64,000 bases of DNA from Alphaproteobacteria bacterium (lineage in GTDB: Bacteria > Myxococcota_A > UBA796 > GCA-2862545), in contig JACKER010000007.1 in NCBI GenBank assembly GCA_020632925.1, positions 116,910-180,909 on the forward strand, written 5' to 3'. The translations under genes and the position numbers were made by a program. This document shows, piece after piece, positions 1 through 64,000 of this stretch (within the stretch, counting starts at the first letter, position 1; the number at the start of each line of letters is the position of its first letter). The notes under the pieces are model-generated. The model was not told the origin of the DNA, made no database searches, and saw nothing but the letters and a program-made list of their open reading frames with translations.

Positions 1-287
1 TGGTCACAGGTGTTGTTGCCGTGGCGCAGGCTGACGCCCGTGTGGAAGGGTTCCCCCGGCGTGGCGGCCCAGGCCTGCGACGGATCGGGTCCGTGGCAGG
101 TGGCACAGCCCACACCGATGGGGGTCCCGTGCACGTCGGTACGCGAGGTGTCGACGACGCCGAGGGTGGTTGGCGCCACGATCGTCGTCGCGTACGTGGG
201 CGGACCTTCGATCGGCGCAGCGAAGGCTCGATCGGGGTCGCTGAAGCCCCGGTCGCACGCGACCAGCAGGAGCAGGGCGGGGGACAT
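1..287 (-). CDS. cytochrome c family lipoprotein (CxxCH); the 3' end runs past the window edge
   Basis: The reverse complement from the ATG at 287..285 reads MSPALLLLVACDRGF (lipobox LVAC), then ...GVGCATCHGPDP, which is a CxxCH heme-binding motif. There is no stop before position 1. Its ATG overlaps the TGA of the upstream porin gene (TGATG). It is absent from the ORF track because it is truncated. Confidence 0.5.
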   Translation of the reverse strand, partial: MSPALLLLVACDRGFSDPDRAFAAPIEGPPTYATTIVAPTTLGVVDTSRTDVHGTPIGVGCATCHGPDPSQAWAATPGEPFHTGVSLRHGNNTCD

Positions 288-1816
288 CAGAACTTCACCA
301 GGAACTCGGTCTTGAGCTCCCAGGCGGCGTCGTCGGTGTCGGTGTTGCCGTTGACGACCTTGAGCGCCGCGTCGCCCGGCTGGAACCAACCCCACAGGAG
401 CTTGACCGACACGTCGTCGTAGATCCAGAGGGTGCCGTTGGCGTCGACCTCCCAGCCCAGATCGCTGCTGCCCTCGCCCGTGGGCACGCCCGCAGCGTCG
501 AACCCGCGAACGGGTTGGGTGGTCGCGAGGTACGCCCCCACGACCTCGAGGCGGAGCTGGTCGACGGGCTTGGCGCCCACCTTCAGCGCGCCCACGAGCG
601 TGTTCTCGAGCTCGCGGTAGCCGCGGGAGACGGGGGAGCCGAGCCCCTGGGGGCTGATGCCCTGCACGTCGGGCATCACCGAGTCCTCCCACACGTTGAG
701 CAGCGGGAAGAAGCCCTGCGTCGAGACCTTGTTCACGTTGCCGCGGCCGCTCGTGACGTCGTCGTCGCCGGAACCAGCGCCGCCGAGCAATCCCAGGTCG
801 AGCTTCACGCCCGGATCGAGGTAGACGGTGCCCTCGCCGTACAGGTTCCAGCCGAACAGGTCGCCGTCGTTGACGTCCATCTGGCCGAGCCCGGTGTCGG
901 CGTTGTCGACGCGGTCCTTGCCGGTGAGGACGTCCGCCTCGGCCTTGTACCCGACCAGCCCGTTCACCTTGCCCTCGCCGGAGAGCCCGAAGGTCCACAG
1001 CTCGTTCACGTTGGGCGAGAAGCGCGACTCGGCGTACCCGAGGCCGTTCGGGAAGTGTGACCAGTCGTCGGCGATGACGTCGCGGTAGAAGAGCGCGAAC
1101 GCCTCGCCCTTGTGGAACGTCTTCGTGGACGGCTTCTCTCCGCTGCGATCGCGGAGGTCGTAGCGGGCCTTCAGGCCGAACAGGTCCGCGTCGGAGGTGT
1201 TCTCGGCGGTGTCCGACATCAGCGCGCCGGACGGGGTCGTGAGAGCACCCCGCCCCTCCGAGACCTTCGCCCACGACAGGTCGAAGCCGAGCTGGTCGAT
1301 GGCGTCGACGCTGACGACGACACCGTCGAGGTCCTCGTCCAGCACCAGGCGATGTCCGGCGAGGAAGGGCTGCCGGCCTGCCTGCACCTTGACCGGCCCG
1401 ACCTCGAACCAGGCGGCGGCGGTGTCGAGGTGGACGCCGTAGTTGGTGTCCTTGTTCCCGAACAGCGAGTCGACGTTGTACGCCGCGCTGTTGACGACGG
1501 CGCCGGTCGCGGGGTCGATGGCCGAGACCTGTTGCGTGTTGGGGCTGTTGTCGAGGCCCCACCAGCCCTGTGCGGCGTCGACCTGGGCGACGATGCCGTA
1601 GTGCTCGCGGCTGACCGCGCCGCGGACCCGGAGCATCTGGACGACGTACGACGCGTCGTCGAGCGGGTGGTCCTTCCCGAACAGGAAGTTGTGTTGGGAC
1701 AGGCCCCAGGCGGTGTACAGGCCCGAGAGCTTCACCTGGGTCTTCGGGGTCTCCTCGGCGGCGTCCGCGGCGGCGGTGGGGTTGAGGAAGGTGGTGGCGA
1801 GCAGCAGGGGTGACAT
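287..1816 (-). CDS. outer-membrane beta-barrel porin-like protein
   Basis: 509 aa. It has an N-terminal signal peptide (MSPLLLATTFLNPTAAADAA). The composition is Gly/Asn/Asp/Tyr-rich with alternating hydrophilic and hydrophobic residues, typical of a beta-barrel. The C-terminus ends ...WELKTEFLVKF, with the terminal Phe typical of outer-membrane barrels. It is not Arg-rich, unlike the overlapping junk frames. Confidence 0.55.
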   Translation of the reverse strand: MSPLLLATTFLNPTAAADAAEETPKTQVKLSGLYTAWGLSQHNFLFGKDHPLDDASYVVQMLRVRGAVSREHYGIVAQVDAAQGWWGLDNSPNTQQVSAIDPATGAVVNSAAYNVDSLFGNKDTNYGVHLDTAAAWFEVGPVKVQAGRQPFLAGHRLVLDEDLDGVVVSVDAIDQLGFDLSWAKVSEGRGALTTPSGALMSDTAENTSDADLFGLKARYDLRDRSGEKPSTKTFHKGEAFALFYRDVIADDWSHFPNGLGYAESRFSPNVNELWTFGLSGEGKVNGLVGYKAEADVLTGKDRVDNADTGLGQMDVNDGDLFGWNLYGEGTVYLDPGVKLDLGLLGGAGSGDDDVTSGRGNVNKVSTQGFFPLLNVWEDSVMPDVQGISPQGLGSPVSRGYRELENTLVGALKVGAKPVDQLRLEVVGAYLATTQPVRGFDAAGVPTGEGSSDLGWEVDANGTLWIYDDVSVKLLWGWFQPGDAALKVVNGNTDTDDAAWELKTEFLVKF

Positions 1817-1967
1817 CTCGTTCTCCGGACCTCAACGTCCGCAAAACGTGTGCCACTCGTTGTCTATGACCTGGTATCTCGATCATCCGAGACCATTTTA
1901 AAGGAGTCCTGTATCCGTTGTGTGCGTTGACACATCGGGTCGCGTCCTCTCGCACAACACGGGCGGA

Positions 1968-2483
1968 TCAGAGCGCGCGAGCCAGGGTCTGAACCACCCC
2001 CGCCAGGAGGAGGGCACGCGAGGGCCAGATCCACCAGGAGCCTCCCTGCTCCGGCTCGCCCGGGGCGGCGAGGGCGACCAGGCCCACACCCACCAGCCCT
2101 GCGTCCGCGTACGCGGCTGCCCCGCGTGACGCATCCAGCGTGAGCACCGACCCGACGCCGATCCCACCGATCACCCAGCCCGACGCGGTGAGGAGCAGCC
2201 CGCCGGACCACCGCCGGAGAGTCGCCGCCAACGCCACGCCGAGGAGCCAACCGACGGACGCCGTGGCGAGGGGATGGAGGGAACCCGCCGCCCATCCTCC
2301 ACCGGCGGCGACCGCGGCCACCACCGGGAAGGACCACGGCGGGACCGGGGTGTGCGGAGAGTCCGACGGCAACGGAGCCTCCATCGTGGCCTCGTGGTCG
2401 GTCTCGGTCGTCGGCTCCATCGGCAGGAGCTCTTCGGGCGCAGGGTGGGGGGTCGACGCAGGATCGAGGTTCTCGGAGCGCAT
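1968..2483 (-). CDS. hypothetical membrane protein
   Basis: The start was moved to the internal ATG (MRSENLDP...), which is preceded by GGAGGTGGAGGTG. There is an acidic/Pro N-terminal region followed by 3-4 hydrophobic helices (VVAAVAAGGGWAAG, WLLGVALAATL, WVIGGIGVGSVL, LVGVGLVALAA). Confidence 0.4.
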   Translation of the reverse strand: MRSENLDPASTPHPAPEELLPMEPTTETDHEATMEAPLPSDSPHTPVPPWSFPVVAAVAAGGGWAAGSLHPLATASVGWLLGVALAATLRRWSGGLLLTASGWVIGGIGVGSVLTLDASRGAAAYADAGLVGVGLVALAAPGEPEQGGSWWIWPSRALLLAGVVQTLARAL

Positions 2484-2669
2484 CGGGCACCTCCACCTCC
2501 ACGATGACCGGCGCGCGCGATCGGCGCGTCCGTCGTTCGTCGGACCCATCGTCAACGTTGGACGATCCTCGATATGCAGGGGGAGGTCACGCTCCCCGAG
2601 ATGCTGCGCCGGGGAGCGCGGCAGACGTGGGAGGACCGGGTCCGCGTGGTGGGACGAGGACTGACGCGG

Positions 2670-3350
2670 CTACGGCACGCCGTAGAAGCCCCACATCGTC
2701 GCGACCGGGTCGCTCTCGATGCCGAAGTCGGCCAGCGCCTTCCAGGGGTACTCCGGAGCGGCGCTGTTGCTCCAGAAGCTGTTCAGGCCCTGCGTGTCGC
2801 AGGTGAACAGGCAGGAGGCGTGCCCATCGCGGCATCCGCTGGGCGCTCCGACCATCTCCACCGCCACGTAGAGCGCTTCGCCAGGTCCGACGCCGATCGC
2901 GTGCGGGAGCACCAGGTCGATGCGTCGGACGTCGCCCGTCGCAGGATCGGCGGGCACCGTCACGCGGAACTCCTCGACCGGATCGGCCGGCGGAGGCTGG
3001 TTCGCGTCCGCGACGAACAGGAACACGTCGTGCGCGGACGCGCTGTCGCAGACGAAGGGCTCGGTCGGGTCGGGGACGCCCTCGGTGAGGAAGTAGGTCA
3101 CGCCCTTGACCGAGAACGGGGTGGTCGGGGGCACGATCCGGATCGCGGTGTAGTGGCCCTCCTCACCCTCGCACGCGTGGAGGTTGCTGTGGTTGGCGCA
3201 GGTGCGCTCCACGCTCGAGCTGGCGGTGTCCGACTCCGGCGGGATCGGTGCCACGTCCAGCGTCCACTCGCTCCGGACGTCGAGCGACTGGGCGAGGGCC
3301 TGGGCGGGCGCGAGGGCGAAGAGGGAGAACGCGAGCGGACGTACGACCAT
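2670..3350 (-). CDS. secreted hypothetical protein (Cys-containing)
   Basis: The start is MVVRPLAFSLFALAPAQALAQS (a Sec signal ending AxA), preceded by AAAGGAGCCCC. The mature part contains 8 Cys. It lies immediately downstream of the peptidase-like gene. Confidence 0.55.
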   Translation of the reverse strand: MVVRPLAFSLFALAPAQALAQSLDVRSEWTLDVAPIPPESDTASSSVERTCANHSNLHACEGEEGHYTAIRIVPPTTPFSVKGVTYFLTEGVPDPTEPFVCDSASAHDVFLFVADANQPPPADPVEEFRVTVPADPATGDVRRIDLVLPHAIGVGPGEALYVAVEMVGAPSGCRDGHASCLFTCDTQGLNSFWSNSAAPEYPWKALADFGIESDPVATMWGFYGVP

Positions 3351-3417
3351 GGGGCTCCTTTTGCCGTGCCACTCCGATGGTGGCGCGACATGCCCGGGTG
3401 TCAACATCCACCCATCG

Positions 3418-5022
3418 TCAGGGAGCCGCTTCCTCGGGGACCTTCGGGGCCGCACGACGGAAGATGAGCGCGTAGTTGCCGAAGTTCTTCGAGCCCGCCT
3501 GGTCGTCCGACATGTTGTACGACTCGCCCTTGCGCTCGTTGGCGTCCGGGTTCTGCGCCCTCGCGACCTTCCAGTCCTCCTTGTCCTTGAGGTTCGCCTG
3601 GTTCTTCAGGTCGCGCGTCGTCCCCTTGGTGGCGAACGCGTCGCCGCCCTTGTTCTTTCGGTAGTTCGGGTTGATCCAACCATACGGGTCGTCGATCGTG
3701 AGTCCGTCCTTCCGCGAGGCGTCCTGGACGCTGACGATGTGCGTGGCGTTGCTGCGCGTGCCCTTGTGGCGCAGGCTCATCATGACCGCGCCGCCCTCCG
3801 TGAGCGCGTCGTTCATGTCCGTCTTCACGTCGGCGTAGTTCGTGTTGGAGATGAACGTCCGCTCGGCTGTGGGGCGCTTGTCGGCGTCGGGCTCGATCTT
3901 CGCGAGGATGTCGTTCGCGCGGCCCGCGACCTCGGTGTTCGGGATCTTGTTGAGGTGCAGCAGGAAGGCCAGCTGGTCTTCCATCTGCGCGTTGTCCGAG
4001 AAGTCCTTGGCGATGGCCTCGCGCTCCTTCGCACTCGTGTTGCCGCCGCGGAGCTGCTGGTAGGCCTTCCCCTTGGTGTTGGCCTTCAGGTACGTCGCCA
4101 CCGCGCTCTCGTAGTACTCCTTCGGCAGCTCGATCTTGTCCATGCCGCCGGCGGCCTCGACGTCGATCTTGTTCTCCTTGACGTACTTCGCCTTCAGGTC
4201 GCGCTCGATGGCCGAGGTCACGCTCTCCCGGCCGTAGCCCAGCCGCTCCAGCGCCATCGAGAAGGCGGTCACGTTGCAGGTCGCCTCGGGTGACGCGAGG
4301 TTGTCGGACTGGGTGCGGTACTGCGGCACGCCGAGCCGCGAGTTCCAGTCGACGTTCGAGTAGAGCGAGCCCTCGACCTTCGCGTTGGGATCGGTCTCGC
4401 CCAGCTGGCGGCGCGGGATCGCCTGGGGCACCTCGAGCTGCTTGATGAGCGGTCGGATCGCGCTGATGAGCTCGGGCGGGACGTACCCGTCCTTCGGGGC
4501 GCCGGTCGGCGCGTCCTTGTCGGGGCCCGTCCCCATCGCCCACAGATCGGTGAACTTCCCGTTGTTCAACCGGCTGCTCACGTCGCCGACCTGGCGCAGC
4601 AGGCTCTCGATGCGCTTGGCCTGCTCCTCCGGGGGCAGCGCCTGGATCTCCATCGCCCGCACGCCCAGGTACTCCTTGAAGTCCCCGATGAACTTCGGCC
4701 GCGTCGTGGGCTCCTTGGGCTCGGTGTAGACCTCGGGCATCTTCGGCAGCTTGGTCGGGTCGCCGAACACGGAGCCCGCCCAGGGCTTCCACGCCGCGTC
4801 CGGCCCGCCGATGGTCGTGGGCAACAGGCCGGCCCAGCTCGTGTCCCCGAGCGCGGGCATCTTCACCGCCGCGTCCGTCAGCAGGCTCGGCAGCAGCGGT
4901 GGTGTCGGTGGGAGCGCGCCGGCCGCGTCCGTGTTCGACACGGCCTGGTCCGGTTTCGGGACGTCGTCGGTCTTCTCGGGGCGCTCCACGTCCTTGACGG
5001 GGGTCGCCTGCTGCTTGGCCAT
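3418..5022 (-). CDS. C39-like papain-fold cysteine peptidase domain protein (no signal peptide)
   Basis: 534 aa with normal composition (Lys/Asp/Glu-rich), which contrasts with the overlapping Arg-rich 559-aa frame. Putative catalytic residues: Cys in EATCNVTAFSMALERLGYG (compare the C39-family pattern C-G-x-x-S/A-L-x-M), His in NATHIVSVQD, and the following DDPYG. The N-terminal 120 aa are Pro/Lys-rich and look disordered. Confidence 0.5.
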   Translation of the reverse strand: MAKQQATPVKDVERPEKTDDVPKPDQAVSNTDAAGALPPTPPLLPSLLTDAAVKMPALGDTSWAGLLPTTIGGPDAAWKPWAGSVFGDPTKLPKMPEVYTEPKEPTTRPKFIGDFKEYLGVRAMEIQALPPEEQAKRIESLLRQVGDVSSRLNNGKFTDLWAMGTGPDKDAPTGAPKDGYVPPELISAIRPLIKQLEVPQAIPRRQLGETDPNAKVEGSLYSNVDWNSRLGVPQYRTQSDNLASPEATCNVTAFSMALERLGYGRESVTSAIERDLKAKYVKENKIDVEAAGGMDKIELPKEYYESAVATYLKANTKGKAYQQLRGGNTSAKEREAIAKDFSDNAQMEDQLAFLLHLNKIPNTEVAGRANDILAKIEPDADKRPTAERTFISNTNYADVKTDMNDALTEGGAVMMSLRHKGTRSNATHIVSVQDASRKDGLTIDDPYGWINPNYRKNKGGDAFATKGTTRDLKNQANLKDKEDWKVARAQNPDANERKGESYNMSDDQAGSKNFGNYALIFRRAAPKVPEEAAP

Positions 5023-5125
5023 GGATCACCTCGGAGGAGTCGAGGATCTCCAGTGTCCTCTCGCCGTCCGCAGAATGCAACGCGTCGCGACCCGTTCGCG
5101 GAGCGACACGTCATGACCGAGGTCG

Positions 5126-5788
5126 TCAGCCCGCGGTCGTCGCTTCCGCGTCCAGCGTGGCCATCGCGGACGGTGCGAGCCGTGGGTAGTGGCGGCGCCA
5201 GGCAGCGACCATCGCGTCGAATGGGATCTCGGCGTGGCTCCCGTGGTCCTCGACGTACTCCATGAAGCGCGTGTCGCGGTCGTACTCCTGGAAGATCGCG
5301 TCGCGCTCGCCGTCCCACTCGAGCGGGGAGACGCCGAGGCGCTCGCAGAGCTCCGCGTTGAACGCAGGCGTCGTGGCGACCCAGCGGCCGTCGAGGAAGA
5401 GCTCGGTGTACCCGTGGAACACGAGCAGGTCGGTGCCGAGGTACGCCTCGAGCTTCGCGGTGCCGACGTGGTTGCGGACGTTCGCGAAGTGCAGCCGGCT
5501 CGGGATGCCGAGCGCGCGCGCGGCCGCGGCCAGCAGGAGCGCCTTGTCGATGCAGTGCCCACCGCGGTCGCCGGGGCGCGAGAGCACCTCGCTCGCGAGG
5601 TACCCCTCGGGCTCGAGCGCGATCCGGTAGGGGTTGTACCGCCAGCCGTCGCGCACGGCATAGAACAACGCCACCGCCGAGGCCTTCGGGTCCCCGCGGT
5701 CGTACCGACGAGCGAAGGCCACGATCTCGGGGTGGTCGCTGTCCACGTAGCGGTTCGGCCGCAGGTAGACCGGGTCCAGATCCGTCAT
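5126..5788 (-). CDS. transglutaminase-like superfamily protein
   Basis: The real start is MTDLDPVYL at 5788, within the 402-aa ORF; the upstream part of that ORF is Arg/Gly junk. The core motif is GDRGGHCIDKALLLAAAARALGIPSRLHFANV (transglutaminase-like Cys and following helix). An RBS GGGAGG lies upstream. Its ATG overlaps the TGA of the pirin gene (ATGA). Confidence 0.65.
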   Translation of the reverse strand: MTDLDPVYLRPNRYVDSDHPEIVAFARRYDRGDPKASAVALFYAVRDGWRYNPYRIALEPEGYLASEVLSRPGDRGGHCIDKALLLAAAARALGIPSRLHFANVRNHVGTAKLEAYLGTDLLVFHGYTELFLDGRWVATTPAFNAELCERLGVSPLEWDGERDAIFQEYDRDTRFMEYVEDHGSHAEIPFDAMVAAWRRHYPRLAPSAMATLDAEATTAG

Positions 5789-6726
5789 CCGCCCACCAAC
5801 CTCCCCGAGCGGTAGTCCGCCCAGGCCTGGCGGATCTCCTCCTCGGTGTTCATCACGAAGGGGCCGCCGCGCGCCACGGGCTCCCCGATCGGTGCGCCCG
5901 CGACCAGCAGGAGGCGGCCGGCACCCGTCGCGCGCACCTCCTCGCCGTCGGAGAGGATGGCCAACGAGCCAGGCGCCACCGGCGTCCCCGCGATGACCGG
6001 CGCCCCGGAGATGCCCGCGACGAACGCCGTGTGCCCCGCCGGGACCTCCAGCGCGAGCTCCCCGCCCTCCTCGACCGTGACGTCGAGCACGGTGGGCTTC
6101 ACGACCACGCCGTCCACCGGTCCGGTGACGCCGCCGACGTTCCCCGCGAGGACACGGGCCGTGGCGTCGCCGACGTCGACGGTGGGGACATCGCCCGCCT
6201 GCATGTCCTGGTACCGCGGCGGGTCCCACTTGCGGGCGGCGGGCAGGTTCACCCAGAGCTGGAAGCCGCGCATCCGGCCCTCGACGGGTTCGGGCATCTC
6301 CGAGTGGACGATGCCTCGCCCGGCGGTCATCCACTGGATGCAGCCGGGCAGCAGGCGGCCGTGGTTGCCGACCGAGTCCTCGTGGACGACCGCGCCGTCG
6401 AGCAGGATGGTGACGGTCTCGAAGCCGCGGTGCGGGTGGTCCGGGAAGCCCTTCACGTAGTCGGCGGGGTCGTCGCTGCCGAACTCGTCGAGCAGCAGGA
6501 AGGGGTCGAGCAGGGACAGCTCGCGGCTGCCGAGCAGTCGGCGGAGCTTCACGCCCGCGCCGTCCCGGGTGAACGCCCCCGACACCGTCCGAGCCACGGT
6601 CCGCGCGGTGCGTCGGCGAACCGGGGGAGGGGACGCGCCGAGCAGCAGCGGCGCACCGAGCGCCAGCGGCCCGGCGACGGCGGCGGCACCGACGAGCAGG
6701 TGGCGCCTGGCGAGGGGGGACGACAT
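5785..6726 (-). CDS. pirin-family protein with a Tat-type signal peptide
   Basis: Pirin motifs are present: HPHRGFETVTILLDGAVVHEDS and the cupin His residues. The start was set at MSSPLARRHLLVGAAAVAGPLALGAPLLLGAS, which has an RR motif, a hydrophobic h-region and AxA. The upstream 82 codons of the ORF (SASVSASLSA...) are the antisense reading of a 12-bp tandem repeat and are excluded. Confidence 0.75.
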   Translation of the reverse strand: MSSPLARRHLLVGAAAVAGPLALGAPLLLGASPPPVRRRTARTVARTVSGAFTRDGAGVKLRRLLGSRELSLLDPFLLLDEFGSDDPADYVKGFPDHPHRGFETVTILLDGAVVHEDSVGNHGRLLPGCIQWMTAGRGIVHSEMPEPVEGRMRGFQLWVNLPAARKWDPPRYQDMQAGDVPTVDVGDATARVLAGNVGGVTGPVDGVVVKPTVLDVTVEEGGELALEVPAGHTAFVAGISGAPVIAGTPVAPGSLAILSDGEEVRATGAGRLLLVAGAPIGEPVARGGPFVMNTEEEIRQAWADYRSGRLVGG

Positions 6727-6733
6727 CGGCTCA

Positions 6734-7378
6734 GTGTATCCTGGCTCCGTGCTGCCCTGGATGCTGGCGCTGTGGTCCTGCGAAGCCGACACGGTCGTCG
6801 ACGGCACGCTCGTGGCGTCCGACGCCGACACGGACGCGGACACCGACGCGGACAGCGACGCCGACACGGACGCGGACAGCGACGCCGACACGGACGCGGA
6901 CACCGACACCGCGGTCCACACCGGGCCCGTCCTGCCGGCGCCGGACTGGTCGCTCGCGGACGTGAACGACACCTCGCCCAGCTACGCGCAGCAGGTCAGC
7001 CCCCGCGACGAGCTCCTCAAGGTCAGCGGCTGGTACTTCACGCACGCCACGTGAAGCTACTGCCGCTCCCAGTATGGGAAGCTCCAGCAACTCCAGAACG
7101 AGCTCGACGCGGCCCACCCCGGTGAGGTGGCGCTGCTCGCCGTCAACCAGGCCGGTCAGGAGTCGGGCGTGCCCGTGATGGCCGCGCTCGGCGACCTCCC
7201 GCTGCTCCAGGACACCGTCGAGGTCGACGCCTGGGGGGCCTGGGGCGCGACCTGGCGGGACGTCGTGATCCTCGACGGGGACAACCTGGTGGTGGGGGTC
7301 TACAACCTGACGAGCCACGACCTGAACGACCCCGCGAACTACGCGGAGCTCGAGGCGATGCTGCTCAGCGCGCGATGA
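6734..7378 (+). CDS. TlpA/ResA-like thiol:disulfide oxidoreductase, candidate selenoprotein (in-frame TGA at 7052..7054 read as Sec, giving a UxxC motif)
   Basis: ORFs 6569..7054 and 7127..7378 are in the same frame, separated only by the TGA at 7052..7054. The joined translation has thioredoxin-fold architecture: PAPDWSLADVNDTSPSYAQQVSPRDELLKVSGWYFTHAT-[TGA]-SYCRSQYGKLQQLQNELDAAHPGEVALLAVNQAG...TWRDVVILDGDNLVVGVYN. The TGA sits exactly where the first Cys of WCxxC falls. The N-terminus has a short hydrophobic/Cys segment (VLPWMLALWSC) plus the (DADT)n linker. The start is uncertain (GTG 6734 or ATG 6761). Confidence 0.5.
6821..6910. repeat. 12-bp tandem repeat (GACACGGACGCG / GACAGCGACGCC), about 7 units; it encodes (DADT/DADS)n in the + frame
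   Basis: The period is directly visible. It translates to DADTDADTDADSDADTDADSDADTDADTD inside the TlpA-like gene, and to SASVSASLSA in the antisense frame. Confidence 0.7.
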
Positions 7379-8204
7379 AGGCCGTGACCTCCATCGTGGT
7401 GTAGAGCACCCAGTGCAGCAGGAAGGAGGGCCACGCGCTCTTTGCCCGCCAGCACAGCCAGCCCATCAGGATGCCGCCGAACCAGCTCGAGATCATCTCG
7501 GGCTCGGGCTTGTGCTGGTGCAGCAGGAAGAACGGGTACGCCTGGATCACGATCGCCGCGACGGGCCCGAGCGTCCGCCCGAGGCCGAAGAGCATGAAGC
7601 CCCGGTAGTAGTACTCCCAGCAGAACATGTAGACGCCCATCGCGAGCTCGTACTGGATCAGGGCGACCACGCTGGTCCGCGCGGGCTTGTACCGCGGGTA
7701 GAACTGCGCGAACTCGGGGAACATCCAGACCACGATCGGGATGCAGACGAGGATCGCGACGAGCAGGATGCCGACGGGCCGCGACCACCAGCGGACGTCG
7801 CCGAGACCGAGGCCCCAGGCGCTCCATGGGACCTTCCCGCGCGCCATCGCCGCCACCACCATCAGGACGCCGACCGCCGCACCCAGAGCCAGCGAGGTGG
7901 GGTCGTCCTTGAGCCACGCCTTGCCCGCCGGGTGGTACGCCCAGATCAGCGCGGGCGCCATGGCGGACGCGACGCCGACGCCAGCGAGCCCCATCGCGAG
8001 CGGGTCGCTGCTGTCGTGGACCACGGCCGCCCAGGTCGGCAGCACCAGGAACACGATGAGGGCCAGCGCCGGCAGGATCACGAGGTGCGCGGGTGGGCCG
8101 TACAGGTCGTAGTGGAGCTGCGAGTACGCCGCGACCGTCGCGAGGAACAGCATCCACGCGTGTTGTCTCGTCCAACCCCAGAGCTCGCGAACGGTCTCGA
8201 TCAT
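7365..8204 (-). CDS. CPBP family intramembrane glutamic endopeptidase (CAAX protease-like)
   Basis: Polytopic membrane protein with motifs CWEYYYRGF (EExxxR-like), AYPFFLLHQH (FxxxH) and WPSFLLHWVLYT (second His). Confidence 0.75.
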   Translation of the reverse strand: MIETVRELWGWTRQHAWMLFLATVAAYSQLHYDLYGPPAHLVILPALALIVFLVLPTWAAVVHDSSDPLAMGLAGVGVASAMAPALIWAYHPAGKAWLKDDPTSLALGAAVGVLMVVAAMARGKVPWSAWGLGLGDVRWWSRPVGILLVAILVCIPIVVWMFPEFAQFYPRYKPARTSVVALIQYELAMGVYMFCWEYYYRGFMLFGLGRTLGPVAAIVIQAYPFFLLHQHKPEPEMISSWFGGILMGWLCWRAKSAWPSFLLHWVLYTTMEVTAFIAR

Positions 8205-8593
8205 GGTCGCGCAGCATGACCGCCGACGCCGGACCGCGCTATACTGAACAGGTGTTCACTTGGTCGGCGAGGTGGATCGTGCGGTGGGACACGAACGAGG
8301 GGCGTCACACCTGCGTGTTGCCGGGAGGCATCGTCGCTCATGCTGTGCGGAGCACGGTCGGCTGGGAGGTGCTGGTCCCCGCGGCCGGCGTGCACGAGTT
8401 CGTCCGCAACCCGGCGCTCGTGACCTGGATCTCCGCGCGACCCGTGATCGAGCGCGTGATCCGTGCGAGGCTGCACGGCGAGGATCCGCACGGGCTGTGA
8501 CCGATCGCGGATCGCGACGACGAATCGCGACGTGGATCGAATGTCCGAGACGGGCGCACGTCGATGGTCACATCAGCGGACGGGAGGTGAGGA

Positions 8594-9658
8594 ATGGGTC
8601 GCAACATCAGCCTGGTGCTCGGCATCTCGATGATGACGCTCGCGGGGTGCGAGGTCATCCAGCAGGCGCTGGCGAGCTTGTCCGAGATCGAGCTGCTCGG
8701 CGTCGTCCCGGACCAGAACTTCTCGAACACGGGCACCGCCGGATACGGCAAGGTCCGGTTCGCCATCGGTGGCCGTGACGACCTCGGCCAGGCGCTGGCG
8801 CCCTTCGCCGACGAGATCGAGATCACCTCGGACGACGGCCAGAACGTCGACGAGACCCCGGGCGATCAGGTCGATGGGCACACCGCGGGCTCCTTCCTGT
8901 TCCTCGTGGACGGCTCGGGATCGACCGAGGCGGACCTGACCTGCGACGGCTGCCCCACCGACCCGAACCGCCTGCGCGTCGAGGCGACCAAGGCGCTCGC
9001 GCAGGAGCTCGGCTACTGCGGCGGCGGCTGGCGCATGTCGCTGATGGAGTTCGGCGGGTACCCGGACAACGGCTTCTCCGCGACCCACGTGCTGTCCGAC
9101 TGGACGACCGACGACGACGCGCTCGAGGCCGCCGCCGACGGGCTCTCCTCGTACTCGACCACCCCCCTGTGGGACTCGCTGTACGAGACGCTCGACGCGC
9201 TCGCCGCGGACGAGCCGACCGGGACGACGACCGTGGCCGACTCGGGCATCGACCTGGGCGGCGAGCGCGGCCGCGGGCTGGTGGTCGCGAGCGACGGCAC
9301 GGACAACGTCTCCAGCCACACGATCGACGACGTGGTGGCCAAGGCGACCTCGCTCGGCATCCCCGTGCACGCGATCGGCTTCGGCCCCGCGTCGGACTCG
9401 GACGCGAACCCGAACGACCTCGCCGTCCAGGCGCTGCAGAAGCTGGCCGGCGCGACCGGCGGGACCTACGGCTTCGTCTCCACGGTCGAGGACCTGCCCG
9501 CCCTGACGACCGCCATCGCCGGCGCGATGTGCGGCGGGTACACCGAGGTCGAGGGCACCTTCGACGAGCCGCCCCCCTCGGGCGACACCGTCACGGGCTC
9601 GCTGCGCCTGAAGGGAGCCCCCTCCATCGGCGTGCCCTACACCTTCCGCGCCCCCTGA
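8594..9658 (+). CDS. vWA domain lipoprotein
   Basis: Signal peptide with lipobox: MGRNISLVLGISMMTLAGC. RBS GGGAGGTGAGGA. Contains the vWA MIDAS motif LFLVDGSGST. Confidence 0.75.
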   Translation: MGRNISLVLGISMMTLAGCEVIQQALASLSEIELLGVVPDQNFSNTGTAGYGKVRFAIGGRDDLGQALAPFADEIEITSDDGQNVDETPGDQVDGHTAGSFLFLVDGSGSTEADLTCDGCPTDPNRLRVEATKALAQELGYCGGGWRMSLMEFGGYPDNGFSATHVLSDWTTDDDALEAAADGLSSYSTTPLWDSLYETLDALAADEPTGTTTVADSGIDLGGERGRGLVVASDGTDNVSSHTIDDVVAKATSLGIPVHAIGFGPASDSDANPNDLAVQALQKLAGATGGTYGFVSTVEDLPALTTAIAGAMCGGYTEVEGTFDEPPPSGDTVTGSLRLKGAPSIGVPYTFRAP

Positions 9659-10156
9659 TCAGAACGCGTTGGTGTTGACGACGATCTGCACGGGCGTGAG
9701 GACGGTGGCGCCGGTCGGGTCGACCGTGAGGTCGGCGATGGCGTAGGCGGGCCAGCTCTGGCTCGCCGACGCGCAGTCCGACGCGCAGAGGAAGACGGCC
9801 ACGTCGATCTCGTCGGGCTCGATGCCCTCGAGCGGGTCGCTCCCCGGGAAGTAGTCGATCTCGTCGGGCTCGATGCCGACGAGCGCCTGGCCGTTCGGGT
9901 CGATGCCGATGATGGCGTCGGCGGTGAACGGCGAGCCGTGCACGGTGGCGACGAGGTCGCCGGCGCGGTCACGGGCCACGGTGACGCCGCTCCCGCCCGT
10001 GGGGTCGAGGGTCGGCTGGAACATCAGCGAGATGCCGCCGGGGTCGAACGTGCTGGTGCTGGTCATGGTGCTGGTGTCGCACCGCACGTAGAAGGCCTCC
10101 TTGGGCTTCGAGCCGGCGTGGGCGGAGGTGGCGAGCAGGGCGAGGGCGAAGGTCAT
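9659..10156 (-). CDS. secreted hypothetical protein
   Basis: The start was moved to MTFALALLATSAHAGS (Sec signal), preceded by AAAGGAGC. The C-terminus ends ...VVNTNAF. Confidence 0.5.
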   Translation of the reverse strand: MTFALALLATSAHAGSKPKEAFYVRCDTSTMTSTSTFDPGGISLMFQPTLDPTGGSGVTVARDRAGDLVATVHGSPFTADAIIGIDPNGQALVGIEPDEIDYFPGSDPLEGIEPDEIDVAVFLCASDCASASQSWPAYAIADLTVDPTGATVLTPVQIVVNTNAF

Positions 10157-10525
10157 GGTGAGCTCCTTTCGGTTGTGCTCACCGTCATCGCAGGAGCCGT
10201 GCCCGGCGGATTCCAAGGATTCCGCAGGTTCATCCGTTGGGGCGGTGCGCGGTCATGCGCGGGCGCGCGTGCACCGAGCGTGACGCGCGAGCCGTTCCAG
10301 TTACTCCGGCCGATTCTCGGCCTCCGCGGCCCGCAGTCGCGGGCCTTGACGAAGAGCCTCCTCCCGACCGCCGCGCGCGAGAGCGGGGCGCAAGCGCCTT
10401 TTTCCGCCCTCGCGCACGACAACCGGGAGTCGATTCGTCCGCCGGCGGCCGAGGGTCTCGACGGCCTTCGCGCCGTCCACTCCAGGACGGACCGGCATCA
10501 GAACGGGAAGGGAAGGGAAGGGGGA

Positions 10526-10598
10526 CGGTTCGTACGGGATTCGAACCCGTGATCTCCCACGTGACAGGCGGGCGTCCGTACCACTGGACCAACGAACC
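10526..10598 (-). tRNA. tRNA-Asp (anticodon GTC)
   Basis: The reverse complement is GGTTCGTTGGTCCAGTGGTAGGACGCCCGCCTGTCACGTGGGAGATCACGGGTTCGAATCCCGTACGAACCG. It shows a 7-bp acceptor stem, D and T arms, the GGTTCGAATCC T-loop, and the anticodon loop CTGTCAC. CCA is not encoded. Confidence 0.85.
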
Positions 10599-11169
10599 AG
10601 AAGCAATCACGAAGCAAACGATGCAGACGGGTGCGCCCACCGCCATCCGTGATGGATGACGTCGAAACACGGGCCCGGAAACGAAAAACCCCCGGGTCCA
10701 TCGTCGGAGCCGGGGGCTTCTGCGCGATCGGAGGCCGATCGTCGCGTCACGCACCCGAGTCCGGGACGGACCCGCTGGTATCTCGGTCCGCCGCGGGGAA
10801 GCGGAGGCCGGGCTGCGGCACGAGGTGGTAGGCGTTCGTCATGGTTGGAGGGGTAAGCCGATGGGGATCGCCTGTCCAGGAGATCGTGTAGATTTCTCGT
10901 GAGTTGGCCTCACACGGTCTTTTGTAGGAATGTGCTTGCCGGATCCGAGTCGAACGGGCTAGCTCCAGACCATGCTGGTGATCCCCGCCATCGCTCCGTC
11001 GACGCTCGCGTGCACCTCCTCGTGCTCGTGGGATTCGACCGTGGTGTCGGGGGGCTGACCAGCATGCTGCGCCCCCGGCACGGACGCCGGGGTGCCACCG
11101 CCTCCTGGTCTCCGTGTCGGTGGTGCGGATCCACCACCAACCACCCTCTCAGGAGGACGGAGGCCCGTG

Positions 11170-12345
<1,176 letters not shown>

Positions 12346-12381
12346 AGCACAGGGGCTCGGGGGCTTCGCGCTCCCGAGCTC

Positions 12382-13686
12382 CTACCGCTGCCAGCACCAG
12401 TTGGTGGAGGTGGTGCAGTGGTCGCGGACGTAGGCGCTGTACGAGCAGCTGCCCGAACCGCAGTTGTACCCCGGGTTGCCGGCGGGCTCGAGCTTGTAGT
12501 CCTCGGCGGCGCCCTGGCCGCTGCAGTACCGCGAGTCGCCCCAGCCAGACAGGTACGCCCGCTGGTTCACCGACGTGTTGCTGGTCGAGCAGTGGTAGTC
12601 CGTGGGCTGGCCGCCGAAGAGCAGGGCGCACGCGTCCAGGCAGCTGTACACCGGCGGATCCGTCGTCCAGTCCGGACCGTCGCCCACGAGGAAGGAGCCG
12701 ATCGGGCCGCACCGCGGGTCGACGCCGTCGCAGTTCTGGTCGATGCCGTCCTCGCAGATCTCGCGAGCGCCCGGGTACCGCGTGGGGTCGGTGTCGGCGC
12801 AGTCGAGCCCGCCCGTCGCGCTCACGAGGTCGCCACCGGGGTACGAGCACTGGACGACCACGGCGTCACCCGCGCCGAAGCCGTCGCCATCGAGGTCGCG
12901 CAGCCAGCCCGCCACCTCGTACACGTCGGGATCGTCGTCGTCGCAGTCCGACCCGTCCTCCGACAGGCCGGGCCCGAGCTCGCAGGCCTTCACGGTGCTG
13001 CCGGGTCGGCCGTACCCGTCTCCGTCCTCGTCCTCGTAGAAGGTGTCGACGATGAAGGAGGCGTCGTTGTCGTCGCAGTCGCCACCCGTGGCGGTCCATC
13101 CGCTCGGGGGCAGGCAGGCGCGGCGGGTGATGTCGGGGTTACCGGCGCCGTCGCGGTCCGCGTCCCGGTAATAGACGATCATCGAGTCCGGATCGGTGTC
13201 GTCGTCGTCGTCGTCCACGAACCCGTCGCAGTCGTCGTCCCCGTTCCCGCAGCGCTCGACCGCCTCGGGGTTCACGTCCGGCTTCGTGTCGTCGCAGTCG
13301 AGGTCGTTGTCGACGAAGCCGTCCGGCGCCTTGCAGGCGAGCAGGCTCTGGTACGCCCCACCGAAGCCGTCGCCGTCCTCGTCGATCCAGAACTGGTCGA
13401 GCTTGGGCAGCCCCTGGTCGATCGACCCGTCGCAGTCGTCGTCGATCCCGTTGCACGCTTCCTTGGTGTCGGGGTTCCGCTCCGGGTCGGTGTCGTCGCA
13501 GTCGAGCGGTTGGTCCACCTGTCCCGCCTCGAGGGCGCACACCTTGCCCAGCGACGCGCCGCCGAAGCCGTCGCCATCGTCGTCCGCCCAGGCGTCGATC
13601 GTGGGCAGGCAGGCGGGTTCGGGCTGCGCGCAGCTGGCTGCGAACAGACCGGATCCAACGAGGAGCAGCAGGGTCGAGATCCGCAT
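12382..13686 (-). CDS. lipoprotein with MopE-like putative metal-binding repeats
   Basis: Lipobox LFAASC. Repeated DxDGDGFG...DCDDTDPxxNP...CNGxDDDCDG modules, and a Cys-rich C-terminus. Confidence 0.7.
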   Translation of the reverse strand: MRISTLLLLVGSGLFAASCAQPEPACLPTIDAWADDDGDGFGGASLGKVCALEAGQVDQPLDCDDTDPERNPDTKEACNGIDDDCDGSIDQGLPKLDQFWIDEDGDGFGGAYQSLLACKAPDGFVDNDLDCDDTKPDVNPEAVERCGNGDDDCDGFVDDDDDDTDPDSMIVYYRDADRDGAGNPDITRRACLPPSGWTATGGDCDDNDASFIVDTFYEDEDGDGYGRPGSTVKACELGPGLSEDGSDCDDDDPDVYEVAGWLRDLDGDGFGAGDAVVVQCSYPGGDLVSATGGLDCADTDPTRYPGAREICEDGIDQNCDGVDPRCGPIGSFLVGDGPDWTTDPPVYSCLDACALLFGGQPTDYHCSTSNTSVNQRAYLSGWGDSRYCSGQGAAEDYKLEPAGNPGYNCGSGSCSYSAYVRDHCTTSTNWCWQR

Positions 13687-13693
13687 GGAAGCA

Positions 13694-15031
13694 CTATACC
13701 GTGGGTCGGCCCTCGGGTGAGCGGCCGAGTCGCTGGACCAGCTCGCGGTGGGCGTCCCGCGTGAGCGGCGGCAACCACACCGCCCCGATGGCCGCGAGCA
13801 CCAGGACGACGGCCGGCACCGGACCGATCAGCACGCGGATGGCCAGCTGCGCGAGCTCGGGCTGCGTCGCCGCCCCCTCGGTGTACCCCGCGGCCTGCAG
13901 TCCCAGCCCCAGGCCCCACAGCGCCATGGCGGTCGCCAGCTTCTCGAGGAAGGTCATCACGCCGTAGAAGGCGCCCGCCCGGTCCAGCCCCTGCTCGGCG
14001 CGATCGAGCTCGACCACGTCCGGGAGCATGGACCAGGGCAGGACGTGCGCCGCCGCGACGCCCGGACCCACCAACGTGGCGATGCACAGGGCCGCGGTCG
14101 CAGCCCCCTGGGGAACGGCCGCGAGCAGCAGCATCACGAACGCCCAGCTGCCCACGAGCGCGGCGTACGCGAGGTGCTTCTCGCGCCGCGCCGCGAGCCA
14201 CACCACCCCCGGGATGCACGCCAGCGCCGACAGCTGGATCGCCGCGAACGTGGCGTCGAGCAGCTCCGGGTGCCGCAGGTGGTGCTCGACGTAGAAGGGG
14301 ACCAGCGCGGAGAGCACGGCGATGCTCGACCATGCGGCGAGGAAGAGCGCGCTCGTCCTGCGGAACGCCTGGTTGCCCAGGACCGACCACATGCTCCCCG
14401 TGTGCGGCGTGACCTCGCCGGGCACGTCGCGTCCGGCGGTGGCGACGACGCTGATCGCGAGGGGCACGAGCATGACCACGGCCAGCAGGACGCCCGCCAG
14501 GCGCCACGAGCCCCAGGGCTGGCCGAGGACGACGGGCAGGCCGACGCCCGCGACGATGCCGCCGACCATGGACCAGCCCATGCGCGCGGCGTTGAGGCGG
14601 GTGCGCTCGTCGTAGTCGGTGGTGAGCGCGGGCGTCAGCGCGCCGTACGGGACGACGACCGCGGTGTACGCCGTGTTGTACGCCAGGAGCAGCCCCGTGT
14701 ACGCCGCCGCTGCGACCGTGCCCTGCAGCGGAAGCCCCCACCACAGCGACGCGAAGAACACGGCGAAGGGCACCGCACCGAGCGCGATCCACGGGCGGCG
14801 TGCGCCCCAGGACGTGCGGGTGGCGTCGGACATCCGGCCCACCACCGGATCGCTCACGGCGTCCCACAGCTTGCCCACCATCAGCACCGAGCCTGCGGTC
14901 GCGGGCGACAGCCCCGCCGCGTCGACCAGGTACTTCAGGAGGAAGAACATCACCGACGTGTTCGCGACGGCCAGCGCCAACGCTGCCGAGCCGTAGCCGT
15001 GTCGCACGGCAGGGGGGAGCCGCTCGCTCAT
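13694..15031 (-). CDS. MFS transporter, glycoside-pentoside-hexuronide (GPH) family-like
   Basis: Start MSERLPP with RBS GGAGGT. Motif GKLWDAVSDPVVGRMSDATRTSWGARRPW (GPH signature D..D..G..DRT...G.RRPW). 12 TM segments are predicted by eye. Confidence 0.75.
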   Translation of the reverse strand: MSERLPPAVRHGYGSAALALAVANTSVMFFLLKYLVDAAGLSPATAGSVLMVGKLWDAVSDPVVGRMSDATRTSWGARRPWIALGAVPFAVFFASLWWGLPLQGTVAAAAYTGLLLAYNTAYTAVVVPYGALTPALTTDYDERTRLNAARMGWSMVGGIVAGVGLPVVLGQPWGSWRLAGVLLAVVMLVPLAISVVATAGRDVPGEVTPHTGSMWSVLGNQAFRRTSALFLAAWSSIAVLSALVPFYVEHHLRHPELLDATFAAIQLSALACIPGVVWLAARREKHLAYAALVGSWAFVMLLLAAVPQGAATAALCIATLVGPGVAAAHVLPWSMLPDVVELDRAEQGLDRAGAFYGVMTFLEKLATAMALWGLGLGLQAAGYTEGAATQPELAQLAIRVLIGPVPAVVLVLAAIGAVWLPPLTRDAHRELVQRLGRSPEGRPTV

Positions 15032-15146
15032 GGGGTGACCTCCGCTGAGGTCCGATGCAGGCTCCGTGCCTGCCGACCCACCATCCATCGTCGCCGATCG
15101 ACGACGATCCGGGGCAGGGCTGTCCCCGATGGGTGACGACGGGCGA

Positions 15147-17414
15147 TCATGCAGCTCCGATGGGTGCCGGGACCTCGGACACCAGCCGGAAGCTCACGAA
15201 GCTGTAGCGGAAGCCCGGCTGCACACCCGACCGGCACGCGCAGCGCAGGTCGTCGGCGTCGTCTCCCCAGGTGCCCCCACGGAGCACCATCTGGCCTTCG
15301 TCGAACATGGACGCGGTCCACTCGCGCATGCCGCCCGCCAGGTCCTTCACGCCGTAGACCGAGGTGTCGACGGGGTATCGGCCCACCGGCCATGGGCGCG
15401 GAGCACCCGGGCGCGACCGTCGCATGTGGGCGTAGGTCGGGTCGAAGCCGTCCCCCCAGGGGTAGCTGCGGCCGTCGACCCCGCGCGCCGCCTTCTCCCA
15501 CTCCTCCTCGGTCAGCAGCCGGACCGGGCGCCCGTGTCGCTCGCCGAACCACGAGGCGTAGGCCTGCGCGTCCGACAGGTCGATCGCGGTGATCGGCCAG
15601 TCCGGCTCCCAACCCGGGGGCAGGTGCCAGCGCTCGCCGTCGTGCTGGAAGAAGCCCCGCTCGCCCCCGAACAGCCCGACCTCGCCGGGGACGTGGCGGC
15701 GCGCGGCCTCGAGGTCCAGGTCGTCGAGGAAGCTGAGCCAGTCGACGGATCGGACGCAGGTCCGCATCACGAACCGGTCGCCGATGGACGGTGAGCACGG
15801 ATCGAGGGGCTGGCGGGCACGCGGATCGCCGCCCATGCGGAACGGGCCCGCGGGGACCTGGCAGAAGTCCGCGCCGACCTCTTCGGGCCGGTAGAGGCGG
15901 ATCGTGCTCCGCTGGTGCTGCATCCGCTCGAGCAGCAGGGGCACCCGCGCCGTCGCCATCCCCTCCGCCTGGATCTCCAGCAGGTAGGAGCCTGGCGGCA
16001 GCGGGTGCCGCTCGAGCGGGAGCCGGACCCGCTCGACGGGTTCGGGGAACAGCCGTCCGTCGCGAGGGACGAAGCGGAAGACCTCGGCCGTGGCGCCCGG
16101 CGCGGAGGCGTCGAGGGACACCGTCGCGGGGGCGGAGAGCTGGCGGCCGTAGCGCCCATCGTCGTACCGCAGCACGCGCGCCGTGCTGACCGCGACCTCG
16201 GCGGGATCCTGGTTCTGCTCGCCGCGTCGCAGACGCTCCCACCACGCCTCGGCCTGCAGCGCGCGCGGCTCGGGCTCGTCGGGCAGCAGCGCCGCGGCGA
16301 CGGTCGCGCTCTCGGCAGCGGTGATCCACTCGTCGAGGCTCTCCTCCTGCAACGCGCGCGCACGCTCCTCCGCCTCCCAGGCGGGCCGCTTCTGCTCGAT
16401 CGGCGCGTGGCCCGGCACGCGGCTCGCCAGCACCACCGCGACCTGCCGCTCCTGCTGCGCCCGACGGTCGAGCTCGCGGTACGACTCGAGCGCGTGGCGG
16501 GAGGTGTCCATCCGTTCGGTGGCGGCGGCACGACGGCGAGCCTCCTCCGCGGCTCCGGTGAGCACGGCGTCCAGCCGGCGACCGAGCTCGTCCGCGGTGG
16601 GGCGACCCCGCGGGTCGGGCGCGAGCGCGGCGGCGACGAGCGCGTCGAGCTCGGTGTCCACCGTCACCAGCGTGGACAGCCGCGGCGCCGCCTGCTCCCG
16701 CCACGACGCCAGGTGCTCGCCGAGCGTGGCGTCGCCCATCCGCACGCGCAGCGGCCGCAGGGCCACGACCTCCCAGAGCAGCGCCCCCAGCGACCACACG
16801 TCGCCCGCCGAGGTGGGGGGCTCGCCGCGCAAGCGCTCGGGGGCCGCGTGTGCGGGCTCGCTCTCGCCGCCTTCCGCCGAGCCCCAGTCGAGCAGGAAGG
16901 GGTCACCCGAGTCCGCGAGTGCGACGTTCCCCGGGTGCAGATCGCCGTGCACCAGCCCGAGCTCGTGGGCGCGCGCGACCGCGTCCACCAGGACCCGCGC
17001 CTGGGCGAGCCGGCGGGCGAGCGGCCAGTCGCCGTGGTCGCGGGTCGTGCGGGCGAGACGCTGGGCCAGCGTCGTCCGGGGCGCGAGCCGGAGCTCGAGG
17101 CAGAGCAGCCCGCCCGCCGCCGCGATCCGGTGGACCGGGAGCACGGCGGGGTGGGCCAGGCGCGCTGCCGTCCGTGCCTCGCGCAGCAGCGCCTCTCGCG
17201 CGGCCGCGCCACCGTCGGGACGCGCGATCTTCACGGCCACCTCGCGGTCCAGGAGCGGATCGTGCGCCCGGTACACCCAGCCCGTCCCTCCACGCGCGAT
17301 CAGCTCGACCACGCGCAGACCGAGGTCCGCGGGGAAGGCGGGTGCGTCCGGGTGCTCCACGCCCTCGCCACCCGCGCCGGGCACGAGACGGTCGAGCAGG
17401 TCGTCGAAGCCCAT
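15147..17414 (-). CDS. Ser/Thr protein kinase fused to a formylglycine-generating enzyme (FGE/SUMF1) domain
   Basis: Kinase motifs VAVKIAR, HGDLHPGNV, DWGSAEGG. C-terminal FGE-sulfatase domain (YGVKDLAGGMREWT, RGGTWGDDADDLRCACR). The start was set at MGFDDLL, whose ATG overlaps the TGA of the upstream EBP gene (TGATG). Confidence 0.75.
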   Translation of the reverse strand: MGFDDLLDRLVPGAGGEGVEHPDAPAFPADLGLRVVELIARGGTGWVYRAHDPLLDREVAVKIARPDGGAAAREALLREARTAARLAHPAVLPVHRIAAAGGLLCLELRLAPRTTLAQRLARTTRDHGDWPLARRLAQARVLVDAVARAHELGLVHGDLHPGNVALADSGDPFLLDWGSAEGGESEPAHAAPERLRGEPPTSAGDVWSLGALLWEVVALRPLRVRMGDATLGEHLASWREQAAPRLSTLVTVDTELDALVAAALAPDPRGRPTADELGRRLDAVLTGAAEEARRRAAATERMDTSRHALESYRELDRRAQQERQVAVVLASRVPGHAPIEQKRPAWEAEERARALQEESLDEWITAAESATVAAALLPDEPEPRALQAEAWWERLRRGEQNQDPAEVAVSTARVLRYDDGRYGRQLSAPATVSLDASAPGATAEVFRFVPRDGRLFPEPVERVRLPLERHPLPPGSYLLEIQAEGMATARVPLLLERMQHQRSTIRLYRPEEVGADFCQVPAGPFRMGGDPRARQPLDPCSPSIGDRFVMRTCVRSVDWLSFLDDLDLEAARRHVPGEVGLFGGERGFFQHDGERWHLPPGWEPDWPITAIDLSDAQAYASWFGERHGRPVRLLTEEEWEKAARGVDGRSYPWGDGFDPTYAHMRRSRPGAPRPWPVGRYPVDTSVYGVKDLAGGMREWTASMFDEGQMVLRGGTWGDDADDLRCACRSGVQPGFRYSFVSFRLVSEVPAPIGAA

Positions 17415-18955
17415 CACTCCCACCGCGTCAGCAGGCGGTGCAGCCACTGGCGGCTCACGCCGAGCCGCTCGGCCGCGCGCGTCCGGTGCCCGTCCTCAGC
17501 CCGCAGCGCCGCCTCCACCATCTTGCGCTGGAAGGCCTCGGTCGCAGCGAGCAGATCGGTCGGCGGAGCCACGTCCTCCTCGGGCTGCGCGGTGGCGGGG
17601 GCCACGCCCAGGTGCTCCGGGCCGACCGCGTCCGCACGCGCAGCCATCGAGCGCGCGAGCCCCTGGCGCAGCACGTTCTCGAGCTCGCGCACGTTGCCCG
17701 GCCAGCCCCGCGAGGACAGCTCGTCGAGCGCCGCGTCGGTGATGCGCACGCGCCGTCCCCCCGGGACCTCCTCCGCGGCCTTCGCCAGCAGGTGCCGAGC
17801 GAGATCGGGGACGTCGGACCGGCGGTCGCGCAGCGGTGGCGTGCGCAGGACGCAGGCGGCGAGGCGGTAGTAGAGATCCTCGCGGAACGACCCGCGGGTC
17901 TCGGCACTCTCGAGATCCCGGAGCGTGGCAGCCACGATCCGGCCCTCGAAGCGCTGCTCGCGCGCGCCGCCGACCGGCTCGAAGGTACGCTCCTGGAGCA
18001 GGCGCAGCAGCTTGACCTGCAGCCGAGGCGCGAGCTCGCCGACCTCGTCGAGGAACAACGTCCCCCGGCCGGTGCGCGCGACCAGGCCCTCGTGGCGGCG
18101 GTCGGCGCCGGTGAACGCACCGCGCTCGTGCCCGAACAGCGTGCTCTCCGCGAGCTCGTCGGGGATGGCGCCGCAGTTGACGGCGACGAAGGGTTCGGCG
18201 GCGCGGGGCGACAGGCGGTGCAGGGCGCGCGCGACGAGCTCCTTGCCCGTGCCGCTCTCCCCGAGCACCAGGACCGGCCAGGGCATCGCGGCGAAGGCGC
18301 GGATCCCGTCGTAGAGCTCGCCCATCGCCGGGCTCTCGCCCACCAGCCCCTCGACCGGCTCGATCGCGCGTCGCGCCACGGACGCCGAGCGGGGCTCGAG
18401 GAAGGGCGCGGCCAGGCGGCACAGCGCGGTCAGGCGGTACCGCGCGTCCAGCACGAAGCGACCCGGGTGGTCCGGATCCTGGAGGTAGAGCACGCCACGG
18501 CGACCCAGCGGGATGCAGCCGACGGAGCGCGTCGTGAGGGCCCGGAGGCTCTCCGAGGCAGCGAAGCGCGCGTCGCTGGCGGCGTCGTCGGTCCACACGG
18601 CGCGCCCTTCCCTGGCCGCGCGCGCGATCACCGTGTTCGAGATCTCGCCCGGCGCGGGCAGCTCCACGCCGTCGCCCGCGAAGGCCCGGAAGCTGGCGCG
18701 TCCACGCTCCAGATCGCCCGACCAGGTCACCGCCCACGCGAACGGCGCCTCCGTGAGCTGGCGCGCCTCGCGGACGAGCAGGCCGAGCACCTCGGCGGGC
18801 CCCGCGCAGCGGACCAGGGGGGCGAGACGGTCCTGGGCCCACGCGACGGCGTCGGTGGCGCGGAGCAGGCGCCTCACATCGTCGGCGACCTCCTCGAACA
18901 AGTCGGGGGCGCGGACCTGGAGCGAGAGCAGGGACGGGGGGAGATCCGAGGACAT
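17414..18955 (-). CDS. sigma54-dependent transcriptional regulator (GAF + AAA+ + Fis-HTH)
   Basis: The start is set at MSSDLPP; the first 338 codons of the 851-aa ORF are Arg/Ser junk. It has an N-terminal GAF-like domain, GESGTGKE, the GAFTGA motif, and a C-terminal HTH (GVSRQWLHRLL). Confidence 0.75.
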   Translation of the reverse strand: MSSDLPPSLLSLQVRAPDLFEEVADDVRRLLRATDAVAWAQDRLAPLVRCAGPAEVLGLLVREARQLTEAPFAWAVTWSGDLERGRASFRAFAGDGVELPAPGEISNTVIARAAREGRAVWTDDAASDARFAASESLRALTTRSVGCIPLGRRGVLYLQDPDHPGRFVLDARYRLTALCRLAAPFLEPRSASVARRAIEPVEGLVGESPAMGELYDGIRAFAAMPWPVLVLGESGTGKELVARALHRLSPRAAEPFVAVNCGAIPDELAESTLFGHERGAFTGADRRHEGLVARTGRGTLFLDEVGELAPRLQVKLLRLLQERTFEPVGGAREQRFEGRIVAATLRDLESAETRGSFREDLYYRLAACVLRTPPLRDRRSDVPDLARHLLAKAAEEVPGGRRVRITDAALDELSSRGWPGNVRELENVLRQGLARSMAARADAVGPEHLGVAPATAQPEEDVAPPTDLLAATEAFQRKMVEAALRAEDGHRTRAAERLGVSRQWLHRLLTRWE

Positions 18956-19046
18956 CGCGGCATGGTCGGCCCAACTCGACCGGTTGTCAACGATGGGAGA
19001 CAACCAGCGGGCACGGGCCTTGCTTGGTGACCGGCAGGAGGTCGAT

Positions 19047-20177
19047 GTGTCCATCCGAGTCCGCGAGGTCGAGAGCGCCGCCGATCGGGAGCGATTCCTG
19101 GAGCTGCCCCGTCGCCTGCACGCCGACGATCCGGCCTGGGTGGGGCCGCCCGTGGCGTGGCTCCGGCGCCGCCTGGCCCCGAGCAACCCGTTCTTCGACG
19201 ACGCTGAGCTGAAGCTGTTCCTGGCGGAGCGAGGCGGCGAGGTGGTGGGCACCATCTCGGTCCTCCGCGACCGGAGGCACGAGGAGCACCGCGGCGAGGC
19301 GGTGGCGTTCTTCGGCTTCTTCGAGTGCGTCGACGATCCCGCCGTGGCCGAGGCGCTGTTCGACCGGGCGCGGGCCGTCGCGCGTGGCTGGGGTGCCTCG
19401 GTGCTTCGCGGGCCGCGCGATCTGTCGCGCGTGGAGCACGTCGGGCTCACGATCGAGGGGCACGACGTGCCGCCGCCCATGCTCGCGGGCCACCACCCCG
19501 CGTGGTACCGCCCGCTCGTCGAGGGGCAGGGCTTCCAGAAGCACCACGACCACCTGGCGTACGAGACGCCGGTGATCGGCCCCGACGGCGAGCGCCGGGA
19601 GCTCCCGCGGATGCTCGCCCGCCAGGCGCGGATGTGCCGCCTGCCGGGGCTCGAGATCCAGCGAGCGCGCTGGCGCCGCCTCGGACGCGACCTGTCCGCG
19701 GCCCACGAGGTGTTCGTCGAGGCCTTCCGCGACGTGCCGGAGAACACGCCGATGCCCAAGGCGCAGTTCCTGGCGTTGGGTCGCGCCTTCCTCCTCGTGA
19801 GCGATACGCGCATGATGCAGCTGGCGACGGTCGACGGGCGGGTCGCCGGGTTCGCGCTGTGCTTCCCCGAGCTCAACGAGGCGCTGGCGGCCGGCCGGGG
19901 ACGGCGGGGCCTGCTGGGCGCGGCGCGCGCGGTCCTCGGGCTGCGGCGGGTGCGGACGGCGAGCTTCAAGCTGCTCGGCGTGCTCCCGGAACACCGTCGA
20001 TCGGGGCTGTATGCTCGGCTCGTGGCCGAGGCGATCGAGGGCGTCCGCCAGGCGGGCTACGAGCGGCTCGAGGCCTCGCTGATCGACGAACGGAACCGCC
20101 CTATGCGCCACATCGTCGAGGCAGCGGGCATGACGGTCTACAAGCGGTACCGGGTGTACGAGCAGCCCCTGGCCTGA
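19047..20177 (+). CDS. GNAT-fold acyltransferase-like protein
   Basis: GTG start preceded by AGGAGGTCGAT. 376 aa. A conserved acyl-CoA N-acyltransferase-like core (LPEHRRSGLYARLVAEAI). Divergent from the EBP gene. Confidence 0.55.
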   Translation: MSIRVREVESAADRERFLELPRRLHADDPAWVGPPVAWLRRRLAPSNPFFDDAELKLFLAERGGEVVGTISVLRDRRHEEHRGEAVAFFGFFECVDDPAVAEALFDRARAVARGWGASVLRGPRDLSRVEHVGLTIEGHDVPPPMLAGHHPAWYRPLVEGQGFQKHHDHLAYETPVIGPDGERRELPRMLARQARMCRLPGLEIQRARWRRLGRDLSAAHEVFVEAFRDVPENTPMPKAQFLALGRAFLLVSDTRMMQLATVDGRVAGFALCFPELNEALAAGRGRRGLLGAARAVLGLRRVRTASFKLLGVLPEHRRSGLYARLVAEAIEGVRQAGYERLEASLIDERNRPMRHIVEAAGMTVYKRYRVYEQPLA

Positions 20178-20184
20178 GCGCGGC

Positions 20185-21090
20185 TCACTCGGTCGCGCGG
20201 CCCCGTCCGGCCAGCCGGCGGAGCTCCTCGGGCACCACGGACGGGTCGGTGGAGGGGAGGGGACGTCGGCGGTTCAGCTCGTCGACGACGTGCTCCGCAC
20301 GCTCCCGGGTGTCGAGCGGGACGGTCGCGGCGTCGGTGGTCAGGAGCACGGCGCGCGCACCCTCCTCGCCGACCTCGAGCCGGATGTCGCGGATCGTGGA
20401 CCAGGGGATCCGGCGGCCCGTGCCGGGGTCGACGCCGATCCGGTCGATGACGACCGAGCGCCGCGGCAACAACGCGCTGGCGCCCAGCGCGAGCGAGGCG
20501 AGCACCAGGACGGCCACGATCCGGGAACCTCCGACCCAGCCCAGCTGTGCTGCGCCGATCGATGCGAGCGCGACCAGGACGTAGGCCCACAGCGCCCAAC
20601 GGGTCCAGGGGTGGCGGGACATCGCGAGCCGCTCGGGCGGTGGTGCCGCCGTCGGGACCGCGGGAGGCTCGGGGTCGGGTGCCGGGACCTCCTGTCCGCG
20701 GACCCTGCGGGCCCGGGCGCCGATCGCGTCCGCGATCCAGCGGAGCTGGGCAGCACAGCGCTCGCGCTCCTCGGGCCGCTGCCCCTCGTGGGTGTACGTG
20801 CCGAGTGCCTCGCGGCCACCGTTGAGGCGGAGCGCCCACATCCACGTGCGGTCCCCTCGCTCTTCGATCACGCCGCGCGCGAGGCGGTCCAGGTGGATCC
20901 GTAGCTCCCGGTCACCGGGTCCGCGCACGAACAGGTGCTCGCGACGGACCTCGATCCGCACGGGCCGGGCGGTCGTGTGGTCCCACAGGTAGAACCAGAA
21001 TCCGTCGGGGTCCTCCTCGAGCTGACCGAGCGTCTGCTCGGGCGCGCTTCGCCGCGACCAGGGATCCGTCCCACCCATCCGCGCGATCAT
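20185..21090 (-). CDS. membrane protein, paralog A of 23963..25132 (possible bacterial PH-like domain after two TM helices)
   Basis: 301 aa. A soluble N-terminal domain, two hydrophobic helices (WALWAYVLVALASIGAAQLGW, IVAVLVLASLALGASALL), and a C-terminal domain. Clear paralogy to the protein at 23963..25132, for example RWIADAIGARARRVRG vs QWIAEALTARAQHARG, and IPWSTIRDIRLE vs IRWSEVGAIELR. Confidence 0.5.
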   Translation of the reverse strand: MIARMGGTDPWSRRSAPEQTLGQLEEDPDGFWFYLWDHTTARPVRIEVRREHLFVRGPGDRELRIHLDRLARGVIEERGDRTWMWALRLNGGREALGTYTHEGQRPEERERCAAQLRWIADAIGARARRVRGQEVPAPDPEPPAVPTAAPPPERLAMSRHPWTRWALWAYVLVALASIGAAQLGWVGGSRIVAVLVLASLALGASALLPRRSVVIDRIGVDPGTGRRIPWSTIRDIRLEVGEEGARAVLLTTDAATVPLDTRERAEHVVDELNRRRPLPSTDPSVVPEELRRLAGRGRATE

Positions 21091-21094
21091 GCCC

Positions 21095-21670
21095 TCAGGG
21101 CGCGATGGCGGTCACGTCGAAGTCGACGCTCGCGTCGGTCTCCCCCGGGATGGCCGACAGCCCCTCGGTCGCGACGGTGTCCGCGAGGTCCGCGGTCTTC
21201 TGCGGGACGCCGCCCTGGAGCGGCAGGTGGCGCAGGGTCACCGTGAGCACGCCCGTCCCGGACGCCTGGGGGGTGACCTCGGCGCTCAGGCCCACGGGGA
21301 AGCCGTTGTCGTCGGTGTCGGCGTACGCGATGTCCAGCAGCCCGTCGACCGCGGTCCCGGTGAAGAACACCTGGTGCTGGTCGGACTCCTCCGCCACCTC
21401 GGTGGTGACGTCATCGGTCGGATCGGAGAGCTCGTCGAGGAAGCTCACGGACAGGTCCCAGGTCTCGCCGACACCGAGCTCGATCGGGTCGATTACGGGA
21501 GAACCGTCGTTCTCCGGGTCCGCCCACGTCGCCTCGACGGTGTTGCCGGAGGTCTGGCCGACGAACGTGAGCGTCACCGTCGTGATCACCTCCTGCTCGT
21601 TGTCCTCGGTCGGGTTGCTCACGTCGGAGCAGGCGGCCAGCAGCAGCGCGGCCAGCAGGGCGCGGTTCAT
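21095..21670 (-). CDS. lipoprotein
   Basis: MNRALLAALLLAACSD lipobox. Acidic/Thr-rich mature protein. 12 nt downstream of the TonB-dependent receptor. Confidence 0.55.
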   Translation of the reverse strand: MNRALLAALLLAACSDVSNPTEDNEQEVITTVTLTFVGQTSGNTVEATWADPENDGSPVIDPIELGVGETWDLSVSFLDELSDPTDDVTTEVAEESDQHQVFFTGTAVDGLLDIAYADTDDNGFPVGLSAEVTPQASGTGVLTVTLRHLPLQGGVPQKTADLADTVATEGLSAIPGETDASVDFDVTAIAP

Positions 21671-21682
21671 CTCGTCTCCAGG

Positions 21683-23806
21683 TCAGAAGTCCATGCCGAG
21701 GCGGAGGCGGACCTCGCGGCCCGGCTCGTCGGCGGAGTAGCGGAGGAGGCTCGTGTACTCGCGGTACCGGGCGTCGAGCAGGTTGTTGCCCTCCACCCCC
21801 ACGCGCAGCAGGTCGTGGCCCACGGGCACCTCGGCGCTCGCGGAGGCTCCGACGAGCACGTAGCCGTCGGGCGGCGGCGCGAGGTCCACGTCTTCGTCGA
21901 CGTGGGTCTGGCGGGCGACCCAGGTCACGTTCGCCTGCACGACGGCCTCGTCGAAGCCGCGGATGCGGGGGCGCCCGAGCAGCGCGCCGCGCACGCGGTC
22001 GGGTGGGATCATCACCAGCCCCGCGCCGGTCGCGAGATCGACGGCCCGCACGATGGCGACGCTGGTGGTCGCGCCGATCACCTCGTCGGGCAGCAGCTCG
22101 ACCTGGCCGTCCCCGCCGTAGAACATCGCGTCGATCGGCCGGAAGTCGTAGCGCGGGTACGCGCCCCGGATGGTCACGTCGAACGCTGGCGAGCCGTCCG
22201 GGCCGAGCGCGGGCGCGAAGTAGATGTAGTTCTGGATCAGGTTGCCGTAGACCGAGCCCTCGCCGCGCAGCCAGCGCAGGTCCCAGCCCAGGGTGGGGGA
22301 GGCGCCCCAGGTGGTCTCCACGCCGAGCGAGGGGTCGCCGAGCGCATAGACCGGCGAGGTCGGGGCGCTCCCGTTCATGTACTGCTCGTCCGCGTTCGGG
22401 AAGCGGTTCGCCGACGACAGGTCGAGGCGGGTCTCGATCTGCTCGCTCGGCCGCCAGAGCGCTCCGAGGGACAGGCTGCCGCCGGTCCACGCCGAGTTGC
22501 ACCGGACCGAGGTGTCGCCCGGTGCACAGTCGTCGGGTGCCAGCGTTCCGCGGTCGACGTGCCGGGAGAACGCGTCCTGCGTGAGGAAGGCCTGCCGAGC
22601 GAGGTGGTCGACCCGCGCCCCGGCCTCGATCACGACCTCGTGCACGTGCCAGCGCTCGATGGCGAACAGGCCGCCCGACAGGGCGCGGTAGTTGGGGATC
22701 AGCGGCAGCCCGGCGTACACGTTCTCCTGGAAGGAGGCGTCGAAGCCGATGCCGCCCTCGTGCGTGCCCTCGCCGAGCACGTGCGCGCCGTGGCCCAGCC
22801 AGCCGTCCAGGCTGTGGGTGCGCAGGACGAAGTCGTACTGGGCGCCCGCGGCGTCGCCACCGCGCACCGGCTCGGCCTCCTGTCGGTGATCGAGCTGGAA
22901 CGCGTAGGTGAGCTGGAGGCTGCCGCTGCCGACCGGGAACGCCCCGCGCAGGAGCGCCAGGTCGTGGGCCACCTGCTGGTAGGGCCGATCGATCGTGTAG
23001 CTCGTGGTCCAGCTCTCGCTGCCCACGGGGACGGGGTCGTCCAGGCGGTCGAGGAAGTCGTCGGGGCTCTCCGCACCCACGCAGTAGCAGACGCCGCCGA
23101 GGAAGTCGTAGTGCCGCCAGGACGCCGTGATGGTCGACATGCCGATGCGCGCGGCCACCGTGCCGCCCAGGTTCCACGTGATCGACGCCGTGTTGCCGAG
23201 CACGTAGTCGGGCGTGTGCAGCGCCGCCCCGCGCCCGTAGTTGCCCTCGAGCCGGAAGGTCAGGCCCGGCGCCTTCGCGAGCACCCCGTCCACGCGGCCC
23301 GCCGCCACCCCGCGCCACCCGTTGGACACGCCCACGAGCTGCACCTTGCCGCCCAGCCCCACCTCGTCGCGCAGCGGAGGAGGCTCCACGAGGACCACGC
23401 CGCCGATCGCGTCGGGACCGTAGCGGACACCCGCCGCGCCCTTCACGACGTCGATCTTGCCGGCGGCGAAGGGGTCGATCTCGGTGGCGTGGTCCTGGCC
23501 CCACTTCTGGCTCTCGTGCCGCACGCCGTCGAAGAGCACGAGCAGGCGGCGCTCGGTCTGGCCGCGGAGGATGGGCTTGGTGTTGTCGCCGTTCCCGCGT
23601 GCGGCGACGACCCCCGGGACGGCGGCCACCGCTTCGGCGAGGTCGGAGCCCGCCTCCTTCGCCAGCGCCCCTTCGTCCAGCGTGGTGCGCGCGTGCGTGT
23701 CCTCCTCGGCGGCCGAGCGACCCTCGACGACGATCTCCTCGACGTCGTCCAGATCCTCGTCCGTCGAGGGCTCCTCCGCCCACGCCACGGCCATCCACCA
23801 GAGCAC
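21683..23806 (-). CDS. TonB-dependent outer-membrane receptor
   Basis: Plug domain motifs (EEIVVEG, TTLDEGAL, VPGV, NTKPILRGQ, RLLVLFDGVR). 22-strand barrel-like composition. C-terminal ...RLRLGMDF. Confidence 0.8.
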   Translation of the reverse strand: MLWWMAVAWAEEPSTDEDLDDVEEIVVEGRSAAEEDTHARTTLDEGALAKEAGSDLAEAVAAVPGVVAARGNGDNTKPILRGQTERRLLVLFDGVRHESQKWGQDHATEIDPFAAGKIDVVKGAAGVRYGPDAIGGVVLVEPPPLRDEVGLGGKVQLVGVSNGWRGVAAGRVDGVLAKAPGLTFRLEGNYGRGAALHTPDYVLGNTASITWNLGGTVAARIGMSTITASWRHYDFLGGVCYCVGAESPDDFLDRLDDPVPVGSESWTTSYTIDRPYQQVAHDLALLRGAFPVGSGSLQLTYAFQLDHRQEAEPVRGGDAAGAQYDFVLRTHSLDGWLGHGAHVLGEGTHEGGIGFDASFQENVYAGLPLIPNYRALSGGLFAIERWHVHEVVIEAGARVDHLARQAFLTQDAFSRHVDRGTLAPDDCAPGDTSVRCNSAWTGGSLSLGALWRPSEQIETRLDLSSANRFPNADEQYMNGSAPTSPVYALGDPSLGVETTWGASPTLGWDLRWLRGEGSVYGNLIQNYIYFAPALGPDGSPAFDVTIRGAYPRYDFRPIDAMFYGGDGQVELLPDEVIGATTSVAIVRAVDLATGAGLVMIPPDRVRGALLGRPRIRGFDEAVVQANVTWVARQTHVDEDVDLAPPPDGYVLVGASASAEVPVGHDLLRVGVEGNNLLDARYREYTSLLRYSADEPGREVRLRLGMDF

Positions 23807-23962
23807 CCGCTGCCCTCCACGCGGCGAGGGTAGTCACCGGGGTGTGCGCCGGCGCGTGACACGTTGTCCCGCCAATGGATCCATCGGTGGCGGATCATGC
23901 GCTTGTAACGTCGCGTTACGGGCCGCCATGCACCCGCTGGGGTGCGGCGGGATGTCGCAGGC

Positions 23963-25132
23963 TCAGTCGTCTTCGGGCGGTCGTGGCGGGGGGGCCACCG
24001 GGACGGCGGCAGCGGGGATCCTCGCCACGGGACGCCGCATCGGGGCCGGCTGGAGGTCGGGACCGCGGGGTAGCTTCGTGAGGGCCCGCAGGGCCTCGGG
24101 CACTTCGGAGGCGTCGCTGCTCACCAGCCGTCGACGTCGCTCCATCTCGCCTGCGAGCCAGCGGAGGTGGTCCTCGGTCGGGTAGTACTCCCGCCGCCCA
24201 CCGATCGCGAAGGCGACCACGAGCTCGCCTCCGTCGACGCGGTGGAGCACCAGCTGCCGCTGGCGCAGCCCGTTGACGGGCACGCTACCCGGGTCGCGCA
24301 GCTCGATGGCACCCACCTCGGACCAACGGATCCGGGTTGTTCCGTACCGGCTCACGCTCAGACCGACGAGGTCCATCACCAGTCGGTGGCGCCGGGGGTA
24401 GAGCAGCGTGAGGAACCCGAGTCCCATCCCCAACGTCGACGGGAGCGCGCACGGGCCGAAGCCCCCGTCGATCACCAGGGTGGAGAGGACGGCGAGGGCA
24501 TAGCCGCCGACGAAGAGCGCGAGGGCTGCGCCGCACCCGATCAGCACCTCCCTGGGCCAGGCGGCGAGCTCGACCGTCAGCTTCTCGCCCTGGTCCGTCA
24601 CCGCCATGGCGCTGCGGGCGCCGGTCGCCGCGCGGACCCGGTCCTCGGCGAGCGGATCCGAGGGCCGCACGACCTCACCCCTGGCGTGTTGCGCCCGGGC
24701 GGTGAGCGCTTCCGCGATCCACTGGTAGGACCTGGCCGCCCGCTCCTCCGACGACTTTCGCTTGCGCGGGGCCCAGTGCAGCGTGCCGATCGTGTGGTCG
24801 GGACGGTCGGGGTCGACGAAGGTCACCACGAACCGTCCGGTGCGGATCTTTTGTCCGCGCGCGAACACCACCCGCTGCACCTCGGCCAGGTCGACGTCGC
24901 AGGGCTCCTGGTCGTCCAGGAGGGCCGGGGTGACGACGAGCCGTCCGTGGTGGACGTCGAGTCGGGTGTAGTGGTCCTCGACGACGACCTTCCGTCCGGC
25001 GAGGAGACCGAGCACACCCACGTCGCTCGGCGCGGTCGACAGGTAGAGGAAGAAGCCGAGGGGGTCGTCCTCGTGGCGTCCGAGCGTGCGGTCGGGTGCG
25101 TTGCCGACGAGCCAGGGGTCGAGGGCCGTCAC
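23963..25132 (-). CDS. membrane protein, paralog B of 20185..21090
   Basis: The start was set at GTG (VTALDPWLVGNAPDRTLG), which aligns with MIARMGGTDPW of paralog A. Same architecture of two TM helices plus a C-terminal domain. It begins 2 nt after the stop of the upstream MopE-like lipoprotein. Confidence 0.45.
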   Translation of the reverse strand: MTALDPWLVGNAPDRTLGRHEDDPLGFFLYLSTAPSDVGVLGLLAGRKVVVEDHYTRLDVHHGRLVVTPALLDDQEPCDVDLAEVQRVVFARGQKIRTGRFVVTFVDPDRPDHTIGTLHWAPRKRKSSEERAARSYQWIAEALTARAQHARGEVVRPSDPLAEDRVRAATGARSAMAVTDQGEKLTVELAAWPREVLIGCGAALALFVGGYALAVLSTLVIDGGFGPCALPSTLGMGLGFLTLLYPRRHRLVMDLVGLSVSRYGTTRIRWSEVGAIELRDPGSVPVNGLRQRQLVLHRVDGGELVVAFAIGGRREYYPTEDHLRWLAGEMERRRRLVSSDASEVPEALRALTKLPRGPDLQPAPMRRPVARIPAAAVPVAPPPRPPEDD

Positions 25133-25134
25133 CG

Positions 25135-26844
25135 TCAGTGCCGGTCGTACCCGCTGGCCCAGAAGGCGACGTTGTACGAGGTCCGCACGGAGTTCCCGTT
25201 GGGCGGGCTGTAGTCCAGCATCGAGCTCACGAGCACGCCGCGGTAGCTGCCGCTGTCGTACCCGACCAGGACGTTGAGCCCGTCCGTCGATTGCATCACG
25301 ATCTCGGCGCCGGGCAGCAGCGCTCCGCTCCAAACGCCGTTCACCCGCTGCGCGTAGGGGTGGCTGTCGAGCTGGTACGACGCGGGCAGGCCGAACGCGA
25401 CGGGGTGGTCGGGCTCGAGCACGTTCACGGTGGTCTGGCAGGAGATGTAGTTCGGGTTGAGGGCGGTGCGGTCCACGCCCATGAGGTCGGCGACGGCGCT
25501 GTTGTCGGTGGCCGAGTAGTCGATGAGGTAGGTCATCACCAGGCCGCCGTGCCCACCCTCCACGAACGCGCGGATCGCGTCGGTCTGGGCCGCGGAGTAC
25601 CGCACGCCGGGGCCGGCGGGGTTCGGCGACCAGAGCACGGTCGCGCCGCTGTTGATCATGGTGGGCAGATCGATCGTCCGGATGTCGACCGCGCGCGCCG
25701 GGCAGTCGCCGTACAGCGCCCAGTCGCGCTGCAGCTCGTCCCACACACCGGAGACGCTGGTGGCGGCGTTGTTCCCGGGCAGGACCCCGATGATCACCTC
25801 GACGCAGGGGTTGCAGTCCTCCCCGTCGCAGTCGGAGTCGATCAGGTCGTCGCACTCGTCGGGTGCCGTGGGGTGGATGGTGATGTCGGCGTCGTCGCAG
25901 TCCCGCTCGACCTCTGCGACATAGCTCGCGTCGGGCGGGTGGCAGCTCGGGCCCGAGATGGGCGCGCTCCCCCAGCCGTCCCCGTCGTGATCCTGGCGCC
26001 AGATCACGTCCTCGAACACGCTGGGGTCGCGGTCGTCGCAGTCGTCGCCGGTCGCGACGTACCGCTGCGGGCGCACGCAGGCGAGCTCCGTGGTGTCGGC
26101 GTCGCCGTGCCCGTCGCGATCGAGGTCGCGGTACCAGGTGGTCGCGGTCAGCAGGTCGAGCGAGTCGTCGTCGTCGTCCGCCAGGTCGTCGCAGTCGTCG
26201 TCCTGCCCGCCGTTGCAGACCTCCTCGGCGCCCGGCCGCACCTCGGGATCGGCGTCGTCGCAGTCGCTGCCGTCGAGCACGTACCCACGGGGCAGGCGGC
26301 AGCGGCGCACGAACGTGTCGCGGTCGCCGAAGCCGTCGAGATCGTCGTCCACGAAGTAGCTGGTGAGGCTCTCGGGATCGAGATCGTCGTCATCCTCGTC
26401 GTAGAACCCGTCACAGTCCTCGTCGGCACCACCGCAGACCTCGCTCGCCTCCGGGTTCGTCGCCGGGTCGTCGTCATCGCAGTCGGTGGCGTCCTGCACC
26501 CAGTCGGGGCCGGGCTTCTTGCAGGCGAGCTCGCTCGGGAAGGGGAAGCCGAAGCCGTCGCCGTCGCGGTCCTGATACCACTGGCGGACGGGCTGGTCCT
26601 CGTCGATCACCCCGTCGCAGTCGTCGTCCACGCCGTTGCAGAGCTCCTTGCTGTCCGGGTTGAGCTCGGGATCGGCGTCGTCGCAGTCGAGCGGGTTGGT
26701 GACCTGGCCCGCCTCGAGCGCGCAGACCATGCCGGCGTCGGCGGAGCCGTATCCGTCGCCGTCCTCGTCGAGCCAGGCGTGCACGTCGGCGTGGCAGGGC
26801 GGGGAAGGACGCTCGCACGAGAACAGGAGGAAGACCGGGATCAT
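25135..26844 (-). CDS. lipoprotein with MopE-like putative metal-binding repeats and a C-terminal globular domain
   Basis: Lipobox LLFSC. At least 6 DxDGDG...CDDxDP...CNGxDDDCDG modules. C-terminal region of about 230 aa (GGHGGLVMTYLIDY...). Confidence 0.65.
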   Translation of the reverse strand: MIPVFLLFSCERPSPPCHADVHAWLDEDGDGYGSADAGMVCALEAGQVTNPLDCDDADPELNPDSKELCNGVDDDCDGVIDEDQPVRQWYQDRDGDGFGFPFPSELACKKPGPDWVQDATDCDDDDPATNPEASEVCGGADEDCDGFYDEDDDDLDPESLTSYFVDDDLDGFGDRDTFVRRCRLPRGYVLDGSDCDDADPEVRPGAEEVCNGGQDDDCDDLADDDDDSLDLLTATTWYRDLDRDGHGDADTTELACVRPQRYVATGDDCDDRDPSVFEDVIWRQDHDGDGWGSAPISGPSCHPPDASYVAEVERDCDDADITIHPTAPDECDDLIDSDCDGEDCNPCVEVIIGVLPGNNAATSVSGVWDELQRDWALYGDCPARAVDIRTIDLPTMINSGATVLWSPNPAGPGVRYSAAQTDAIRAFVEGGHGGLVMTYLIDYSATDNSAVADLMGVDRTALNPNYISCQTTVNVLEPDHPVAFGLPASYQLDSHPYAQRVNGVWSGALLPGAEIVMQSTDGLNVLVGYDSGSYRGVLVSSMLDYSPPNGNSVRTSYNVAFWASGYDRH

Positions 26845-26870
26845 AGGGGGGAGTCTACCCGGCCGTTCCG

Positions 26871-27383
26871 CTACTTGGGAGGGGGTAGTTTCTGGAGCTT
26901 GCGCTGGAGCGTGCGACGGTGCAGTCCGAGGCGGCGAGCGGCTTCGGAGATGTTGCCACCACAGGCCTGCAGCACCCCGAGGATGTGGTCGCGCTCCACC
27001 TGGTCGAGGTTCTCCGAGGGGAGCGGGAGCAGCGCGTCGCGCAGGGCCTCCACGATCTGCCGTCCGGACAGGGGCTTGGTCCGGAAGTCGACGGCGCCGG
27101 CGCGCATGGCCTCCACCGCCGTCGGGATCGTGCCGTGGCCGGAGAGCATCACGCAGCGGCAGGCAGGTGCCCGCTCGGCGAGGAGGCGGACCACGTCGAG
27201 CCCGTCACCGTCCTGCAGCTTCAGGTCCACGAGGGCGAGATCGGGGAGCTGGGCCGCGAGAGCCCCCGTCGCCTCTGCGAGTCCGGAGACGAGCACGGGC
27301 TTGAAGCCGGAGCGCCGCAAGGTGTTCCCGAGCGCGCTGCGGAAGTCCGCGTCGTCCTCGACGACCAGCACCGTGTGGCTCAC
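26871..27383 (-). CDS. response regulator, RegA/ActR/PrrA-like (REC + Fis-type HTH)
   Basis: GTG start overlapping the TGA of the kinase gene (GTGA). REC motifs (VLVVEDD, DLALVDLKLQDGDG). C-terminal HTH ISEAARRLGLHRRTLQRKLQK. Confidence 0.8.
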   Translation of the reverse strand: MSHTVLVVEDDADFRSALGNTLRRSGFKPVLVSGLAEATGALAAQLPDLALVDLKLQDGDGLDVVRLLAERAPACRCVMLSGHGTIPTAVEAMRAGAVDFRTKPLSGRQIVEALRDALLPLPSENLDQVERDHILGVLQACGGNISEAARRLGLHRRTLQRKLQKLPPPK

Positions 27384-28549
27384 GCGACCCTCCTCATGCG
27401 GAGGATGGCCGTAGCGCCCCTGGGCTCGGACGGCACGAGCTGCACGCTGCCACCGACGGACTCCGCGAAGCCCCGCGCGACGAAGAGACCCAACCCGGTG
27501 CTTCCCCAACCGCTGCGGAACGGCTCGCCCGCGCGCTCCGGTGGCTCGTCCCCGAGTCCGTGCCCGTCGTCCTGGATCCGCACCTCGAGCTCGTCGTCGC
27601 CCGCGGCGCCGGCGGTGACCCGGACGTGGGTGGCACCAGCGCGCCGGGCGTTGTCGAGCGTGACCCACAGGGCGCCGCGCCAGCCGTCCTCGCCGCCGCG
27701 GACCTCCATGCCGGGGCAGGCCTCCACGTCGACGGCCACCTCGGGGGCCGAGCGCCGCCACTCCTCCACCCAACCCACCAGGTCGACCGCGCAGTGCTCA
27801 CCGGTGCCGCCACGGCCCCGCAGGCGGTCGAGCAGCGCGCCACACCGCTCCACCTGGCGCAACATCGCGGCGGTCTCGGGCTCGTCCGCGCGCTCCTCGA
27901 GCAGCAGCTGCAGCGTGCCGAGCGGGGTGCCGAGCTCGTGCGCCACGCCGGCGGCCAGGGTGCCCAGGGCCGCCAGCCGCTCGGTGGTCGCGCGCTGGCG
28001 CTCTTCCACGGCCTCCTGCTCCCGTCGCTCGCGCAGCTCGGTCGACAGGCGGGTGACGACCCAGGTGATGGCGACGGCGGCGAGGACGAAGGTCGCGAGG
28101 TGCCCGAGGAGATGTGCGCCCGACAGCGGCTCGAGCCCACTGTCCGGCGCGAACACGACGACCGCCTGCAGCGCGACGGCTCCCGCGGTCGCCACCCACG
28201 CGCGTCGAGCGGGGAGCGCCACCGCCAGCAGCGCCACGTAGATGAGCCCGGTCGCCGCCAGCGGGTTGTGGGCGCCCCCGGACAGCAGGAGGACCACGGT
28301 GAGCGCGACCAGATCGACCACCGAGTGCCGCACCACGGCCGCCTCGCCCACCTCGCGCGCGCGCGTCCACAGCGTCTCGCCCACGTCGAGGACGACCAGG
28401 GCCGCCAGGAAGGCCACGAGCGCGGGCGGATGGAGGTGCAGCCCGGTCCCTGCCTCCGCGAGCAGCAACAGGACCACCTGGATCGCGATCCAGCTCCGAC
28501 GGGTGCGCACGAGCCACCGGAGCGCCAGGTCGTGGTTGGAGCCCGTCAT
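27380..28549 (-). CDS. sensor histidine kinase, RegB/PrrB-like (polytopic membrane + HisKA + HATPase)
   Basis: Start MTGSNHDLALRW. Its ATG overlaps the upstream TGA (ATGA). About 6 TM helices. H-box AAGVAHELGTPLGTL. N/G boxes (DDGHGLGDE, GLGLFVARG). Confidence 0.75.
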   Translation of the reverse strand: MTGSNHDLALRWLVRTRRSWIAIQVVLLLLAEAGTGLHLHPPALVAFLAALVVLDVGETLWTRAREVGEAAVVRHSVVDLVALTVVLLLSGGAHNPLAATGLIYVALLAVALPARRAWVATAGAVALQAVVVFAPDSGLEPLSGAHLLGHLATFVLAAVAITWVVTRLSTELRERREQEAVEERQRATTERLAALGTLAAGVAHELGTPLGTLQLLLEERADEPETAAMLRQVERCGALLDRLRGRGGTGEHCAVDLVGWVEEWRRSAPEVAVDVEACPGMEVRGGEDGWRGALWVTLDNARRAGATHVRVTAGAAGDDELEVRIQDDGHGLGDEPPERAGEPFRSGWGSTGLGLFVARGFAESVGGSVQLVPSEPRGATAILRMRRVA

Positions 28550-29289
28550 CCCAGGCCGAACCAGGCGCCGAGCAGCCCTCCCAGCGCGGACAGGGCCGCC
28601 ATCCCGACCCCGACGGCCACCATGCCGCCGACCAGCACGAACACGATCGTCCGTTCCCGGCGCTTCGCTGCCTCCTGCCTGGCCACGAGCTCGTCGCGCA
28701 TCGCGAACACGCCGTGCTTGAGCCGTCGGCGGGCCACGGCACCGGCCTCGACGTGGTCCGACAGGCGCACGGTGGCACCGCAGTGCGTGCAGGTCAGCTG
28801 GACGCGGTGGTCGTCGGGGACGTCGTTGTGCGCGCCGCAGCTCGGGCAGTCCAGCCCCTCGGCGACCAACCGCTTCAGTGCCTCGTTCTCCGCCACCTGC
28901 CGCGCCATGTCGAGCTGGAGCCGCTCGGCGTCGTCGATGTAGGCCGACACGGGCCAGGTCCGGTCGCAGGCCTCGCACCGCACCTGCTTCGCCGTGAGGT
29001 CCAGCGGGACGTCGACCGTCTGGCCGCACTTCAGACAGGGCATGGGGCGGACGGCGGTGCTCTCGTCCTCGAGCTTGGGCGCGGTGGCGATGCTGGCCGG
29101 GTCGAAGGGCTGTTGCACCGCCTCGTTCATCCAACCCACCAGCGCGTCGACCGAGCGGGAGGCCCCGTCGGCGAGCTCGGCCGTCCGCAGCTCCTGGTGG
29201 CAGGACACGCACGTGAAGGTCCCCGTGCGGAGATCTTCGGGCAACGGGTTGCTGGTGCCGCAGGAGGGGCAGGCGAGGGTCTGGCTCAT
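28546..29289 (-). CDS. zinc-ribbon protein with C-terminal membrane anchor (4 x CxxC pairs)
   Basis: MSQTLACPSCG...CVSCH, CLKCG...CEAC, CPSCG...CTHCG; C-terminal TM IVFVLVGGMVAVGVGMAALSALGGLLGAWF. ATGA overlap with the upstream regulator gene. Confidence 0.6.
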   Translation of the reverse strand: MSQTLACPSCGTSNPLPEDLRTGTFTCVSCHQELRTAELADGASRSVDALVGWMNEAVQQPFDPASIATAPKLEDESTAVRPMPCLKCGQTVDVPLDLTAKQVRCEACDRTWPVSAYIDDAERLQLDMARQVAENEALKRLVAEGLDCPSCGAHNDVPDDHRVQLTCTHCGATVRLSDHVEAGAVARRRLKHGVFAMRDELVARQEAAKRRERTIVFVLVGGMVAVGVGMAALSALGGLLGAWFGLG

Positions 29290-30752
29290 GGGGGGCTCCG
29301 GCGCAGCCCGAGGGAGGCGAGCTTGCGCTTCACGGTGTTCCGGTCGACCTCGAGCGCCCGCGCGGTGGCGCTGATGTTGCCGCCGGTCGCCGCCCACGCG
29401 TTCCGCACCGCCTGCTGCTCGGCGTCCGCCAGCACGTCGGCCAACGGGCGCACGCCATCGGCGGTCGGCGTCGACGCGGGACGTATCCCGCGGAGCTCGG
29501 GCGACAGGTCCTCGAGCGTGACCCGGCCCTCGGCGAACACGCACCAGCGCACGACCTCGGCCCGCAGCTCGCGTACGTTCCCGGGCCAGCGCCAGGCGGC
29601 GAGACGCGCCCAGGCGTCGGCGGCGACGGGCAGCTCGGGGCGGCCCTGCTCCTCGAGGAAGCGCGCGACGAGCGCGGGCAGGTCGTCGACGCGCTCGCGA
29701 AGCGGCGGCACCTGCAGCACCACGCCCGACAGGCGGTACCAGAGGTCCTCGCGGAAGCGCCCGCGGTCCACCTCCGCCTTCAGGTCCCGATGCGTCGCGC
29801 ACACGAGGCGCACGTCGACCTTCACGTCCTGTTCGCCGCCGAGGCGCCGCAGCTCGCCCTCCTGGAGCACGCGGAGGAGGCCGACCTGCACCCGCGCGGA
29901 GAGCTCGCCGACCTCGTCGAGGAAGAGCGTGCCCTTGTGCGCGAGCTCGAACAGGCCCCGTCGGCGGGCGCTGGCGCCGGTGAACGCCCCGGCCTCGTGG
30001 CCGAAGAGCTCACTCGCGAGCAGCCCGTCGTCGAAGGCGCCGCCGTTGCAGGCCACGAACGGCCCCTTCGCGCGGGGGCTCGCCTCGTGGATCGCGCGTG
30101 CGACGAGCTCCTTGCCGGTCCCGGTCTCGCCGTGCACCAGCACCGGCACGTCGGTCGGCGCCACCCGGAGCATCCGCGAGCGCAGCGTGCGCATCGCCGC
30201 CGACTCGCCGACCATCCCGTGGCGCACGACCCCGTCCGCCCGCAGGCGCACGACCTCCTCGCGCAGCGCGCGGATCTCCGGGAAGCCCTCGACCGGCATG
30301 CGCACGACGCGCACGGGGTGCGGGTGGGGCACGGGCACGAAGCGCGCGGGCACGACCTGCAGCATGCGCGCGGGCAACAAGCCGCTCTCGACCAGGATCA
30401 CCCACAGGGTCTGCGCCTGCGGCGTACCGGCGGAGAGCAGCACGTCGAGCCCCTCGGCGCCGCGCAGCTCCTCGACCAGCGGCCGCACCGCGGCGAAGAG
30501 CTGCTCGTGGTCCGACGGGTCGGTCAGCGGCACCGCGCGCAGCTCGACGGTGCAGCCGAGCGCCTCGGCCTCGCGCTTCAGCTCCCGACCGCCGCGGAGG
30601 CCCGCCTCGGGGACCAGCACCAGGACGCGATAGTAGCGCTCGTGGTCCAGCAGGCGCAGCACCGGGCCGCGGTCCTGCTCGGGGCGAGGGCCGTGGTGGG
30701 CGGGCGGCGGGCCCGCGCCGCGATCGGTCCAGGTGAGGAGCGTGCGGCTCAC
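29286..30752 (-). CDS. rtcR: RtcR-like sigma54-dependent regulator (N-terminal CARF-like domain + AAA+ + HTH)
   Basis: GTG start overlapping the TGA of the MVP gene (GTGA). The N-terminal 170 aa align with the E. coli RtcR CARF domain: DHEQLFAAVRPLVEELRG and LDVLLSAGTPQAQTLWVILVESGLLPARMLQV, compare DYLIHITTGTHVAQICWFLLAEARYLPARLIQ. This is followed by GETGTGKE, GAFTGA, and a C-terminal HTH. The upstream part of the 1265-aa ORF is junk. Confidence 0.75.
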   Translation of the reverse strand: MSRTLLTWTDRGAGPPPAHHGPRPEQDRGPVLRLLDHERYYRVLVLVPEAGLRGGRELKREAEALGCTVELRAVPLTDPSDHEQLFAAVRPLVEELRGAEGLDVLLSAGTPQAQTLWVILVESGLLPARMLQVVPARFVPVPHPHPVRVVRMPVEGFPEIRALREEVVRLRADGVVRHGMVGESAAMRTLRSRMLRVAPTDVPVLVHGETGTGKELVARAIHEASPRAKGPFVACNGGAFDDGLLASELFGHEAGAFTGASARRRGLFELAHKGTLFLDEVGELSARVQVGLLRVLQEGELRRLGGEQDVKVDVRLVCATHRDLKAEVDRGRFREDLWYRLSGVVLQVPPLRERVDDLPALVARFLEEQGRPELPVAADAWARLAAWRWPGNVRELRAEVVRWCVFAEGRVTLEDLSPELRGIRPASTPTADGVRPLADVLADAEQQAVRNAWAATGGNISATARALEVDRNTVKRKLASLGLRRSPP

Positions 30753-33253
30753 GCCTCGTCGTTGCCCTTGATGCGCTCGAGGACGCCGGCCAGCGGGGTG
30801 CCCGCGAACATCTTGTCCACGACCTCCACGAAGTTCCGGCCGCCGACGATCTGCTGCACGCTGAGCGCCTCGGCGACCTTCACCAGGGTCTCCTCGTGCG
30901 ACAGGGCGAGCAGCGCCTCGGAGAACCCGCCCTGGGCGGCCTCGAAGCGCGCGACCACCGCGTCCACCTCGGCCTTGAGCGCGGCCAGCTTCAGCTCCTG
31001 GTCCACGCGGGAGAGCGCCTGACGCTGCTCGTGGGTCGCCTTCTCGCGGACGAGCTGCCCCTCGTGCTCGACGGCGATCGCGGCCACCTTCGCGGTGTTG
31101 GCCTCCTGCCGCCGCTGGTGCTGCTGGACCTCGCCCGCGAGCGCCGCCAGCGCGACCGAGAGCTTGGCCTTCGCCTGCTCGATCTCGAGCTCTGCCAGGC
31201 GGGTCTGCGTCGCCGTACGGGCCTCGGCCATGGAACGCGCGATGCCCTCCTGCTGCTGCGTGACCTCGAGGCTGCGCTCGGCGCGGAGCAGCGTGATCGA
31301 GGACTCGACCGCCTCGTGCTGGGCCTGGGCGAGGAGCGTCGCGATGCGGTCGTCGTCGATGCCGACCTCCAGCACCTCCACGTCCGTCACCACCATCCCG
31401 TTCTCCGCGAAGCGCATGCCGGGGCGCGGCGAGCCCTCGGACGCCTTGCCGAGGATGCCGTCCCGCACGATGTCGACGGCCTGCTTGTAGAACTGCTCGA
31501 CCGGCAGCTTTTTGATCTGGCCCTTGAGCACGCTGCGGACGTGGTCGCAGAGCAGCTTCACGTAGTTCTCGACCTCGAACCACTTCTCGGACTCGCCCGT
31601 GAAGTTCACGCGGAGGCTGTACTCGAGCGTGATGCGCACGTGGTCGGCGGTCTCGACCTCGCAGGTGTCGCCGACGCGGTTGTTGAGCACCCGCAGGAAG
31701 GACGTGCGCAGCAGCCGGTCGGTGGACTTGGGGCGGCCGGTCGACAGCTCGAGGATCTCGAGCGTCTCGTCGTACTCGAGCAACAGGTTGCGCGGGCCGA
31801 CCTCGACGCGGCGGTTGCCGCTCTTGTCGACGACCATCACCGCGTACCCCACCCAGACGTTGACGTTGGGCACGCCCTCGAACTTGGTGTTGAACACGAT
31901 GGTGCGGGGCTGGGTGTACGAGCTGCCGCGCTCGACCACGTCGCCGACCATCGCGGGCACGTCGCGGCTCACGGCGGAGGCGTCCATGGCGACCGACTGC
32001 GACGCGGGCAGCGGCGCCTTGCCCCCGCGCTGCTGCTGCTGGACGCGGTTCGCGCGCTGGTAGTCGCCCTCGCTGACCACCCCGGCGCGCGTGGTGGGCG
32101 CGGCGTCCGCGAGGCGGCGGAGCTGGCGGTTGTACGTCAGCGCCTCGTCGTTGCCCGGGTACCAGGTCTCGCACTCGCGGTCGGACAGGATGCGGCGGAC
32201 GATGACCTCGTCGACGGGGTTGGGCAGCAGCATGAGCGGCCCGCGCGCCATGTGGATGGCGCCCGTCTTGCGGTTCATCACGTAGCGGGCCTCGCCGGCG
32301 GGCACGGCGGTCGCGAAGTGCTTGTCGCGCCCGTCGTAGCGGACCAGGCTGTGCTCCTCGCGCGGGAAGTAGATGGCGGCGTCCTTGCCCGTCAGGAAGA
32401 TCTCGTCGCCTTCCTTGTACGCCTTCCCACCGTCCTCGTAGGGCGCGATGATCTTGATGTGGAGCCCCTGGATCTCGTTGAGCTCCACGGCGCGGAACTT
32501 CCGGTGCTGGTCCTTCTGGATGAAGGTCTCGGTAGGCTCGGGGAACACGACCTGCGGGCCGCGCTCGTACCGCTTCTTGCCGTTCTGATCCACCAGGATG
32601 CAGTACTCGAGGCGCTCCAGGGTGAGGGCGTCGCGCACGTACAGCCCGTCGTCGTCGGCGACCACCCCGACACCGGTGGGCGGGATGTAGAAGCTCACGT
32701 CGGTGCCCTTGATGATGAGCAGCTTGCCGACGGTCAGGTCCTGCGGAGCCTGCGCGACGGGCGCCTCGGGAGCGCCGTCGCCGGCGGGCTTGATGACGGC
32801 CTTGCCCCAGTTCTTGCGCGCCTCGTCCTCGTTGTAGACCCGGACCAGCAGGTACTGGTTGGACCGGAGGTGGTGGCCCTGGACGAGCTTGACGATCTGC
32901 CCGGGCCACAGCGCGAAGCTGCACGGGCCGTTGATGTTGATCTTGCGACCGACCTCGAGATCGGGCGACGGGTAGACGCCGCCGAACGGCGGGTGGTCGT
33001 TCTTCGTCGAGGGGTTCTTGAGGGTGAGGTAGTAGCCCTCGGGCGCGATGGCGATCTGCTGCACGGCCTCCTCGAGCCCGCACGGCTCGAAGTGCTTGGT
33101 GCCGGCGTCGAAGCGGACGGGCCGCTCCTGGGCGGTCGGGTTGATCACCGTGGGCCCGGTGTACGTCTTGACGATGCCCTTGGTGACGTCCTGCATGTAG
33201 GCGTACTCGCTGGGCGCGAGCACGAGGTCCCGCTTCTGCGCGCGATCGTCCAT
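30749..33253 (-). CDS. major vault protein (MVP) homolog, full length (N-terminal repeats, shoulder, cap-helix coiled coil)
   Basis: 834 aa starting at MDDRAQKRDLVLAPSEYAYMQDVTKGIVKTYTGPTVINPTAQERPV, compare human MVP [39 protein letters not shown]. Shoulder region LELSTGRPKSTDRLLRTSFLRVLNNRVGDTCEVETADHVRITLEYSLRVNF, compare [50 protein letters not shown]. C-terminal Ala/Glu/Gln-rich coiled coil of about 150 aa. RBS GGGAGAACCACG. Confidence 0.8.
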   Translation of the reverse strand: MDDRAQKRDLVLAPSEYAYMQDVTKGIVKTYTGPTVINPTAQERPVRFDAGTKHFEPCGLEEAVQQIAIAPEGYYLTLKNPSTKNDHPPFGGVYPSPDLEVGRKININGPCSFALWPGQIVKLVQGHHLRSNQYLLVRVYNEDEARKNWGKAVIKPAGDGAPEAPVAQAPQDLTVGKLLIIKGTDVSFYIPPTGVGVVADDDGLYVRDALTLERLEYCILVDQNGKKRYERGPQVVFPEPTETFIQKDQHRKFRAVELNEIQGLHIKIIAPYEDGGKAYKEGDEIFLTGKDAAIYFPREEHSLVRYDGRDKHFATAVPAGEARYVMNRKTGAIHMARGPLMLLPNPVDEVIVRRILSDRECETWYPGNDEALTYNRQLRRLADAAPTTRAGVVSEGDYQRANRVQQQQRGGKAPLPASQSVAMDASAVSRDVPAMVGDVVERGSSYTQPRTIVFNTKFEGVPNVNVWVGYAVMVVDKSGNRRVEVGPRNLLLEYDETLEILELSTGRPKSTDRLLRTSFLRVLNNRVGDTCEVETADHVRITLEYSLRVNFTGESEKWFEVENYVKLLCDHVRSVLKGQIKKLPVEQFYKQAVDIVRDGILGKASEGSPRPGMRFAENGMVVTDVEVLEVGIDDDRIATLLAQAQHEAVESSITLLRAERSLEVTQQQEGIARSMAEARTATQTRLAELEIEQAKAKLSVALAALAGEVQQHQRRQEANTAKVAAIAVEHEGQLVREKATHEQRQALSRVDQELKLAALKAEVDAVVARFEAAQGGFSEALLALSHEETLVKVAEALSVQQIVGGRNFVEVVDKMFAGTPLAGVLERIKGNDEA

Positions 33254-33275
33254 CGTGGTTCTCCCGTGGTTTCGG

Positions 33276-34823
33276 CTAACGGGTGATCGCGACACCGGCG
33301 ACGAGCCCGAGGACGCCCCCCAGCGCGAGCCCGACGGAGAGGCCGACGGCGACCCAGCCCGCCGGGATGCCGCGTGGTTCCGTGGAGATCACGCCCTGCT
33401 CGCGGAGGAAGTCGCCGAGGGAGCGGGTCTCGTTGAAGGAGCGCTCGATCTTGAGCAGTCGCTCGGCGGTGCGCGGCCGCTGGCTGATCGTGAGCGCGAG
33501 CTGGGGGAGGAGCTGCGTGAAGTCCTCGCGCATCGACGGCCCGAACAGCCGGCGGCGGAGGATGGCGCCGGTGATCGTGCGGACCTCGGCGGCCCCGTCG
33601 AGGTCGGGGCAGTAGCGCAGGACGATGCCCTCGACGATGGTGAGGTTGCGCAGGACGACGAACAGGTCGGACTGGGCGCTCATGTGGTAGCTGGCGCCGA
33701 CGCGCATGCCGGCGATGAGCTGCTCGGTGATGCGGTGGTCGCCGATCCGCCCACCCTCGCCGCCGGCCGCGAGGACGGCGCGCAGATCCCGCTTGAGGGC
33801 GACCTGGTCCACCCCCGGCTCGGGGCGGAAGACCTGGACGAAGGCCTCGACGGCGTCGTCGTAGCGACGGGAGGCCTGGCAGAAGACGACCTCGAGCATC
33901 TTGTCGCGCAGCGCCCTCGGGAGCTGGGCGTGCAGGCCGAAGTCGACGAGCCCGATGCGCCCCGCGGGCTCGAGGATGAGGTTGCCGGGGTGGGTGTCGC
34001 CGTGGACGAAGCCGTGCTCGTAGCACATGGAGAGCTGAAGCCGGAGCATGGAGCGGCAGAAGGCCTCGGGGTCGTAGCCGAGGGCCTGGAGCGCCTGGGG
34101 TGTGCCGACGTCGGAGAGCTTGGTGCCCTCGAGCCAGGACATGACGAGCAGGTGCGGCGTACACAGGTGCGAGACGACGGTGGGGACGACGAACTCGGGC
34201 AGCGTGGTGAGGACCTCGTCGAACCGGTCGATGGCGCGGGCCTCGGCGAGGAAGTCGAGCTCACCACGGGCGCGGGCGGCGTACTCCTCGGCGACGCGGT
34301 GGACCATGGCGCGGTGGTAGGGCGGCACGAGGCGGTCGATGAAGCCGGAGAGCGTGAGGAGCGTGTCGAGGTCGGACAGCAGGGACTCCTCGAGCCCCGG
34401 GCGCTGGACCTTGACGGCGACCTCGAGGCCTCCGTCGCGCAGCGTGGCTCGGTAGACCTGGGCGATGGAGGCGGCGGCGACGGGGGACTCGCCGAAGGAC
34501 GCGAAGACCTCGTCGAGGGGGCGTCCGAGCTCGCGCTCGACGATCTGGCGCGCCGTGTCGGTGGGGAAGGGCTCGACGGAGGACTGGAGCTTCCCGAGCT
34601 CTTCGGTGAAGGTCTCGCCGAACAGATCGACCCGCGTGGAGAGCATCTGGCCGAACTTCACGAAGGTGGGGCCGAGGCGCTCGAGGGTCCTGCGGAGGCG
34701 GACGGCCGTGTCGGCGTCGCTGCGCGCGGGCTCGTCGGGCTTCTCGGTGGGTGACTCGGTGAGCCAGCCGAGGCCTTCCTCGAGCAGGACCTTCGTGATC
34801 GTGGCGACGCGTGCGAGCTTCAT
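33276..34823 (-). CDS. UbiB/ABC1 (ADCK) family atypical protein kinase with C-terminal TM segment
   Basis: The start MKLARVATI lies within the 1171-aa ORF; the upstream part is junk. Motifs TFVKFGQMLSTRVDLFGETF, AVKVQRPG, HGDTHPGNL, VDFG. C-terminal hydrophobic helix. It is 22 nt upstream of the MVP start. Confidence 0.75.
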   Translation of the reverse strand: MKLARVATITKVLLEEGLGWLTESPTEKPDEPARSDADTAVRLRRTLERLGPTFVKFGQMLSTRVDLFGETFTEELGKLQSSVEPFPTDTARQIVERELGRPLDEVFASFGESPVAAASIAQVYRATLRDGGLEVAVKVQRPGLEESLLSDLDTLLTLSGFIDRLVPPYHRAMVHRVAEEYAARARGELDFLAEARAIDRFDEVLTTLPEFVVPTVVSHLCTPHLLVMSWLEGTKLSDVGTPQALQALGYDPEAFCRSMLRLQLSMCYEHGFVHGDTHPGNLILEPAGRIGLVDFGLHAQLPRALRDKMLEVVFCQASRRYDDAVEAFVQVFRPEPGVDQVALKRDLRAVLAAGGEGGRIGDHRITEQLIAGMRVGASYHMSAQSDLFVVLRNLTIVEGIVLRYCPDLDGAAEVRTITGAILRRRLFGPSMREDFTQLLPQLALTISQRPRTAERLLKIERSFNETRSLGDFLREQGVISTEPRGIPAGWVAVGLSVGLALGGVLGLVAGVAITR

Positions 34824-34858
34824 GGGACGGCAGTATGCACCGGGGTGTAGAGTGGAAC

Positions 34859-35155
34859 ATGCGCCGAATGTCCACTCTCCTCCTCCTCCTGACCGCCTGC
34901 GGCGGCGAGACCACCCCGACCGAGACCATGTCGGACGCCTGCGCATGGGAGGAGGAGCGCGGGACGTGCCCGAGCTGCTCGGACGGGGAGGTGACCTGCA
35001 CGCTCGACGGGGTGGAGGTGACCTCGGGCACCTGCGGGAGCTGCCAGGTGCTGTGGAAGCTGGCGTCGGAGCTGTGCGCGGCGGGCAGCGACGTGACGAC
35101 CGAGGAGATCGAGGGCGCCGACTGCACGGACCCCACCTGGTCGACCTCCGACTGA
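34859..35155 (+). CDS. small Cys-rich lipoprotein
   Basis: MRRMSTLLLLLTACGG lipobox. 12 Cys in 98 aa. The start is only about 35 nt from the divergent UbiB-like start, so the start or the gene reality is uncertain. Confidence 0.4.
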   Translation: MRRMSTLLLLLTACGGETTPTETMSDACAWEEERGTCPSCSDGEVTCTLDGVEVTSGTCGSCQVLWKLASELCAAGSDVTTEEIEGADCTDPTWSTSD

Positions 35156-35211
35156 GGGTCGCGGTCCGGGGTTCGCCCGGCAGGATGGCACCGAGGGCGG
35201 CGTGCAGTCCC

Positions 35212-35480
35212 GGGGGGATGGCCGGGCAAGGTGGCCCCTGTGCAACACACGGCGTGCGCCGACGGGGGGATGGCCGGGCAAGGTGGCCCCTGTGCAACAC
35301 GCAGCGTGCACCGACGGGGGGATGGCCGGGCAAGGTGGCTCCTGTGCAACACACGGCGTGCAGTTCCGGGGGGATGGCCGGGCAAGGTGGCTCCTGTGCA
35401 ACACACGGCGTGCAGCCCTGGGGGGATGGCCGGGCAAGGTGGGGTGGATGCAACGCGCCGCGAGGCAAGGTGCCCCTCGT
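35212..35480. repeat. REP-like tandem array, block 1: 5 direct copies of a 52-bp unit (consensus about ATGGCCGGGCAAGGTGGCCCCTGTGCAACACACGGCGTGCACCGACGGGGGG)
   Basis: Exact 52-nt periodicity (unit A residues at 35218, 35270, 35322, 35374, 35426). 46 nt are conserved plus about 6 variable nt. The fifth copy is degenerate and carries an insertion. 52 is not a multiple of 3, so the region is non-coding. Confidence 0.8.
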
Positions 35481-35607
35481 GCAACACGCGGCGTCGGGAG
35501 CTGACGGACCAACGCCAGGTCTGGTGCGGTCTTGCTTCCCGGGTGCCTCAGATCCGGGCCTTCCGGTTGCATTGGGGTGCCCTTGCCTCCCCGACGGTTG
35601 CACCGAC

Positions 35608-35865
35608 GGGGGGATGGCCGGGCAAGGTGGCTCCTGTGCAACACGCGGCGTGCACCCCCGCGGGGATGGCCGGGCAAGGTGGCCCCAGTGCAACACACGG
35701 CGTGCACCGACGGGCGGATGGCCGGGCAAGGTGGCCCCTGTGCAACAGGCGGCGTGCACCCAGGGGGGGATGGCCGGGCAAGGTGGCCCCTGTGCAACAC
35801 ACGGCGTGCGCACGCACGGGGATGGCCGGGCATGGTGGCCCTTGTGCAACACGACATGGAGCAGG
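35608..35865. repeat. REP-like tandem array, block 2: 5 more copies of the same 52-bp unit
   Basis: Unit starts at 35614, 35666, 35718, 35770, 35822. Separated from block 1 by about 130 bp of unique sequence. Immediately upstream of the RAYT gene. Confidence 0.8.
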
Positions 35866-35999
35866 CGGGGAAGCCCGACCGGGCAGGACGTCCTGGAAGG
35901 CGCGGCTTCCCCGCCGTCCGTCACTTCGACGGACGTCGGTCGGTCGGTCACGGACCAACCTGGGTGATCCGCGGTCCGTGGGTTGCATCGTCGCCCACC

Positions 36000-36779
36000 A
36001 TGTTCCATCTCGTCGCACGCAGCGCCGACGGGCGCTTCCTGTTCCGCACCTGGGTCGAGGGCCTCGCGCTCTGGCGGCGTGTCCTCCGTGTCGCGCCGCG
36101 CACCGTCGCGCTCGTCGTCATGCCCGACCACCTCCACCTGCTCCACGCCTCCGACAACCGGCTCGAGCTCGCGCAGGCCCTCTCCGGGTACGCGCGGTGG
36201 CGCAACCGAGCGCGAGGCGAGCGCGGGCGCGTCTTCGAGCCACTGCCGTCGGCCATTCCCATCGGTACGGGCGACAAGCGGTCGCGCGCCATCCGCTACG
36301 TCCACCTCAACCCGTGCCGCGCTCGGCTCGTGTCCGATCCGCTCGCGTGGCCGCTCTCCACCCATCGGGACGCCCTCGGCCTGGCCCTCCCCGCAGCCAT
36401 CCGCGCTCACGCCGACCCCGAGGACTTCCATCGCTACGTCTCCTCCGATCCCAGCGTGAACGTCGATGGCACCGAGCTCCCGAAGGCCGGCGAAGCACCC
36501 GATCCGGAGCGGGTGCTCCAGGCGATCTCCGCCCTCACCCGAACCCCGGTCGCCCAGCTCCGGTGCAAGGGCCCCGCGCGCAATCTCCTCGTCGGCGCCA
36601 TGCGCGAGCTCTGTCCCGAGCAGCCGGTCTCGCAGGTCCATCGCACGACCGCCTGGCGTCGTCGCTCGATCGGGGTCCCGACGGATCGTGTGGTCTCGGT
36701 CCTCGCCGATCCCCGGTTCGCTCCGCTCCAGCACGGAGATCTCCGGGCGGGGTGGCGGGAGTACCGCCAGCATCGATGA
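36000..36779 (+). CDS. REP-associated tyrosine transposase (IS200/IS605 TnpA-like HUH enzyme, RAYT)
   Basis: MFHLVARSADGRFLF...VALVVMPDHLHLLHAS (HuH motif) and RSRAIRYVHLNPCRARLV (catalytic Tyr motif). No IS ends and no tnpB. Flanked by the 52-bp repeat array. Confidence 0.7.
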   Translation: MFHLVARSADGRFLFRTWVEGLALWRRVLRVAPRTVALVVMPDHLHLLHASDNRLELAQALSGYARWRNRARGERGRVFEPLPSAIPIGTGDKRSRAIRYVHLNPCRARLVSDPLAWPLSTHRDALGLALPAAIRAHADPEDFHRYVSSDPSVNVDGTELPKAGEAPDPERVLQAISALTRTPVAQLRCKGPARNLLVGAMRELCPEQPVSQVHRTTAWRRRSIGVPTDRVVSVLADPRFAPLQHGDLRAGWREYRQHR

Positions 36780-36780
36780 T

Positions 36781-36840
36781 CGATTCATCATGATGCATCA
36801 CGCATCATCGTCGGGATGATGTCTGGTGCATCAGGCTCGG
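36781..36840. promoter_or_regulatory. cluster of overlapping CATCA/TGATG inverted repeats (candidate enhancer/operator)
   Basis: tcgattCATCATGATGCATCAcgCATCATCgtcggGATGATGtcTGGTGCATCAgg: CATCATGATG and TGATGCATCA are perfect palindromes; CATCATC...GATGATG are 7-bp arms. Located 25-85 bp upstream of the sigma54 -24 element. GC is locally lower. Confidence 0.35.
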
Positions 36841-36863
36841 CCGAAACGCCAGGTTCCCCCATG

Positions 36864-36880
36864 TTGGCACGCCCGCTGCT
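36864..36880 (+). promoter_or_regulatory. sigma54 (-24/-12) promoter upstream of rtcB
   Basis: TTGGCACGCCCGCTGCT matches TGGCACG-N4-TTGCW, with GG at 36866-7, GC at 36878-9 and correct 12-nt spacing. Confidence 0.6.
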
Positions 36881-36892
36881 GTAGTGGCTGGC

Positions 36893-38080
36893 ATGGAACA
36901 CGAGACGAACATGGTGGTGCTGGACGGGGAGGGCGTCGTCATCGAGCCCGCGGCCGTCGATCAGCTCGCGCGGGTCGCCGCGCTGCCGGGGTGCGCCCGG
37001 GCGGTGGGGCTGCCGGACCTCCACCCGGGACCCGGGCTCCCGATCGGCGCTGCGGCGGCGATCGACGAGATCCGCCCCGAGCTGGTGGGCAGCGACGCGG
37101 GCTGCGGTGTGCGGCTGCTGGTCGCCGATCGCTTCAAGGTCACCGGCGACGCCCTCGAGCGCCGGGTCCGCGAGGCGACCGACGAGCCGCCGCTCCCCGA
37201 GGTCGACGCCGAGGAGGCGCTGGCCGCCGTGTGGGCCGAGGGCCCGGCGGCGCTCGCGAACGTCGCGGGGGTGCCCGACGAGCTGGCCGCACTGGCCTCG
37301 CTCGAGCCCCTCGACCCGTACCTGCACCGCGCGCTCCCCGAGGAGATGCTCTGGTCGGCCGGCTCGCTCGGCTCCATCGGCGGCGGCAACCACTTCGGCG
37401 AGCTGTCCGAGGTCGTCTCCGTCGTCGACGCGCCGGCCGCCGCGCGGATCGGGCTTCGGCGGGGGAGCGCGGTGGTGATGGTGCACAGCGGGTCGCGCGG
37501 CCTCGGGCGGATGCTCGCGGGTCGCCACGCCCACCCCCTCACGGACCCTGCGGCCTACCTCGAGGAGCTCGAGGGCTGCGTGCGCTTCGCCCGCGCCAAC
37601 CGGCTCGTCGTCGCGTGGAGGCTCGCTCGCGCCGCAGGGGTCGCCCGCGCCAGCAAGGTCGTGGGGACGCTCGACCTCGTCCACAACACGGTCGTCCGCT
37701 CGGGCGAGCGCTGGGTCCACCGCAAGGGGGCCGCGCCCGCCGAGGCCGACCAGCTCACGGTGGTGCTCGGCAGCCGCGGGGCGCACTCCTGGCTCATGTG
37801 CGGGGCGGGCTGCGAGGACGCGCTGTGCAGCGTGGCGCACGGGGCCGGACGGCGGATCACGCGCGGTGACGCCAAGGGCCACGTCCGCAGCCGCTACCGC
37901 CGGAGCGAGCTCACCCGCACCGCCACCGGCACGCGGGTGGTCTGCGACGACACCGATCTCCTCTACGAGGAGCACCCCGACTGCTACAAGTCCATCGAGG
38001 CCGTCGTCGACGTGCTCGAGGTCCGCGGCGTCGCCCGTCGGGTCGCCGCGTTGCGGCCGCTCGTGACGGTGAAGCGGTGA
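36893..38080 (+). CDS. rtcB: RtcB-family RNA ligase (PrfH-associated RtcB2 type)
   Basis: Motifs GCGVRLL, GGGNHFGEL, VHSGSRGLG, HNTVV, HGAGR. ORF-track start is GTG 36884; I prefer the ATG at 36893 or the ATG at 36911 because the sigma54 transcription start should fall near 36890. The stop overlaps the prfH start (GTGA). Confidence 0.8.
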   Translation: MEHETNMVVLDGEGVVIEPAAVDQLARVAALPGCARAVGLPDLHPGPGLPIGAAAAIDEIRPELVGSDAGCGVRLLVADRFKVTGDALERRVREATDEPPLPEVDAEEALAAVWAEGPAALANVAGVPDELAALASLEPLDPYLHRALPEEMLWSAGSLGSIGGGNHFGELSEVVSVVDAPAAARIGLRRGSAVVMVHSGSRGLGRMLAGRHAHPLTDPAAYLEELEGCVRFARANRLVVAWRLARAAGVARASKVVGTLDLVHNTVVRSGERWVHRKGAAPAEADQLTVVLGSRGAHSWLMCGAGCEDALCSVAHGAGRRITRGDAKGHVRSRYRRSELTRTATGTRVVCDDTDLLYEEHPDCYKSIEAVVDVLEVRGVARRVAALRPLVTVKR

Positions 38081-38673
38081 GCGTCGAGCTGCTGGTCACC
38101 AGCGGCGACGGCCCCCTCGAGGTGCGGTGGTTCGTGGCCGCGCTCGTGGAGGCGCTCGCCGAGCGCTTCGCCGTGCTCGACCGGACGGTCACGGGCCCGG
38201 AGGACGCGCCGTACTCGGTGGTGCTCCAGGTGGCCGACGAGCGAGTGGGCGACTGGCTCGGCACGCACGCGCTCTACCGCCCGAGCGAGCGCCGACGGGG
38301 ACGCAGCCGCTGGTACGTCGGTGTGAGCGCGCTGCCCCCCGTACCCTCGGCACCCGAGGTCGATCCGGCCGATGTGGAGGTCCGCACGATGCGGGGCGGC
38401 GGACCGGGCGGGCAGGCCGTGAACACGACCGCGTCGGCGGTGGTCGCCGTGCACCGCCCCAGCGGCGTGTCCGTGCGCATCCAGGACGAGCGCAGCCAGC
38501 ACCAGAACCGCCGTCGCGCGCTCGAGCGGCTGGCGGTCGCGCTGGCGCGGAGGGCGGAGGCGGCGTCGGGGGTGGTGGAGCGGAGCCGCTGGCTGCGGCG
38601 GCACCAGGTGGTGCGGGGCGATCCGGTTCGCCGCTGGCGGGACGACCGCGGGCGGCTGGTGGAGGAGCGATGA
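38077..38673 (+). CDS. prfH: peptide chain release factor H (PrfH, RF2-like GGQ protein)
   Basis: MRGGGPGGQAVNTTASAVVAVHRPSGVSVRIQDERSQHQNRRRALERL carries the GGQ motif in a truncated RF2-like fold. Genetic linkage to RtcB is the known rtcB2-prfH pairing. Confidence 0.75.
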   Translation: MSVELLVTSGDGPLEVRWFVAALVEALAERFAVLDRTVTGPEDAPYSVVLQVADERVGDWLGTHALYRPSERRRGRSRWYVGVSALPPVPSAPEVDPADVEVRTMRGGGPGGQAVNTTASAVVAVHRPSGVSVRIQDERSQHQNRRRALERLAVALARRAEAASGVVERSRWLRRHQVVRGDPVRRWRDDRGRLVEER

Positions 38674-39122
38674 GGGACGACATGCGCGACGTGCTGATCA
38701 CCCGCGGACGGCGCGGCGGGGACTGGCGCAAGCCGGGGCGGAAGCGGCCGCTCGAGGATCTCCCGCTGCGCGAGCCCATGATGCGCGGTGGAACGAAGTT
38801 CTTCGACGATCACCTCGGCCCGCTCAAGCGCTTCCTGGCCTCCCGCGTGGGGCGTCCGTGGGACGAGGTGTGGAGCGAGCTCACGCAGCACCTCGACCGC
38901 CGCGGCTTGCTCCAGGAGCACGTCTTCGTCCACCTCAAGCAGATGGTCGTGACGGAGGTGGTGGTCAAGGACGGCGTGCTCGGGTGCATGGGCTATCGAG
39001 GTTGGTACCCCCTGCACTCCGGCCGATGGCGGAACAGCTACTTCGTCGACCCGGCGACCTCGCGCCTCGAGCGCGCCCCCGACCGTCGCGTCGGCCGAGT
39101 GACGACTTCGAAAGAAGGATGA
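38670..39122 (+). CDS. hypothetical protein (third gene of the rtcB-prfH operon)
   Basis: The ATG overlaps the prfH TGA (ATGA). 150 aa, basic, normal composition (MRDDMRDVLITRGRRGGDWRKPGRKRPLEDL...). No recognisable domain. Confidence 0.45.
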   Translation: MRDDMRDVLITRGRRGGDWRKPGRKRPLEDLPLREPMMRGGTKFFDDHLGPLKRFLASRVGRPWDEVWSELTQHLDRRGLLQEHVFVHLKQMVVTEVVVKDGVLGCMGYRGWYPLHSGRWRNSYFVDPATSRLERAPDRRVGRVTTSKEG

Positions 39123-39181
39123 GGCGCGCTGGGCGATCGCGTACCGCCGATGGTACACACCTCGTCTACCCGGGAGGTCTC

Positions 39182-40492
39182 ATGCGTCGAGCAGTGGTGG
39201 TGCTGGTGCTGGCGGGGTGCGCGGACTCGGTCGAGGACACGGCGATGTTCGAGGTGGGGCCGATGCCTGACGCGATGGTCGAAGGTGCCGACGTGGTGAG
39301 CCTCCGCAGCGGGCTGACCCTCGAGGTCCCGGCGATGCTCGGTCGCGGCACCACCGAAGAGGTCGTGGTCAGCGGCCTGGCACCCAACGAGCAGGTCAAC
39401 GTGTTCTTCTCGACCGCCGGCGTGGGCGCGGGTCCGTGTCCCGCGGCGATGGGCGGGCATTGCTTCGACATCGTGGGGCCGGTGCAGCCGCTCGGCACGC
39501 CGACGGCCGGTGCGGACGGCATCGCGCGTCTGCAGGTCCCCATCGGTGCCAACGTCCCCATCGGCACGAGCGCGGGTGTCCAGGCGGTCGCGATCCGCGG
39601 GCTCGGAGGCGTCCAGACCGTCACCAGCAACCCGGTGGTGACCACGGTGACCCGCCAGCGAACCGACACGTTCAACCACTTCCCCGCCTCCCTCGACCTG
39701 TTGTTCGTCATCGACGACTCCTGCTCGATGGCGGAGGAGCAGGCCCAGCTCGTGACCAGCTTCTCGTCGTTGCTGCCGGTCCTGGCGGGCTTCTCGATGG
39801 ACTACCACGTGGGTGTCGTGACCACCGACATGACGGCGCGCGACGAGCGCGGGCGGCTGCGCGAGGACGCGGGTGGTGACCGCTGGATCGAGCCGTCCGA
39901 TGCCAACCAGGCCGTGAAGTTCGCCCAGATGGCGGACGTGGGCACCTCCGGCTCCACGGACGAGGAGGGCTTCGGCGCGATGATCGCGTCCATCAACGAC
40001 TTCGGGAACACGTACAACGCCGGGTTCCGCCGCGACGACGCCCAGTACTCGGTCGTCGTGGTCTCGGACGAGAACGAGCACAGCACGTTCATCTCGGTCG
40101 ATGATGCCGCCAACTTCCTCCACAACCAGGAGACGTACACCGGCGACGCGACGTTCACGTCGATCGTCACGCCGCTGGCGGGCTGCCCGACCGGTGACGA
40201 GCCGGGCGACAAGTACCTCGGCCTCACGAACAGCGTGGGCGGTGAGAAGGTCTCGATCTGCGCCTCCAACTACGCGCCCACCCTGCTGCAGCTGTCGCAG
40301 CGGTGGTGGACGAGCGACCCGTTCGAGCTGACGCGGGCACCGCTCGATCCGTCCACGATGGACGTGACCGTCAACGGCACGCCCGTCGACGCCGACGACT
40401 GGGTCTGGGACGCGGAGATGGGGACCGTGAGGTTCACCAACGGCTTCGCGCCGGCGGCGGGCAGCTCGGTTCGTGTCACCTACTTCTGGTAG
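39182..40492 (+). CDS. vWA domain lipoprotein
   Basis: MRRAVVVLVLAGCADS lipobox with RBS GGGAGGT. MIDAS motif DLLFVIDDSCSMAEEQAQL. 436 aa. Ends ...VRVTYFW. Confidence 0.7.
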   Translation: MRRAVVVLVLAGCADSVEDTAMFEVGPMPDAMVEGADVVSLRSGLTLEVPAMLGRGTTEEVVVSGLAPNEQVNVFFSTAGVGAGPCPAAMGGHCFDIVGPVQPLGTPTAGADGIARLQVPIGANVPIGTSAGVQAVAIRGLGGVQTVTSNPVVTTVTRQRTDTFNHFPASLDLLFVIDDSCSMAEEQAQLVTSFSSLLPVLAGFSMDYHVGVVTTDMTARDERGRLREDAGGDRWIEPSDANQAVKFAQMADVGTSGSTDEEGFGAMIASINDFGNTYNAGFRRDDAQYSVVVVSDENEHSTFISVDDAANFLHNQETYTGDATFTSIVTPLAGCPTGDEPGDKYLGLTNSVGGEKVSICASNYAPTLLQLSQRWWTSDPFELTRAPLDPSTMDVTVNGTPVDADDWVWDAEMGTVRFTNGFAPAAGSSVRVTYFW

Positions 40493-40507
40493 GCGTGCTC
40501 TTCCCGG

Positions 40508-40546
40508 GGCGATCGGCTTGTAAGTAACGAATGCTCACTACGTGAG
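40508..40546. terminator. hairpin between convergent genes (possible bidirectional terminator)
   Basis: CTTGTAAGtaacgaatgctcactacgtgagagatgCTTACAGG has imperfect inverted arms CTTGTAAG/CTTACAGG. It is locally AT-richer and sits between the stops at 40492 (+) and 40553 (-). No clean U-tract. Confidence 0.3.
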
Positions 40547-40552
40547 AGATGC

Positions 40553-42448
40553 TTACAGGCCGTACCGCTCGATCATGCGGTACAGCGTGCTCCGCGCGAT
40601 GCCGAGGGCGTCCGCGGCGGCTGCGCGGCTCGGATGGAGCGCCAGCGCGCGCCGCAGCGCCTCGACCCGCTGCTCCTCGAGCGGAGCCACCTCCGCCGGA
40701 GCCCCGCCGTAGCCGAGCTCGGGGGGCAGGTGGTCCACGCACAGCTCGGGCTCGCCGTCGGCCATGGCCAGCGCGTGCATCAGCGTCATGCGCAGCTCGC
40801 GGACGTTGCCCGGCCAGTCGTGCGCCCGCAGGCGCGCCAGGGCCGCTTCGGACAGCCGCGGGGCGGCGCCCTCCGACAGCCGGTGCAAGAGGTGCTCACT
40901 CAGCGAGGCGAGATCGGTGCGTTCGCGCAGGGGGGGCAGGCCGAGCACGCCGCCGCGGATGCGGAAGAACAGGTCCTGGCGGAAGGCGCCGCTGCGCACG
41001 CGGTCCGGCAGGTCGCGGCAGGTGGCGGAGATCAGGCGGACGTTGGCCCGCCGCGGGCGTGGGTCGCCGAGCCGCTGGTAGGTCCCGTCCTCCAGGAAGC
41101 GCAGGAGCATCGCCTGGAGCCGGGGCGTCATCTCCGCGATCTCGTCCAGGAACAGCGTGCCCCCGTCTGCCGCCGCGAGGTGGCCGTCGCGGCCCTTGGG
41201 CGAGGCGCCGGTGAACGCGTTGGGCGCGTGGCCGAAGAGCTCGGACTCCAGCAGGGCCTCGGGGAGCGCGCCGCAGTTCACGACGACCAGCGGCCGGTCC
41301 GCGCGGGGGCTCGCGCCGTGGATCGCGCGCGCCAGGAGCTCCTTGCCCGTGCCGGTCTCCGCGAGGAGCAGGATCGGCAGGGGGCTGCGGGCGAGGCGTG
41401 CGGCGGTCGCGAGCGAGGCGCGGAGCCGGTCGTCCTCGCCGTGGATGGCGGAGAACGGCGAGCAGCTGGGGTCGCGCCGGTCGCCGACCAGCACCCCGGC
41501 GGTGGCGGGCTCGAGCAGCACGAGCGCCGCCACGACCTCGCCCTGCCAGGTCTCCGCAGGCTCGAACGACGCACGGCAGCCCGCCCAGGGCCCGACCTCG
41601 AGGATCTGCCGCCGACCCAGGCGCGAGGACACCGCCGCCCAGTCCATCCCCAGGCAGGAACGCAGGTCCGTCGTCCCGAGCGAGGCGGCAGCGCGCGTGT
41701 TGGCGGCGCGGACCCGGTCGCCACGCTCGACCACCAGCGCGGGACCCGGGTGCGCCTCGAGCACGCGGCGCAGCAGCTCCTGGCTCGCCGACACGCCGCC
41801 GCTCGCGCGCAGCACGGACTCGATCGCGCGCGCCGTCGCCATGAGCGTCACGGGCACCACCGGATCGAGCCCGGTGTGGAACGAGGTCGCGTCCAGCACG
41901 CCTACCACCCGGCCCAGTGGATCGCGCAGCGGCGTCGCCCAGCACGCGAGCGCGTGGTTCGTACGGGCCCAGTGGGCGGCACCGCGGACGGCGACGGGTC
42001 CACCCTCGACCAGCGCCGTGCCGATCGCGTTGGTCCCACGGATCGACTCGCTCCACTCCGCGCCCGCGATCAGGCGCACCCGCGAGGCCTCCTCCGCGAA
42101 CCCACCGCCCGCGAGCGCTCGGACGACCACCCCGTCGGCGTCCGCGAGCAGCAGGCTGAAGTCGCGCTCGGCGAAGGCAGCGGCCGCCGCGTCGAGCACG
42201 TCGGGGGCGGCGTGCAGCAGGGGCTCGACGCGATCGGTGCGCTCACGCAGCTCTCGCCCGCTGATCACGCGCTCGTCTGCCCGATCCGGGTCCGCGCCCG
42301 CGGTGCGCGCCCGCTCCCAGCGCGTCCGGACGGCACCCAGCGACGTGGGCAGCGCGAGGCCGTGGCGGAACCGTCGCCACGCCGCACCGTCCGTCACCAG
42401 GTCCAGCAAGCCGCCCACGCGCACCCTCGGTCGTCGGGATGTCCGCAT
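40553..42448 (-). CDS. AcoR-like sigma54-dependent transcriptional activator (GAF/sensor + AAA+ + HTH)
   Basis: 631 aa. [14 protein letters not shown]-like (NAFTGA), a C-terminal HTH ([15 protein letters not shown]), and an N-terminal sensory region typical of the AcoR family. Divergent from the aldehyde dehydrogenase gene. Confidence 0.75.
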
Positions 42449-42509
42449 CGTATCCCGAGTGTTCGACGTGTCCGGGATCGGGACGCGACAGTGTCCCGTT
42501 GTGGGACAC
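42433..42509. promoter_or_regulatory. inverted-repeat cluster (candidate UAS for the AcoR-like activator)
   Basis: TCGGGATgtccgcatcgtATCCCGA (7-bp arms) and GTGTCCCgttgtGGGACAC (7-bp arms), plus GTCCGGGATCGGGAC, all 40-130 bp upstream of the sigma54 promoter. Confidence 0.35.
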
Positions 42510-42549
42510 CACCTCGCGATCCTCGGCGTATGTCCGTGTCCCGGTCCCC

Positions 42550-42565
42550 TGGTCCGAGGGTTGCT
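42550..42565 (+). promoter_or_regulatory. sigma54 (-24/-12) promoter for the aldehyde dehydrogenase gene
   Basis: TGGTCCGAGGGTTGCT: GG at 42551-2, GC at 42563-4, 12-nt spacing, TTGC -12 box. The RBS AGGAGGT and the ATG at 42591 follow. Confidence 0.55.
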
Positions 42566-42590
42566 TTGCTCCAGGCCCCAGGAGGTACCG

Positions 42591-44111
<1,521 letters not shown>

Positions 44112-44120
44112 GAGCCGGCC

Positions 44121-44510
44121 GTGGACGAGCCGCGGCGGGTCGACGCCACGGACGCGGCGTTGGCGCTGATCCGGGAGCTGGTGGAGGAGCACGGACCCGT
44201 GTTGTTCCACCAGTCCGGCGGCTGCTGCGACGGGAGCGCGCCGATGTGCTTCCCGCGCAGCGAGTTCCGGATCGGCGCCAACGACGTGCTCCTCGGCGAG
44301 ATCGGAGGAGCGGAGGTGTGGATCGGGGGCCGTCAGTACGAGGTGTGGGCCCACACGGCACTCGTCATCGACGTGGTACCGGGGAGGGGAGCGGGCTTCT
44401 CGCTCGAGGCGCCCCGTGGTGTTCGGTTCGTGACGCGGTCGCGGGTGATGGGTGAGCAGGAGCTCTGCGCGTTGCCTGCGCCGGTTCGAGGGTCGGACCG
44501 CGACGGGTAG
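44121..44510 (+). CDS. DUF779 family protein
   Basis: LFHQSGGCCDGSAPMCF signature. Immediately downstream of the aldehyde dehydrogenase gene, which is the usual pairing. Confidence 0.65.
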   Translation: MDEPRRVDATDAALALIRELVEEHGPVLFHQSGGCCDGSAPMCFPRSEFRIGANDVLLGEIGGAEVWIGGRQYEVWAHTALVIDVVPGRGAGFSLEAPRGVRFVTRSRVMGEQELCALPAPVRGSDRDG

Positions 44511-44531
44511 CGAGGTCGTGTCTGGTCGGCT

Positions 44532-45926
44532 TCAACCCAGCCGTGCGGCCCCGAGGTCCACGATCGCAGCACCTCTGAACACCAGGAACCCGTCGGGGCG
44601 CAGCAGCAGCGCCTCGGCGTCCCCGTAGACCGCGCGGACGGCGGGCTCGTCGGGGAGGGGAGCCCACCGCGCCCAGGCGGGCACGGGCTGCTCGCGTCTG
44701 GAGAGCAGGGTCGGGGCCGAGCGGGTCGGGTCCAGCAGCCACCCGCCGCCCTCCAGCGCCACGTCCACGGCGCGCAGACCGGCGCGCACCGTGCCTCCGG
44801 ACGCGCGGTCCGTCCCGGGGACGCGCACGTCGGCCCCGATGGTCCAGCGGGCGACGGTGACCGGCGCGAGGCGTGGGGCGAGACGCGCGATCGGCGTCCG
44901 CAGCGCACCCACGGGGAGCGACAGCGCCATGGCCGCGCCGAAGGCCTGCAGGACGTTCCACCGCGCGGCGGGCCGGCGGTGGCGGAGGTAGCCGTCGAGC
45001 GCGTCCTCCAGACCGTGACGCACGGCGAGCACCAGGCGCCACGCGAGGTCCGCGGCATCCGTCAGCCCCGTGTTCATGCCGTGCCCGCCGACCGGCGCGT
45101 GCAGGTGGGCCGCGTCGCCCGCGAGCAGCACCCGCCCCTTGCGCCAGCGGGACGCCCAGCGAGCGTGCAGGCGGAACGGCGAGCTCCAGCGCACCCCGAG
45201 CGGGCTCGGCGCCAGCGGGTCACGCGCTCTCACCAGGTCGGGCACGTCCTCGGGGCCCGCGCCGCTCGGCAAGGCCGCCACCCAGCGCTCGCCCTCGCGC
45301 AGGGGGATTCGCATCGCCAGCCCGCGCCCGGTCACGATCTCCGCCCGCGGGTCGTCCGTCGGCGGCAGGTCCACGTCCGCGAGCGCCCAGCCCTCGCGCG
45401 TCACGCCGCGCAGCCTCGCGCCGATGGCCTCGCGCACGACGCTCGAAGCCCCGTCGCAGCCGACGACCCAGGTCCCCGCGAAGCGCGCGCGCTCCCCGCC
45501 CACCACCGCCTCGACCGACGGCGCGTCCACGTCCACCGCCACCACGTCCGCACCGCGCACGATGGTCACGCCGGCGGCCCGCGCGTGGCCCTCGAGCACG
45601 GCCTCCAGCTCGGGTTGCGGAAGCGCCAGCGACCACGGCCAGCGCCCGGGGGCGACTCGGGTGTCGACCTCGGCCACCAGCCGATCGCGGTGGCGGTGTC
45701 GCGCGCCGAACATCGGCCGCCCTGCCGCGAGGTCCGCCTCCGTCACCCCGGCGCACGCCAGCCCCTCCAGCACCGGGCCGTGCACGTGGCTCGCCTTCGG
45801 TCGCGGATCGGGTGCCGCGCTCCGCTCGAGCACGGTGACCGCGAGCCCCGCTCGTCCCAGCGCGGACCCCAGCGCCAGCCCCACCGGACCGCCGCCCACC
45901 ACCAGCACGTCGATCGCGTCTGCCAC
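44532..45926 (-). CDS. FAD-dependent monooxygenase (UbiH/PHBH-like)
   Basis: The GTG start gives VADAIDVLVVGGGPVGLALGSALGRAGLAVTVLER (dinucleotide-binding GxGxxG). GDAAHLHAPVGGHGMNTGLTDAADLAWRL (second FAD motif). The upstream part of the ORF is junk. Confidence 0.65.
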   Translation of the reverse strand: MADAIDVLVVGGGPVGLALGSALGRAGLAVTVLERSAAPDPRPKASHVHGPVLEGLACAGVTEADLAAGRPMFGARHRHRDRLVAEVDTRVAPGRWPWSLALPQPELEAVLEGHARAAGVTIVRGADVVAVDVDAPSVEAVVGGERARFAGTWVVGCDGASSVVREAIGARLRGVTREGWALADVDLPPTDDPRAEIVTGRGLAMRIPLREGERWVAALPSGAGPEDVPDLVRARDPLAPSPLGVRWSSPFRLHARWASRWRKGRVLLAGDAAHLHAPVGGHGMNTGLTDAADLAWRLVLAVRHGLEDALDGYLRHRRPAARWNVLQAFGAAMALSLPVGALRTPIARLAPRLAPVTVARWTIGADVRVPGTDRASGGTVRAGLRAVDVALEGGGWLLDPTRSAPTLLSRREQPVPAWARWAPLPDEPAVRAVYGDAEALLLRPDGFLVFRGAAIVDLGAARLG

Positions 45927-46029
45927 GGCGTCCTCGTAGCTCGCGCAGAAAGTTCTGCAGGGTCCGCGACCCGATCTCGTGGGAGGGACGAGGCGCCACG
46001 TCCGGCGCCCTCCGACCCAGGAGGAAGCG

Positions 46030-47442
46030 ATGTCCCCGACCCCCCTCGTCACGTTCTGGGTGGCCCTGTCCACCCCCGCGAGCGCGCAGTCCGTGTTCCT
46101 CCACTACGACTTCGACGGCGCGGGCGTCACCTCGGCGGGCCACGTCTTCGCCGACGACTCGGGGAACGGCAACGACGGGGTGCTCGTGGACAACGGCACG
46201 CTCGACAACGGCGCCTACGTGACCAGCCCGGCGGCCTTCGGGCAGGCGTGGAACGACCCGGGGGAGGGGAGCCTGGCCGACGGCGACCGGGTGGACCTGT
46301 CCGTCCCGTACACCCCCGACGCCTCGACGCCGTGGACGGTGTCCTTCTGGATGGACATGTACGGCGGCGCGGTCCGTCCGCTCTTCGACCCCGCCACGCA
46401 GGACGACGAGCTCTATGTGCGCGCCGACAGCGTGAGCGAGGTCAGCTTGCGGCTCGGCGGCCAGGGAACCGTGATCTGGGACACGGCGGGCATCGTGAAC
46501 CAGCGGTCCTTCGCGCATTACGCGCTGGTCGCCGATCCCGGCGGCATCGTGGGCGTGGACCAGGACGGCGACGGGCTGGACGACCACGTCGCGCTCTACG
46601 TCGACGGCGTGCTGATGGCGACGACCTCCACGGGCCTCTCCAGCTACGCGACCCCGGTGACCATGACCGCCATCGGCGACGGGAGCGCGAACAACGTCTT
46701 CGCGCGCGAGTCGGCCGGGATCTACGACGAGCTCTGGGTGGTCGACGGGTTCGCGATGGGCGCCGGCGCCGTCTGGCAGCTCCACAAGCGCAACCACGTG
46801 TGCTGGTCCACGAGCGACGGCGACGGGGTCCCGGACGACTGCGACGTGTGTCCGTCGGAGGATGCGTCTCACTGCGACCCCGACGCGAACGGGTGCATCG
46901 ACGACGCCGACAGCGACGGGCTGCTCGACTGCGAGGAGGACCTGAACGGCGACGACGTCTACGACGAGGACACCGACCTCGACGGCGTCCCGGACTACCT
47001 GGACGACGACGACGACGGCGACGGCATCCCCACGCTCGACGAGGACCCGGACGCCGACGGCGACTACCTCGAGCACGACAGCGACAGCGACGGCATCCCG
47101 AACTACCTCGACGACTGGAACGCGCGGATCTCGGCCTCGGTCACCGCCGGTGTGCCGAGCGAGCTCGTGGTCACCGACGCGCCCCCGGGCTCGACGGTCG
47201 TGTTCCTCCGCGCGTGGCAGCCCGGCTTCTGGTACCAGTGTTTCCCCGGTCCCCTGGGGCCCTGCCTCGGCCTGCGCAACCCCACCGTCGTCGACGTGGT
47301 CACCACGCCCGAGAGCGGCATCGCCACCACCACGTTCACGCTCCCCGCCCAGACCGCCGGCCTCGTCGGCTACGTCCAGGCCGCCATCTCCGACCCGTCG
47401 CAGAACCAGGTGACCCAGATCCTCCAGGTGACCGTCCAGTAG
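46030..47442 (+). CDS. secreted protein with LamG/concanavalin-like domain and thrombospondin type-3-like Ca-binding Asp repeats
   Basis: Start at MSPTPLVTFWVALSTPASAQS (Sec signal) with RBS CAGGAGGAAGCG. The C-terminal half carries multiple DxDxDGxxD motifs (DSDGDGVPDDCD, DDDGDGIPTLDEDPDADGD). Confidence 0.6.
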   Translation: MSPTPLVTFWVALSTPASAQSVFLHYDFDGAGVTSAGHVFADDSGNGNDGVLVDNGTLDNGAYVTSPAAFGQAWNDPGEGSLADGDRVDLSVPYTPDASTPWTVSFWMDMYGGAVRPLFDPATQDDELYVRADSVSEVSLRLGGQGTVIWDTAGIVNQRSFAHYALVADPGGIVGVDQDGDGLDDHVALYVDGVLMATTSTGLSSYATPVTMTAIGDGSANNVFARESAGIYDELWVVDGFAMGAGAVWQLHKRNHVCWSTSDGDGVPDDCDVCPSEDASHCDPDANGCIDDADSDGLLDCEEDLNGDDVYDEDTDLDGVPDYLDDDDDGDGIPTLDEDPDADGDYLEHDSDSDGIPNYLDDWNARISASVTAGVPSELVVTDAPPGSTVVFLRAWQPGFWYQCFPGPLGPCLGLRNPTVVDVVTTPESGIATTTFTLPAQTAGLVGYVQAAISDPSQNQVTQILQVTVQ

Positions 47443-47445
47443 CGT

Positions 47446-48360
47446 TCATCGACTGCGGGTAGAATGCGCGCCATGGTCGCAGAACGTGGCGTTCACGAGC
47501 GGTTCTCGCGGCGGCTCACGTCGGATGGCCGTGGCCCGTTCGACCGCCGCCCTCAGCTCGTCATCGCCGATCTGCCGGTAGTACCTGAGCATCGTGGCGA
47601 CCGAGTGCCCGGTCACTGCCGCCGCAACGCTCGGATCGACGCCGGAGCGGAGCATCCGGGTGACGACCATGCGACGGAGCCCGTGGGGTGTGAACCGGCG
47701 TACGCCCGCCGCGTCGCACGCCTCCAGCAGTCGCCGCTCCAGCGCCTGGACGGGTGCGACGGTCGTTCGTCCTCTGCCGCGGCGCCCGGCCCCTTCCAGG
47801 GCGAACAGGGGAGAATCGTCCACGCTCGACCGCCCGCGCAACAGCTCAGCGGTGCCTCCGTCGAGCGGGACCCGGCGTCGCCCTGTCTTCGATGCGCCTA
47901 CGGCCCGCCCGAACACGACCCAGCCGGCGTGCTCGTCGAGGTCCGACGCTCGCAGGCGCACGACCTCACCCACTCGAGCCCCCGTCCGAGCCATGACCAG
48001 CGCCGCCAGCCACCAGTCGTCCCGTGGCATGGCGTCGATGGCTCGGAGTGCCTCCTCGAGGGTCGGCGTCCGGTGGTTGTGGGTGTGCTGCTGCCCGTCG
48101 ATGCGGACGCGCGGCACCCGGAGTCCGAGCGCTGCGCCGAGGAGGCCGGTCCGCTGTGCCCAACGGAAGGCCATCGCGGCCACCCGGAGCTCGTACGCGA
48201 TGGTGCGCGGTGCGATGCCTGCCTGCCGACGGCGATCGACGATGGGTGTGAGGTCGGCCGTCGCGTCGTGGATCTCGATGTCCGGCTCGGCGAGCAACAT
48301 CCGCGCCACTCGGGCGTACCCGACCTTGGTCCCGTCGGCGAGATCGACCCGTGCCTGCAT
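47446..48360 (-). CDS. tyrosine-type site-specific recombinase/integrase
   Basis: C-terminal catalytic region RFTPHGLRRMVVTRMLRSGVDPSVAAAVTGHSVATMLRYYRQ (H-x-x-R ... Y). ARTGARVGEVVRLRASDL contains box I Arg. The start is chosen at MQARVDLADG and is uncertain. Confidence 0.65.
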   Translation of the reverse strand: MQARVDLADGTKVGYARVARMLLAEPDIEIHDATADLTPIVDRRRQAGIAPRTIAYELRVAAMAFRWAQRTGLLGAALGLRVPRVRIDGQQHTHNHRTPTLEEALRAIDAMPRDDWWLAALVMARTGARVGEVVRLRASDLDEHAGWVVFGRAVGASKTGRRRVPLDGGTAELLRGRSSVDDSPLFALEGAGRRGRGRTTVAPVQALERRLLEACDAAGVRRFTPHGLRRMVVTRMLRSGVDPSVAAAVTGHSVATMLRYYRQIGDDELRAAVERATAIRREPPREPLVNATFCDHGAHSTRSR

Positions 48361-48474
48361 GTACGCGAGCCATGGAGGCAGGATGAAGTGGAACACGAGG
48401 CTCTCCAGGGTCGGCGTGAACAGTCGTTCGCCACACGACACCGGAGCAGCTGGAGGCCATCCGCGCTGAACGGG

Positions 48475-49659
48475 GAATATGAAGAGTATCACCCGTTGGG
48501 GACGACCTCCTGGTGGGCGACCGACGGCGGGACGGAGGTGTCGGCCAAGAGGTACCGATACACGGGGAAGGAACGGGATGACGAGACGGGGCTCGGGTAC
48601 CACGGTGCCAGATACTATGCGGCTTGGCTGGGGAGGTGGGAGAGGCCTGATCCGATAGGACTAGAGGGCGGTGGGGTGAACAGGCTCGCCTACGTCCGCA
48701 ATCGTCCCGTCGCCCTTCGCGACTCTACGGGTCTAGAACCTGAGCCGACGCTCTCAATCACAGACCTCTACAATGCAGCAGCCACCAACGATCTCAGCAG
48801 CCTTCCCGATTCATTCGTTGGGGCGCAAGACGTCATCGATCTGATCTCGATGCTGGACGCCGCGCCAACCGAGCGAGCCGCCTACCGTGCGGATCTGGAC
48901 GGAGAGCTGAGCGGCCAGGCTTCGGAGTATTCTCAGGTCGACCGAGAGAAGGGTATCGCAGCCCTCCTAATGGTTGATTCCCGTGGCCTAGCCGTTTCTG
49001 ACGCGTCCCTGTCCGAAGTGTTTCAGGGGTCCGCATATTCGGAAGGCAACCGTGGTGGTTCAGTCGCAGACGCGCAATACGATGCAGCCGCCGACTCCAT
49101 GCCATCCCCAGAGATCACTGATCCCAGTGCCGTGGGCCCGTGGCTTCGGACGATTGTCCGAGGCCATACGCATGGCGATCCATCGCATCAGCCCAAACGC
49201 AGGAGAGCCAAGGTTTTTGGCGCATCAGGGGGCGATCTCTACAACCACTTCACTTTCGGTGCGGAAATGCGGTTCGTTGTGGACGATAGAAATCCCGCGG
49301 AAGGAGGTACGGTCTTGGTTCTTTCGAACGCCGGAAGTGTGTATGAACAACTCGGCGGGGATACGAGTTCGTCAAGGCAGCGGCGCGTCGTCCATCGCAT
49401 GCAAGTGCGCGTAAAGAGTATCGTGGGCTCACTCGCCGATATTAACGCCAGAGATGCCGCAACGCTCCTTGCGAATACCGTTGGTGGACGTGTATACGCA
49501 AGCGACAGTTCACCGCAACTGGGACGCTTCGAGGTCGCACGGCCATATGAGCAACTCTCGGAGGCGTCGGAGCAGGTGAGTGATGCCATCGCTAGGTACG
49601 CCACCACGATGCAACGGGCTCAGCTGCGTATCCAACGGATTCAGGGAGCAGGTCGGTGA
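48475..49659 (+). CDS. orphan RHS repeat-associated core C-terminal fragment + variable toxin domain (5'-truncated rhs-CT module)
   Basis: EYEEYHPLG...AKRYRYTGKERDDETGLGYHGARYYAAWLGRWERPDPIGLEGGGVNRLAYVRNRPVALRDSTGLEP is the conserved end of RHS/YD cores (RYYDP...GRW..DPIGL). It is followed by about 330 aa of unrelated sequence that fits a polymorphic toxin tip. The upstream core is missing. Possible internal GTG start at 48538. GC is visibly lower than in flanking DNA. Confidence 0.55.
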   Translation, partial: EYEEYHPLGTTSWWATDGGTEVSAKRYRYTGKERDDETGLGYHGARYYAAWLGRWERPDPIGLEGGGVNRLAYVRNRPVALRDSTGLEPEPTLSITDLYNAAATNDLSSLPDSFVGAQDVIDLISMLDAAPTERAAYRADLDGELSGQASEYSQVDREKGIAALLMVDSRGLAVSDASLSEVFQGSAYSEGNRGGSVADAQYDAAADSMPSPEITDPSAVGPWLRTIVRGHTHGDPSHQPKRRRAKVFGASGGDLYNHFTFGAEMRFVVDDRNPAEGGTVLVLSNAGSVYEQLGGDTSSSRQRRVVHRMQVRVKSIVGSLADINARDAATLLANTVGGRVYASDSSPQLGRFEVARPYEQLSEASEQVSDAIARYATTMQRAQLRIQRIQGAGR

Positions 49660-50249
49660 GTTCGTGGGAGTCCACTACTGTCGCAGTCTCTGTGGTTGTC
49701 GATGGCCGCGCGGTTGTTCGTGTTGAACACGACAAATGCATGGTCATGGAGGCACGGAGTGTTCCACGATTCATGGATGACCCACTTGCTGCGGTAAATG
49801 TGACGCGTGTATTGCCATTCTTCAATGGCATGCGCGGTTCGTTTGTGACTCTGGGCCTCTTGTCGCCAGACTCCCACAATTCAGCCCGAGAGGTATCGCT
49901 GGCAGTTGCGCAGCTTGGAATGCGGCATGGATGGCTAGATGGTGTGGCATGGCTCAATGTAGCTCCAGTCATGCAGCAGTGTGACTGGGGAGCGTTGTAC
50001 GGGACACCACCGGCCATCCTCTTTGGCACCGCCACACGCCGACAGCGCGCGGCACTCCTGACGATACTGGAGGCGTCGCTCGTCTCACGACGACCTGGTT
50101 TGGCATTCGAGCAGCTCGACTGGGGGATCGAGATTCATCACGGGACACAGCACCTTCCGCCATTTTGGGACTGTCGCCGGCAGGATGATGCGTGCTCAGA
50201 CGTCATGGCCATGCTTGGCCTGCTTCAGGATCCTCCGTGGATTCCATAG
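49656..50249 (+). CDS. putative cognate immunity protein of the orphan RHS toxin
   Basis: GTG start overlapping the toxin TGA (GTGA). 197 aa. Low GC with normal composition. Position typical of rhsI. No recognisable domain. Confidence 0.4.
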   Translation: MSSWESTTVAVSVVVDGRAVVRVEHDKCMVMEARSVPRFMDDPLAAVNVTRVLPFFNGMRGSFVTLGLLSPDSHNSAREVSLAVAQLGMRHGWLDGVAWLNVAPVMQQCDWGALYGTPPAILFGTATRRQRAALLTILEASLVSRRPGLAFEQLDWGIEIHHGTQHLPPFWDCRRQDDACSDVMAMLGLLQDPPWIP

Positions 50250-50454
50250 GGACACCGCTGCTAATGCGGCATCACTCGGGACCGAGTGAACGCGCCAGAC
50301 GAATATCACCTATTCTCCATACTTTACGATTGGACCCGGCGGGCTTGAAGTTGCACCGCGGAGGACGCGGAGAGCGCGGAGGTCGGACGGAGGTAGAGCA
50401 GATGCTGCTCGTGACTGCGCACCTACCAGGTCTCCAGCGGACGACGTCGTGAGG

Positions 50455-50500
50455 GCCCTGTTCTCCGCGTCCTCCGCGTCCTCCGCGGTGAATCCACCGA
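50455..50500. repeat. direct repeat copy 1 (about 45 bp: CTGTTCTCCGCGTCCTCCGCGTCCTCCGCGGTGAATCCACCGAG)
   Basis: About 93% identical to the copy at 50607..50655. Both lie between the low-GC islet and the ECF sigma gene. Confidence 0.5.
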
Positions 50501-50606
50501 GAACCCCACGCACCACATCTCTACGCAACGATCTCGAGCGCCTGCTGGTGACCAACAGGCCCGCCATGGGCGACAGGGCTGCTCCTCCCCCTCTACTGTC
50601 GGGATG

Positions 50607-50655
50607 TGCCCGTTCTCCGTGTCCTCTGCGTCCTCCGCGGTGAATCCACCGAGCA
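50607..50655. repeat. direct repeat copy 2 (CCGTTCTCCGTGTCCTCTGCGTCCTCCGCGGTGAATCCACCGAG)
   Basis: See copy 1. It ends about 45 nt upstream of the ECF sigma start codon. Confidence 0.5.
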
Positions 50656-50701
50656 TCTCCACATGGGTCCGTCTCGGTCCGCGCCGTGATACCCCTCGCC
50701 G

Positions 50702-51199
50702 ATGAGCGACTCCCCCGTCGACGAGGACGTCTACGCCCTGCTGCGCTCGCTCGCGCGACGCATCCACGCCGAGCGCGGAGGTGGGCGGCACTCGCTGCAG
50801 CCGACGGAGCTCCTGCACGAGGCCTGGGCGCGGATCGCGGACGGGAACGCCCACTACCGGTCGCGGGAACACTTCGTCGCGCTCGCGGCGCGCGCCATGC
50901 GGCACGTGCTCGTGGACCGTGCCCGCGCCAGGCTGGCGGACAAGCGCGGTGGCGGTGCCGTGCCCACGACCCTGCGCGCCGTGGGCGTCAGCGACGACCC
51001 CGTGGACCTGCTCGCCGTCGACCAGGCGCTCACCGAGCTCGAGGCCAACGACGCCCGCGCCGCCGAGGTCGTGCAGCTCCGCGTCTTCGGCGGGCTCACG
51101 GTGGAGGAGGTCGCGGCGCACCTCGGGCTCGGCGAGCGAACGGTGTACGACAGCTGGCGCTTCGGGCGCGCGTTCCTCGTCCTGCGCCTGGGCGCGTAG
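50702..51199 (+). CDS. ECF-type sigma-70 family RNA polymerase sigma factor
   Basis: Region 2 (LLHEAWARIAD), region 4 (EVVQLRVFGGLTVEEVAAHLGLGERTVYDSWRFGRAFL). Confidence 0.8.
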   Translation: MSDSPVDEDVYALLRSLARRIHAERGGGRHSLQPTELLHEAWARIADGNAHYRSREHFVALAARAMRHVLVDRARARLADKRGGGAVPTTLRAVGVSDDPVDLLAVDQALTELEANDARAAEVVQLRVFGGLTVEEVAAHLGLGERTVYDSWRFGRAFLVLRLGA

Positions 51200-51211
51200 T
51201 ACCGTTGGGTC

Positions 51212-54200
51212 GTGGAGCCGGGTGCTTTCCAGCGTGCGCGTGACCTGTTCGCCCGCCTGGTCGACGACGACCCCGGTGAGCGGCTGGCCCGGCTGCACGC
51301 GACCTGTGACGACCCGGTCGTGCGCGGGCTCGTGGAGGGGCTGCTCGCGGCGGATGCGCAGAGCCGGCTGCTGCGGACCACGGCGGTCGGCGTCGGCGTG
51401 CTCCCAGCACCCGCGAGCGGCGTCTTCGGCACCTGGCGGCTCCACACCCAGGTCGGGACCGACCCGTACACGCGGACCTGGCTCGCGACCAGCGGCGACG
51501 GCGTGGCGGCGGTGCAGGTCATCGAGCGCTGGCCCGCGCTGAGCGAGACCCAGCGGGCACACCTCCGGCTGCGCCTCTCCGAGCTCGCGGCCATCGACCA
51601 CCCCGGCCTCCCGGGGCCGTACCGCCTGGTGGAGAGCAGCCAGCAGGCCGCTTGGGTCGGGCCTCCGCCGCAGGGGACGCCGGTGGCGCCCGACGAGCTC
51701 CGGGGGGTGGAGCTCCCCCGGTTCGTCGCCCAGATCGCCGAGCTCGTGGGCGCGCTGCACGAGCAGGGGTTCGCTCACGGCGGGCTCGCGGTCGCGTCCT
51801 TCCGGCGGCGCGGCGAGCGCTTCGTCGTCGACGGGTACGGCCCCCGGTCCGTGCTGGCCGCCGCGGGCGAGGCCACCGATCTCGCCGACCTCCACGCCCT
51901 GCTTCGACGGTGCGCCCTGCTGGCCGACGGGCGGTTCCGCGCGGGCATGGAGGCGCTGGCCGCGGAGGACGACGTGGGTTCGGCGGCGACGCTGGCCGCG
52001 AGACTGCGTCGGATCGAGTTCGGCACGGACACCGCCGACGTGCCAGCGCCGACGGCGCCTGGTTTCGTCGCCCACCTCCGGCAGCTGAACTTCACGGGGG
52101 ACCACGCGGGGGTGCTGGCGGAGGTCGAGGAGGCACGTGCGCGGGAAGGGGAGCAGCCGGCGCTGGTCGACCAGGAGGTGGTCGTCGCGCTGTGCTGGCT
52201 GCTGCGCATGGAGGAGGCGGAGACCCTCTCGGCGTCGGTGCTCGCGCGCACTCGCGCCGAGGGCGACGCGCTGGGCGAGGTCCAGATCCGCAGCGTCCGG
52301 AGCTTCCTCGCCAGTCACCGCGGTGACCACCAGGCGGGTCTGGGAGAGCTGGACGCGGCGTACGCGGCGCTGCACACCCTCGAGGAGGTCCCGCCCGGCG
52401 TCGAGGGCGCCCTGCTGCGCACGCGAGCGGGCGTCGTCGGTCCCGCGGGTCGGCATCGCGCGGCGCTGCGCGATCGTCGCCGGGCCGCGGACCTGCTGCT
52501 CGCGACGGAGACCCGGGGGCACCGCTCGCGTGGCGCCTTCCTCCGCGCCCAGCTGCTCCTGCAAGTGGGTGACCCGCTGGAGGCGGAGATCGCCGTCTCG
52601 GCCGCGGAGGCGCTGTTCGTCGCGCTCCCCGACCCCGCCGGTCAGGCCGACGCCCGCTACCTGCTCGCGAAGATCCACCTGCAGCGCGGCGCGAACGAGG
52701 CCGCCCTCAGCGCCGCCGAGGGATCGATCGAGGTCCTCGAGCGGCTCGGTCGCCCGCGGTTCGCGGTCAGCGCCATGATCACCGCCGCCATCGCCGCCCG
52801 GCGCGCCGGGCTCCCGGACCGCGCCAGGAGGTGGGCGGAGCGTGCGGGGGCGCTGTCCGAGCTCGACTGGGAGCGCGCGTCGATCGGGCTGCAGCTCGCG
52901 ATCCAGCGGCTCGTCGCCGGGGAGGTCGACGCGGCGCGGTCGCACGTCGAGCGGGCTCGGGGGACGGGCGGCCCGCCTGAGGCGGTGGCGGGCTGGGTGG
53001 CGCTGATGGAGCTGGCGTGCGCCGACCCCCATGATCCGGCGTGGAGTCAGCGCTTCCGGGCGGTGGCGGAGCGGCTGCGCCGCGACGCGGTGGCCGACGA
53101 GGACGTGGTGGACGTGCTGCTGCGCCTGACGGACGCAGCCCCGGCCGAGCTCCGACCCGTGGTGCTGGAGCTCGCCCTCGATCGCTGCACAGTCGCGACG
53201 GTCGGCGGCGCCGAGGCGCGGTGTCGACGCCGTCTGGTCGCGCTGGTCGCGGAGGGCGCCAGGCCCGTGATCGACGGGCTGGTGGTCGAGGAGACGCTCG
53301 GCCGCGGTGGGATGGGCGTGGTGCTCGGCGCGCGAGACCTGGAGTCCGGGGAGCGCGTCGCCATCAAGGTGATCGAGGGCGCGCTCCTCGATCGGGCCAC
53401 CGTGGAGAGCGAGATCCGCGCGGTCGCGGCGCTGGAGCACCCAGGCGTGGTCGCCGTCCGTGGCATGGGCACGCTCTCGGAGGTCGCCGCGCGCCTGGCG
53501 GGCCTGCCGGTGGGCGCGCCGTGGTTCGCGATGGAGCGGATCGACGGCGGATCGCTCGTTGCGGAGGTCGGGCGCACGGACGCTGCAGGACTGGTCGCCG
53601 TCGCGGAGCAGGTCCTGCGGACGCTCGCGCACGTCCACGCCCGCGGCCTGGTCCACCTCGACCTCAAGCCCGCCAACCTGCTGCGCGACCCCGAGCGGGG
53701 CGTGGTCCTCACCGACTTCGGCATCTCTCGCGCACGCACGGGGGAGGCGGGCGCGTTCGCGGGAGGGACCCCGGGCTACTGGGCGCCCGAGCAGGTCCTG
53801 TCGGGGGTGCTCGGGCCGTGGACCGATCTGTACGCCCTGGGGTGTACGCTGTGGGCGCTGTGCTCGGGCCGCCCCCCGCGCAAGCTCCACGGCGACCCGC
53901 TCCGCCCGTTGCCGGACACCGTCCCGCCGAGCCTCGCCCGCTGGCTGTCGCGGATGATCGAGCTCCACCCCGAGCGTCGGTTCCGTCGGGCGACCGACGC
54001 GCTCGCCGCCCTCGGTCGGGAGAGGACGCCCGCAGCTCCTCGGTCCTCGTCGCGCCCCCCGGTCACGCCGCGCCTCCTGCTGCTGCGAGAGCCGCCGATG
54101 GTCGGACGCCAGCGGCTGCGCGAGGAGCTCCTGGAGCTGGCGCGGGCAGCTGCGCCCCGGATCCACCTCGTGGGACCGTGGGGTGTCGGGAAGCGAAGGC

Positions 54201-54772
54201 TCGCGCGCTGGGTGGTCGAGGAAGGGCGCGAGGCGGGGTGGCTCGCCGATCCGGGCGCTCCCGACGGGTTCCCGGCGTGGCTCACGATCGCCCGCGACGG
54301 TGAGGGTCTCGTGGTGGGGGACATGACCGACGACGAGCTCGAGACGCTGGCCCGGTCGGGACTCGGGCTCGGACCCGCGCTGACCGACGTGTTGGTCGAG
54401 CGGGCGGCAGGGCGCCCCCGCTTCCTGGTGGCGGCGGCGGAGCTCGAGGTCCGTCGTGGCAACCTCCTGCCCGGTACCCGCGGCATCACCCGGATCCCCG
54501 ATCCACCCGATCCACTGCCGTCGACCCCCGACGAGCTCGCCGCCGCCTGGCTCGACCTCGCGGTGGGCCCGCGTCGGGGCGACCGCGCCGTCCAGCTGGA
54601 GGAGGCGGCCGCGAGGGATCCGATCCACCTCGACGACTGGCAGGCGGCCTGCGTGGCGCGAGATGCCGAGGGTGATCCTTCCTTCCTGCAAGGCCTCGTG
54701 GGGGCGGGTCTGCTCGTCCCCCGAGGTCTGGCCTGTTGGAGCTGGCGCGCGCGGTGGACCGTGCTAGGGTGA
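51212..54772 (+). CDS. large multidomain Ser/Thr protein kinase (N-terminal sigma-associated/TPR-like region, kinase domain, C-terminal P-loop NTPase-like region)
   Basis: 1186 aa. Kinase core GRGGMGVVLGA...VAIKV...HLDLKPANLL...DFGIS...APE. C-terminal LVGPWGVGKRRLARW (Walker A-like). Begins 13 nt after the ECF sigma stop. Confidence 0.7.
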   Translation: MEPGAFQRARDLFARLVDDDPGERLARLHATCDDPVVRGLVEGLLAADAQSRLLRTTAVGVGVLPAPASGVFGTWRLHTQVGTDPYTRTWLATSGDGVAAVQVIERWPALSETQRAHLRLRLSELAAIDHPGLPGPYRLVESSQQAAWVGPPPQGTPVAPDELRGVELPRFVAQIAELVGALHEQGFAHGGLAVASFRRRGERFVVDGYGPRSVLAAAGEATDLADLHALLRRCALLADGRFRAGMEALAAEDDVGSAATLAARLRRIEFGTDTADVPAPTAPGFVAHLRQLNFTGDHAGVLAEVEEARAREGEQPALVDQEVVVALCWLLRMEEAETLSASVLARTRAEGDALGEVQIRSVRSFLASHRGDHQAGLGELDAAYAALHTLEEVPPGVEGALLRTRAGVVGPAGRHRAALRDRRRAADLLLATETRGHRSRGAFLRAQLLLQVGDPLEAEIAVSAAEALFVALPDPAGQADARYLLAKIHLQRGANEAALSAAEGSIEVLERLGRPRFAVSAMITAAIAARRAGLPDRARRWAERAGALSELDWERASIGLQLAIQRLVAGEVDAARSHVERARGTGGPPEAVAGWVALMELACADPHDPAWSQRFRAVAERLRRDAVADEDVVDVLLRLTDAAPAELRPVVLELALDRCTVATVGGAEARCRRRLVALVAEGARPVIDGLVVEETLGRGGMGVVLGARDLESGERVAIKVIEGALLDRATVESEIRAVAALEHPGVVAVRGMGTLSEVAARLAGLPVGAPWFAMERIDGGSLVAEVGRTDAAGLVAVAEQVLRTLAHVHARGLVHLDLKPANLLRDPERGVVLTDFGISRARTGEAGAFAGGTPGYWAPEQVLSGVLGPWTDLYALGCTLWALCSGRPPRKLHGDPLRPLPDTVPPSLARWLSRMIELHPERRFRRATDALAALGRERTPAAPRSSSRPPVTPRLLLLREPPMVGRQRLREELLELARAAAPRIHLVGPWGVGKRRLARWVVEEGREAGWLADPGAPDGFPAWLTIARDGEGLVVGDMTDDELETLARSGLGLGPALTDVLVERAAGRPRFLVAAAELEVRRGNLLPGTRGITRIPDPPDPLPSTPDELAAAWLDLAVGPRRGDRAVQLEEAAARDPIHLDDWQAACVARDAEGDPSFLQGLVGAGLLVPRGLACWSWRARWTVLG

Positions 54773-54776
54773 ACAC

Positions 54777-55328
54777 ATGTTCACTACACGTGCGCTCGAG
54801 AGCGACGACTGGTCGGTCGTCGAGGGATTGTTCGGGACCAACGGCGCCTGCGGGGGCTGCTGGTGCATGTACTGGCGGCTCGCCCCGAAGGACTACGAGG
54901 CCGCGAAGGGCGAGGGGAACCGCTCCGCCTTCCGGGAGCTGGTCCGGTCGGGCCGCGCTCGGGGCGTGCTGGCCTTCGAGGGTGACGATGCCGTCGGTTG
55001 GTGCGCCGTCGGGCCGCGCGAGGATTTCGGTCGCATCGTGCGCCACCGGACGCTGGGTCGCGACGCGGCCGTGGGGACCTGGAGCGTGAACTGCTTCTTC
55101 GTACCGAGGGCGCACCGCGGGCGAGGCGTGGCGAAGGCGCTGCTCGACGCCGCCGTGGGCTTCGCTGGGGCGGGCGGCGCGTCCGAGCTCGAGGGGTATC
55201 CGGTGACCCCCAAGGACGGGAAGATGCCTGCCGCCTTCGCGTACACGGGGGTGGACGCGATGTTCGAAGGGGCGGGTTTCGCTCCGCTCGCGCGCGAGGG
55301 GCGCGCCATCTGGGTGCGCGCGGTGTAG
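54777..55328 (+). CDS. GNAT family N-acetyltransferase
   Basis: 183 aa. VAKALLDAAVGFA motif A-like. Compact acetyltransferase fold length. Confidence 0.65.
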   Translation: MFTTRALESDDWSVVEGLFGTNGACGGCWCMYWRLAPKDYEAAKGEGNRSAFRELVRSGRARGVLAFEGDDAVGWCAVGPREDFGRIVRHRTLGRDAAVGTWSVNCFFVPRAHRGRGVAKALLDAAVGFAGAGGASELEGYPVTPKDGKMPAAFAYTGVDAMFEGAGFAPLAREGRAIWVRAV

Positions 55329-55458
55329 CTTTCGTGACTTCGACGCTACTGCTACTGCTGCGCCACCAACACCACCTTCGTGCGCGGCCACGTCCCGTTC
55401 GCCTGCGTGTGGAACGCCGACTACGGCTGCGGCTGAACGGCCCCGGTATCATCCGGGC

Positions 55459-55980
55459 ATGCTCGATCTCGACTGGACGGCGGCGTGGTCCGCGGTCGCC
55501 CCGCACCTCGCCACCACCGCCGACGTGTTGGTCGGGCGCGTCTGCGGCGGCTCGTGCGCCGCGCTGTCGCTGATCGGCGGTGGTCTGGCGGCCTCGTACA
55601 ACTGGCGTCACGGCCAGACGCCGGCGTCGAAGCGCGCGGGCCTGCTCGTGCTGCTGCCCGCCTTCATCGTGGCGGCCTACGGGACCTGGTCGCTCCTGGC
55701 GCCGACCCCGGACCTCGATCCCTACGTGATCCGCGGACACGTCCAGGCGAAGCGCGCGCTCGGGCACGGGGCGATGGACGCGGTGATCGACGTCTTGGAG
55801 GCGGTCGAGGTGACGCCGGACGGCCCAGGCGCCCCGCGCCCGGAGCTGCTCGGCGTCCACGCCTTCGGGCTCGAGGAGGGGCTCGACGAACGCATCGCGC
55901 CCGACCAGGACGTCGTGCTTCTCTGCCACGTTGCCGACGCCTGCATCGGCACGATCGAGGACGGGAGTCCGCGCCCCTGA
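55459..55980 (+). CDS. hypothetical membrane protein
   Basis: Two hydrophobic segments (CAALSLIGGGLAA; LLVLLPAFIVAAYGTWSLL) followed by a soluble acidic domain. No motif. Confidence 0.35.
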   Translation: MLDLDWTAAWSAVAPHLATTADVLVGRVCGGSCAALSLIGGGLAASYNWRHGQTPASKRAGLLVLLPAFIVAAYGTWSLLAPTPDLDPYVIRGHVQAKRALGHGAMDAVIDVLEAVEVTPDGPGAPRPELLGVHAFGLEEGLDERIAPDQDVVLLCHVADACIGTIEDGSPRP

Positions 55981-55985
55981 GCTCC

Positions 55986-57064
55986 CTACGGTCCGAACAT
56001 GACCGCGATCCGCTGGTTGGGTACCGTGAACGCTCGGTCACCGAACCCGTCGCCGTTGAAGTCCCCGGCTGCGATCACCCATCCGATGCTGGCGTTGTTG
56101 GGCCCACCCCAGGTGGCCAACGGACCCGGCAGCGTCGGGATCACGTTGCCCGACCGCAGGACGCCGACGATGCCGGGCGTCACCGAGTTGGACGCCAGCA
56201 GATCGGCGAGCCCATCACCGTCCACGTCGGGTGACGCGACCCACCTGATCGGGGAACGGCCCAGTCCGCCGACCGGGATCGGTCCCAACGGTCCGCCGGG
56301 GGAGCCGTACACGATCGATTCGTCGGCCCAGAGGTCGCCGTAGCCGTCTCCGTTGAAGTCCGCGCTGGCCAGCTGGTCGTGGCTGGCGCGCCAGCTCCAG
56401 GTCGGATTGATTGCGACGAAGCCCGGTCGGCCCCGATGCACGTCCACGCGCGAGCTCAGCGCGATGGCCAGGTCATCGAGCCCGTCACCGTTGAGGTCGA
56501 CGAACGCCGGCACGCGACCAGCCGGCCCGTACCACTCGGGGATGCTGATCTGGTTGGTGAGCTGCGCCGAAGAATTGCCCACCAGGACGGTGCACTGACT
56601 GGTGCCGTACACGTAGCCATCACACACGGCGATGTCACCATATCCATCGCCATTGGTGTCGCCACTCGCCATGTGCGGCTGGTCGTCACCATCTGCCAGG
56701 CCGGACCATGCCACCACACTCTGGAGCCCGGACGGAGCGCCGCGGTACAGGTAGATGTTCCACAAGAAGTTCGCCCCTGTCCTGGAGGCGACGACCACGT
56801 CGTCCATGCCGTCGCGGTCCGCGTCCAGCGTGACCACCCCACCGAACGTGCGTCCCGCGCCCACGTTTTGTCGGACGGCACACTCGCCAGAGCCACGGGT
56901 CCTCCGTCGTACACTCGAATCGTCGAGCCCTGCAGGACCACCAGGTCGTCGTACCCGTCACCGTTCACGTCCGCCGCCGCCATCCACCCGGGGTAGCCAC
57001 CGCTGGTGACGAGCTGATCGGGTGCCGGCTTGATCGCTGACGCCGCCGCACAGAGAAAGAACAT
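55986..57064 (-). pseudogene. FG-GAP/VCBS-repeat beta-propeller protein, interrupted by a frameshift near 56860
   Basis: Two overlapping ORFs (55986..56864 and 56456..57106) together encode signal peptide MFFLCAAASA..., ADVNGDGYDDLVV, DADRDGMDDVVV, DTNGDGYGDIAV, DLNGDGLDDLAI, DFNGDGYGDLWA, DVDGDGLADLLA, DFNGDGFGDRAF. The frames join at ...VPSDK(T/N)...GAGRTFGG across the run GACAAAACGTGGG. Confidence 0.5.
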
Positions 57065-57109
57065 GGACCCTCCGCCAGACTGCAGGATGTCTGGACGTAC
57101 GGGCAACCG

Positions 57110-59569
57110 TCAACCGGAAAGTGCAGCCCTCCACCAATCACCATCGGCGTCGCGGCGCATGCGGTCGCCGGTGAGCACCCAGGCGTCGCCCTTCTCCACG
57201 GCCCCACGGAGGATCGGGGCGCCCTCGAGCTCGGGGTCACCCTCGTGCTCGACACCGAGCGACCGACCGGGCTCGATCCGCGCCAGCAGGAGCCCCGGCT
57301 CGTCGGGCTCACAGCGCGTGACCCGGCCGCGGGCGTCGAGCAGCGGCTGCCCGTCCGCGCCCTCGCGAGCCACCATCACCCAGGCCGAGCCCGGGAACGG
57401 GCGACCCACCGAGCCCGGCTTCGTGCCCTCCAGGTTCGCGAGCACCGCCGCGCCCGCGACCGAGGCGTGGAACTCGAGGATGCGCACGTCGCCGAAGCGC
57501 TCGCGCACGATTCGCCAGCTCTCGGCGTCCGCACCGCTCCCCACGAGCTGCCGCAGCGGGTGCTGGTGCTCGCCCTTGCGCCGCGGTGCCCGCGCGAGCT
57601 TGCGCAGCAACGCCCCGTCGTAGACCGCGACCGTCGACCCCGTGCGGCGGATCTGGTCCCAGAACGCGTCCACGTCGTCGCAGAACGCGAGCCGACTCCC
57701 GCCCACGAGCGCGCCGCCGCCCGCCACCAACAGCGCCAGGGGGTGGTGCAGCGGCAGCGCGCAGAGCATCGTGTCGCGCGGGGTGAGCTGGCAGGCGCCC
57801 GCCGTCACCAGCGCGCCGGTCGCCCAGCGCCGATGCGTGATCACCAGACGGTCGCGCACCGCCTGGCCGGTCCCAGTGGGCACCCCGGTCAGCACCATCA
57901 GACGGTCCGGCGCGAGCGCCTCGTTCCGGGCGACGGCTGCGCGCTGGGGGCGCCGGGCGATCAGCGCGTCGACGTCGAGCTCGCCCTCCGTCGGCTCCGC
58001 GTGCGGCCCGGCGATCACCGCGACCGCGCCGATGCGATCGATCGCGACCAGGACCGTGAGGTCGTCGGGGTGGTCGCGCAGCCGTAGCCGGAGCTCGTCG
58101 CCGGGCTTCACGCCGTCCGCCGCGAGCGCGTCCACGACCCGGTCCACGCGCCGGTCCACCTGACCCCAGGTCGCGGCGCGGCCCTGCCAGAGGAAGAACA
58201 CCTCGTCCGGGATCGCGCGGGCCTGCTCCGCCAGCGCCTGCCCCATGCCCACCCGGTCGGTCGCGCTCAGGCTCTCCAGGCGCGACAGCCGCGGGATCTC
58301 CCACCGCAGCGCGTGGAGCAGCCCCGCCGCCTCGACCGAGGCCGAGCCGAGCCGGTTCCACACACCGTCGAGCGCCTGGACCGACAGCTCGTACAGCCCC
58401 GACGCGTCGCCCTCGGCGGTCTCCACCTTGCGCTGGGTCGCCTGGTCGAGGGCCTCGGGCTTCGGTCCGACGCCGGAGCGCCACGCCACCCACTCCGCCG
58501 TCGTCGGCCAGCTGATCGTCAGCGCCCTGCTGCCGACGACGAGCCCGAAGTGCCCGGCGGCGAGCGTGACCTCGTGGATCTCCGCGCTCGGGGCGGCCTT
58601 GCGGATCGCGCGCACCGCCGGGGGACGCGCCATGTCGTCGCGGGTGCCGACGAAGCACAGGATCGGGCAGGTGATGTCCGCCAGCGAGACCGTACGGTCG
58701 GCGATCAGCAGGCCGCCGCGGGTCATCCGGTTCTCCACGACCACCCGGTCCACGAAGTCCTTGAACGCGGGGCCGGGCCAGGCCACGAACCCCTCGCCGC
58801 CGAGGAAGCGACGCGCCGGCTCGCGCTTCTCCAGGGCCTCGCGGTCGTGCAGCTTCCGGAAGAAGGTCCCGATCTGCTCGATCTCCTTGCGGGCGGCGAA
58901 CACCTTGAAGCCGGTCGACGTGATCGTGCCCGGCAGGCCCTCGAGCCCCTCGAGCGGGGTGTCGATCCCCGCGCGGACCCAGCGCAGCACCCGCTCGACC
59001 ACCGGGTCGGCGACCGGCACCGGCAGCATCTTGCGGACGTCGACGGGGCTGCCGAAGGTGACCAGCGACGCGATGCCCTCGCTGCGACGGAACGCGGCCG
59101 CCTGGTAGCAGAACATGCCGCCCTGGCTGTACCCGGCGAGGTGCACGTCCCGTCCCGTGGTGGCGCGGATGGTGTCCACGGCGCGGTCCACCGCGAGGAT
59201 GTGGTCGTCGAGCGTGCGCGCGAGCCCGCCCTCGCTGTGCTCGGGGGCGCCGAAGTCCAACAGCCACACGTCGAGGCCGAGCCGGGCGAGGAACGCGACC
59301 GCGGACAGCTCCGGCGAGATGTCGTAGACGTCGGCCGCGACCATCAGCGGGGGGACGAGCAGCAGGGGCTGGACCTGCCCCTTCAGCTCGGTGTCCTCGG
59401 CGCCGTACCGGCGGAGCTGGTGGATCCCGCCCCGCTCGACGACCTCGAAGCCTGCGTTGTACGGCGCCCCCAGCCGGCCGTGCCGCAGCAGGTCCCGAGC
59501 GTTGCGCGCGGCGTCGCGCATGGCGCCCAGCCGCTTCCGGAGTCGTGGCACGTACACCCCCGGTCGCAT
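57110..59569 (-). CDS. fusion protein: N-terminal alpha/beta hydrolase + C-terminal AMP-dependent synthetase/ligase-like domain
   Basis: GxSxG nucleophile elbow HLAGYSQGGMF in the N-terminal 350 aa. The C-terminal 450 aa resemble the acyl-CoA synthetase fold (GDELRL..., LTGDRMRRDADGDWW) but with a degenerate phosphate-binding loop. Confidence 0.55.
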   Translation of the reverse strand: MRPGVYVPRLRKRLGAMRDAARNARDLLRHGRLGAPYNAGFEVVERGGIHQLRRYGAEDTELKGQVQPLLLVPPLMVAADVYDISPELSAVAFLARLGLDVWLLDFGAPEHSEGGLARTLDDHILAVDRAVDTIRATTGRDVHLAGYSQGGMFCYQAAAFRRSEGIASLVTFGSPVDVRKMLPVPVADPVVERVLRWVRAGIDTPLEGLEGLPGTITSTGFKVFAARKEIEQIGTFFRKLHDREALEKREPARRFLGGEGFVAWPGPAFKDFVDRVVVENRMTRGGLLIADRTVSLADITCPILCFVGTRDDMARPPAVRAIRKAAPSAEIHEVTLAAGHFGLVVGSRALTISWPTTAEWVAWRSGVGPKPEALDQATQRKVETAEGDASGLYELSVQALDGVWNRLGSASVEAAGLLHALRWEIPRLSRLESLSATDRVGMGQALAEQARAIPDEVFFLWQGRAATWGQVDRRVDRVVDALAADGVKPGDELRLRLRDHPDDLTVLVAIDRIGAVAVIAGPHAEPTEGELDVDALIARRPQRAAVARNEALAPDRLMVLTGVPTGTGQAVRDRLVITHRRWATGALVTAGACQLTPRDTMLCALPLHHPLALLVAGGGALVGGSRLAFCDDVDAFWDQIRRTGSTVAVYDGALLRKLARAPRRKGEHQHPLRQLVGSGADAESWRIVRERFGDVRILEFHASVAGAAVLANLEGTKPGSVGRPFPGSAWVMVAREGADGQPLLDARGRVTRCEPDEPGLLLARIEPGRSLGVEHEGDPELEGAPILRGAVEKGDAWVLTGDRMRRDADGDWWRAALSG

Positions 59570-59602
59570 CCTACTCGTGGCACCGCCGCCTCCGGTGACC
59601 CG

Positions 59603-60307
59603 CTACGGCTCGACCGTGATGCCGAGCGCCATCACGAAGGGCAGCGGGACCCCCGAGTCCTCGAAGTCCAGGTAGAGCGGCCAGGCGAAGCCGAGGGAAC
59701 CCTCGAACGCGATCGGGGCGCTCCCGGGACCGATCCGGCCGATGGCGGCGCCCTCCATCAGTAGCCCCTGACCCATGCCGGTCCCGTCGGACTGCGCGTC
59801 GTGGATCAGGCCGTGCCAGGTGGGACCGATCTGGACGCCGGCCATGGCGTTGCCGTCGAAGCGGATGCCGCTCTCCCAGCGGACCGCACCCGTCATCAGC
59901 GTCCCCGAGTTGCGCCAGGACTCGGTCGTGGTCGTGGTGCCGCTGGTCGTGATCACCGACACGGACAGATCGGTGATGCCTCGGCTGTACCCGCCGCCGA
60001 CGGTGCCCGTCAGCCCCCAGTAGATGCTGTCCGTGAAGGCGCCGTAGCCGCCCACGCCAACGTTCCCGACCAGGTACATCCCCTGGCTCGTGTACCCGGC
60101 GAGCTGGGCGCCGCCGCGCATGGCGAAGTGGTCGGAGAGCGCGTAGGCGCCGTCCGCCTGCAGCCCGCCGGTCCCCCAGTGGCCGGCGATCTGGCTGTCG
60201 CCCTTCTCCTGGAGCAACGGGACGAAGGGCGCGGGCGGACGGTAGGCGGGCGCGCACCCCGCTGTGACGACGACCACCCACACCGACCAGGACACGACAC
60301 GAGACAT
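59603..60307 (-). CDS. Gly-rich lipoprotein
   Basis: The start is set at MSRVVSWSVWVVVVTAGC (lipobox). The mature part is Gly/Thr/Ser-rich with beta-strand-like periodicity. Confidence 0.5.
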   Translation of the reverse strand: MSRVVSWSVWVVVVTAGCAPAYRPPAPFVPLLQEKGDSQIAGHWGTGGLQADGAYALSDHFAMRGGAQLAGYTSQGMYLVGNVGVGGYGAFTDSIYWGLTGTVGGGYSRGITDLSVSVITTSGTTTTTESWRNSGTLMTGAVRWESGIRFDGNAMAGVQIGPTWHGLIHDAQSDGTGMGQGLLMEGAAIGRIGPGSAPIAFEGSLGFAWPLYLDFEDSGVPLPFVMALGITVEP

Positions 60308-60355
60308 GGAACCCCCGACGAGCGCCCTTCGACGCCGCCGGGGGCCCGGCATTCA

Positions 60356-61378
60356 TCACCGATCGACGTCGACGAAGAGCCTTCGGTAGCTCTGCCAGCG
60401 CGCCTCGGGCAGCGTGCCCTCCTCCACCGCCTCGAGCACGGCGCAGTCGGGCTCCGCGAGGTGGGTGCACCCCGAGAAGCCGCAGCCGACGGCGAGCTCC
60501 TCGAGGTCGGTGAAGGTGGCGCGCAGGTCCGCCCGCGTCGGCGCCCAGGGGGCGAACTGGCGGACCCCCGGCGTGTCGATGACGGTGGCCCCGCTCGGCA
60601 GCCGATGCAGGCGGCTCGTGGTGGTCGTGTGTCGCCCGCGGCCGTGATCGGCGAGCTCCCCGGCGAGCGCCTCGCTCCCCAGGGCGGCGACCAGGCTGGA
60701 CTTGCCCACGCCGGAGTGTCCGACGAAGGCGCCTCGCCCGTCACCCATGGCGTCGATCAGCGCTGGCAGCCCCTCGCCGGTCGCTGCGGACGCGCGGATC
60801 ACGGCGAGCCCGGCGCGCTCCCAGGGGACCACGACCTCGTCGACCCAGGCGCGGTCCTCCTCGTCGGCCTGGTCGATCTTGTTGACCACCACGATCGGCA
60901 CCGCGCCGCCATGGTGCACCGCCAGCAGGTAGCGGTCGATCAGCCTGGGGCGCAGCGGGGGATCGCTGGCCGAGCTCACGATGCCGACCCAGTCGACGTT
61001 CGCGACCACGACCTTGTGGTGGTGTCGGCTGTGTGGGGAGCCCCGGCACAGGCTGGTGCGCCGGGGGCCGAGGCGGAGCACGGTCGGGTTGTCGCCGATC
61101 GTGATCACCACGTCGTCTCCGGGTGCGGGCGGCTCACGAGCGATCAGGCTCGCGGGCAGCCGGCAGCTCAGGGTCTCGCCGCTCGGGAGCCAGACCTCGG
61201 CCTCGTGGCGCCACAGGCTCATCAGGATCCCACCGGCGGTGGGCAGATCGCGGGTGCTGCGTACGGACACGTCCGCCACGTACGGCTTGCGGCGCGCGCG
61301 CTTCGCGTCACGCCTGGAGGCGCGGTACCGCCAGGTACCGACGTCGTTGTCGTCGTCCAAGATGGACCTCGGGAACAA
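60356..61378 (-). CDS. rsgA: ribosome small-subunit-dependent GTPase A
   Basis: Circularly permuted GTPase order: VVVNKIDQ (G4) before FVGHSGVGKSSLVAAL (G1) and TTTTSRLHRLPSGATVIDTPGVRQF (G2/G3). Zn-finger CGFSGCTHLAEPDCAV. Basic N-terminus as in E. coli RsgA. Confidence 0.8.
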   Translation of the reverse strand: MFPRSILDDDNDVGTWRYRASRRDAKRARRKPYVADVSVRSTRDLPTAGGILMSLWRHEAEVWLPSGETLSCRLPASLIAREPPAPGDDVVITIGDNPTVLRLGPRRTSLCRGSPHSRHHHKVVVANVDWVGIVSSASDPPLRPRLIDRYLLAVHHGGAVPIVVVNKIDQADEEDRAWVDEVVVPWERAGLAVIRASAATGEGLPALIDAMGDGRGAFVGHSGVGKSSLVAALGSEALAGELADHGRGRHTTTTSRLHRLPSGATVIDTPGVRQFAPWAPTRADLRATFTDLEELAVGCGFSGCTHLAEPDCAVLEAVEEGTLPEARWQSYRRLFVDVDR

Positions 61379-61601
61379 TGGGGTGGTACGCCGGTCCTCG
61401 TGGACCGGTTCCGCCCTCTCCCGGAGCAGCCGCAGACCGCCTGCGCGCTACCCGACGCTCACGATCCGGGAGGGGTGCGACGGATGGACAGTGGCGCTCA
61501 TCTGGACCTCCTCTCGGCAGAAGTGACGTTCGGGCCGTAGCGCGGGAGGTCGGAGCGCGCAAGTCGGCTCCCTGAAGTGGTAGACCGTGCCCGGAGGTCC
61601 G

Positions 61602-62468
61602 ATGGACGCCGCGATCGTCACCTGCGCCCTGACGGGTGTGCTCACCGACCCCGCCCAGCACCACGTCCCCGTCACGCCCGAGGAGATGGCGCGGGAGGCG
61701 AAGGCCGCCTGGGACGCGGGCGCCACCGTGGTCCACCTGCACTACCGCCGCCAGGAGCCCGGCATGGGGCGCCTGCCGTCCTGGGAGCCCGAGGTCGCGG
61801 CGGCGATCGTGGACGCGATCCGCGACGCGGCGCCCGGCCTGCTGATCAACAGCTCCACGGGGGTGGTCGGGCCCGATCTGTCCGGCCCGCTCGGGGTCCT
61901 CGAGCGCACGAGGCCCGAGATCGCCGCGCTCAACGCGGGCTCGCTGAACTACCTGAAGGCCCGCTCGGACGGGCGCTGGGCCTGGCCGCCGCTGCTCTTC
62001 GACAACCCGGTCGACAAGATCGAGGCCTTCCTGTCGGCGATGGAGCGGCTCGGCATCGTGCCGGAGTGCGAGTGCTTCGACACCGGCATCGTCCGCAGCG
62101 TCGGCCTGCTGCGCCAGGTGGGCCTGCTGAAGGACCCGATCCACGTGTCGCTCGTGATGGGGGTGGCCTCGGGCATGCCGGCGGACCCGCGGTGGCTGCC
62201 GCTGCTCGTCGAGCACGTCCCCGAAGGGGCTCGCTGGCAGACGATCGGCATCGGGCGCGAGGAGGTCTGGGCCCTGCATCGTCGGGCCGCGGAGCTCGGC
62301 GGCGACGTGCGGACGGGCCTCGAGGACACGTTCTACCTGCCGGACGGGAGCCGAGCGACGAGCAACGGCCAGCTCGTGGAGGCGCTGGTGCGGACGCTGC
62401 GCGAGGTCGGGCGGGAGCCCGCGGACGCCGCCGGCGCGAGAGCCGCCTACGGCCTGCCCACCGCGTGA
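61602..62468 (+). CDS. 3-keto-5-aminohexanoate cleavage enzyme family (BKACE/DUF849)
   Basis: MDAAIVTCALTG... is the typical BKACE N-terminus. TIM-barrel length about 290 aa. RBS GGAGGT. The ORF-track GTG at 61587 is an alternative start. Confidence 0.7.
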   Translation: MDAAIVTCALTGVLTDPAQHHVPVTPEEMAREAKAAWDAGATVVHLHYRRQEPGMGRLPSWEPEVAAAIVDAIRDAAPGLLINSSTGVVGPDLSGPLGVLERTRPEIAALNAGSLNYLKARSDGRWAWPPLLFDNPVDKIEAFLSAMERLGIVPECECFDTGIVRSVGLLRQVGLLKDPIHVSLVMGVASGMPADPRWLPLLVEHVPEGARWQTIGIGREEVWALHRRAAELGGDVRTGLEDTFYLPDGSRATSNGQLVEALVRTLREVGREPADAAGARAAYGLPTA

Positions 62469-62477
62469 CGAGCCTGG

Positions 62478-62640
62478 GCCGGGCTACGGGCTACGGGCTA
62501 CAGCTTCGGGCTACAGGCTACAGGCTACAGGTTCGGGCTACAGGCTTTGGGCGGCTTCAGGCGGCTTCGGCCCACGCGCTACGGGCTTCGGGCTTCGGGT
62601 GGGCTACGGTTTCTTGATGCTTCGGGCTGGACTCTGGGAA
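62478..62640. repeat. tandem heptamer array (GGGCTAC/GGGCTTC/AGGCTAC units, about 20 copies)
   Basis: gggctacgggctacgggctacagcttcgggctacaggctacaggctacaggttcgggctacaggctttgggcggcttcaggcggcttcgg...gggcttcgggcttcgggtgggctacgg. Confidence 0.75.
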
Positions 62641-62892
62641 GGAACGTCTGCGGCGTGCCCCCCCATGAGGCTGCCGCTCCAGGACCGGCGCGGTCTGCTC
62701 CGTGTGGTCTGCTCCTCGATCGAGCCACGCGTGCCCGCGCATGCGTCGAAGCACGCCGCGTGGCCGCCGGTCCGCGCGCTCCCGGCCGCCTCATCCCGCC
62801 CGTTGCCTCCATCGAGGAGGGAAAGGACCCGCGGGCTTCATCACGGGCGCCCGCAGCTGTCGGCCATTCTTGCCGGGCATGGCGATCTTCGC

Positions 62893-62947
62893 CAGGTGCT
62901 GTAGCCCGTAGCCGGCCTGTAGCCTGTAGCCTGTAGCCCGAAGCTGT
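62893..62947. repeat. inverted copy of the heptamer array (GTAGCCC/GTAGCCT units)
   Basis: gtagcccgtagccggcctgtagcctgtagcctgtagcccgaagctgtggcccgtccgaagccc is the reverse complement of the 62478..62640 units. Together they form a long inverted repeat around a 250-bp centre. Confidence 0.7.
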
Positions 62948-62995
62948 GGCCCGTCCGAAGCCCTCGCCTTCCCTCCTGCTTCCGCCCCTGCGCGG

Positions 62996-63922
62996 TCAAC
63001 GGCGCTTGCCGCGCTTGCCCTTGCCCTCGCGAGGGGAGGGCGGCAGGGGCACGTTGGGCGCTGCGGCCTCTTCGAGCTCGATCGCGAACAGGTCCGTGAT
63101 CTCCGCCAGCGCGTCGATGTCCCGGCTGGTCTTGGGCGCCGCCCGCAGCGATGGGTGCGGCCAGGTGTGTCCGCCGCCGCTCACCTCGAGCAGCTCGACG
63201 GACGCCCCCTCGCAGCTCCAGCTGTGCCGCTTCACGCGGGTCTCGTCGCTGCCGTCGGTGTCCTCGAGCAGGTCCTCCTTCCGCGAGGACAGGTCGCAGT
63301 CGTTCTTCTTCGCGAACAGCTCCGCCGTCTCGCTGATCGACAGGTGGTCCTTGTCGCCCGTCCACAGCGTGACCTCGTCGTCGGTGCCGGCGATCACCAG
63401 CATCGGGGCCGGGAAGCCCGGGGCCTCGCACGTCTTGGCCGCCTCGCGCGACAACGCGGCACCGACCGGGGCGTACCCCTGGAAGGTCTTCGAGGACGAG
63501 GTCGCGCAGGCCAGCTCGAGCACGAGCCGCCCGCCCTCGCCCAGGCCGGCGACGTAGACCTGCTCGGGGTCGATGGGGTGGGCGCGGACCACCTGATCCA
63601 CCACGACCTCGATCCATGCGCGGTCGCCCTCGTCCTGCCAGGACTCGCCGAGCTCGATGTCGTTCCGGGGCTCGGGGTCGTCCCCGCGCTTGCGCTTGCC
63701 GGCCTTGCCCTCCGCGGGCTCCGTCGGGGGATGGCCGGGCTTGCCGCTCGGGAACAGGAAGGCCACGCCGCGGTCCATGAAGGGGGATGCGACGTTCGCG
63801 AACTTCCGCGCGTCGCTGTCCTCGCCGTGCAGCATCACGATCAGCGGCATCTTCTGGCCGTCGTTGCCGTCGGGCAGGTGCAGCCAGGCGGTCCGCTCCA
63901 GCGTGCCGATCCGCGTGTCCAC
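62996..63922 (-). CDS. alpha/beta-hydrolase esterase (PHB-depolymerase-like family); the N-terminus may extend toward the window edge
   Basis: LIVMLHGEDSD...GYAPVGAAL...VSGGGHTWP pattern of esterase/PHB-depolymerase-like hydrolases. C-terminal Lys/Arg-rich tail. The in-frame sequence upstream of 63922 is Pro-rich and open to the window end. Confidence 0.55.
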   Translation of the reverse strand: MDTRIGTLERTAWLHLPDGNDGQKMPLIVMLHGEDSDARKFANVASPFMDRGVAFLFPSGKPGHPPTEPAEGKAGKRKRGDDPEPRNDIELGESWQDEGDRAWIEVVVDQVVRAHPIDPEQVYVAGLGEGGRLVLELACATSSSKTFQGYAPVGAALSREAAKTCEAPGFPAPMLVIAGTDDEVTLWTGDKDHLSISETAELFAKKNDCDLSSRKEDLLEDTDGSDETRVKRHSWSCEGASVELLEVSGGGHTWPHPSLRAAPKTSRDIDALAEITDLFAIELEEAAAPNVPLPPSPREGKGKRGKRR

Positions 63923-64000
63923 CGGCTGGAGCTGTTGGCGGACCGGGACGGGAGGTGCGGGCGTGGGGGCGGGAGCGGGCTCCGGGTCCGGCGCGGGCGT

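Follow-up and report, generated by a model that had tools for sequence, protein, structure and literature searches.

Results

A reading frame interrupted by a single TGA

In the 64-kb stretch of DNA analyzed here (the window), two open reading frames on the forward strand, 6569..7054 and 7127..7378, share one frame and are separated solely by the TGA at 7052-7054, as the ORF coordinates and the read-through translation confirm for the initial claim. Translation through this codon from GTG 6734 yields a protein of 214 residues reading ...VSGWYFTHAT-[TGA]-SYCRSQYGKLQQ... The predicted selenoprotein coding sequence (6734..7378, plus strand) comprises 214 codons, one of them the internal UGA, followed by the stop codon TGA at 7376-7378. 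The predicted Sec codon UGA (7052..7054, plus strand) occupies the first position of a U-S-Y-C redox motif embedded in HAT-U-SYC-R, and the last residue of this motif, the putative resolving Cys, is encoded at 7061-7063. The start codon is ambiguous, either GTG 6734 or GTG 6749. GenBank uses GTG 6749, and its gene model MCB9683518.1 (H6735_00590; P0020 in our sequence set) is a hypothetical protein of 101 amino acids ending at 7051.

Genes for a pirin, a transglutaminase-like protein, an Rce1-like protease and a VWA protein are the neighbors in the window. The pirin gene is transcribed divergently. Its real start is ATG 6726; a Tat-like motif (SPLARRHLLVG) follows closely, and the first residue that matches the Pirin domain is 59. 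If GTG 6734 is used, the two divergent starts are separated by 7 nt (6727-6733), in line with the tight spacing noted in the preliminary description.

The first codons (6734..6781, plus strand) encode a putative lipoprotein signal peptide, (M)YPGSVLPWMLALWS-C, with a lipobox-like LWSC at 6770-6781 and the Cys codon at 6779-6781. The L-W-S-C sequence follows a 15-residue uncharged leader, and the signal is atypical in having Trp at -2 and an n-region that lacks basic residues. A close relative used for comparison, L030, carries an Arg at residue 5. Most orthologues have lipoboxes of the canonical form [LVI][ASTVI][GAS]C, for example LLAC, LAGC, IAAC and LAAC. Judged by its residues, the N-terminus is probably a short lipoprotein signal, by which the protein would be exported and lipidated. 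It is followed by a 12-bp tandem repeat of 7.4 copies (6819..6907, plus strand; Tandem Repeats Finder score 122, 80% matches) encoding (DADT/DADS)n, and thus by the Asp-rich linker described earlier. The antisense frame of the repeat extends the pirin ORF to 6972, which verifies that this extension is artificial. The repeat of L030 differs in copy number and phase and shows a 6-nt indel, and other family members possess different low-complexity linkers in the same place.

The TGA is conserved at the redox-active position

The locus search was seeded with five closer sequences; an earlier alignment of 14 sequences had contained no stretch that was conserved enough. All counts refer to intact loci in GTDB species genomes. 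Alignment to UxxC and CxxC orthologues, proposed beforehand as a check, revealed TGA at the same codon in 28 of 28 intact orthologous loci and Cys in other members of the family; TAA or TAG never occurred. Two tandem paralogues likewise carry TGA, giving 30 of 30 intact family genes. Among the carriers are the cultured Nannocystis exedens DSM 71, N. punicea and Nannocystis sp. RBIL2 as well as MAGs from Myxococcota, Eisenbacteria, Krumholzibacteriia, Planctomycetota and Verrucomicrobiota. Family representatives include 63 domains with Cys-x-x-Cys at the same columns. In P0001, P0003, P0004 and P0006 the residue aligned to the in-frame TGA is Cys, and the Cys forms use TGC or TGT at this column. 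The invariant TGA together with Cys at the same column suggests that the codon is read as Sec.

The sequence downstream of the TGA was compared with L030, which is 94% identical at the nucleotide level, has the same synteny and retains the TGA. In the 93 codons 3′ of the TGA, 18 synonymous and 3 non-synonymous changes were counted, and purifying selection is apparent on both sides of the codon. Judged by this substitution pattern, the region 3′ of the TGA is under protein-coding selection. No synonymous change occurred across the 15 codons starting at the TGA, and the hairpin described below lies within a 69-nt run identical between the window and L030.

A conserved SECIS-like hairpin follows the TGA

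Ten nucleotides past the UGA begins a SECIS-like minihelix, GCUCCC-AGUAU-GGG(A)AGC (7065..7082, plus strand), which is defined by the minimum-free-energy fold and by covariation and consists of 6 bp with a 1-nt bulge; its length is 17-18 nt. The apical loop of 5 nt (7071-7075) has a G at loop position 2, and a G in a small apical loop is a criterion for bacterial SECIS elements (PMC1088965). The loop opening A-G-U is invariant in 29 of 29 sequences. With -8.3 kcal/mol the window minihelix falls into the family range of -5.0 to -11.8 kcal/mol, and minimum-free-energy folding of 7052-7111 reproduces the hairpin drawn in the preliminary description. This hairpin is no more stable than expected by chance (z = +0.5; 141 of 200 shuffles fold as well). 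We therefore rejected stability as evidence for a SECIS element; the evidence is carried by comparison instead.

In the alignment, 93.7% of the cells of the helix (columns 14-19/25-30) are paired, a value reached by none of 500 shuffles, and registers slid by 1-3 columns leave only 20-58% of the cells paired. Covariation amounts to 22 double-sided changes in four of the six pairs, and RNAalifold independently recovers the same helix. In the window lineage the codons UCC/GGG replace AGC/GGC, a compensatory choice. Of the 6 helix pairs, 4, 2, 2 and 6 can still form in the four Cys forms, so that the hairpin is lost in three of them. The extended hairpin as first drawn (7060..7087, plus strand) includes a CUG..CAG lower stem, which is part of the minimum-free-energy fold but is not conserved: its outer pair forms in only 3 of 29 sequences and the other two in 24 and 16 of 29, with no covariation. 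Of the hairpin originally proposed, the upper 6 bp and the loop at 7065-7082 are thus retained, and the lower stem was rejected as part of the element. No SECIS or other Rfam family matched 7030-7130. As far as sequence comparison can establish it, the hairpin 7065-7082 is a conserved, covarying SECIS-like element.

The SECIS element of E. coli fdhF is an intra-coding hairpin located about 10-11 nt past the UGA, whose minihelix of roughly 17 nt has a small apical loop with G-U and a bulged nucleotide. The window element resembles it in its intra-coding position, spacing, length of about 17 nt and loop G-U, and some family members share a bulge. In contrast, there is no sequence similarity and no Rfam match, and the loop consensus of the window family is A-G-U-U-C/U.

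Membership in NCBIfam NF053656

With U written as C, the window protein matched NCBIfam NF053656 with 200.9 bits (E = 8.4e-60) over profile positions 2-146 of 146, the curated whole-protein cut-off being 100 bits; it was the only match among the NCBIfam redoxin-type models. The match covers residues 70-213 and delimits the thioredoxin-fold domain (6941..7372, plus strand). Within it lie a predicted cis-Pro codon (7199-7201) in the near-invariant DLPLLQD and two conserved motifs, WRDVV (7253-7267) and YNLT (7301-7312), all on the plus strand. NF053656.1 redoxin_TUGYCR is described as "TUGYCR motif thioredoxin fold (seleno)protein" (NCBIfam release 20.0, June 2026), and the orthologues from Nannocystis and Verrucomicrobiota as well as the Cys forms also match it. 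Since NCBIfam already curates these proteins as a (seleno)protein family, the novelty of the finding is smaller than had been assumed when the locus was first described.

The motif T-U-S-Y-C-R of the window agrees with T-(U/C)-G-Y-C-R except for Ser in place of Gly, a variant that recurs in 7 of 28 orthologues (L001, L002, L010, L014, L017, L024 and L028). The window protein shares with the family a domain of about 146 residues and Sec or Cys in one column followed by x-Y-C-R. It differs in the Ser, in other codons for the SECIS arms together with the 1-nt bulge, and in the Asp-rich linker encoded by the 12-bp repeat.

The family comprises 871 clusters at E <= 1e-10. Fragments of about 98 amino acids that begin just past the active site account for about 85 of the best 150 matches. 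The homologues also include P0002, a fragment with 70% identity.

A literature search returned no paper containing "TUGYCR", and one on Sec usage in myxobacteria was uninformative; no experimentally characterized family member was found in the literature. NF053656 is also missing from a 2026 inventory of prokaryotic selenoproteins (PMC13188914). Table 1 of that inventory lists several UxxC thioredoxin-fold selenoproteins, namely a thiol:disulfide interchange protein (PF13098), a Prx-like thiol:disulfide oxidoreductase (PF00578), thiol-disulfide isomerase-like proteins and UGC-containing TlpA-family proteins (cd02966). The window protein has in common with them the thioredoxin fold, Sec as the first residue of UxxC, the existence of Cys homologues and a SECIS element directly 3′ of the UGA, but it belongs to a separate sequence family and stays below the Pfam cut-offs of those families.

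Structural similarity to ResA, DsbE and TlpA

The fold was assessed on the Cys orthologue P0003, which is 48% identical to the window protein and stands in for it. Its AF2 model (pLDDT 90.5) places C90 directly ahead of helix 91-109 (α1), so that the motif sits at the α1 N-cap. The TGA thus lies at the first position of a CxxC-type motif, the redox-active position assigned to it at the outset. The top PDB matches of the model in Foldseek were ResA, DsbE, TlpA and the lipoprotein thioredoxin Etrx2 (E = 4e-9 to 1e-6). ResA, DsbE and TlpA structures fill ranks 1-39, followed by Bcp, AhpC and GPx at ranks 40-49. Together, the model and its thioredoxin-fold matches corroborate the assignment of a thioredoxin-fold domain. 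Sequence profiles gave weaker signals. AhpC-TSA matched with 15.2 bits (E = 0.021), under the Pfam cut-off of 26, Redoxin was not matched, and the best hit of a PDB profile search was DsbE 3gl3 at E = 0.2. In the alignment with 3gl3, the motif W-x-F-x-x-x-T-U-x-x-C corresponds to the WCxxC of DsbE. The designation "TlpA-like" therefore holds at the fold level (Foldseek E = 4e-9), whereas the sequence models remain below threshold.

The P0003 model shares an N-terminal β-hairpin and a central insertion with ResA, CcmG (DsbE) and TlpA (1su9, 3gl3 and 1jfu; target-normalised TM-score 0.6-0.82, E = 4e-9 to 3e-7). Further common features of the window family and these proteins are the redox motif at the N-terminus of α1, a conserved Pro before β3 and attachment to the membrane facing outwards, which is predicted for the window family. 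In contrast, identity is only 13-20%, Sec takes the place of the first Cys, and genes for cytochrome-c maturation, Sco, CcdA or DsbD are not conserved nearby.

Genomic context, genetic code and Sec machinery

Apart from the gene itself, no gene cluster was common to at least 4 of the 30 loci. The absence of a conserved neighborhood means that the context offers no clue about the substrate or electron donor.

TGA terminates most of the confident genes in the window, which shows that the genome uses neither code 4 nor code 25. A composition scan of the 64 kb revealed only two TGAs with coding-like sequence on either side. The second one, at 21683 on the minus strand, was rejected as a recoding site; it is a true stop codon at the end of a TonB-type receptor (...GMDF), with a lipoprotein gene on its other side.

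When E. coli SelA, SelB and SelD were compared by tblastn with the window and the flanks of the related loci, only EF-Tu was found, and EF-Tu at 11092-12345 is the sole SelB-like match in the window. tRNA-Sec was not detected in the window either; the one tRNA there, a tRNA-Asp, is its only Rfam match.

Discussion

On balance, the TGA at 7052-7054 almost certainly encodes selenocysteine, in a thioredoxin-fold enzyme that is probably tethered to the membrane. The gene is very likely a Sec-containing member of NCBIfam NF053656, in which Sec insertion itself is deduced from conservation of the codon and the hairpin. The source organism would consequently use selenocysteine.

We propose that UGA 7052 is recoded as Sec during translation. 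Located 10 nt past the codon, the hairpin (7065-7082), whose small loop contains a G, would bring SelB-GTP-Sec-tRNA(Sec) to the ribosome. As it lies in the coding sequence, it would also fix the next residues (R-S-Q-Y/F-G-...). The short N-terminal signal with its LWSC lipobox may direct export and lipidation, and the Asp-rich (DADT)n segment could act as a flexible tether between lipid anchor and domain. The extracytoplasmic thioredoxin-fold domain might then work as a thiol:disulfide oxidoreductase structurally akin to ResA/DsbE/TlpA, with Sec at the α1 N-cap as the presumed attacking nucleophile and the Cys three residues on as the resolving one. Redox direction and substrate are inferred.

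A selenoprotein with peroxidase-like chemistry (Prx/Bcp/GPx-type, with a peroxidatic Sec) rather than a ResA/TlpA-type protein-disulfide reductase appears unlikely. AhpC-TSA is the sole, weak Pfam match, Bcp, AhpC and GPx structures follow among the fold matches, and many UxxC/TxxU selenoproteins are peroxidases (PMC13188914, Table 1). However, ResA, DsbE and TlpA are the best structural matches and the motif aligns with the WCxxC of DsbE. Moreover, the Prx signature PxxxTxxC is absent, Thr being found at -1 and -4 from U and not at -3. Similarly doubtful is the idea that the TUGYCR proteins, as lipid-anchored and exported selenoenzymes, form a class with a new function. They would act on a substrate that has no relation to the cytochrome-c or Sco maturation in which ResA and TlpA serve, for instance as an envelope reductase for peroxide or polysulfide or as a redox sensor, and the in-frame SECIS would dictate part of the protein motif. 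Under such a reading, Ser/Gly at U+5 would covary with Tyr/His at U+9 owing to base pairing between their codons in the RNA. Such a class would be compatible with the lack of characterized members, the lack of conserved neighbors and the omission of the family from the 2026 inventory.

Read-through of the UGA with another amino acid in an organism that has lost or altered the Sec pathway is considerably less probable. Cys might be inserted through Cys- or thiophosphate-derived charging of tRNA-Sec or by a tRNA-Sec-like tRNA, and Trp by near-cognate suppression. Such decoding would fit the lack of Sec machinery in the window and the flanks of related loci, and the common Cys forms of the family imply that Cys works at this site. 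On the other hand, a SelB-type hairpin is kept by lineage-specific compensatory codons, is identical in the 94% relative L030 and is lost in three of four true Cys forms. Maintenance of UGA and hairpin without SelB and Sec would have no evident selective reason.

A broken or split gene (a pseudogene, a sequencing error or two genes), producing an N-terminal fragment of 106 residues with or without an 83-residue product from GTG 7127, is hardly credible: automatic annotation does stop at 7051 (P0020, 101 aa) and many database entries are C-terminal fragments of about 98 aa, but all 30 intact family genes recovered, from several phyla, carry this TGA, the 24 codons between TGA and GTG 7127 are conserved as protein and hold the second Cys and helix α1, the ratio of synonymous to non-synonymous changes past the TGA is 18:3, and, judged from the structural model, neither half alone should be able to form a thioredoxin fold.

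Reading the UGA as Sec corrects the annotation and turns the 101-residue hypothetical protein MCB9683518.1 into a complete redox enzyme. The result amounts to a well-founded correction of the record rather than a discovery; knowledge of recoding and of thioredoxin-fold enzymes is unchanged. Furthermore, the comparison provides a clear, covariation-backed SECIS definition for the NF053656 family, of which public protein sets contain hundreds of C-terminal fragments of about 98 residues. Nannocystis exedens DSM 71 is a culturable carrier of this type of predicted exported selenoprotein.

Reading frame and annotation of the gene

The gene at window positions 6734–7378 (+) comprises 214 sense positions, the sole interruption being an in-frame TGA at 7052–7054, the predicted Sec codon (U). 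Its product reads (M)YPGSVLPWMLALWSC-EADTVVDGTLVAS-(DADT/DADS)n-...APDWSLADVNDTSPSYAQQVSPRDELLKVSGWYFTHAT-U-SYCRSQYGKLQQLQNELD...DLPLLQD...WRDVVILD...VYNLT...LLSAR. As stated in the preliminary description, the acidic linker is encoded by a tandem repeat (6819–6907, +; 7.4 copies of a 12-bp unit), the antisense frame of which artificially extends the neighboring pirin ORF, in fact up to position 6972. The GenBank model starts at GTG 6749 and ends at the TGA, resulting in a 101-aa hypothetical protein (MCB9683518.1/H6735_00590) in a MAG labeled Alphaproteobacteria bacterium. The window has a G+C content of 71.8%, and TGA is the common stop codon elsewhere in it.

Across the 64 kb, a scan revealed two TGAs flanked on either side by sequence of coding-like codon composition, one of them being the target site. 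The TGA at 21683 (-) was rejected as a recoding site: it genuinely terminates a receptor (...GMDF), and the lipoprotein signal of the next gene follows. In this region (21095–23833, -), a TonB-type receptor ORF (21683..23806) ends with ...LGMDF-TGA and a 191-aa lipoprotein gene (MNRALLAALLLAAC...) lies in the same frame 12 nt past this TGA. By composition the region is a read-through candidate, yet it consists of two ordinary adjacent genes.

The protein belongs to a curated (seleno)protein family

For profile searches, U was written as C. The protein matched the NCBIfam family NF053656.1 (redoxin_TUGYCR, "TUGYCR motif thioredoxin fold (seleno)protein") over 145 of 146 profile positions with 200.9 bits, compared to a curated cut-off of 100, which was passed by orthologues and Cys forms alike. 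Since NCBI already lists NF053656 as a curated family of (seleno)proteins, the kind of protein is known. The sole Pfam match, AhpC-TSA, remained below threshold (15.2 versus 26 bits), and the best hit of the family profile among PDB sequences was DsbE 3gl3 with an E-value of only 0.2; this alignment sets WYF...T-C-x-Y-C-R on FWASWCGPCR. NCBIfam matches to Sdr/Clf adhesins were rejected as low-complexity similarity to the Asp-rich linker. Our literature search found the TUGYCR motif in no paper and no characterized member of NF053656, and Table 1 of a review on prokaryotic selenoproteins from May 2026 (PMC13188914) does not list the family. The outcome, of modest importance as a whole, is a selenoprotein call missed by the deposited annotation, to which a well-supported description of a family-specific SECIS element is added.

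The TGA is conserved and exchanged for Cys

A word-indexed search returned four full-length homologues in which Cys occupies the TGA column (P0001, P0003, P0004 and P0006; motif T-C-[GS]-Y-C-R) and about 50 fragments of approx. 97 aa with a Met start just downstream of the site, the signature of gene callers halting at an in-frame TGA. Scanning one genome per GTDB species yielded 29 orthologous loci, and TGA was present at exactly the target codon in all 28 intact ones. Among the carriers are Nannocystis exedens DSM 71, N. punicea FL3 and Nannocystis sp. RBIL2 as well as MAGs of Myxococcota, Eisenbacteria, Krumholzibacteriia, Planctomycetota and Verrucomicrobiota. Tandem paralogues in L004 (~5273) and L017 (~6883) both carry the TGA and the same hairpin in each copy. 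The 29th locus, L025 (6001–6430) from the long-read genome of N. pusilla Na p29, contains a frameshift just ahead of the active site and is a pseudogene or else misassembled.

In an exhaustive profile search, 1859 representative clusters reached E ≤ 0.001, and 871 still reached E ≤ 1e-10. Among the collected family sequences, 63 domains have Cys-x-x-Cys at both columns and 139 aligned domains stop short. The classical Sec/Cys signature is thus present many times over.

Two homologues have Trp at the Sec column (P0080, HSSWSYCRSQF; P0111, HAGWIYCRSQF), which is likely a TGA translated by an annotation pipeline under code 4 or 25 and not a true Trp. The 612-aa fragment P0064 contains four or more TUGYCR-type domains in tandem, with degenerate internal active sites (ATQTRD, ATDTAC, ATDPAC). 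It begins just past one expected U position and stops just before another (...WFFGLSS), which suggests that the called ORF is flanked by Sec codons and belongs to a larger multi-domain protein.

A covarying SECIS-like hairpin follows the TGA

A gap-free alignment of the 45 nt from the TGA in 29 sequences revealed a conserved helix of 6 bp (columns 14–19 with 25–30) closed by a 5-nt loop, in which A20-G21-U22 is invariant. Pairing is possible in 93.7% of cells, compared to 20–58% in registers slid by 1–3 columns, and 22 compensatory, double-sided changes are spread over four of the six pairs; none of 500 column shuffles equaled these values. RNAalifold independently predicted the same helix, and no Rfam model matched the hairpin. 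As the codons for R-S-Q-F-G-Y contain the helix, sequences have either Ser(AGC) with Tyr(UAC) or Gly(GGC) with His(CAC). These AGC-UAC and GGC-CAC partners are four codons apart (columns 16/28 and 15/29; window 7067/7079 region), and the Arg codon, at its third base, covaries with the Tyr/Ser codon at its second. Because the helix forces amino acid covariation, part of the apparent protein motif RSQFGY is an RNA constraint. The Gln codon is always CAG in Sec forms, and CAA occurs in one Cys form. Of the four Cys forms, one has kept the helix, and it is lost in the others (4, 2 and 2 of 6 pairs left).

At this position the window contains the minihelix GCUCCC-AGUAU-GGG(A)AGC (7065–7082, +), which is built from the divergent codons UCC, GGG and AAG-C and shares a one-base bulge with L001, L010 and L027. 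Of the hairpin drawn in the preliminary description, this upper helix is conserved and covarying, while the lower CUG/CAG stem is not conserved. The stability of the minihelix (-8.3 kcal/mol) falls into the family range (-5.0 to -11.8), but stability alone is uninformative because z is +0.5 against shuffles. The geometry (10-nt spacer, 17–18-nt minihelix, G in the small apical loop) resembles the E. coli fdhF minimal element. It also agrees with what has been published on bacterial SECIS elements (PMC1088965).

The closely related ENA contig L030 (94% identity; same order pirin, target, Rce1-like gene) retains the TGA. Past the hairpin, the two differ over 93 codons by 18 synonymous changes and 3 non-synonymous ones, which demonstrates translation in the target frame. 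The 15 codons from the TGA, located in a 69-nt identical run (7019–7087), show no synonymous change, compared to about one change per five codons in the remainder of the gene. Being a single comparison, this lends weak support to the SECIS element.

Within the 64-kb window, tRNA-Asp was the only tRNA found and tRNA-Sec was lacking, no SelA or SelD homologue was detected, and resemblance to SelB was limited to EF-Tu. Both the UGA and a structurally intact hairpin, with a sequence diverged from the family consensus, have been kept in this lineage. This argues indirectly for SelB-dependent decoding, as retention of both would be hard to explain otherwise. The gene very probably encodes a selenoprotein, as the preliminary description had proposed; Sec insertion itself we infer.

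Predicted fold, export and function

A fold model was built with a 56-row alignment on the Cys orthologue P0003 (48% identity, same HAT-C-SYCRSQY) in place of the window protein (pLDDT 90.5, pTM 0.82). The first Cys, C90, is modeled between strand 80–86 and helix 91–109, and the near-invariant P140 (window codon 7199–7201) precedes strand 141–143, which in the model is the canonical thioredoxin-fold arrangement. Foldseek top matches in the PDB were ResA, DsbE, other "thiol:disulfide interchange" proteins, TlpA and the pneumococcal lipoprotein thioredoxin Etrx2 (E-values 4e-9 to 1e-6, target-normalized TM-scores 0.6–0.82, identities 13–20%), with Bcp, AhpC and GPx ranking below.

Most orthologues have a canonical lipoprotein signal at the N-terminus, and an ordinary signal peptide is found there in Verrucomicrobiota members; a low-complexity linker follows in each case. 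The window leader is short and atypical (LWSC, without basic residue). Most likely, the protein is an exported, lipid-tethered thiol:disulfide oxidoreductase, in which Sec would be the attacking and Cys at +3 the resolving residue. Some orthologues carry a dockerin-type C-terminal extension (PF00404). In Planctomycetota and Verrucomicrobiota (L016, L026, L028, L029; P0057–P0059), it coincides with an ordinary signal peptide lacking a lipobox, which would suggest a different mode of surface attachment.

Genomic neighborhood and source lineage

The divergent neighbor is a two-domain pirin (Pirin and Pirin_C; 5785–6726, -). If the target starts at GTG 6734, 7 nt separate it from the pirin ATG at 6726, confirming the proximity of starts noted previously, and the promoter of each gene must therefore lie inside the opposite gene. 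The same arrangement exists in L030. The pirin leader reads SPLARRHLLVGAAAVAG... and contains a Tat-like SPLARRHLLVG, which suggests an exported pirin. Window neighbors (transglutaminase-like protein, Tat-signal pirin, Rce1-like protease, VWA lipoprotein) provided no functional lead, and no neighbor gene was conserved across the 30 loci. The target, at its 3′ end, shares 14 nt with the convergent Rce1-like/CPBP gene (7365..8204, -), and the 79 nt at 7322–7400 form the longest run identical to L030.

The closest homologues of the target are found in Myxococcota (Nannocystis and MAGs), in contrast to the GenBank label Alphaproteobacteria, and MopE-type metal-binding repeats are located at 12382–13686. 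Based on these homologues, the G+C content and the repeats, the taxonomic label of the source MAG may be wrong.

Follow-up and report, generated by a model that had tools for sequence, protein, structure and literature searches.

Results and Discussion

What does a homolog of the eukaryotic major vault protein (MVP) do in a bacterium, and how far do its neighboring genes indicate its function? The question is raised by a 64,000-nucleotide stretch of bacterial DNA (hereafter the window), in which an mvp gene sits in a tightly packed minus-strand cluster with a kinase gene, a sigma54 activator (EBP) gene, and a two-component system. The features discussed below are summarized in Table 1.

Table 1. 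Features of the mvp locus, with positions in the window (nucleotides) or in the MVP homolog (residues)
Feature	Position	Strand	Details
MopE-motif lipoprotein	25135..26844	-	Pfam Cu-binding_MopE 3.4e-27; four MopE-type metal-binding motifs
RegA/PrrA/ActR-like response regulator (RR)	26871..27383	-	Pfam Response_reg + HTH_8 (receiver + Fis HTH)
RegB/PrrB/ActS-like membrane histidine kinase (HK)	27380..28549	-	Pfam HATPase_c + HisKA; H-box HELGTP
Zn-ribbon/TM protein	28546..29289	-	weak Zn-ribbon Pfam matches; C-terminal TM helix
sigma54 EBP	29286..30752	-	RtcR_PspF2 subfamily; GTG start
MVP homolog	30749..33253	-	834 aa; GGGAG ribosome-binding site
MVP N-terminal beta-repeat modules	residues ~10-355 and 463-515		
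MVP helical/disordered insert	residues ~358-455		inside repeat region
MVP SPFH-type shoulder	residues 524-632		
MVP cap helix	residues 635-773		short C-terminal helical region after
ABC1/UbiB-family atypical kinase	33276..34823	-	Pfam ABC1 2.6e-64; C-terminal TM helix
Small predicted lipoprotein	34859..35155	+	LLTAC lipobox; divergent from ubiB
52-nt tandem repeat	35198..35853	.	two blocks of ~5 copies; TRF scores 390, 384
TGATGCATCA-like palindrome cluster	36775..36835	.	inverted repeat I3; candidate UAS for EBP
sigma54 (-24/-12) promoter TGGCACGCCCGCTGCT	36865..36880	+	directly upstream of rtcB; GG-N10-GC spacing correct
RtcB-family RNA ligase, PrfH-associated type	36884..38080	+	Pfam RtcB 1.3e-67; PRK09588 4.6e-89
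PrfH-like release-factor homolog	38077..38673	+	Pfam RF-1 2.5e-23; GGQ at residue 111

The MVP homolog is full-length and native

The mvp product is a genuine, full-length member of a large bacterial MVP branch. Pfam matches to MVP_shoulder (5.9e-26, residues 524-632) and Vault_3 (5.5e-8, residues 476-514) exceeded their gathering cut-offs, and the vault-like peptides quoted in a first-pass annotation of this DNA are present in the 834-aa product. Against the PDB, phmmer gave an MVP match at E 6e-17, and the family profile recovered MVP at 9e-23, spanning residues 464-794. An AlphaFold (AF2) monomer model (pLDDT 80) matched full-length human, rat, and rabbit MVP in Foldseek (E 7e-34, ~1e-33) as well as the murine R1-R7 repeats (E 1.5e-14). 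The earlier claim of an alignment with eukaryotic MVP along the whole length therefore stands at the level of the fold. At the level of sequence it does not, as significant similarity begins only at residue ~464 and covers the C-terminal ~45% (R9, shoulder, and cap helix); in the N-terminal half the sole similarity was weak, residues 209-371 aligning with rat 285-446 at E 0.47-0.8.

Compared with eukaryotic MVP (rat, human, rabbit; 4V60, 9BW5, 9R86, 9Z4W), the order of domains is the same along the entire chain: a beta-repeat wall, an SPFH-type shoulder (PF11978), and a cap helix of ~140 residues. The lengths are also similar (834 vs. 861-893 aa). The Foldseek alignments comprised 850-940 columns, with a structure-based identity of ~17-19%. 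The window protein probably differs in having about one repeat fewer and in carrying the insert at 358-455, as alignment offsets against the rat protein suggest. A sequence scan found neither a TM nor an amphipathic membrane anchor, and no hydrophobic segment was present (max KD19 0.99); the protein is cytoplasmic.

Eukaryotic contamination, or a very recent transfer from a eukaryote to a bacterium, has virtually no probability left, since nothing speaks for it except the homology itself, and composition and phylogenetic neighborhood already refute it. The GC (0.69) and GC3 (0.97) of mvp match those of neighboring genes, the gene shares 4-nt overlaps with bacterial genes, and hundreds of bacterial relatives have 40-81% identity to it, as against the ~17-19% (structure-based) to animal MVP. 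Pfam, PDB, Foldseek, and composition thus bear out the first-pass annotation in that the MVP homolog is complete and native; the genome that it belongs to is a Myxococcota genome of high GC.

The family is large and the gene order is lineage-specific

Bacterial MVPs have been described previously (2013, PMC3762200; Sokolskyi 2019, bioRxiv 10.1101/872010), as have phage MVPs (bioRxiv 10.1101/2023.11.10.566534), and the window protein is a member of this group. Whereas those surveys comprised a handful of sequences and no analysis of gene context, the family recovered here is very large. It comprised 626 clusters at 50% identity (E<=1e-30), and members were found in the genomes of 92 species and on 283 viral contigs, far from the few bacterial genomes first supposed. 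The window protein has its nearest relatives in MAGs of Myxococcales, Kofleriaceae, Nannocystaceae, and Haliangiales, and many of these proteins carry the JGI label “major vault protein.” The family comprises three or more myxobacterial paralog clades; in class A, the clade of the window protein, mvp usually stands alone among variable neighbors.

In the window, the junctions are as first annotated: a 22-nt gap separates mvp from the kinase gene upstream, and stop/start overlaps follow between MVP and EBP (GTGA), EBP and Zn-ribbon (ATGA), Zn-ribbon and HK (ATGA), and HK and RR (GTGA). The MopE lipoprotein gene follows that of RR after 26 nt, and its earlier MopE-like assignment was borne out by Pfam. 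By its overlap, mvp is translationally coupled to the EBP gene, with the UbiB kinase gene in front. The tight packing and the other family assignments (UbiB-family kinase, RtcR-like, Zn-ribbon, RegB/RegA-like) were also right, the latter at the “-like” level. The kinase scored 302 bits against TIGR01982 UbiB (cut-off 487) and is thus a UbiB family member, not a UbiB equivalog. HK scored 121 bits against NCBIfam NF033792 (6.5e-35; cut-off 350), and RR 145 bits against NF033791 (2.3e-42; cut-off 250). The Zn-ribbon/TM protein has three zinc ribbons, with six CxxC motifs instead of the four reported.

The operon had been presented as a unit, yet the order UbiB-MVP-EBP-Zn-HK-RR is a lineage-specific rearrangement and not a conserved system. 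None of 80 other species loci had it. In the two closest relatives, at 81% identity, the surrounding genes are unrelated, and Rtc, UbiB, and EBP genes are all missing within 10 kb; at ~50 class-A loci, too, none of the window's neighbor genes is found.

These comparisons bear on the idea that MVP forms a membrane/redox-stress module with the UbiB kinase, the RegB/RegA pair, the Zn-ribbon protein, and the MopE lipoprotein, acting in an envelope or respiratory-chain stress response as the SPFH scaffolds HflK/C, prohibitin, and flotillin do. The genes share a strand and 4-nt overlaps with MVP, SPFH complexes were the next-best Foldseek matches behind MVP (E~1e-7), and UbiB-like kinases occur ~3-5 kb from MVP at three other loci. 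HK also contains GGAHNPL, which resembles GGxxNPF, the motif of the RegB quinone site. However, MVP has no membrane anchor of either kind, none of these genes is conserved beside MVP elsewhere, and the UbiB-like genes near MVPs of the paralogous clade B1 are only 27-32% identical to that of the window. One of the three kinase genes at other loci is moreover on the strand opposite rtcR and convergent with it. We regard such a module as quite improbable.

The activator is partnered with a divergent rtcB-prfH pair

The EBP matched PADLOC PDLC01995 (RtcR_PspF2--CARF_AAA_HTH) over its full length (7.1e-135) and comprises a divergent CARF domain, an AAA+ domain with GAFTGA, and a Fis-type HTH. GETGTGK and DEVGE motifs are also present. 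Its Pfam match to Sigma54_activat was strong (6.3e-67), and that to RtcR was slightly below the gathering cut-off (22.7 bits; GA 23.1); hhalign related the N-domain to the canonical RtcR CARF with a probability of 85.6% (E 5.6e-6). The N-terminus aligns with orthologs at two other class-A loci, L027 and L029, starting at “LLTW.”

An rtcB-prfH pair (36865..38673 including its promoter) lies 3.6 kb upstream of mvp in divergent orientation; the first-pass annotation did not mention it. The ligase, whose true start may be ATG 36893 or 36911, has DLHPG, GGGNHF, and HSGSRG motifs and scored 253 bits against TIGR03073 release_rtcB (cut-off 272). The PrfH-like protein matched TIGR03072 release_prfH over its full length (1e-34) with 120 bits (cut-off 167), and the two genes overlap by GTGA. 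RtcB2-PrfH is reportedly a ribosome rescue/repair pair, the subject of Tian et al. 2022 in PNAS. The window unit (36884..38673) is like it in having two genes, an overlapping stop and start, and catalytic motifs; it differs in scoring slightly below these equivalog cut-offs, in being sigma54-driven, and in having a dedicated CARF regulator.

The rtcB promoter scored 11/12 and is one of only six sites of at least 10 on both strands of the whole window. Sigma54 promoters also precede rtcB in L027 and L029. The palindromes farther upstream are a candidate upstream activator sequence that the EBP may bind. Members of the EBP family are divergent from rtcB-RF1/prfH in L027, L029, and three further contigs, and the synteny was conserved in all six contexts. 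The conserved partner of the EBP is the divergent, sigma54-driven rtcB-prfH pair, and MVP was near this module in none of the three unbiased contexts.

Upstream of ubiB-MVP there was no convincing sigma54 promoter (best 9/12, one of 29 such sites in the window), and no overall enrichment of sigma54 sites was found upstream of 154 MVP genes. The window mvp is thus co-expressed with the regulator but not demonstrably controlled by it. Between the ubiB-MVP cluster and rtcB, the start codons of ubiB and the small lipoprotein gene are 35 nt apart, and profile searches found no family match for this lipoprotein. The two 52-nt repeat blocks are ~155 nt apart, and their 20-nt core occurs 10 times in the array and nowhere else in the window. 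The ubiB-rtcB spacer also contains a transposase-like ORF; this ORF and the repeat array are consistent with recent rearrangement.

A Y-RNA or vault-RNA had been proposed at 35480..35610 or 36780..36890. Rfam gave no match, nor did it for the repeat array; the first region is the spacer of the array, whose folding is unremarkable (z -1.0 and -0.4), and the second is the rtcB promoter/UAS. No Y-RNA, vault-RNA, tRNA-like, or other ncRNA partner was detected, nor was a TROVE or PARP partner among the neighboring genes scanned, which are part of all neighbors. The window MVP differs in this respect from the eukaryotic vault with its vault RNA, TEP1/TROVE, and PARP4.

RtcB recurs beside MVP in other genomes

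RtcB and EBP were the two commonest non-MVP families among 927 neighborhood ORFs from 80 species loci, and ~1.13 Mb of MVP flanks contained 12 RtcB genes. In clade B1, the arrangement rtcR<>rtcB-MVP was found in 10/13 genomes, with rtcB 4-124 nt upstream of MVP, and a canonical RtcR (PF06956, 228 bits) adjoins in 11/13. The rtcR-rtcB spacer carries sigma54 promoters; a hairpin and T-run lie between rtcB and MVP at four of ten B1 loci, so co-transcription may be attenuated there. At one locus rtcR is directly divergent from MVP, which has a GG-N10-GC site before it; the promoter on the RtcR side there leads directly into MVP. RtcB also occurs near MVP in five lower-GC contigs, probably non-myxobacterial, and a further RtcB-MVP arrangement is found on a viral contig.

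The link of MVP to RNA repair is real and recurrent. It is stronger than the first-pass annotation supposed, given the sigma54-promoter rtcB-prfH pair and the other MVP clade inside canonical rtcR-rtcB operons. That annotation knew of no described MVP context with an RNA-damage regulator; a 2026 preprint (PMC13404743) attributes the link between RtcB and MVP to Burroughs & Aravind 2016. Comparative genomics had already revealed the vault-protein genes of bacteria and their association with RtcB, and the window's gene order is peculiar to its lineage.

The neighborhood could still be coincidental: a real MVP, standing alone in storage, stress protection, or as a generic protein cage, as class A would, was moved beside an RtcR-like regulator by a recent rearrangement of no functional meaning. 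The unrelated surroundings of the closest relatives and of ~50 class-A loci, the three unbiased EBP contexts free of MVP, the repeat array with the transposase-like ORF, and the missing sigma54 site before ubiB-mvp all fit this account. The 4-nt MVP/EBP overlap, however, implies a selected operon fusion, L027 and L029 independently have the EBP/rtcB-prfH module 3-5 kb from MVP, and RtcB-MVP adjacency recurs across several clades and GC classes. Coincidence appears unlikely to us, though less so than a redox module.

A putative accessory role in the RNA-damage response

We favor, with moderate confidence, a bacterial MVP cage that is accessory to an RtcB RNA-damage response and encoded beside an RtcR_PspF2-type activator in a lineage-specific gene order. 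Going by its fold, the MVP homolog would probably self-assemble, with the repeat wall, the SPFH-type shoulder, and the cap helix (~140 residues) together forming a cage like a vault or half-vault. The mvp and ABC1/UbiB kinase genes have been placed directly ahead of the CARF-AAA+-HTH activator gene. On sensing RNA damage via its CARF domain, the activator would turn on rtcB-prfH, the divergent pair for ribosome/RNA repair that depends on sigma54; the 6/6 synteny, the sigma54 promoter, and what has been published on the RtcR mechanism suggest this role. Because MVP genes recur beside RtcB in independent arrangements, guilt by association makes the cage most likely an accessory to this response, as a scaffold or a container. 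Damaged tRNA or ribosomal particles might be held in it; alternatively, it might concentrate the ligase with its substrates.

Scaffolds have been linked to RtcB before. A study by Burroughs and Aravind from 2016, NAR 44:8525, is reported to treat RNA repair and scaffolds of the SPFH/Band-7 and Rot/TROVE types with their cognate ncRNAs. The window resembles the RtcB-centered operons reported there in having RtcB and MVP neighborhoods under RtcR-type CARF/sigma54 control. It differs from them in that MVP lies outside the rtcB operon, in a divergent unit upstream of the regulator gene, and in that the ligase is PrfH-associated and not of a canonical rtcBA, with no detectable tRNA-like or other ncRNA.

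The role of the cage may be likened to that of Ro60/Y RNA in the Salmonella rsr-yrlBA-rtcBA operon, which is under RtcR control and carries Ro60 (Hughes et al. 2020, PMC7790460). Neither the window nor clade B1 has RtcA beside rtcB, and neither Ro60/TROVE, among the neighboring genes scanned, nor Y RNAs were found in the window. In both Salmonella and the window, a CARF-AAA+-HTH sigma54 activator is divergent from the RtcB operon, the window regulator being of the RtcR_PspF2 subtype, and in both Salmonella (Ro60) and clade B1 (MVP) the RtcB operon encodes a protein whose eukaryotic homolog is an RNP component.

A bacterial member of the MVP family

The major vault protein (MVP) homolog of the window almost certainly belongs to the MVP family. 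The Pfam check of the 834-aa protein proposed in the first-pass annotation placed two domains above their gathering cutoffs: MVP_shoulder (PF11978; E-value 5.9e-26, 91.3 bits against a cutoff of 25), aligning residues 524-632 with profile positions 2-116 of 118, and Vault_3 (5.5e-8, residues 476-514). A phmmer search against all PDB chains matched MVP only (6e-17, residues 470-759). A 37-sequence family profile improved this match to 9e-23 over residues 464-794, and the HMMER profile alignment extends in rabbit MVP as far as residue 828. By sequence, the N-terminal half gave a weak stretch, residues 209-371 against rat 285-446, with E-values of 0.5-0.8.

Structure prediction extended this assignment to the whole chain. 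With 37 close homologs, a shallow alignment, AlphaFold left the N-terminal half unresolved (pLDDT 51); with 62 diverse homologs, the mean pLDDT was 80, and about 90 across residues 10-400. The top 12 PDB matches of this monomer in Foldseek were all full-length MVP chains from human, rabbit, and rat (E 7e-34 to 5e-27, 850-940 aligned columns). Next came the murine MVP R1-R7 crystal structures (E 1.5e-14, or about 1e-14; TM 0.53-0.55), which correspond to an N-terminal array of vault beta-repeats, and then SPFH complexes (E~1e-7). The shoulder is followed in the model by one long cap helix at 635-773. The earlier claim of whole-length alignment with eukaryotic MVP therefore holds at the level of the fold, by AlphaFold and Foldseek, and fails by sequence alone. 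From the alignment offsets, we estimate that the protein has roughly one repeat less than rat MVP and a helical or disordered insert at ~358-455.

The protein contains no hydrophobic segment, and the GC (0.69) and GC3 (0.97) of its gene are in line with its neighbors, which marks it as native and cytoplasmic. Eukaryotic contamination, for which a deviating GC content would have spoken, is thus excluded.

The MVP gene cluster

The window has a GC content of ~72%, and its relevant features are listed below. Every minus-strand gene and junction of the first-pass annotation was verified in the sequence, including coordinates and overlaps, and the peptides it quoted were found. The four CxxC motifs that it gave for the Zn-ribbon protein proved to be six.

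Features of the MVP cluster and of the divergent rtcB-prfH operon in the window
Feature	Coordinates	Strand	Remarks
MopE-motif lipoprotein	25135..26844	-	
Response regulator	26871..27383	-	GTGA overlap
Histidine kinase	27380..28549	-	ATGA overlap
Zn-ribbon/TM protein	28546..29289	-	ATGA overlap with EBP gene
Sigma54 enhancer-binding protein (EBP)	29286..30752	-	GTGA overlap with MVP gene
MVP homolog	30749..33253	-	834 aa
ABC1/UbiB kinase	33276..34823	-	22-nt gap to MVP, containing GGGAG ribosome-binding site
Sigma54 promoter TGGCACGCCCGCTGCT (TGGCACG-N4-CTGCT)	36865	+	Precedes rtcB
rtcB	36884..38080	+	PF01139 1.3e-67; best NCBIfam matches PRK09588 and TIGR03073 "release_rtcB"
prfH-like release-factor homolog	38077..38673	+	TIGR03072 1e-34; GGQ; GTGA overlap with rtcB

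Several of these genes match a family without reaching its equivalog level. The UbiB-like protein matches Pfam ABC1 (2.6e-64) and scores 302 bits against a TIGR01982 cutoff of 487; judged by these profiles, it is an ABC1-family kinase. The best matches of the histidine kinase (NF033792, 121 bits against 350) and of the response regulator (NF033791, 145 bits against 250) are full-length and fall below their cutoffs, so we call the pair RegB/RegA-like only. In a segment predicted to be TM, the kinase carries GGAHNPL, which resembles the quinone-binding motif of RegB, GGxxNPF. The presence of a RegB-like and a UbiB-family kinase in one gene string may reflect a quinone or redox theme. An annotation as anti-phage defense was dropped, as PADLOC had no match for MVP and only weak, generic kinase matches for UbiB.

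The regulator and its rtcB-prfH partner

The EBP is an RtcR-like regulator with a divergent CARF domain. It matches the PADLOC model RtcR_PspF2--CARF_AAA_HTH end to end (7.1e-135), and hhalign aligns its N-terminal domain with the canonical RtcR CARF domain at a probability of 85.6% (E 5.6e-6), pairing the motifs DPSD/NPWDF, SAGTPQAQ/TTGTHVVQ, and LLQVxP/LLQSSP. Its score against Pfam PF06956 (22.7 bits) is marginally below the gathering cutoff of 23.1, and its relatives have precomputed PF06956 assignments. The AAA+ and HTH domains are clear (Sigma54_activat 6.3e-67, HTH_8 1.6e-6), with GETGTGK, GAFTGA, and DEVGE all present. Against canonical RtcR (NF038308), it scores 318 bits with a cutoff of 650; by these profile scores, it represents a subfamily distinct from canonical RtcR.

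A plus-strand rtcB-prfH unit (36865..38673), left unmentioned in the first-pass annotation, lies divergent from this regulator and behind a sigma54 promoter, one of 6 sites scoring 10 or more in 128 kb of searched strand. TIGR03073 and TIGR03072 are top NCBIfam matches of the two genes, each scoring below its cutoff (TIGR03073, 253 against 272; TIGR03072, 120 against 167), with gene order, GTGA coupling, and motifs present. Palindromes resembling TGATGCATCA at 36775-36835 are a candidate UAS and may be the binding sites of the activator. The region 36780-36890, earlier proposed for a small RNA, is explained by this UAS and promoter. Further downstream, ~2 kb from prfH, is a second sigma54 EBP (40553..42448, -; 631 aa), whose N-terminal region is unrelated; the interval encodes a protein of 544 aa (38858..40492, +) that is weakly similar to MIDAS-adhesin/CglD.

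The EBP start is 6.1 kb from the rtcB operon here and not directly adjacent. Elsewhere, the EBP gene directly adjoins rtcB in loci L027, L029, L244, and L245 and on the contig of P0272, and the family is directly divergent from rtcB-RF1/prfH in 5/5 other contexts examined. L027 and L029 are themselves loci of class A, the myxobacterial MVP clade of the window, and a sigma54 promoter was confirmed before rtcB in both. No MVP was present within 10 kb in the 3/3 contexts located via EBP alone. Therefore, the conserved partner of the EBP is rtcB-prfH, and the contexts elsewhere indicate that ubiB-mvp was inserted in this lineage so that it now separates the EBP gene from the divergent promoter region. 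The resulting fusion of MVP to EBP is a 4-nt overlap, that is, translational coupling.

The gene order is lineage-specific

We searched 80 species loci by tblastn with UbiB, EBP, Zn-ribbon protein, histidine kinase, response regulator, and MopE. UbiB, Zn-ribbon protein, histidine kinase, response regulator, and MopE were found beside MVP orthologs in none of the 80, and the two closest relatives (81% identity; contigs of 504 kb and 79 kb) have entirely different neighbors. The operon is thus ruled out as a conserved unit, and the arrangement in the window is lineage-specific. A second, independent proximity of UbiB-family and MVP genes occurs in L055, L058, and L069, in which ABC1/UbiB-like kinase genes lie ~3-5 kb upstream of MVP, past rtcR and rtcB; these kinases are 81% identical among themselves and 27-32% identical to that of the window.

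A small lipoprotein is encoded in the ~2-kb spacer, which also contains a 52-nt tandem repeat in two blocks and a transposase-like ORF; the repeats and ORF are consistent with rearrangement. The repeat blocks (35198..35442 and 35599..35853) hold ~5 copies each with the core GGATGGCCGGGCAAGGTGGC; these 10 copies have no counterpart elsewhere in the window and no Rfam match. The ORF (36001..36459, +; 152 aa) contains "MPDHLHLL" and "RYVHLNPCRA," recalling HUH/Y1 (IS200/RAYT-like) transposases, and has no match in Pfam, NCBIfam, or PADLOC. It may mark a rearrangement point between rtcB and EBP. A REP/RAYT origin of the repeats was considered on account of the HxH and Y-motif-like strings and rejected, given that the ORF matches no family and the repeat is not dispersed. 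A search for a sigma54 promoter of ubiB-mvp gave at best a 9/12 site at 34971 (-), indistinguishable from background, and sigma54 sites were not enriched upstream of 154 MVP genes.

RtcB recurs beside MVP

When 927 neighborhood ORFs were clustered without prior assumptions, two families, apart from MVP itself, were the most frequent: a sigma54 EBP and a ~420-aa protein carrying RtcB motifs. In a neighbor-joining tree of 76 MVPs, class A, mostly solitary genes, stands apart from two paralog clades at ~55% identity, and many MAGs carry more than one MVP paralog. Among these myxobacterial paralog clades, only B1 (13 genomes) is embedded in canonical rtcR-rtcB operons. Pfam identified canonical RtcR (PF06956, 228 bits) and RtcB (431 bits) as a divergent pair, with MVP following on the strand of the latter; rtcR is adjacent in 11/13 genomes and rtcB lies 4-124 nt upstream of MVP in 10/13. 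The rtcR-rtcB spacers (105-120 nt) contain GGATAA..TATC motifs along with a GG-N10-GC promoter whose spacing is correct, and L051, a locus without rtcB, has a GG-N10-GC site directly before MVP.

Four of the ten B1 spacers between rtcB and MVP (L054, L055, L058, and L069) contain a hairpin followed by a T-run, so read-through into MVP may be attenuated; this element could be an attenuator or terminator tuning MVP expression. One GC-rich example reads CCCCGGT...ACCGGGGTTTTGTT, and a TGCTAWCCAYCCCCGC box is common to the spacers of L055, L058, and L069.

A metagenome scan added four further B1-type loci and RtcB near more distant MVPs on the lower-GC contigs L105, L108, L110, L121, and L123. In L123 (190..5638, GC 54%), rtcB, a 498-aa Mg-chelatase/ComM-like AAA+ gene, and MVP lie on one strand with gaps of 12 and 46 nt, a third, distinct RtcB-MVP operon architecture. 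L108 (1954..8339, GC 52%) encodes an NMNAT-like cytidylyltransferase, NAMPT, MVP, and RtcB in direct succession. These NAD-salvage genes deserve mention because the human vault shoulder binds ADP-ribose and TEP1 is an NADase (bioRxiv 10.64898/2026.05.01.722283). In L121 (1..16000 of Ga0306866_1000041, GC 43%), the genes for RtcB (1007-2248), a DnaJ-like protein, and an MVP homolog (7923-10601) are set within an array of 36 tRNA genes, of which 12 precede MVP and 24 follow it. The locus resembles a kit with which a phage or mobile element counters tRNA cleavage.

RNA and accessory partners

The first-pass annotation had proposed looking for a Y-RNA- or vault-RNA-like small RNA near the cluster, and our searches found none. 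An Rfam E-value scan of 33-45 kb and a gathering scan of the whole window found only tRNA-Asp, 20 kb away. Folding of 35450-35620, between the repeat blocks, gave no unusual structure on either strand (z = -1.0 and -0.4). Six Rtc-linked loci had no Rfam match, and 21/22 had no tRNA-like genes by ARAGORN, the exception being L121. A conserved noncoding block downstream of B1 MVPs was rejected, as it came down to a 48-nt stretch in close relatives only.

The eukaryotic vault RNP contains vault RNA, TEP1/TROVE, and PARP4; in contrast, no equivalents were found among the linked genes here, and the neighboring proteins scanned included no TROVE, vWA, or PARP. The parallel to TROVE proteins and Y RNAs is therefore an analogy only. 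The abstract of Burroughs and Aravind from 2016 is said to treat SPFH/Band-7 and Rot/TROVE scaffolds with cognate ncRNAs.

Putative mechanism and relation to prior work

That MVP is found repeatedly next to RtcB RNA ligases suggests a role in handling RNA damage. PrfH and its RtcB partner reportedly rescue and repair ribosomes with cleaved 16S rRNA (by Tian et al., 2022). The CARF domain of Salmonella RtcR binds 5' tRNA halves with a 2',3'-cyclic phosphate, upon which the protein oligomerizes and turns on the repair operon through sigma54-dependent transcription (PMC7790460). By extension, the EBP of the window would sense RNA damage and drive rtcB-prfH. MVP would be produced from the transcription unit of the regulator in the window, and from the rtcB operon in B1, and would assemble into a putative cage; a closed vault barrel is built from 39-mer half-vaults. 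This cage would scaffold or sequester damaged RNAs, ribosomal particles, or repair enzymes, a role resembling that of Ro60/Y RNA in Salmonella. We consider this package, with its sensing, rtcB-prfH activation, and cage components taken jointly, somewhat more probable than its opposite.

A broader reading, also taken jointly, seems to us rather unlikely, though worth stating. Bacterial and phage MVPs would form vault-like cages whose ancestral job concerned damaged translation RNAs. Under the control of CARF/sigma54, they would be induced along with RtcB-type ligases or deployed jointly with them; when toxins or phages attack, they would serve as a container or scaffold for cleaved tRNAs or ribosomal particles, together with RtcB or PrfH. 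The window would be a case in which the cage gene was fused into the regulator's unit beside rtcB-prfH. What vault particles do has been a question since 1986, and bacterial MVP genes offer a simpler setting for tests. If the broader reading were true, this decades-old question could be addressed directly by experiment in a genetically tractable bacterium.

The RtcB-MVP link itself is already published, according to a preprint (PMC13404743) whose statements credit Burroughs & Aravind 2016. Consequently, the earlier claim that no genomic context linking MVP to an RNA-damage regulator had been described fails. Its companion claim appears to stand, since no experimental account of a bacterial vault particle turned up in the searchable literature. 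Behind the arrangement in the window is a real association with RtcB RNA repair that was already in print, and the window is a clean example that adds detail, not the discovery of the link. The additions are that the regulator falls into an already catalogued CARF subtype, RtcR_PspF2, which is devoted to rtcB-prfH; that MVP is translationally coupled to it in the window; and that myxobacterial MVPs split into paralog clades. These details can guide experimenters in choosing organisms and promoters.

Family size and distribution

MVP homologs in bacteria and large viral contigs are far commoner than the surveys we consulted report, and the earlier statement that only a few bacterial genomes carry them is refuted. 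Among the 5453 clusters (90% identity level) that a word-indexed search returned, the best 120 share 64-81% identity and come from MAGs of Myxococcales, Kofleriaceae, Nannocystaceae, and Haliangiales, many labeled "major vault protein" by JGI. An exhaustive search at the 50% identity level gave 1251 clusters, of which 626 reached E<=1e-30, and its top 150 clusters are full-length at 40-55% identity. By pattern scans, relatives were confirmed in three collections: 92 among GTDB species genomes, at least 541 on JGI metagenome contigs, and 283 on IMG/VR viral contigs. Bacterial homologs had been published for Myxococcales, Cytophagales, and Oscillatoriales (Sokolskyi 2019, citing Shaik 2013), and both phage and Asgard MVPs are in the literature; for viral MVPs, the sole report found in the searchable literature is a 2023 preprint on two phage MVPs (bioRxiv 10.1101/2023.11.10.566534).

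The 283 viral contigs, many of them 100-480 kb long, encode full-length MVP relatives at 39-54% identity. Of the 80 viral loci that were fetched (L164-L243), 39 have tRNA genes within 10 kb of MVP, in arrays of up to 29, and RtcB adjoins MVP in L166 only. Among the cellular loci, L023 (LFCU01000241.1), labeled Candidatus Achromatium palustre, a gammaproteobacterium, carries a class-A MVP with 65% identity to that of the window. The rest of its set is entirely Myxococcota; this contig is probably mis-binned or the product of lateral transfer.

Follow-up and report, generated by a model that had tools for sequence, protein, structure and literature searches.

Two lines of work bear on the locus described here. 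In E. coli and Salmonella, RtcR was identified as the regulator of rtcBA, a sigma54-dependent RNA repair operon (Genschik 1998; Hughes 2020, PMC7790460; Kotta-Loizou 2022, PMC9650030). RtcR-like CARF-AAA+-HTH proteins without Rtc linkage were found to associate with restriction-modification systems (Makarova 2014, PMC4012209), the RtcR-like family hence being broader than the regulators of rtcBA. The second line of work concerns RtcB2 and PrfH, which form a ribosome rescue and repair module that was reported as an operon of two genes, no regulator being named (Tian 2022, PMC9304027; Maviza 2022, PMC9223846; Baranov 2006, PMC1586002). Burroughs and Aravind (2019, PMC6514570) surveyed the accessory genes that gather around prfH-rtcB; their main text describes TPR, Pol-beta NTase, Zn-ribbon plus charged-helix and charged-helical proteins and mentions no RtcR-type activator and no protein resembling orf150. 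In the literature searched, we found rtcB2-prfH nowhere described as being under RtcR-type control. Within a stretch of 64 kb (hereafter the window) both systems meet, and we assign a probability of roughly 0.8 to the reading that the window carries a rearranged copy of a Polyangia-conserved module, made up of an RtcR-type activator and rtcB2-prfH-orf150, with the activator acting in trans.

The RtcR-like activator

The gene at 29286-30752 (Table 1) encodes an RtcR homolog composed of CARF, sigma54-AAA+ and Fis-type HTH domains, as confirmed by several comparisons. Pfam identified Sigma54_activat (E=6e-67), AAA_lid_14 and HTH_8, and residues 1-178, which harbour the CARF signature SAGTPQAQTLWVILVESGLLPARMLQ, scored 25.1 bits in isolation as compared to the Pfam RtcR gathering score of 23.1, a threshold likewise exceeded in 16 of 20 homologs. 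When the AF2 model (pLDDT 89.4) was compared with the PDB using Foldseek, the top matches were CARF proteins almost throughout (Csm6 6tug, E=3e-7; Cam1, Can2, Csa3). Alignment with the E. coli RtcR N-terminus by hhalign gave a probability of 96.3% (E=2e-9), and by BLASTP residues 58-424 align colinearly with E. coli RtcR at 33% identity (E=5e-49). The enteric RtcR proteins thus share its architecture, i.e., a divergent CARF domain, an NtrC-type AAA+ domain with GAFTGA and a Fis-type HTH, and the RtcR CARF domain that an earlier sequence-only reading had recognised in this protein stood up to the profile comparison of its N-terminal part proposed there. The score against the NCBIfam RtcR equivalog (318 bits) is half the cut-off of 650; as RtcB (253 bits with TIGR03073 release_rtcB, cut-off 272) and PrfH (120 bits with TIGR03072, cut-off 167) also stay below their equivalog cut-offs, all three are divergent family members. 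The window holds two further activator genes.

Table 1. Features of the split locus and its surroundings, in window positions
Feature	Position	Strand	Basis or remark
Downstream overlapping-chain genes	26871-29289	-	RegA-like response regulator 26871-27383; RegB-like histidine kinase 27380-28549; multi-zinc-ribbon membrane protein 28546-29289
RtcR-like enhancer-binding protein gene	29286-30752	-	488 aa; Pfam and NCBIfam
Activator Fis-type HTH	29316-29432	-	residues 441-479
Activator sigma54 AAA+ domain	29715-30215	-	residues 180-346; GETGTGKE at 208, GAFTGA at 255
Activator CARF domain	30219-30752	-	residues 1-178
Major vault protein (MVP) homolog	30749-33253	-	834 aa; Pfam MVP_shoulder E=6e-26, Vault_3; PDB MVP E=6e-17
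ABC1/UbiB-family atypical kinase	33276-34823	-	Pfam ABC1 E=3e-64; first gene of the minus-strand chain
Small lipoprotein ORF	34859-35155	+	lipobox LLLTAC; sequence reading and GC3
Ten direct 52-bp repeats	35216-35839	+	repeat search; two blocks of five separated by 188 nt
RAYT-like HUH/Y1 transposase gene (weak call)	36000-36779	+	NCBIfam REP_Tyr_transpos E=1e-9
Enhancer palindrome 1, degraded remnant	36774-36790	strandless	CGATGATCGATTCATCA; 3 mismatches; position as expected from L001/L003
Enhancer palindrome 2	36791-36807	strandless	TGATGCATCACGCATCA; perfect TGRTKC-N5-GMAYCA
Enhancer palindrome 3	36817-36833	strandless	TGATGTCTGGTGCATCA; 1 mismatch
Predicted sigma54-type -24/-12 promoter	36865-36880	+	TGGCACGcccgCTGCT; one mismatch to consensus
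rtcB2-type RNA ligase gene	36893-38080	+	Pfam RtcB E=1e-67; alternative starts GTG 36884, ATG 36911
prfH, release factor H homolog	38077-38673	+	GGQ at residue 111
orf150, conserved uncharacterised basic protein	38670-39122	+	winged-helix-like core; ATGA overlap with prfH
vWA/MIDAS-like lipoprotein gene	39119-40492	+	ATGA-coupled to orf150; NCBIfam MIDAS adhesin E=3e-15; Pfam VWA E=0.008

The rtcB2-prfH-orf150 operon

On the opposite strand, rtcB2, prfH, orf150 and the vWA lipoprotein gene follow one another with successive 4-nt overlaps (GTGA or ATGA), the start of prfH overlapping the rtcB stop as GTGA, so that the order and the stop/start overlap of the described RtcB2-PrfH module recur. 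RtcB possesses the motifs DAGCG, GGGNHF, HSGSRG, HNT and HGAGR and is about 27% identical to E. coli RtcB1, matching the 28% reported for EcRtcB1 versus EcRtcB2, and PrfH, with its GGQ, has the PrfH structures 9mor and 7sa4 as top PDB matches; the succession of an RtcB2-type rtcB and prfH was thus assigned correctly before. As compared to the enteric system, the target is rtcB2-prfH-orf150 instead of rtcB1-rtcA, without RtcA. As compared to the two-gene module, Polyangia and the window add a dedicated CARF activator, a sigma54 promoter and orf150 as third conserved gene, and the window lineage adds the vWA lipoprotein as well, which resembles the accretion of accessory genes seen in the survey cited above. 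The order prfH-orf150-vWA is kept in one close relative (L161) and absent from the 80 loci introduced below; judged by gene order, the vWA lipoprotein is a lineage-specific addition to the operon.

An ancestral divergent module

Comparison was based on 80 Myxococcota loci (mostly Polyangia) sharing the activator's CARF domain. The activator gene is typically directly divergent from rtcB, which is present in 64 of the loci, with prfH in 62; hence, different from the proteins associated with restriction-modification, the present family is linked to rtcB2-prfH at about 80% of its loci. As in E. coli and Salmonella, the regulator faces an operon that begins with rtcB and carries a promoter of the TGGCAC-N5-TTGC type. 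The intergenic layout is fixed, three 17-bp palindromes TGRTKC-N5-GMAYCA being followed by TGGCACG-N4-yyGCw. Exactly three palindromes were found in 45 of 61 orthologous intergenic regions (12.2 palindromes per kb versus 0.38 per kb over whole loci), spaced by 21+24 nt or, in the clade of the window, by 17+26 nt, while their distance to the -24 element changes in helical-turn steps. A sigma54 element scoring at least 9 of 12 was identified in 58/61 of these regions in the rtcB orientation and in 2/61 in reverse. This enhancer, a defined triple palindrome, has no visible counterpart in the intergenic region of E. coli. Protein and site covary: at loci with the half-site TGGTTCA, the D of the recognition helix xDRNTLKRK is replaced by E (8) or G (1), whereas D occupies this position in all of the approximately 46 readable helices from other loci. 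In Enhygromyxa salina, two activator genes (L014, L023) are orphaned, with neither enhancer nor rtcB nearby. At another locus, L021, the target is decayed. The divergent order in relatives confirms the view that this arrangement is ancestral and that the window holds its split version, as the sequence-only reading had assumed.

The enhancer-promoter region of the window aligns colinearly with that of its relatives. Palindromes 2 and 3 reside 74 and 48 nt upstream of the -24 element (73/74 and 47/48 nt in the relatives L001/L003) and are the sole matches at 0-1 mismatch in the whole 64 kb; the CATCA/TGATG palindrome cluster noticed earlier beside rtcB is genuine, and the search suggested there for further promoters of this kind found no additional palindrome at up to one mismatch within the window, although more promoters with such palindromes, or another rtcR gene, may lie elsewhere in the genome. 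Palindrome 1 is degraded by 3 mismatches, which leaves two strong sites; its remnant overlaps the stop codon of the RAYT-like gene (36777-36779), marks the breakpoint of the rearrangement and keeps its distance of 90-91 nt to the -24 element, as in L001/L003. The sigma54 motif alone is not above chance (6 matches at up to two mismatches in the window versus 7.5 expected), and its significance results from conservation in the orthologous regions, which supports the assignment of 36865-36880 as a sigma54-type element that is conserved along with its enhancer, one nucleotide downstream of the start (36864) given in the sequence-only reading. With the -12 element lying just about 13 nt ahead of ATG 36893, the rtcB transcript would have hardly any leader, except if translation actually begins at ATG 36911.

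The intervening region and alternative explanations

The activator start and palindrome 1 are separated by 6.0 kb, filled, largely as noted before, by the UbiB kinase, the MVP gene, a small lipoprotein ORF, repeats and the RAYT-like gene. The TGA stop of MVP and the GTG that opens the activator gene overlap (GTGA), leaving no intergenic space; the latter gene has thus been joined into the ubiB-MVP chain, as the sequence-only reading had it, and activator and MVP would be co-transcribed and are probably translationally coupled. Homologs of the chain genes at 26871-29289 were found in none of the 80 rtcR loci, and 80 MVP loci gave one weak HK-like match alone (L144, E=5e-5). The small lipoprotein ORF diverges from ubiB, the two start codons being 35 bp apart, and gave no match in a family search. 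What had been taken for a REP array consists of direct, non-palindromic repeats (10 matches versus 0.02 expected), with no further copy in the window. The RAYT call is weak: REP_Tyr_transpos was matched with 38 bits, below the 80-bit cut-off, Pfam gave no match, and the alignment to TnpA-REP (PDB 4er8) spans the HUH and Y-x-x-x-NP motifs at E=0.84. By its position, the RAYT-like gene abuts the enhancer and is located at the rearrangement breakpoint.

The junction with MVP raises the idea, put forward in the sequence-only reading, that rtcR was recruited into the MVP operon and that MVP and ribosome repair constitute one functionally coupled RNA-damage response. The GTGA overlap would make co-transcription almost certain, in one Haliangiales MAG (L062) MVP lies 2.5 kb from prfH, and eukaryote-like RNP components can belong to RtcR regulons (PMC7790460), as Salmonella rsr-yrlBA-rtcBA links Ro60 and Y RNAs to RtcR-controlled RNA repair genes. 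There, however, the RNP genes are downstream of the RtcR-dependent promoter, whereas in the window MVP precedes rtcR, on the strand opposite to that promoter, and the linkage is not conserved: none of 80 metagenomic MVP loci has rtcR, rtcB or prfH as neighbours, MVP is nearby in one or two of the 80 rtcR loci, and in L062 it is convergent to prfH with other genes in between. Related MVP genes are preceded by their own sigma54-type promoter and upstream palindromes, so MVP appears to be inducible in an activator-dependent manner, but their palindrome (TGCTCC-N3-5-GGAGCA) is unlike the RtcR type and has been lost near the window MVP. Upstream of ubiB-MVP, neither an RtcR-type palindrome (up to one mismatch) nor a -24/-12 element (up to two mismatches) was found, the best candidate (34956-34971, 3 mismatches) being one among 29 equally good window sites, and 26-42 kb yielded no Rfam RNAs, including Y or vault RNA. 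A joint regulon is hence not supported and considered improbable, and the rtcR-MVP adjacency is best read as a by-product of the rearrangement.

It was further considered that the split decoupled the regulator, i.e., that the activator was retargeted or is decaying and that rtcB2-prfH is silent or under another of the many sigma54 activators of this genome, two of which are encoded within the window itself. The degraded palindrome 1, the shortened leader, a recognition helix reading DRNTVKRK instead of the usual DRNTLKRK, and the orphaned activators and decayed target mentioned above would fit such a scenario, yet palindromes 2 and 3 have stayed intact with 0 and 1 mismatch and keep the ancestral distances exactly, the -24/-12 element deviates from consensus by a single mismatch, all operon ORFs, their catalytic motifs and the 4-nt coupling are retained, and the activator keeps Walker A, GAFTGA and the CARF signature. 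Given that activators of this class act in trans, a separation of 6 kb is no obstacle. Decoupling is considered quite improbable. Highly implausible is a chimeric assembly of a canonical divergent locus, joined via the 52-bp array or other repeats: repeat arrays can mis-assemble and the 10-copy tandem array does lie between both halves, but it is 0.9 kb from the nearest junction, both junctions (MVP/rtcR, 30749-30752; RAYT/enhancer, 36774-36779) are outside repeats and form clean in-frame gene boundaries with start/stop overlaps, and GC content and codon usage are uniform over the region.

Proposed mechanism

The preferred reading of a split, still functional module assumes a rearrangement with a breakpoint at most a few bases away from the start codon of rtcR, which would have placed the regulator gene 6.0 kb away behind ubiB-MVP, different from the enteric arrangement in that it now resides inside another operon; as a consequence of this distance the activator would work in trans. 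Since ancestral palindrome 1 abuts the rtcR start codon, autoregulation is implied for the ancestral layout and was probably lost. By analogy with enteric RtcR and the RtcB2-PrfH literature, ribotoxin cuts in rRNA or tRNA would yield fragments with 2',3'-cyclic-phosphate ends that bind the CARF domain; as RtcA is absent from the locus, the activator may recognise a ligand other than the one sensed by enteric RtcR. Freed from inhibition, the AAA+ domain would oligomerise on the three palindromes, 47-113 bp upstream of the -24/-12 promoter, remodel sigma54-RNA polymerase and thereby turn on rtcB2-prfH-orf150. On damaged ribosomes, PrfH would then free the peptide and RtcB2 would re-ligate the 16S rRNA, with orf150 serving as a conserved accessory protein that probably binds nucleic acid or the ribosome.

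Organization of the split locus

At a G+C content of ~72%, raw ORF lists of the window are mostly noise, and genes were told from spurious ORFs by third-position GC and frame plots; the coordinates given by the sequence-only reading were all found to be correct. On the minus strand, every start downstream of MVP, as far as the RegA-like gene, overlaps the stop of the gene before (GTGA or ATGA), and on the plus strand rtcB, prfH, orf150 and the gene of the vWA-like lipoprotein are joined by 4-nt overlaps.

Table. Features of the region carrying the activator gene and the rtcB-prfH-orf150 operon (window positions)
Feature	Position	Strand	Remark
RegA-like response regulator	26871-27383	-	
RegB-like histidine kinase	27380-28549	-	
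Multi-zinc-ribbon protein	28546-29289	-	247 aa; directly 3' of rtcR
Activator (rtcR)	29286-30752	-	
MVP	30749-33253	-	22 nt past ubiB stop; GGGAG Shine-Dalgarno ahead of start
ubiB/ABC1 kinase	33276-34823	-	
Small lipoprotein ORF	34859-35155	+	
Ten 52-bp direct repeats	35216-35839	+	
RAYT-like gene	36000-36779	+	
Enhancer palindrome 1 (degraded)	36774-36790		
Enhancer palindrome 2	36791-36807		
Enhancer palindrome 3	36817-36833		
-24/-12 promoter	36865-36880	+	
rtcB	36893-38080	+	
prfH	38077-38673	+	
orf150	38670-39122	+	
vWA-like lipoprotein	39119-40492	+	

The CARF-domain profile of the activator was run against GTDB genomes, one for each species, and yielded 153 relatives, the best 80 of which were used as rtcR loci. 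Almost all of them are from Myxococcota and mostly from Polyangia, the taxa including Sorangium, Polyangium, Minicystis, Labilithrix, Nannocystaceae, Enhygromyxa, Plesiocystis, Haliangium and Kofleriaceae. When the window proteins were used as tblastn queries, RtcB was found in 64 and PrfH in 62 of these best 80 loci, the layout being almost always prfH<-rtcB<- / ->activator with start codons 105-630 bp apart, and, orf150 aside, no other window gene was syntenic in the 80 loci. A cultured carrier of the canonical layout is Sorangium cellulosum So ce56 (NC_010162.1, ~9.788-9.791 Mb). In the window, the activator gene does not adjoin a divergent rtcB and resides 6.0 kb from the enhancer, inside the ubiB-MVP chain. 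Considering the divergent arrangement of the relatives, the ancestral state is the E. coli-like divergent layout, from which the split version in the window is derived; the earlier suggestion of a split Rtc locus is thus borne out.

In L033, one of the comparison loci, rtcB and the activator gene are set apart by an insert of 5.9 kb (4146-10010) containing putative HNH-like and RNA-ligase-like ORFs. Two Enhygromyxa salina loci (L014, L023) possess orphaned activator genes with neither enhancer nor rtcB nearby, and a Sorangium strain (L021) kept promoter and enhancer together with only a PrfH remnant. Furthermore, a different conserved ORF of ~300 aa and unknown identity (motifs NYFHDTWHIL and PTPFE-DP) locates to the operon opposite the activator in L041 (8973-9863, minus strand), L067 (9071-9967, minus strand) and L076 (~8050-9525, minus strand); a sigma54-like element was identified at this operon in L041 and L076, not in L067, and in L076 the PrfH reading frame overlaps the ORF.

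Promoter and enhancer of the rtcB operon

The promoter element ahead of rtcB, TGGCACGcccgCTGCT, deviates by 1 mismatch from the TGGCAC-N5-TTGC context and has its GG and GC doublets 10 nt apart. A sigma54 consensus search of the window alone returned matches not above chance, and the element was assessed within 61 orthologous intergenic regions, the window included, in which -24/-12 sequences were scored against TGGCACG-N4-TTGCW with a cut-off of 9 of 12. An element scoring at least 9 was found in rtcB orientation in 58 of the 61 regions as compared to 2 of 61 in the opposite orientation. Upstream of it reside 17-bp palindromes of the form TGRTKC-N5-GMAYCA, with 169 sites in 13.9 kb of intergenic sequence, corresponding to 12.2 per kb versus 0.38 per kb in whole loci. 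Exactly three palindromes are present in 45 of the 61 regions, spaced by 21 and 24 nt, or by 17/16 and 26 nt in the close relatives of the window, L001/L003, and their distances to the -24 element fall into classes ~10 nt apart (91/71/47, 101/80/56 and 112/91/67). The proposal of a sigma54-type promoter ahead of rtcB hence stands, with three palindromes at fixed spacing added to it.

Within the window, intact palindromes lie 74 and 48 nt and a remnant with 3 mismatches 91 nt from the -24 element, a geometry which equals that of the closest relatives, and the enhancer region aligns colinearly with those of L001, L007 and L037. Across the whole 64-kb window, no palindrome at 0-1 mismatch was found beyond the pair ahead of rtcB. 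Among the relatives, the activator start codon precedes palindrome 1 and either touches or overlaps it; in the window this position is occupied by the RAYT-like gene with its 3' end, the stop codon of which resides inside the palindrome 1 remnant. Based on this alignment, the rearrangement breakpoint is placed no more than a few bases away from where rtcR originally started.

The palindromes are tied to the activator by covariation with its HTH domain. The recognition helix changes from DRNTLKRK to ERNTLKRK exactly where the half-site changes from TGGTGCA to TGGTTCA: among the loci with the TGGTTCA half-site, the Asp of xDRNTLKRK is replaced by Glu in 8 of 9 and by Gly in 1 of 9, and all other loci (~46 readable helices) possess Asp. 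The pairing of Asp/Glu in the helix with G/T in the half-site is therefore considered a natural specificity switch, as judged from covariation.

As for the translation start of rtcB, the -12 GC is located ~13 nt ahead of the ATG at 36893 in the window (36878-36911), compared with 24 nt and a GAGG Shine-Dalgarno sequence in the closest relative L001. This short distance implies either an rtcB mRNA with almost no leader or translation that in fact begins at the ATG at 36911.

Identity of the activator and of the repair proteins

The sequence-only reading had assigned an RtcR-type CARF N-terminus to the activator, and profile searches agree with this. The N-terminal 178 aa alone match Pfam PF06956 (RtcR) with 25.1 bits at a gathering score of 23.1, a threshold reached by 16 of 20 activator homologs, and hhalign of the CARF-domain profile against the N-terminus of E. 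coli K-12 RtcR gave 96.3% probability (E=2e-9). At the sequence level, neither the CARF domain nor its profile drew anything but noise from the PDB, for which reason a fold search was needed: the AF2 model (pLDDT 89.4) returned almost exclusively CARF proteins as top Foldseek PDB matches, i.e., Csm6, Cam1, Can2, Csa3, Csx1 and ring nucleases. The remainder of the protein is of canonical sigma54-activator type, with PF00158 (Sigma54_activat, E=6e-67), an AAA lid, PF02954 (HTH_8, Fis-type, E=2e-6) and the motifs GETGTGKE, GAFTGA and LFLDE. The whole protein is colinear with E. coli RtcR at 33% identity, its best relatives being Myxococcota MAGs with ~70-73% identity, and among the NCBIfam models shown only RtcR continues beyond the AAA+ domain on its N-terminal side, by ~100 residues. 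Since the RtcR equivalog model NF038308 scores 317.6 bits (model positions 71-505), which is below its cut-off of 650 bits, the activator is assigned, on its sequence, to a divergent subfamily and not regarded as an ortholog of enteric RtcR.

RtcB (Pfam RtcB, E=1e-67) possesses all of the motifs DAGCG, GGGNHF, HSGSRG, HNT and HGAGR and shares 27% identity with E. coli RtcB1. It scores best on PrfH-associated RtcB models, though under their cut-offs (TIGR03073, 253.4 versus 271.8; NF007153, 299 versus 407), hence its membership in the PrfH-associated clade is supported by synteny and not by model thresholds. PrfH is 198 aa long and carries its GGQ at residue 111, its start overlapping the rtcB stop (GTGA), and it scores 119.8 on TIGR03072, under the cut-off of 166.65; its closest solved structures are the PrfH entries 9mor (E=2e-23) and 7sa4.

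For orf150, Pfam and NCBIfam searches gave no family assignment and every homolog is annotated as hypothetical; the protein has a basic tail at its N-terminus and a core that weakly resembles a winged helix. Homologs follow prfH in ~21 of the best 80 of 153 rtcR loci, and in seven loci (L047, L052, L072, L074, L077, L078 and L080) an orf150-prfH pair, with orf150 first, occurs without rtcB nearby. A distant homolog resides directly 3' of a 403-aa RtcB, with no PrfH, on Maricaulis-labelled alphaproteobacterial contigs (L162-L165, 6001-6483). The orf150 proteins represent an uncharacterised family that partners with PrfH and RtcB. The order prfH-orf150-vWA lipoprotein is retained in a close relative, the Logan SRR14932521 contig (L161, 1-1429; 86-88% aa identity), which identifies the vWA gene as lineage-specific and stably added to the operon.

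Surroundings of the displaced activator

Among the neighbours of the activator gene, the zinc-ribbon protein combines four CxxC zinc ribbons with a basic helix and, at its C-terminus, a membrane segment. In this it is reminiscent of accessory genes of the 'Zn-ribbon plus charged helix' type, which are reported near prfH-rtcB (PMC6514570). Among the best 80 of 153 rtcR loci, none contains a homolog of the zinc-ribbon protein, the histidine kinase, UbiB, the lipoprotein or the RAYT-like protein. In the 80 metagenomic MVP loci described below, homologs of the ubiB, zinc-ribbon and kinase genes were likewise absent, the sole matches to the neighbour proteins being weak kinase-domain, RAYT and HK-like ones, and these genes are therefore placed outside both conserved modules. 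Myxobacterial genomes are rich in sigma54-type activators, and two more such genes were found in the window (17414-20056 and 40553-42595, both minus strand) by AAA+ similarity to all 80 loci. Moreover, a sigma54-like sequence, TGGCACACGTTTTGCG, at 1840-1855 on the minus strand lies directly upstream of a 514-aa ORF (287-1831, minus strand) and is possibly another sigma54 promoter.

The repeats between the two operons had been termed a REP array, a designation which does not hold, as they are direct 52-bp tandem units and not classical palindromic REPs. They are arranged as two blocks of five separated by 188 nt, have an inverted-looking centre, adjoin the RAYT-like gene on one side only, have no copy elsewhere in the window and gave no Rfam match. 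The HUH (HLHLL) and Y-x-x-x-NP motifs of the RAYT-like protein align to E. coli TnpA-REP at a weak E=0.84, and the gene product reaches 38 versus 80 bits with NCBIfam and has no Pfam match.

Relation to the vault protein

The MVP gene product has shoulder and repeat domains (PF11978, E=6e-26; PF17795, E=6e-8), and its residues 470-759 match rat and human MVP in the PDB (E=6e-17). As the activator gene resides within its operon, it was proposed earlier that vault and ribosome-repair genes form a joint regulon, an idea which the control sequences and the comparison loci speak against. Near ubiB or MVP, no RtcR-type palindrome was found at 0-1 mismatch, and the minus strand at 30.7-36 kb holds no -24/-12 match at up to 2 mismatches, the best candidate there (34956-34971, 3 mismatches) belonging to a set of 29 sites that score equally well across the window. 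In 80 metagenomic MVP loci, each taken with flanking sequence of up to 10 kb, rtcR, rtcB and prfH occur in 0 of 80; conversely, MVP occurs in 1 of the best 80 of 153 rtcR loci (L062), where it is convergent to prfH with other genes between. Related MVP genes, moreover, have a promoter of their own, with a different type of palindrome. Searching 120 nt upstream of MVP for [CT]GG-N9-TGC[AT] in 62 non-redundant loci yielded 17 forward versus 2 reverse elements, with ~3 expected; 13 of the 17 end 12-18 nt before the MVP ATG, and usually 1-3 TGCTCC-N3-5-GGAGCA palindromes reside 47-100 nt further upstream. The MVP genes bearing this promoter are 58-84% identical to that of the window (e.g., L107, ~9870-10000, L116, L159 and L126). 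From these elements, bacterial MVP looks like an activator-dependent, inducible gene.

Near the window MVP (cf. 33253-33300), neither this palindrome nor such a promoter element was found upstream of the ATG; hence this gene, too, lost its usual control region, and 27-36 kb is a mosaic. The activator gene is very probably co-transcribed with ubiB-MVP, in which case its supply would depend on the promoter of that operon and not on the enhancer that once abutted its own start. An adaptive fusion of rtcR to the MVP gene was also considered, in which a vault-like shell would be co-expressed with an RNA-damage sensor and would take part in handling damaged ribosomes or RNA fragments, much as Ro60/Y-RNA belongs to the RtcR regulon of Salmonella. 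If true, this would be the first functional handle on bacterial MVP, yet we regard it as highly improbable. Neither a Y RNA nor a vault RNA nor any other RNA was matched in Rfam at E<=1 across 26-42 kb. The window-specific feature is read as a genome rearrangement, and a vault connection is not supported.

Two further observations were made at the MVP loci. In L148, an FHA-domain sigma54 activator gene (7762-9930, plus strand) stops 70 nt before a same-strand MVP, which at 1 of 80 loci is compatible with chance in view of the abundance of such activators. Weak protein-kinase-like matches to the UbiB catalytic-loop region occur downstream of MVP, at a distance of 0.3-1.3 kb, in L096 (5094-5312), L122 (13765-13983), L107 (13087-13389) and L135 (2116-2325), which may indicate a recurrent MVP-kinase neighbourhood.

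Mechanism and significance

In enteric RtcR, the CARF domain inhibits the AAA+ domain until tRNA halves with a 2',3'-cyclic phosphate bind to it and oligomerisation ensues, RtcA and RtcB being further contacts of the CARF domain (PMC7790460, PMC9650030); Salmonella and E. coli RtcR become constitutive once this domain is deleted (PMC7790460). PrfH was shown to free the peptide from colicin E3-cut ribosomes, whereupon RtcB2 re-ligates the 16S rRNA (PMC9304027, PMC9223846, PMC13166195). By analogy, ribotoxins would give rise to RNA with cyclic-phosphate ends, which would switch on the CARF activator; the latter would assemble on palindromes 2 and 3, perhaps also on palindrome 1, and would then open the sigma54 promoter of the rtcB operon. 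As no RtcA is encoded in the window locus, the activator may respond to another ligand than enteric RtcR does.

The RtcR family, CARF-type activators, sigma54 control of rtc operons, RtcB2-PrfH and bacterial MVP homologs were known already (PMC4012209, PMC7790460, PMC9304027, bioRxiv 10.1101/872010). RtcR-type control of rtcB2-prfH, its enhancer and orf150 are undescribed in the literature searched; a prior mention of RtcR beside prfH may exist in the RNA-repair survey of Burroughs and Aravind (2016) or in supplementary tables. Throughout the literature searched, RtcB2-PrfH figures as a two-gene operon for which neither natural regulator nor inducing signal is named. To our knowledge, it is the only system rescuing and re-ligating ribosomes cut in the decoding centre.

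The Polyangia loci provide RtcB2-PrfH with a dedicated CARF-sensor activator, with a precisely defined enhancer of three TGRTKC-N5-GMAYCA palindromes and a sigma54 promoter, with what appears to be a natural specificity switch pairing HTH Asp/Glu with half-site G/T, and with orf150 as a third conserved gene that also accompanies RtcB outside myxobacteria. The window documents that the regulator is separable from its target and can be re-wired to the promoter of another operon, and it cautions against reading function from adjacency to a vault gene. With the Polyangia module, the signal that induces ribosome repair becomes directly testable, for example in Sorangium cultures.
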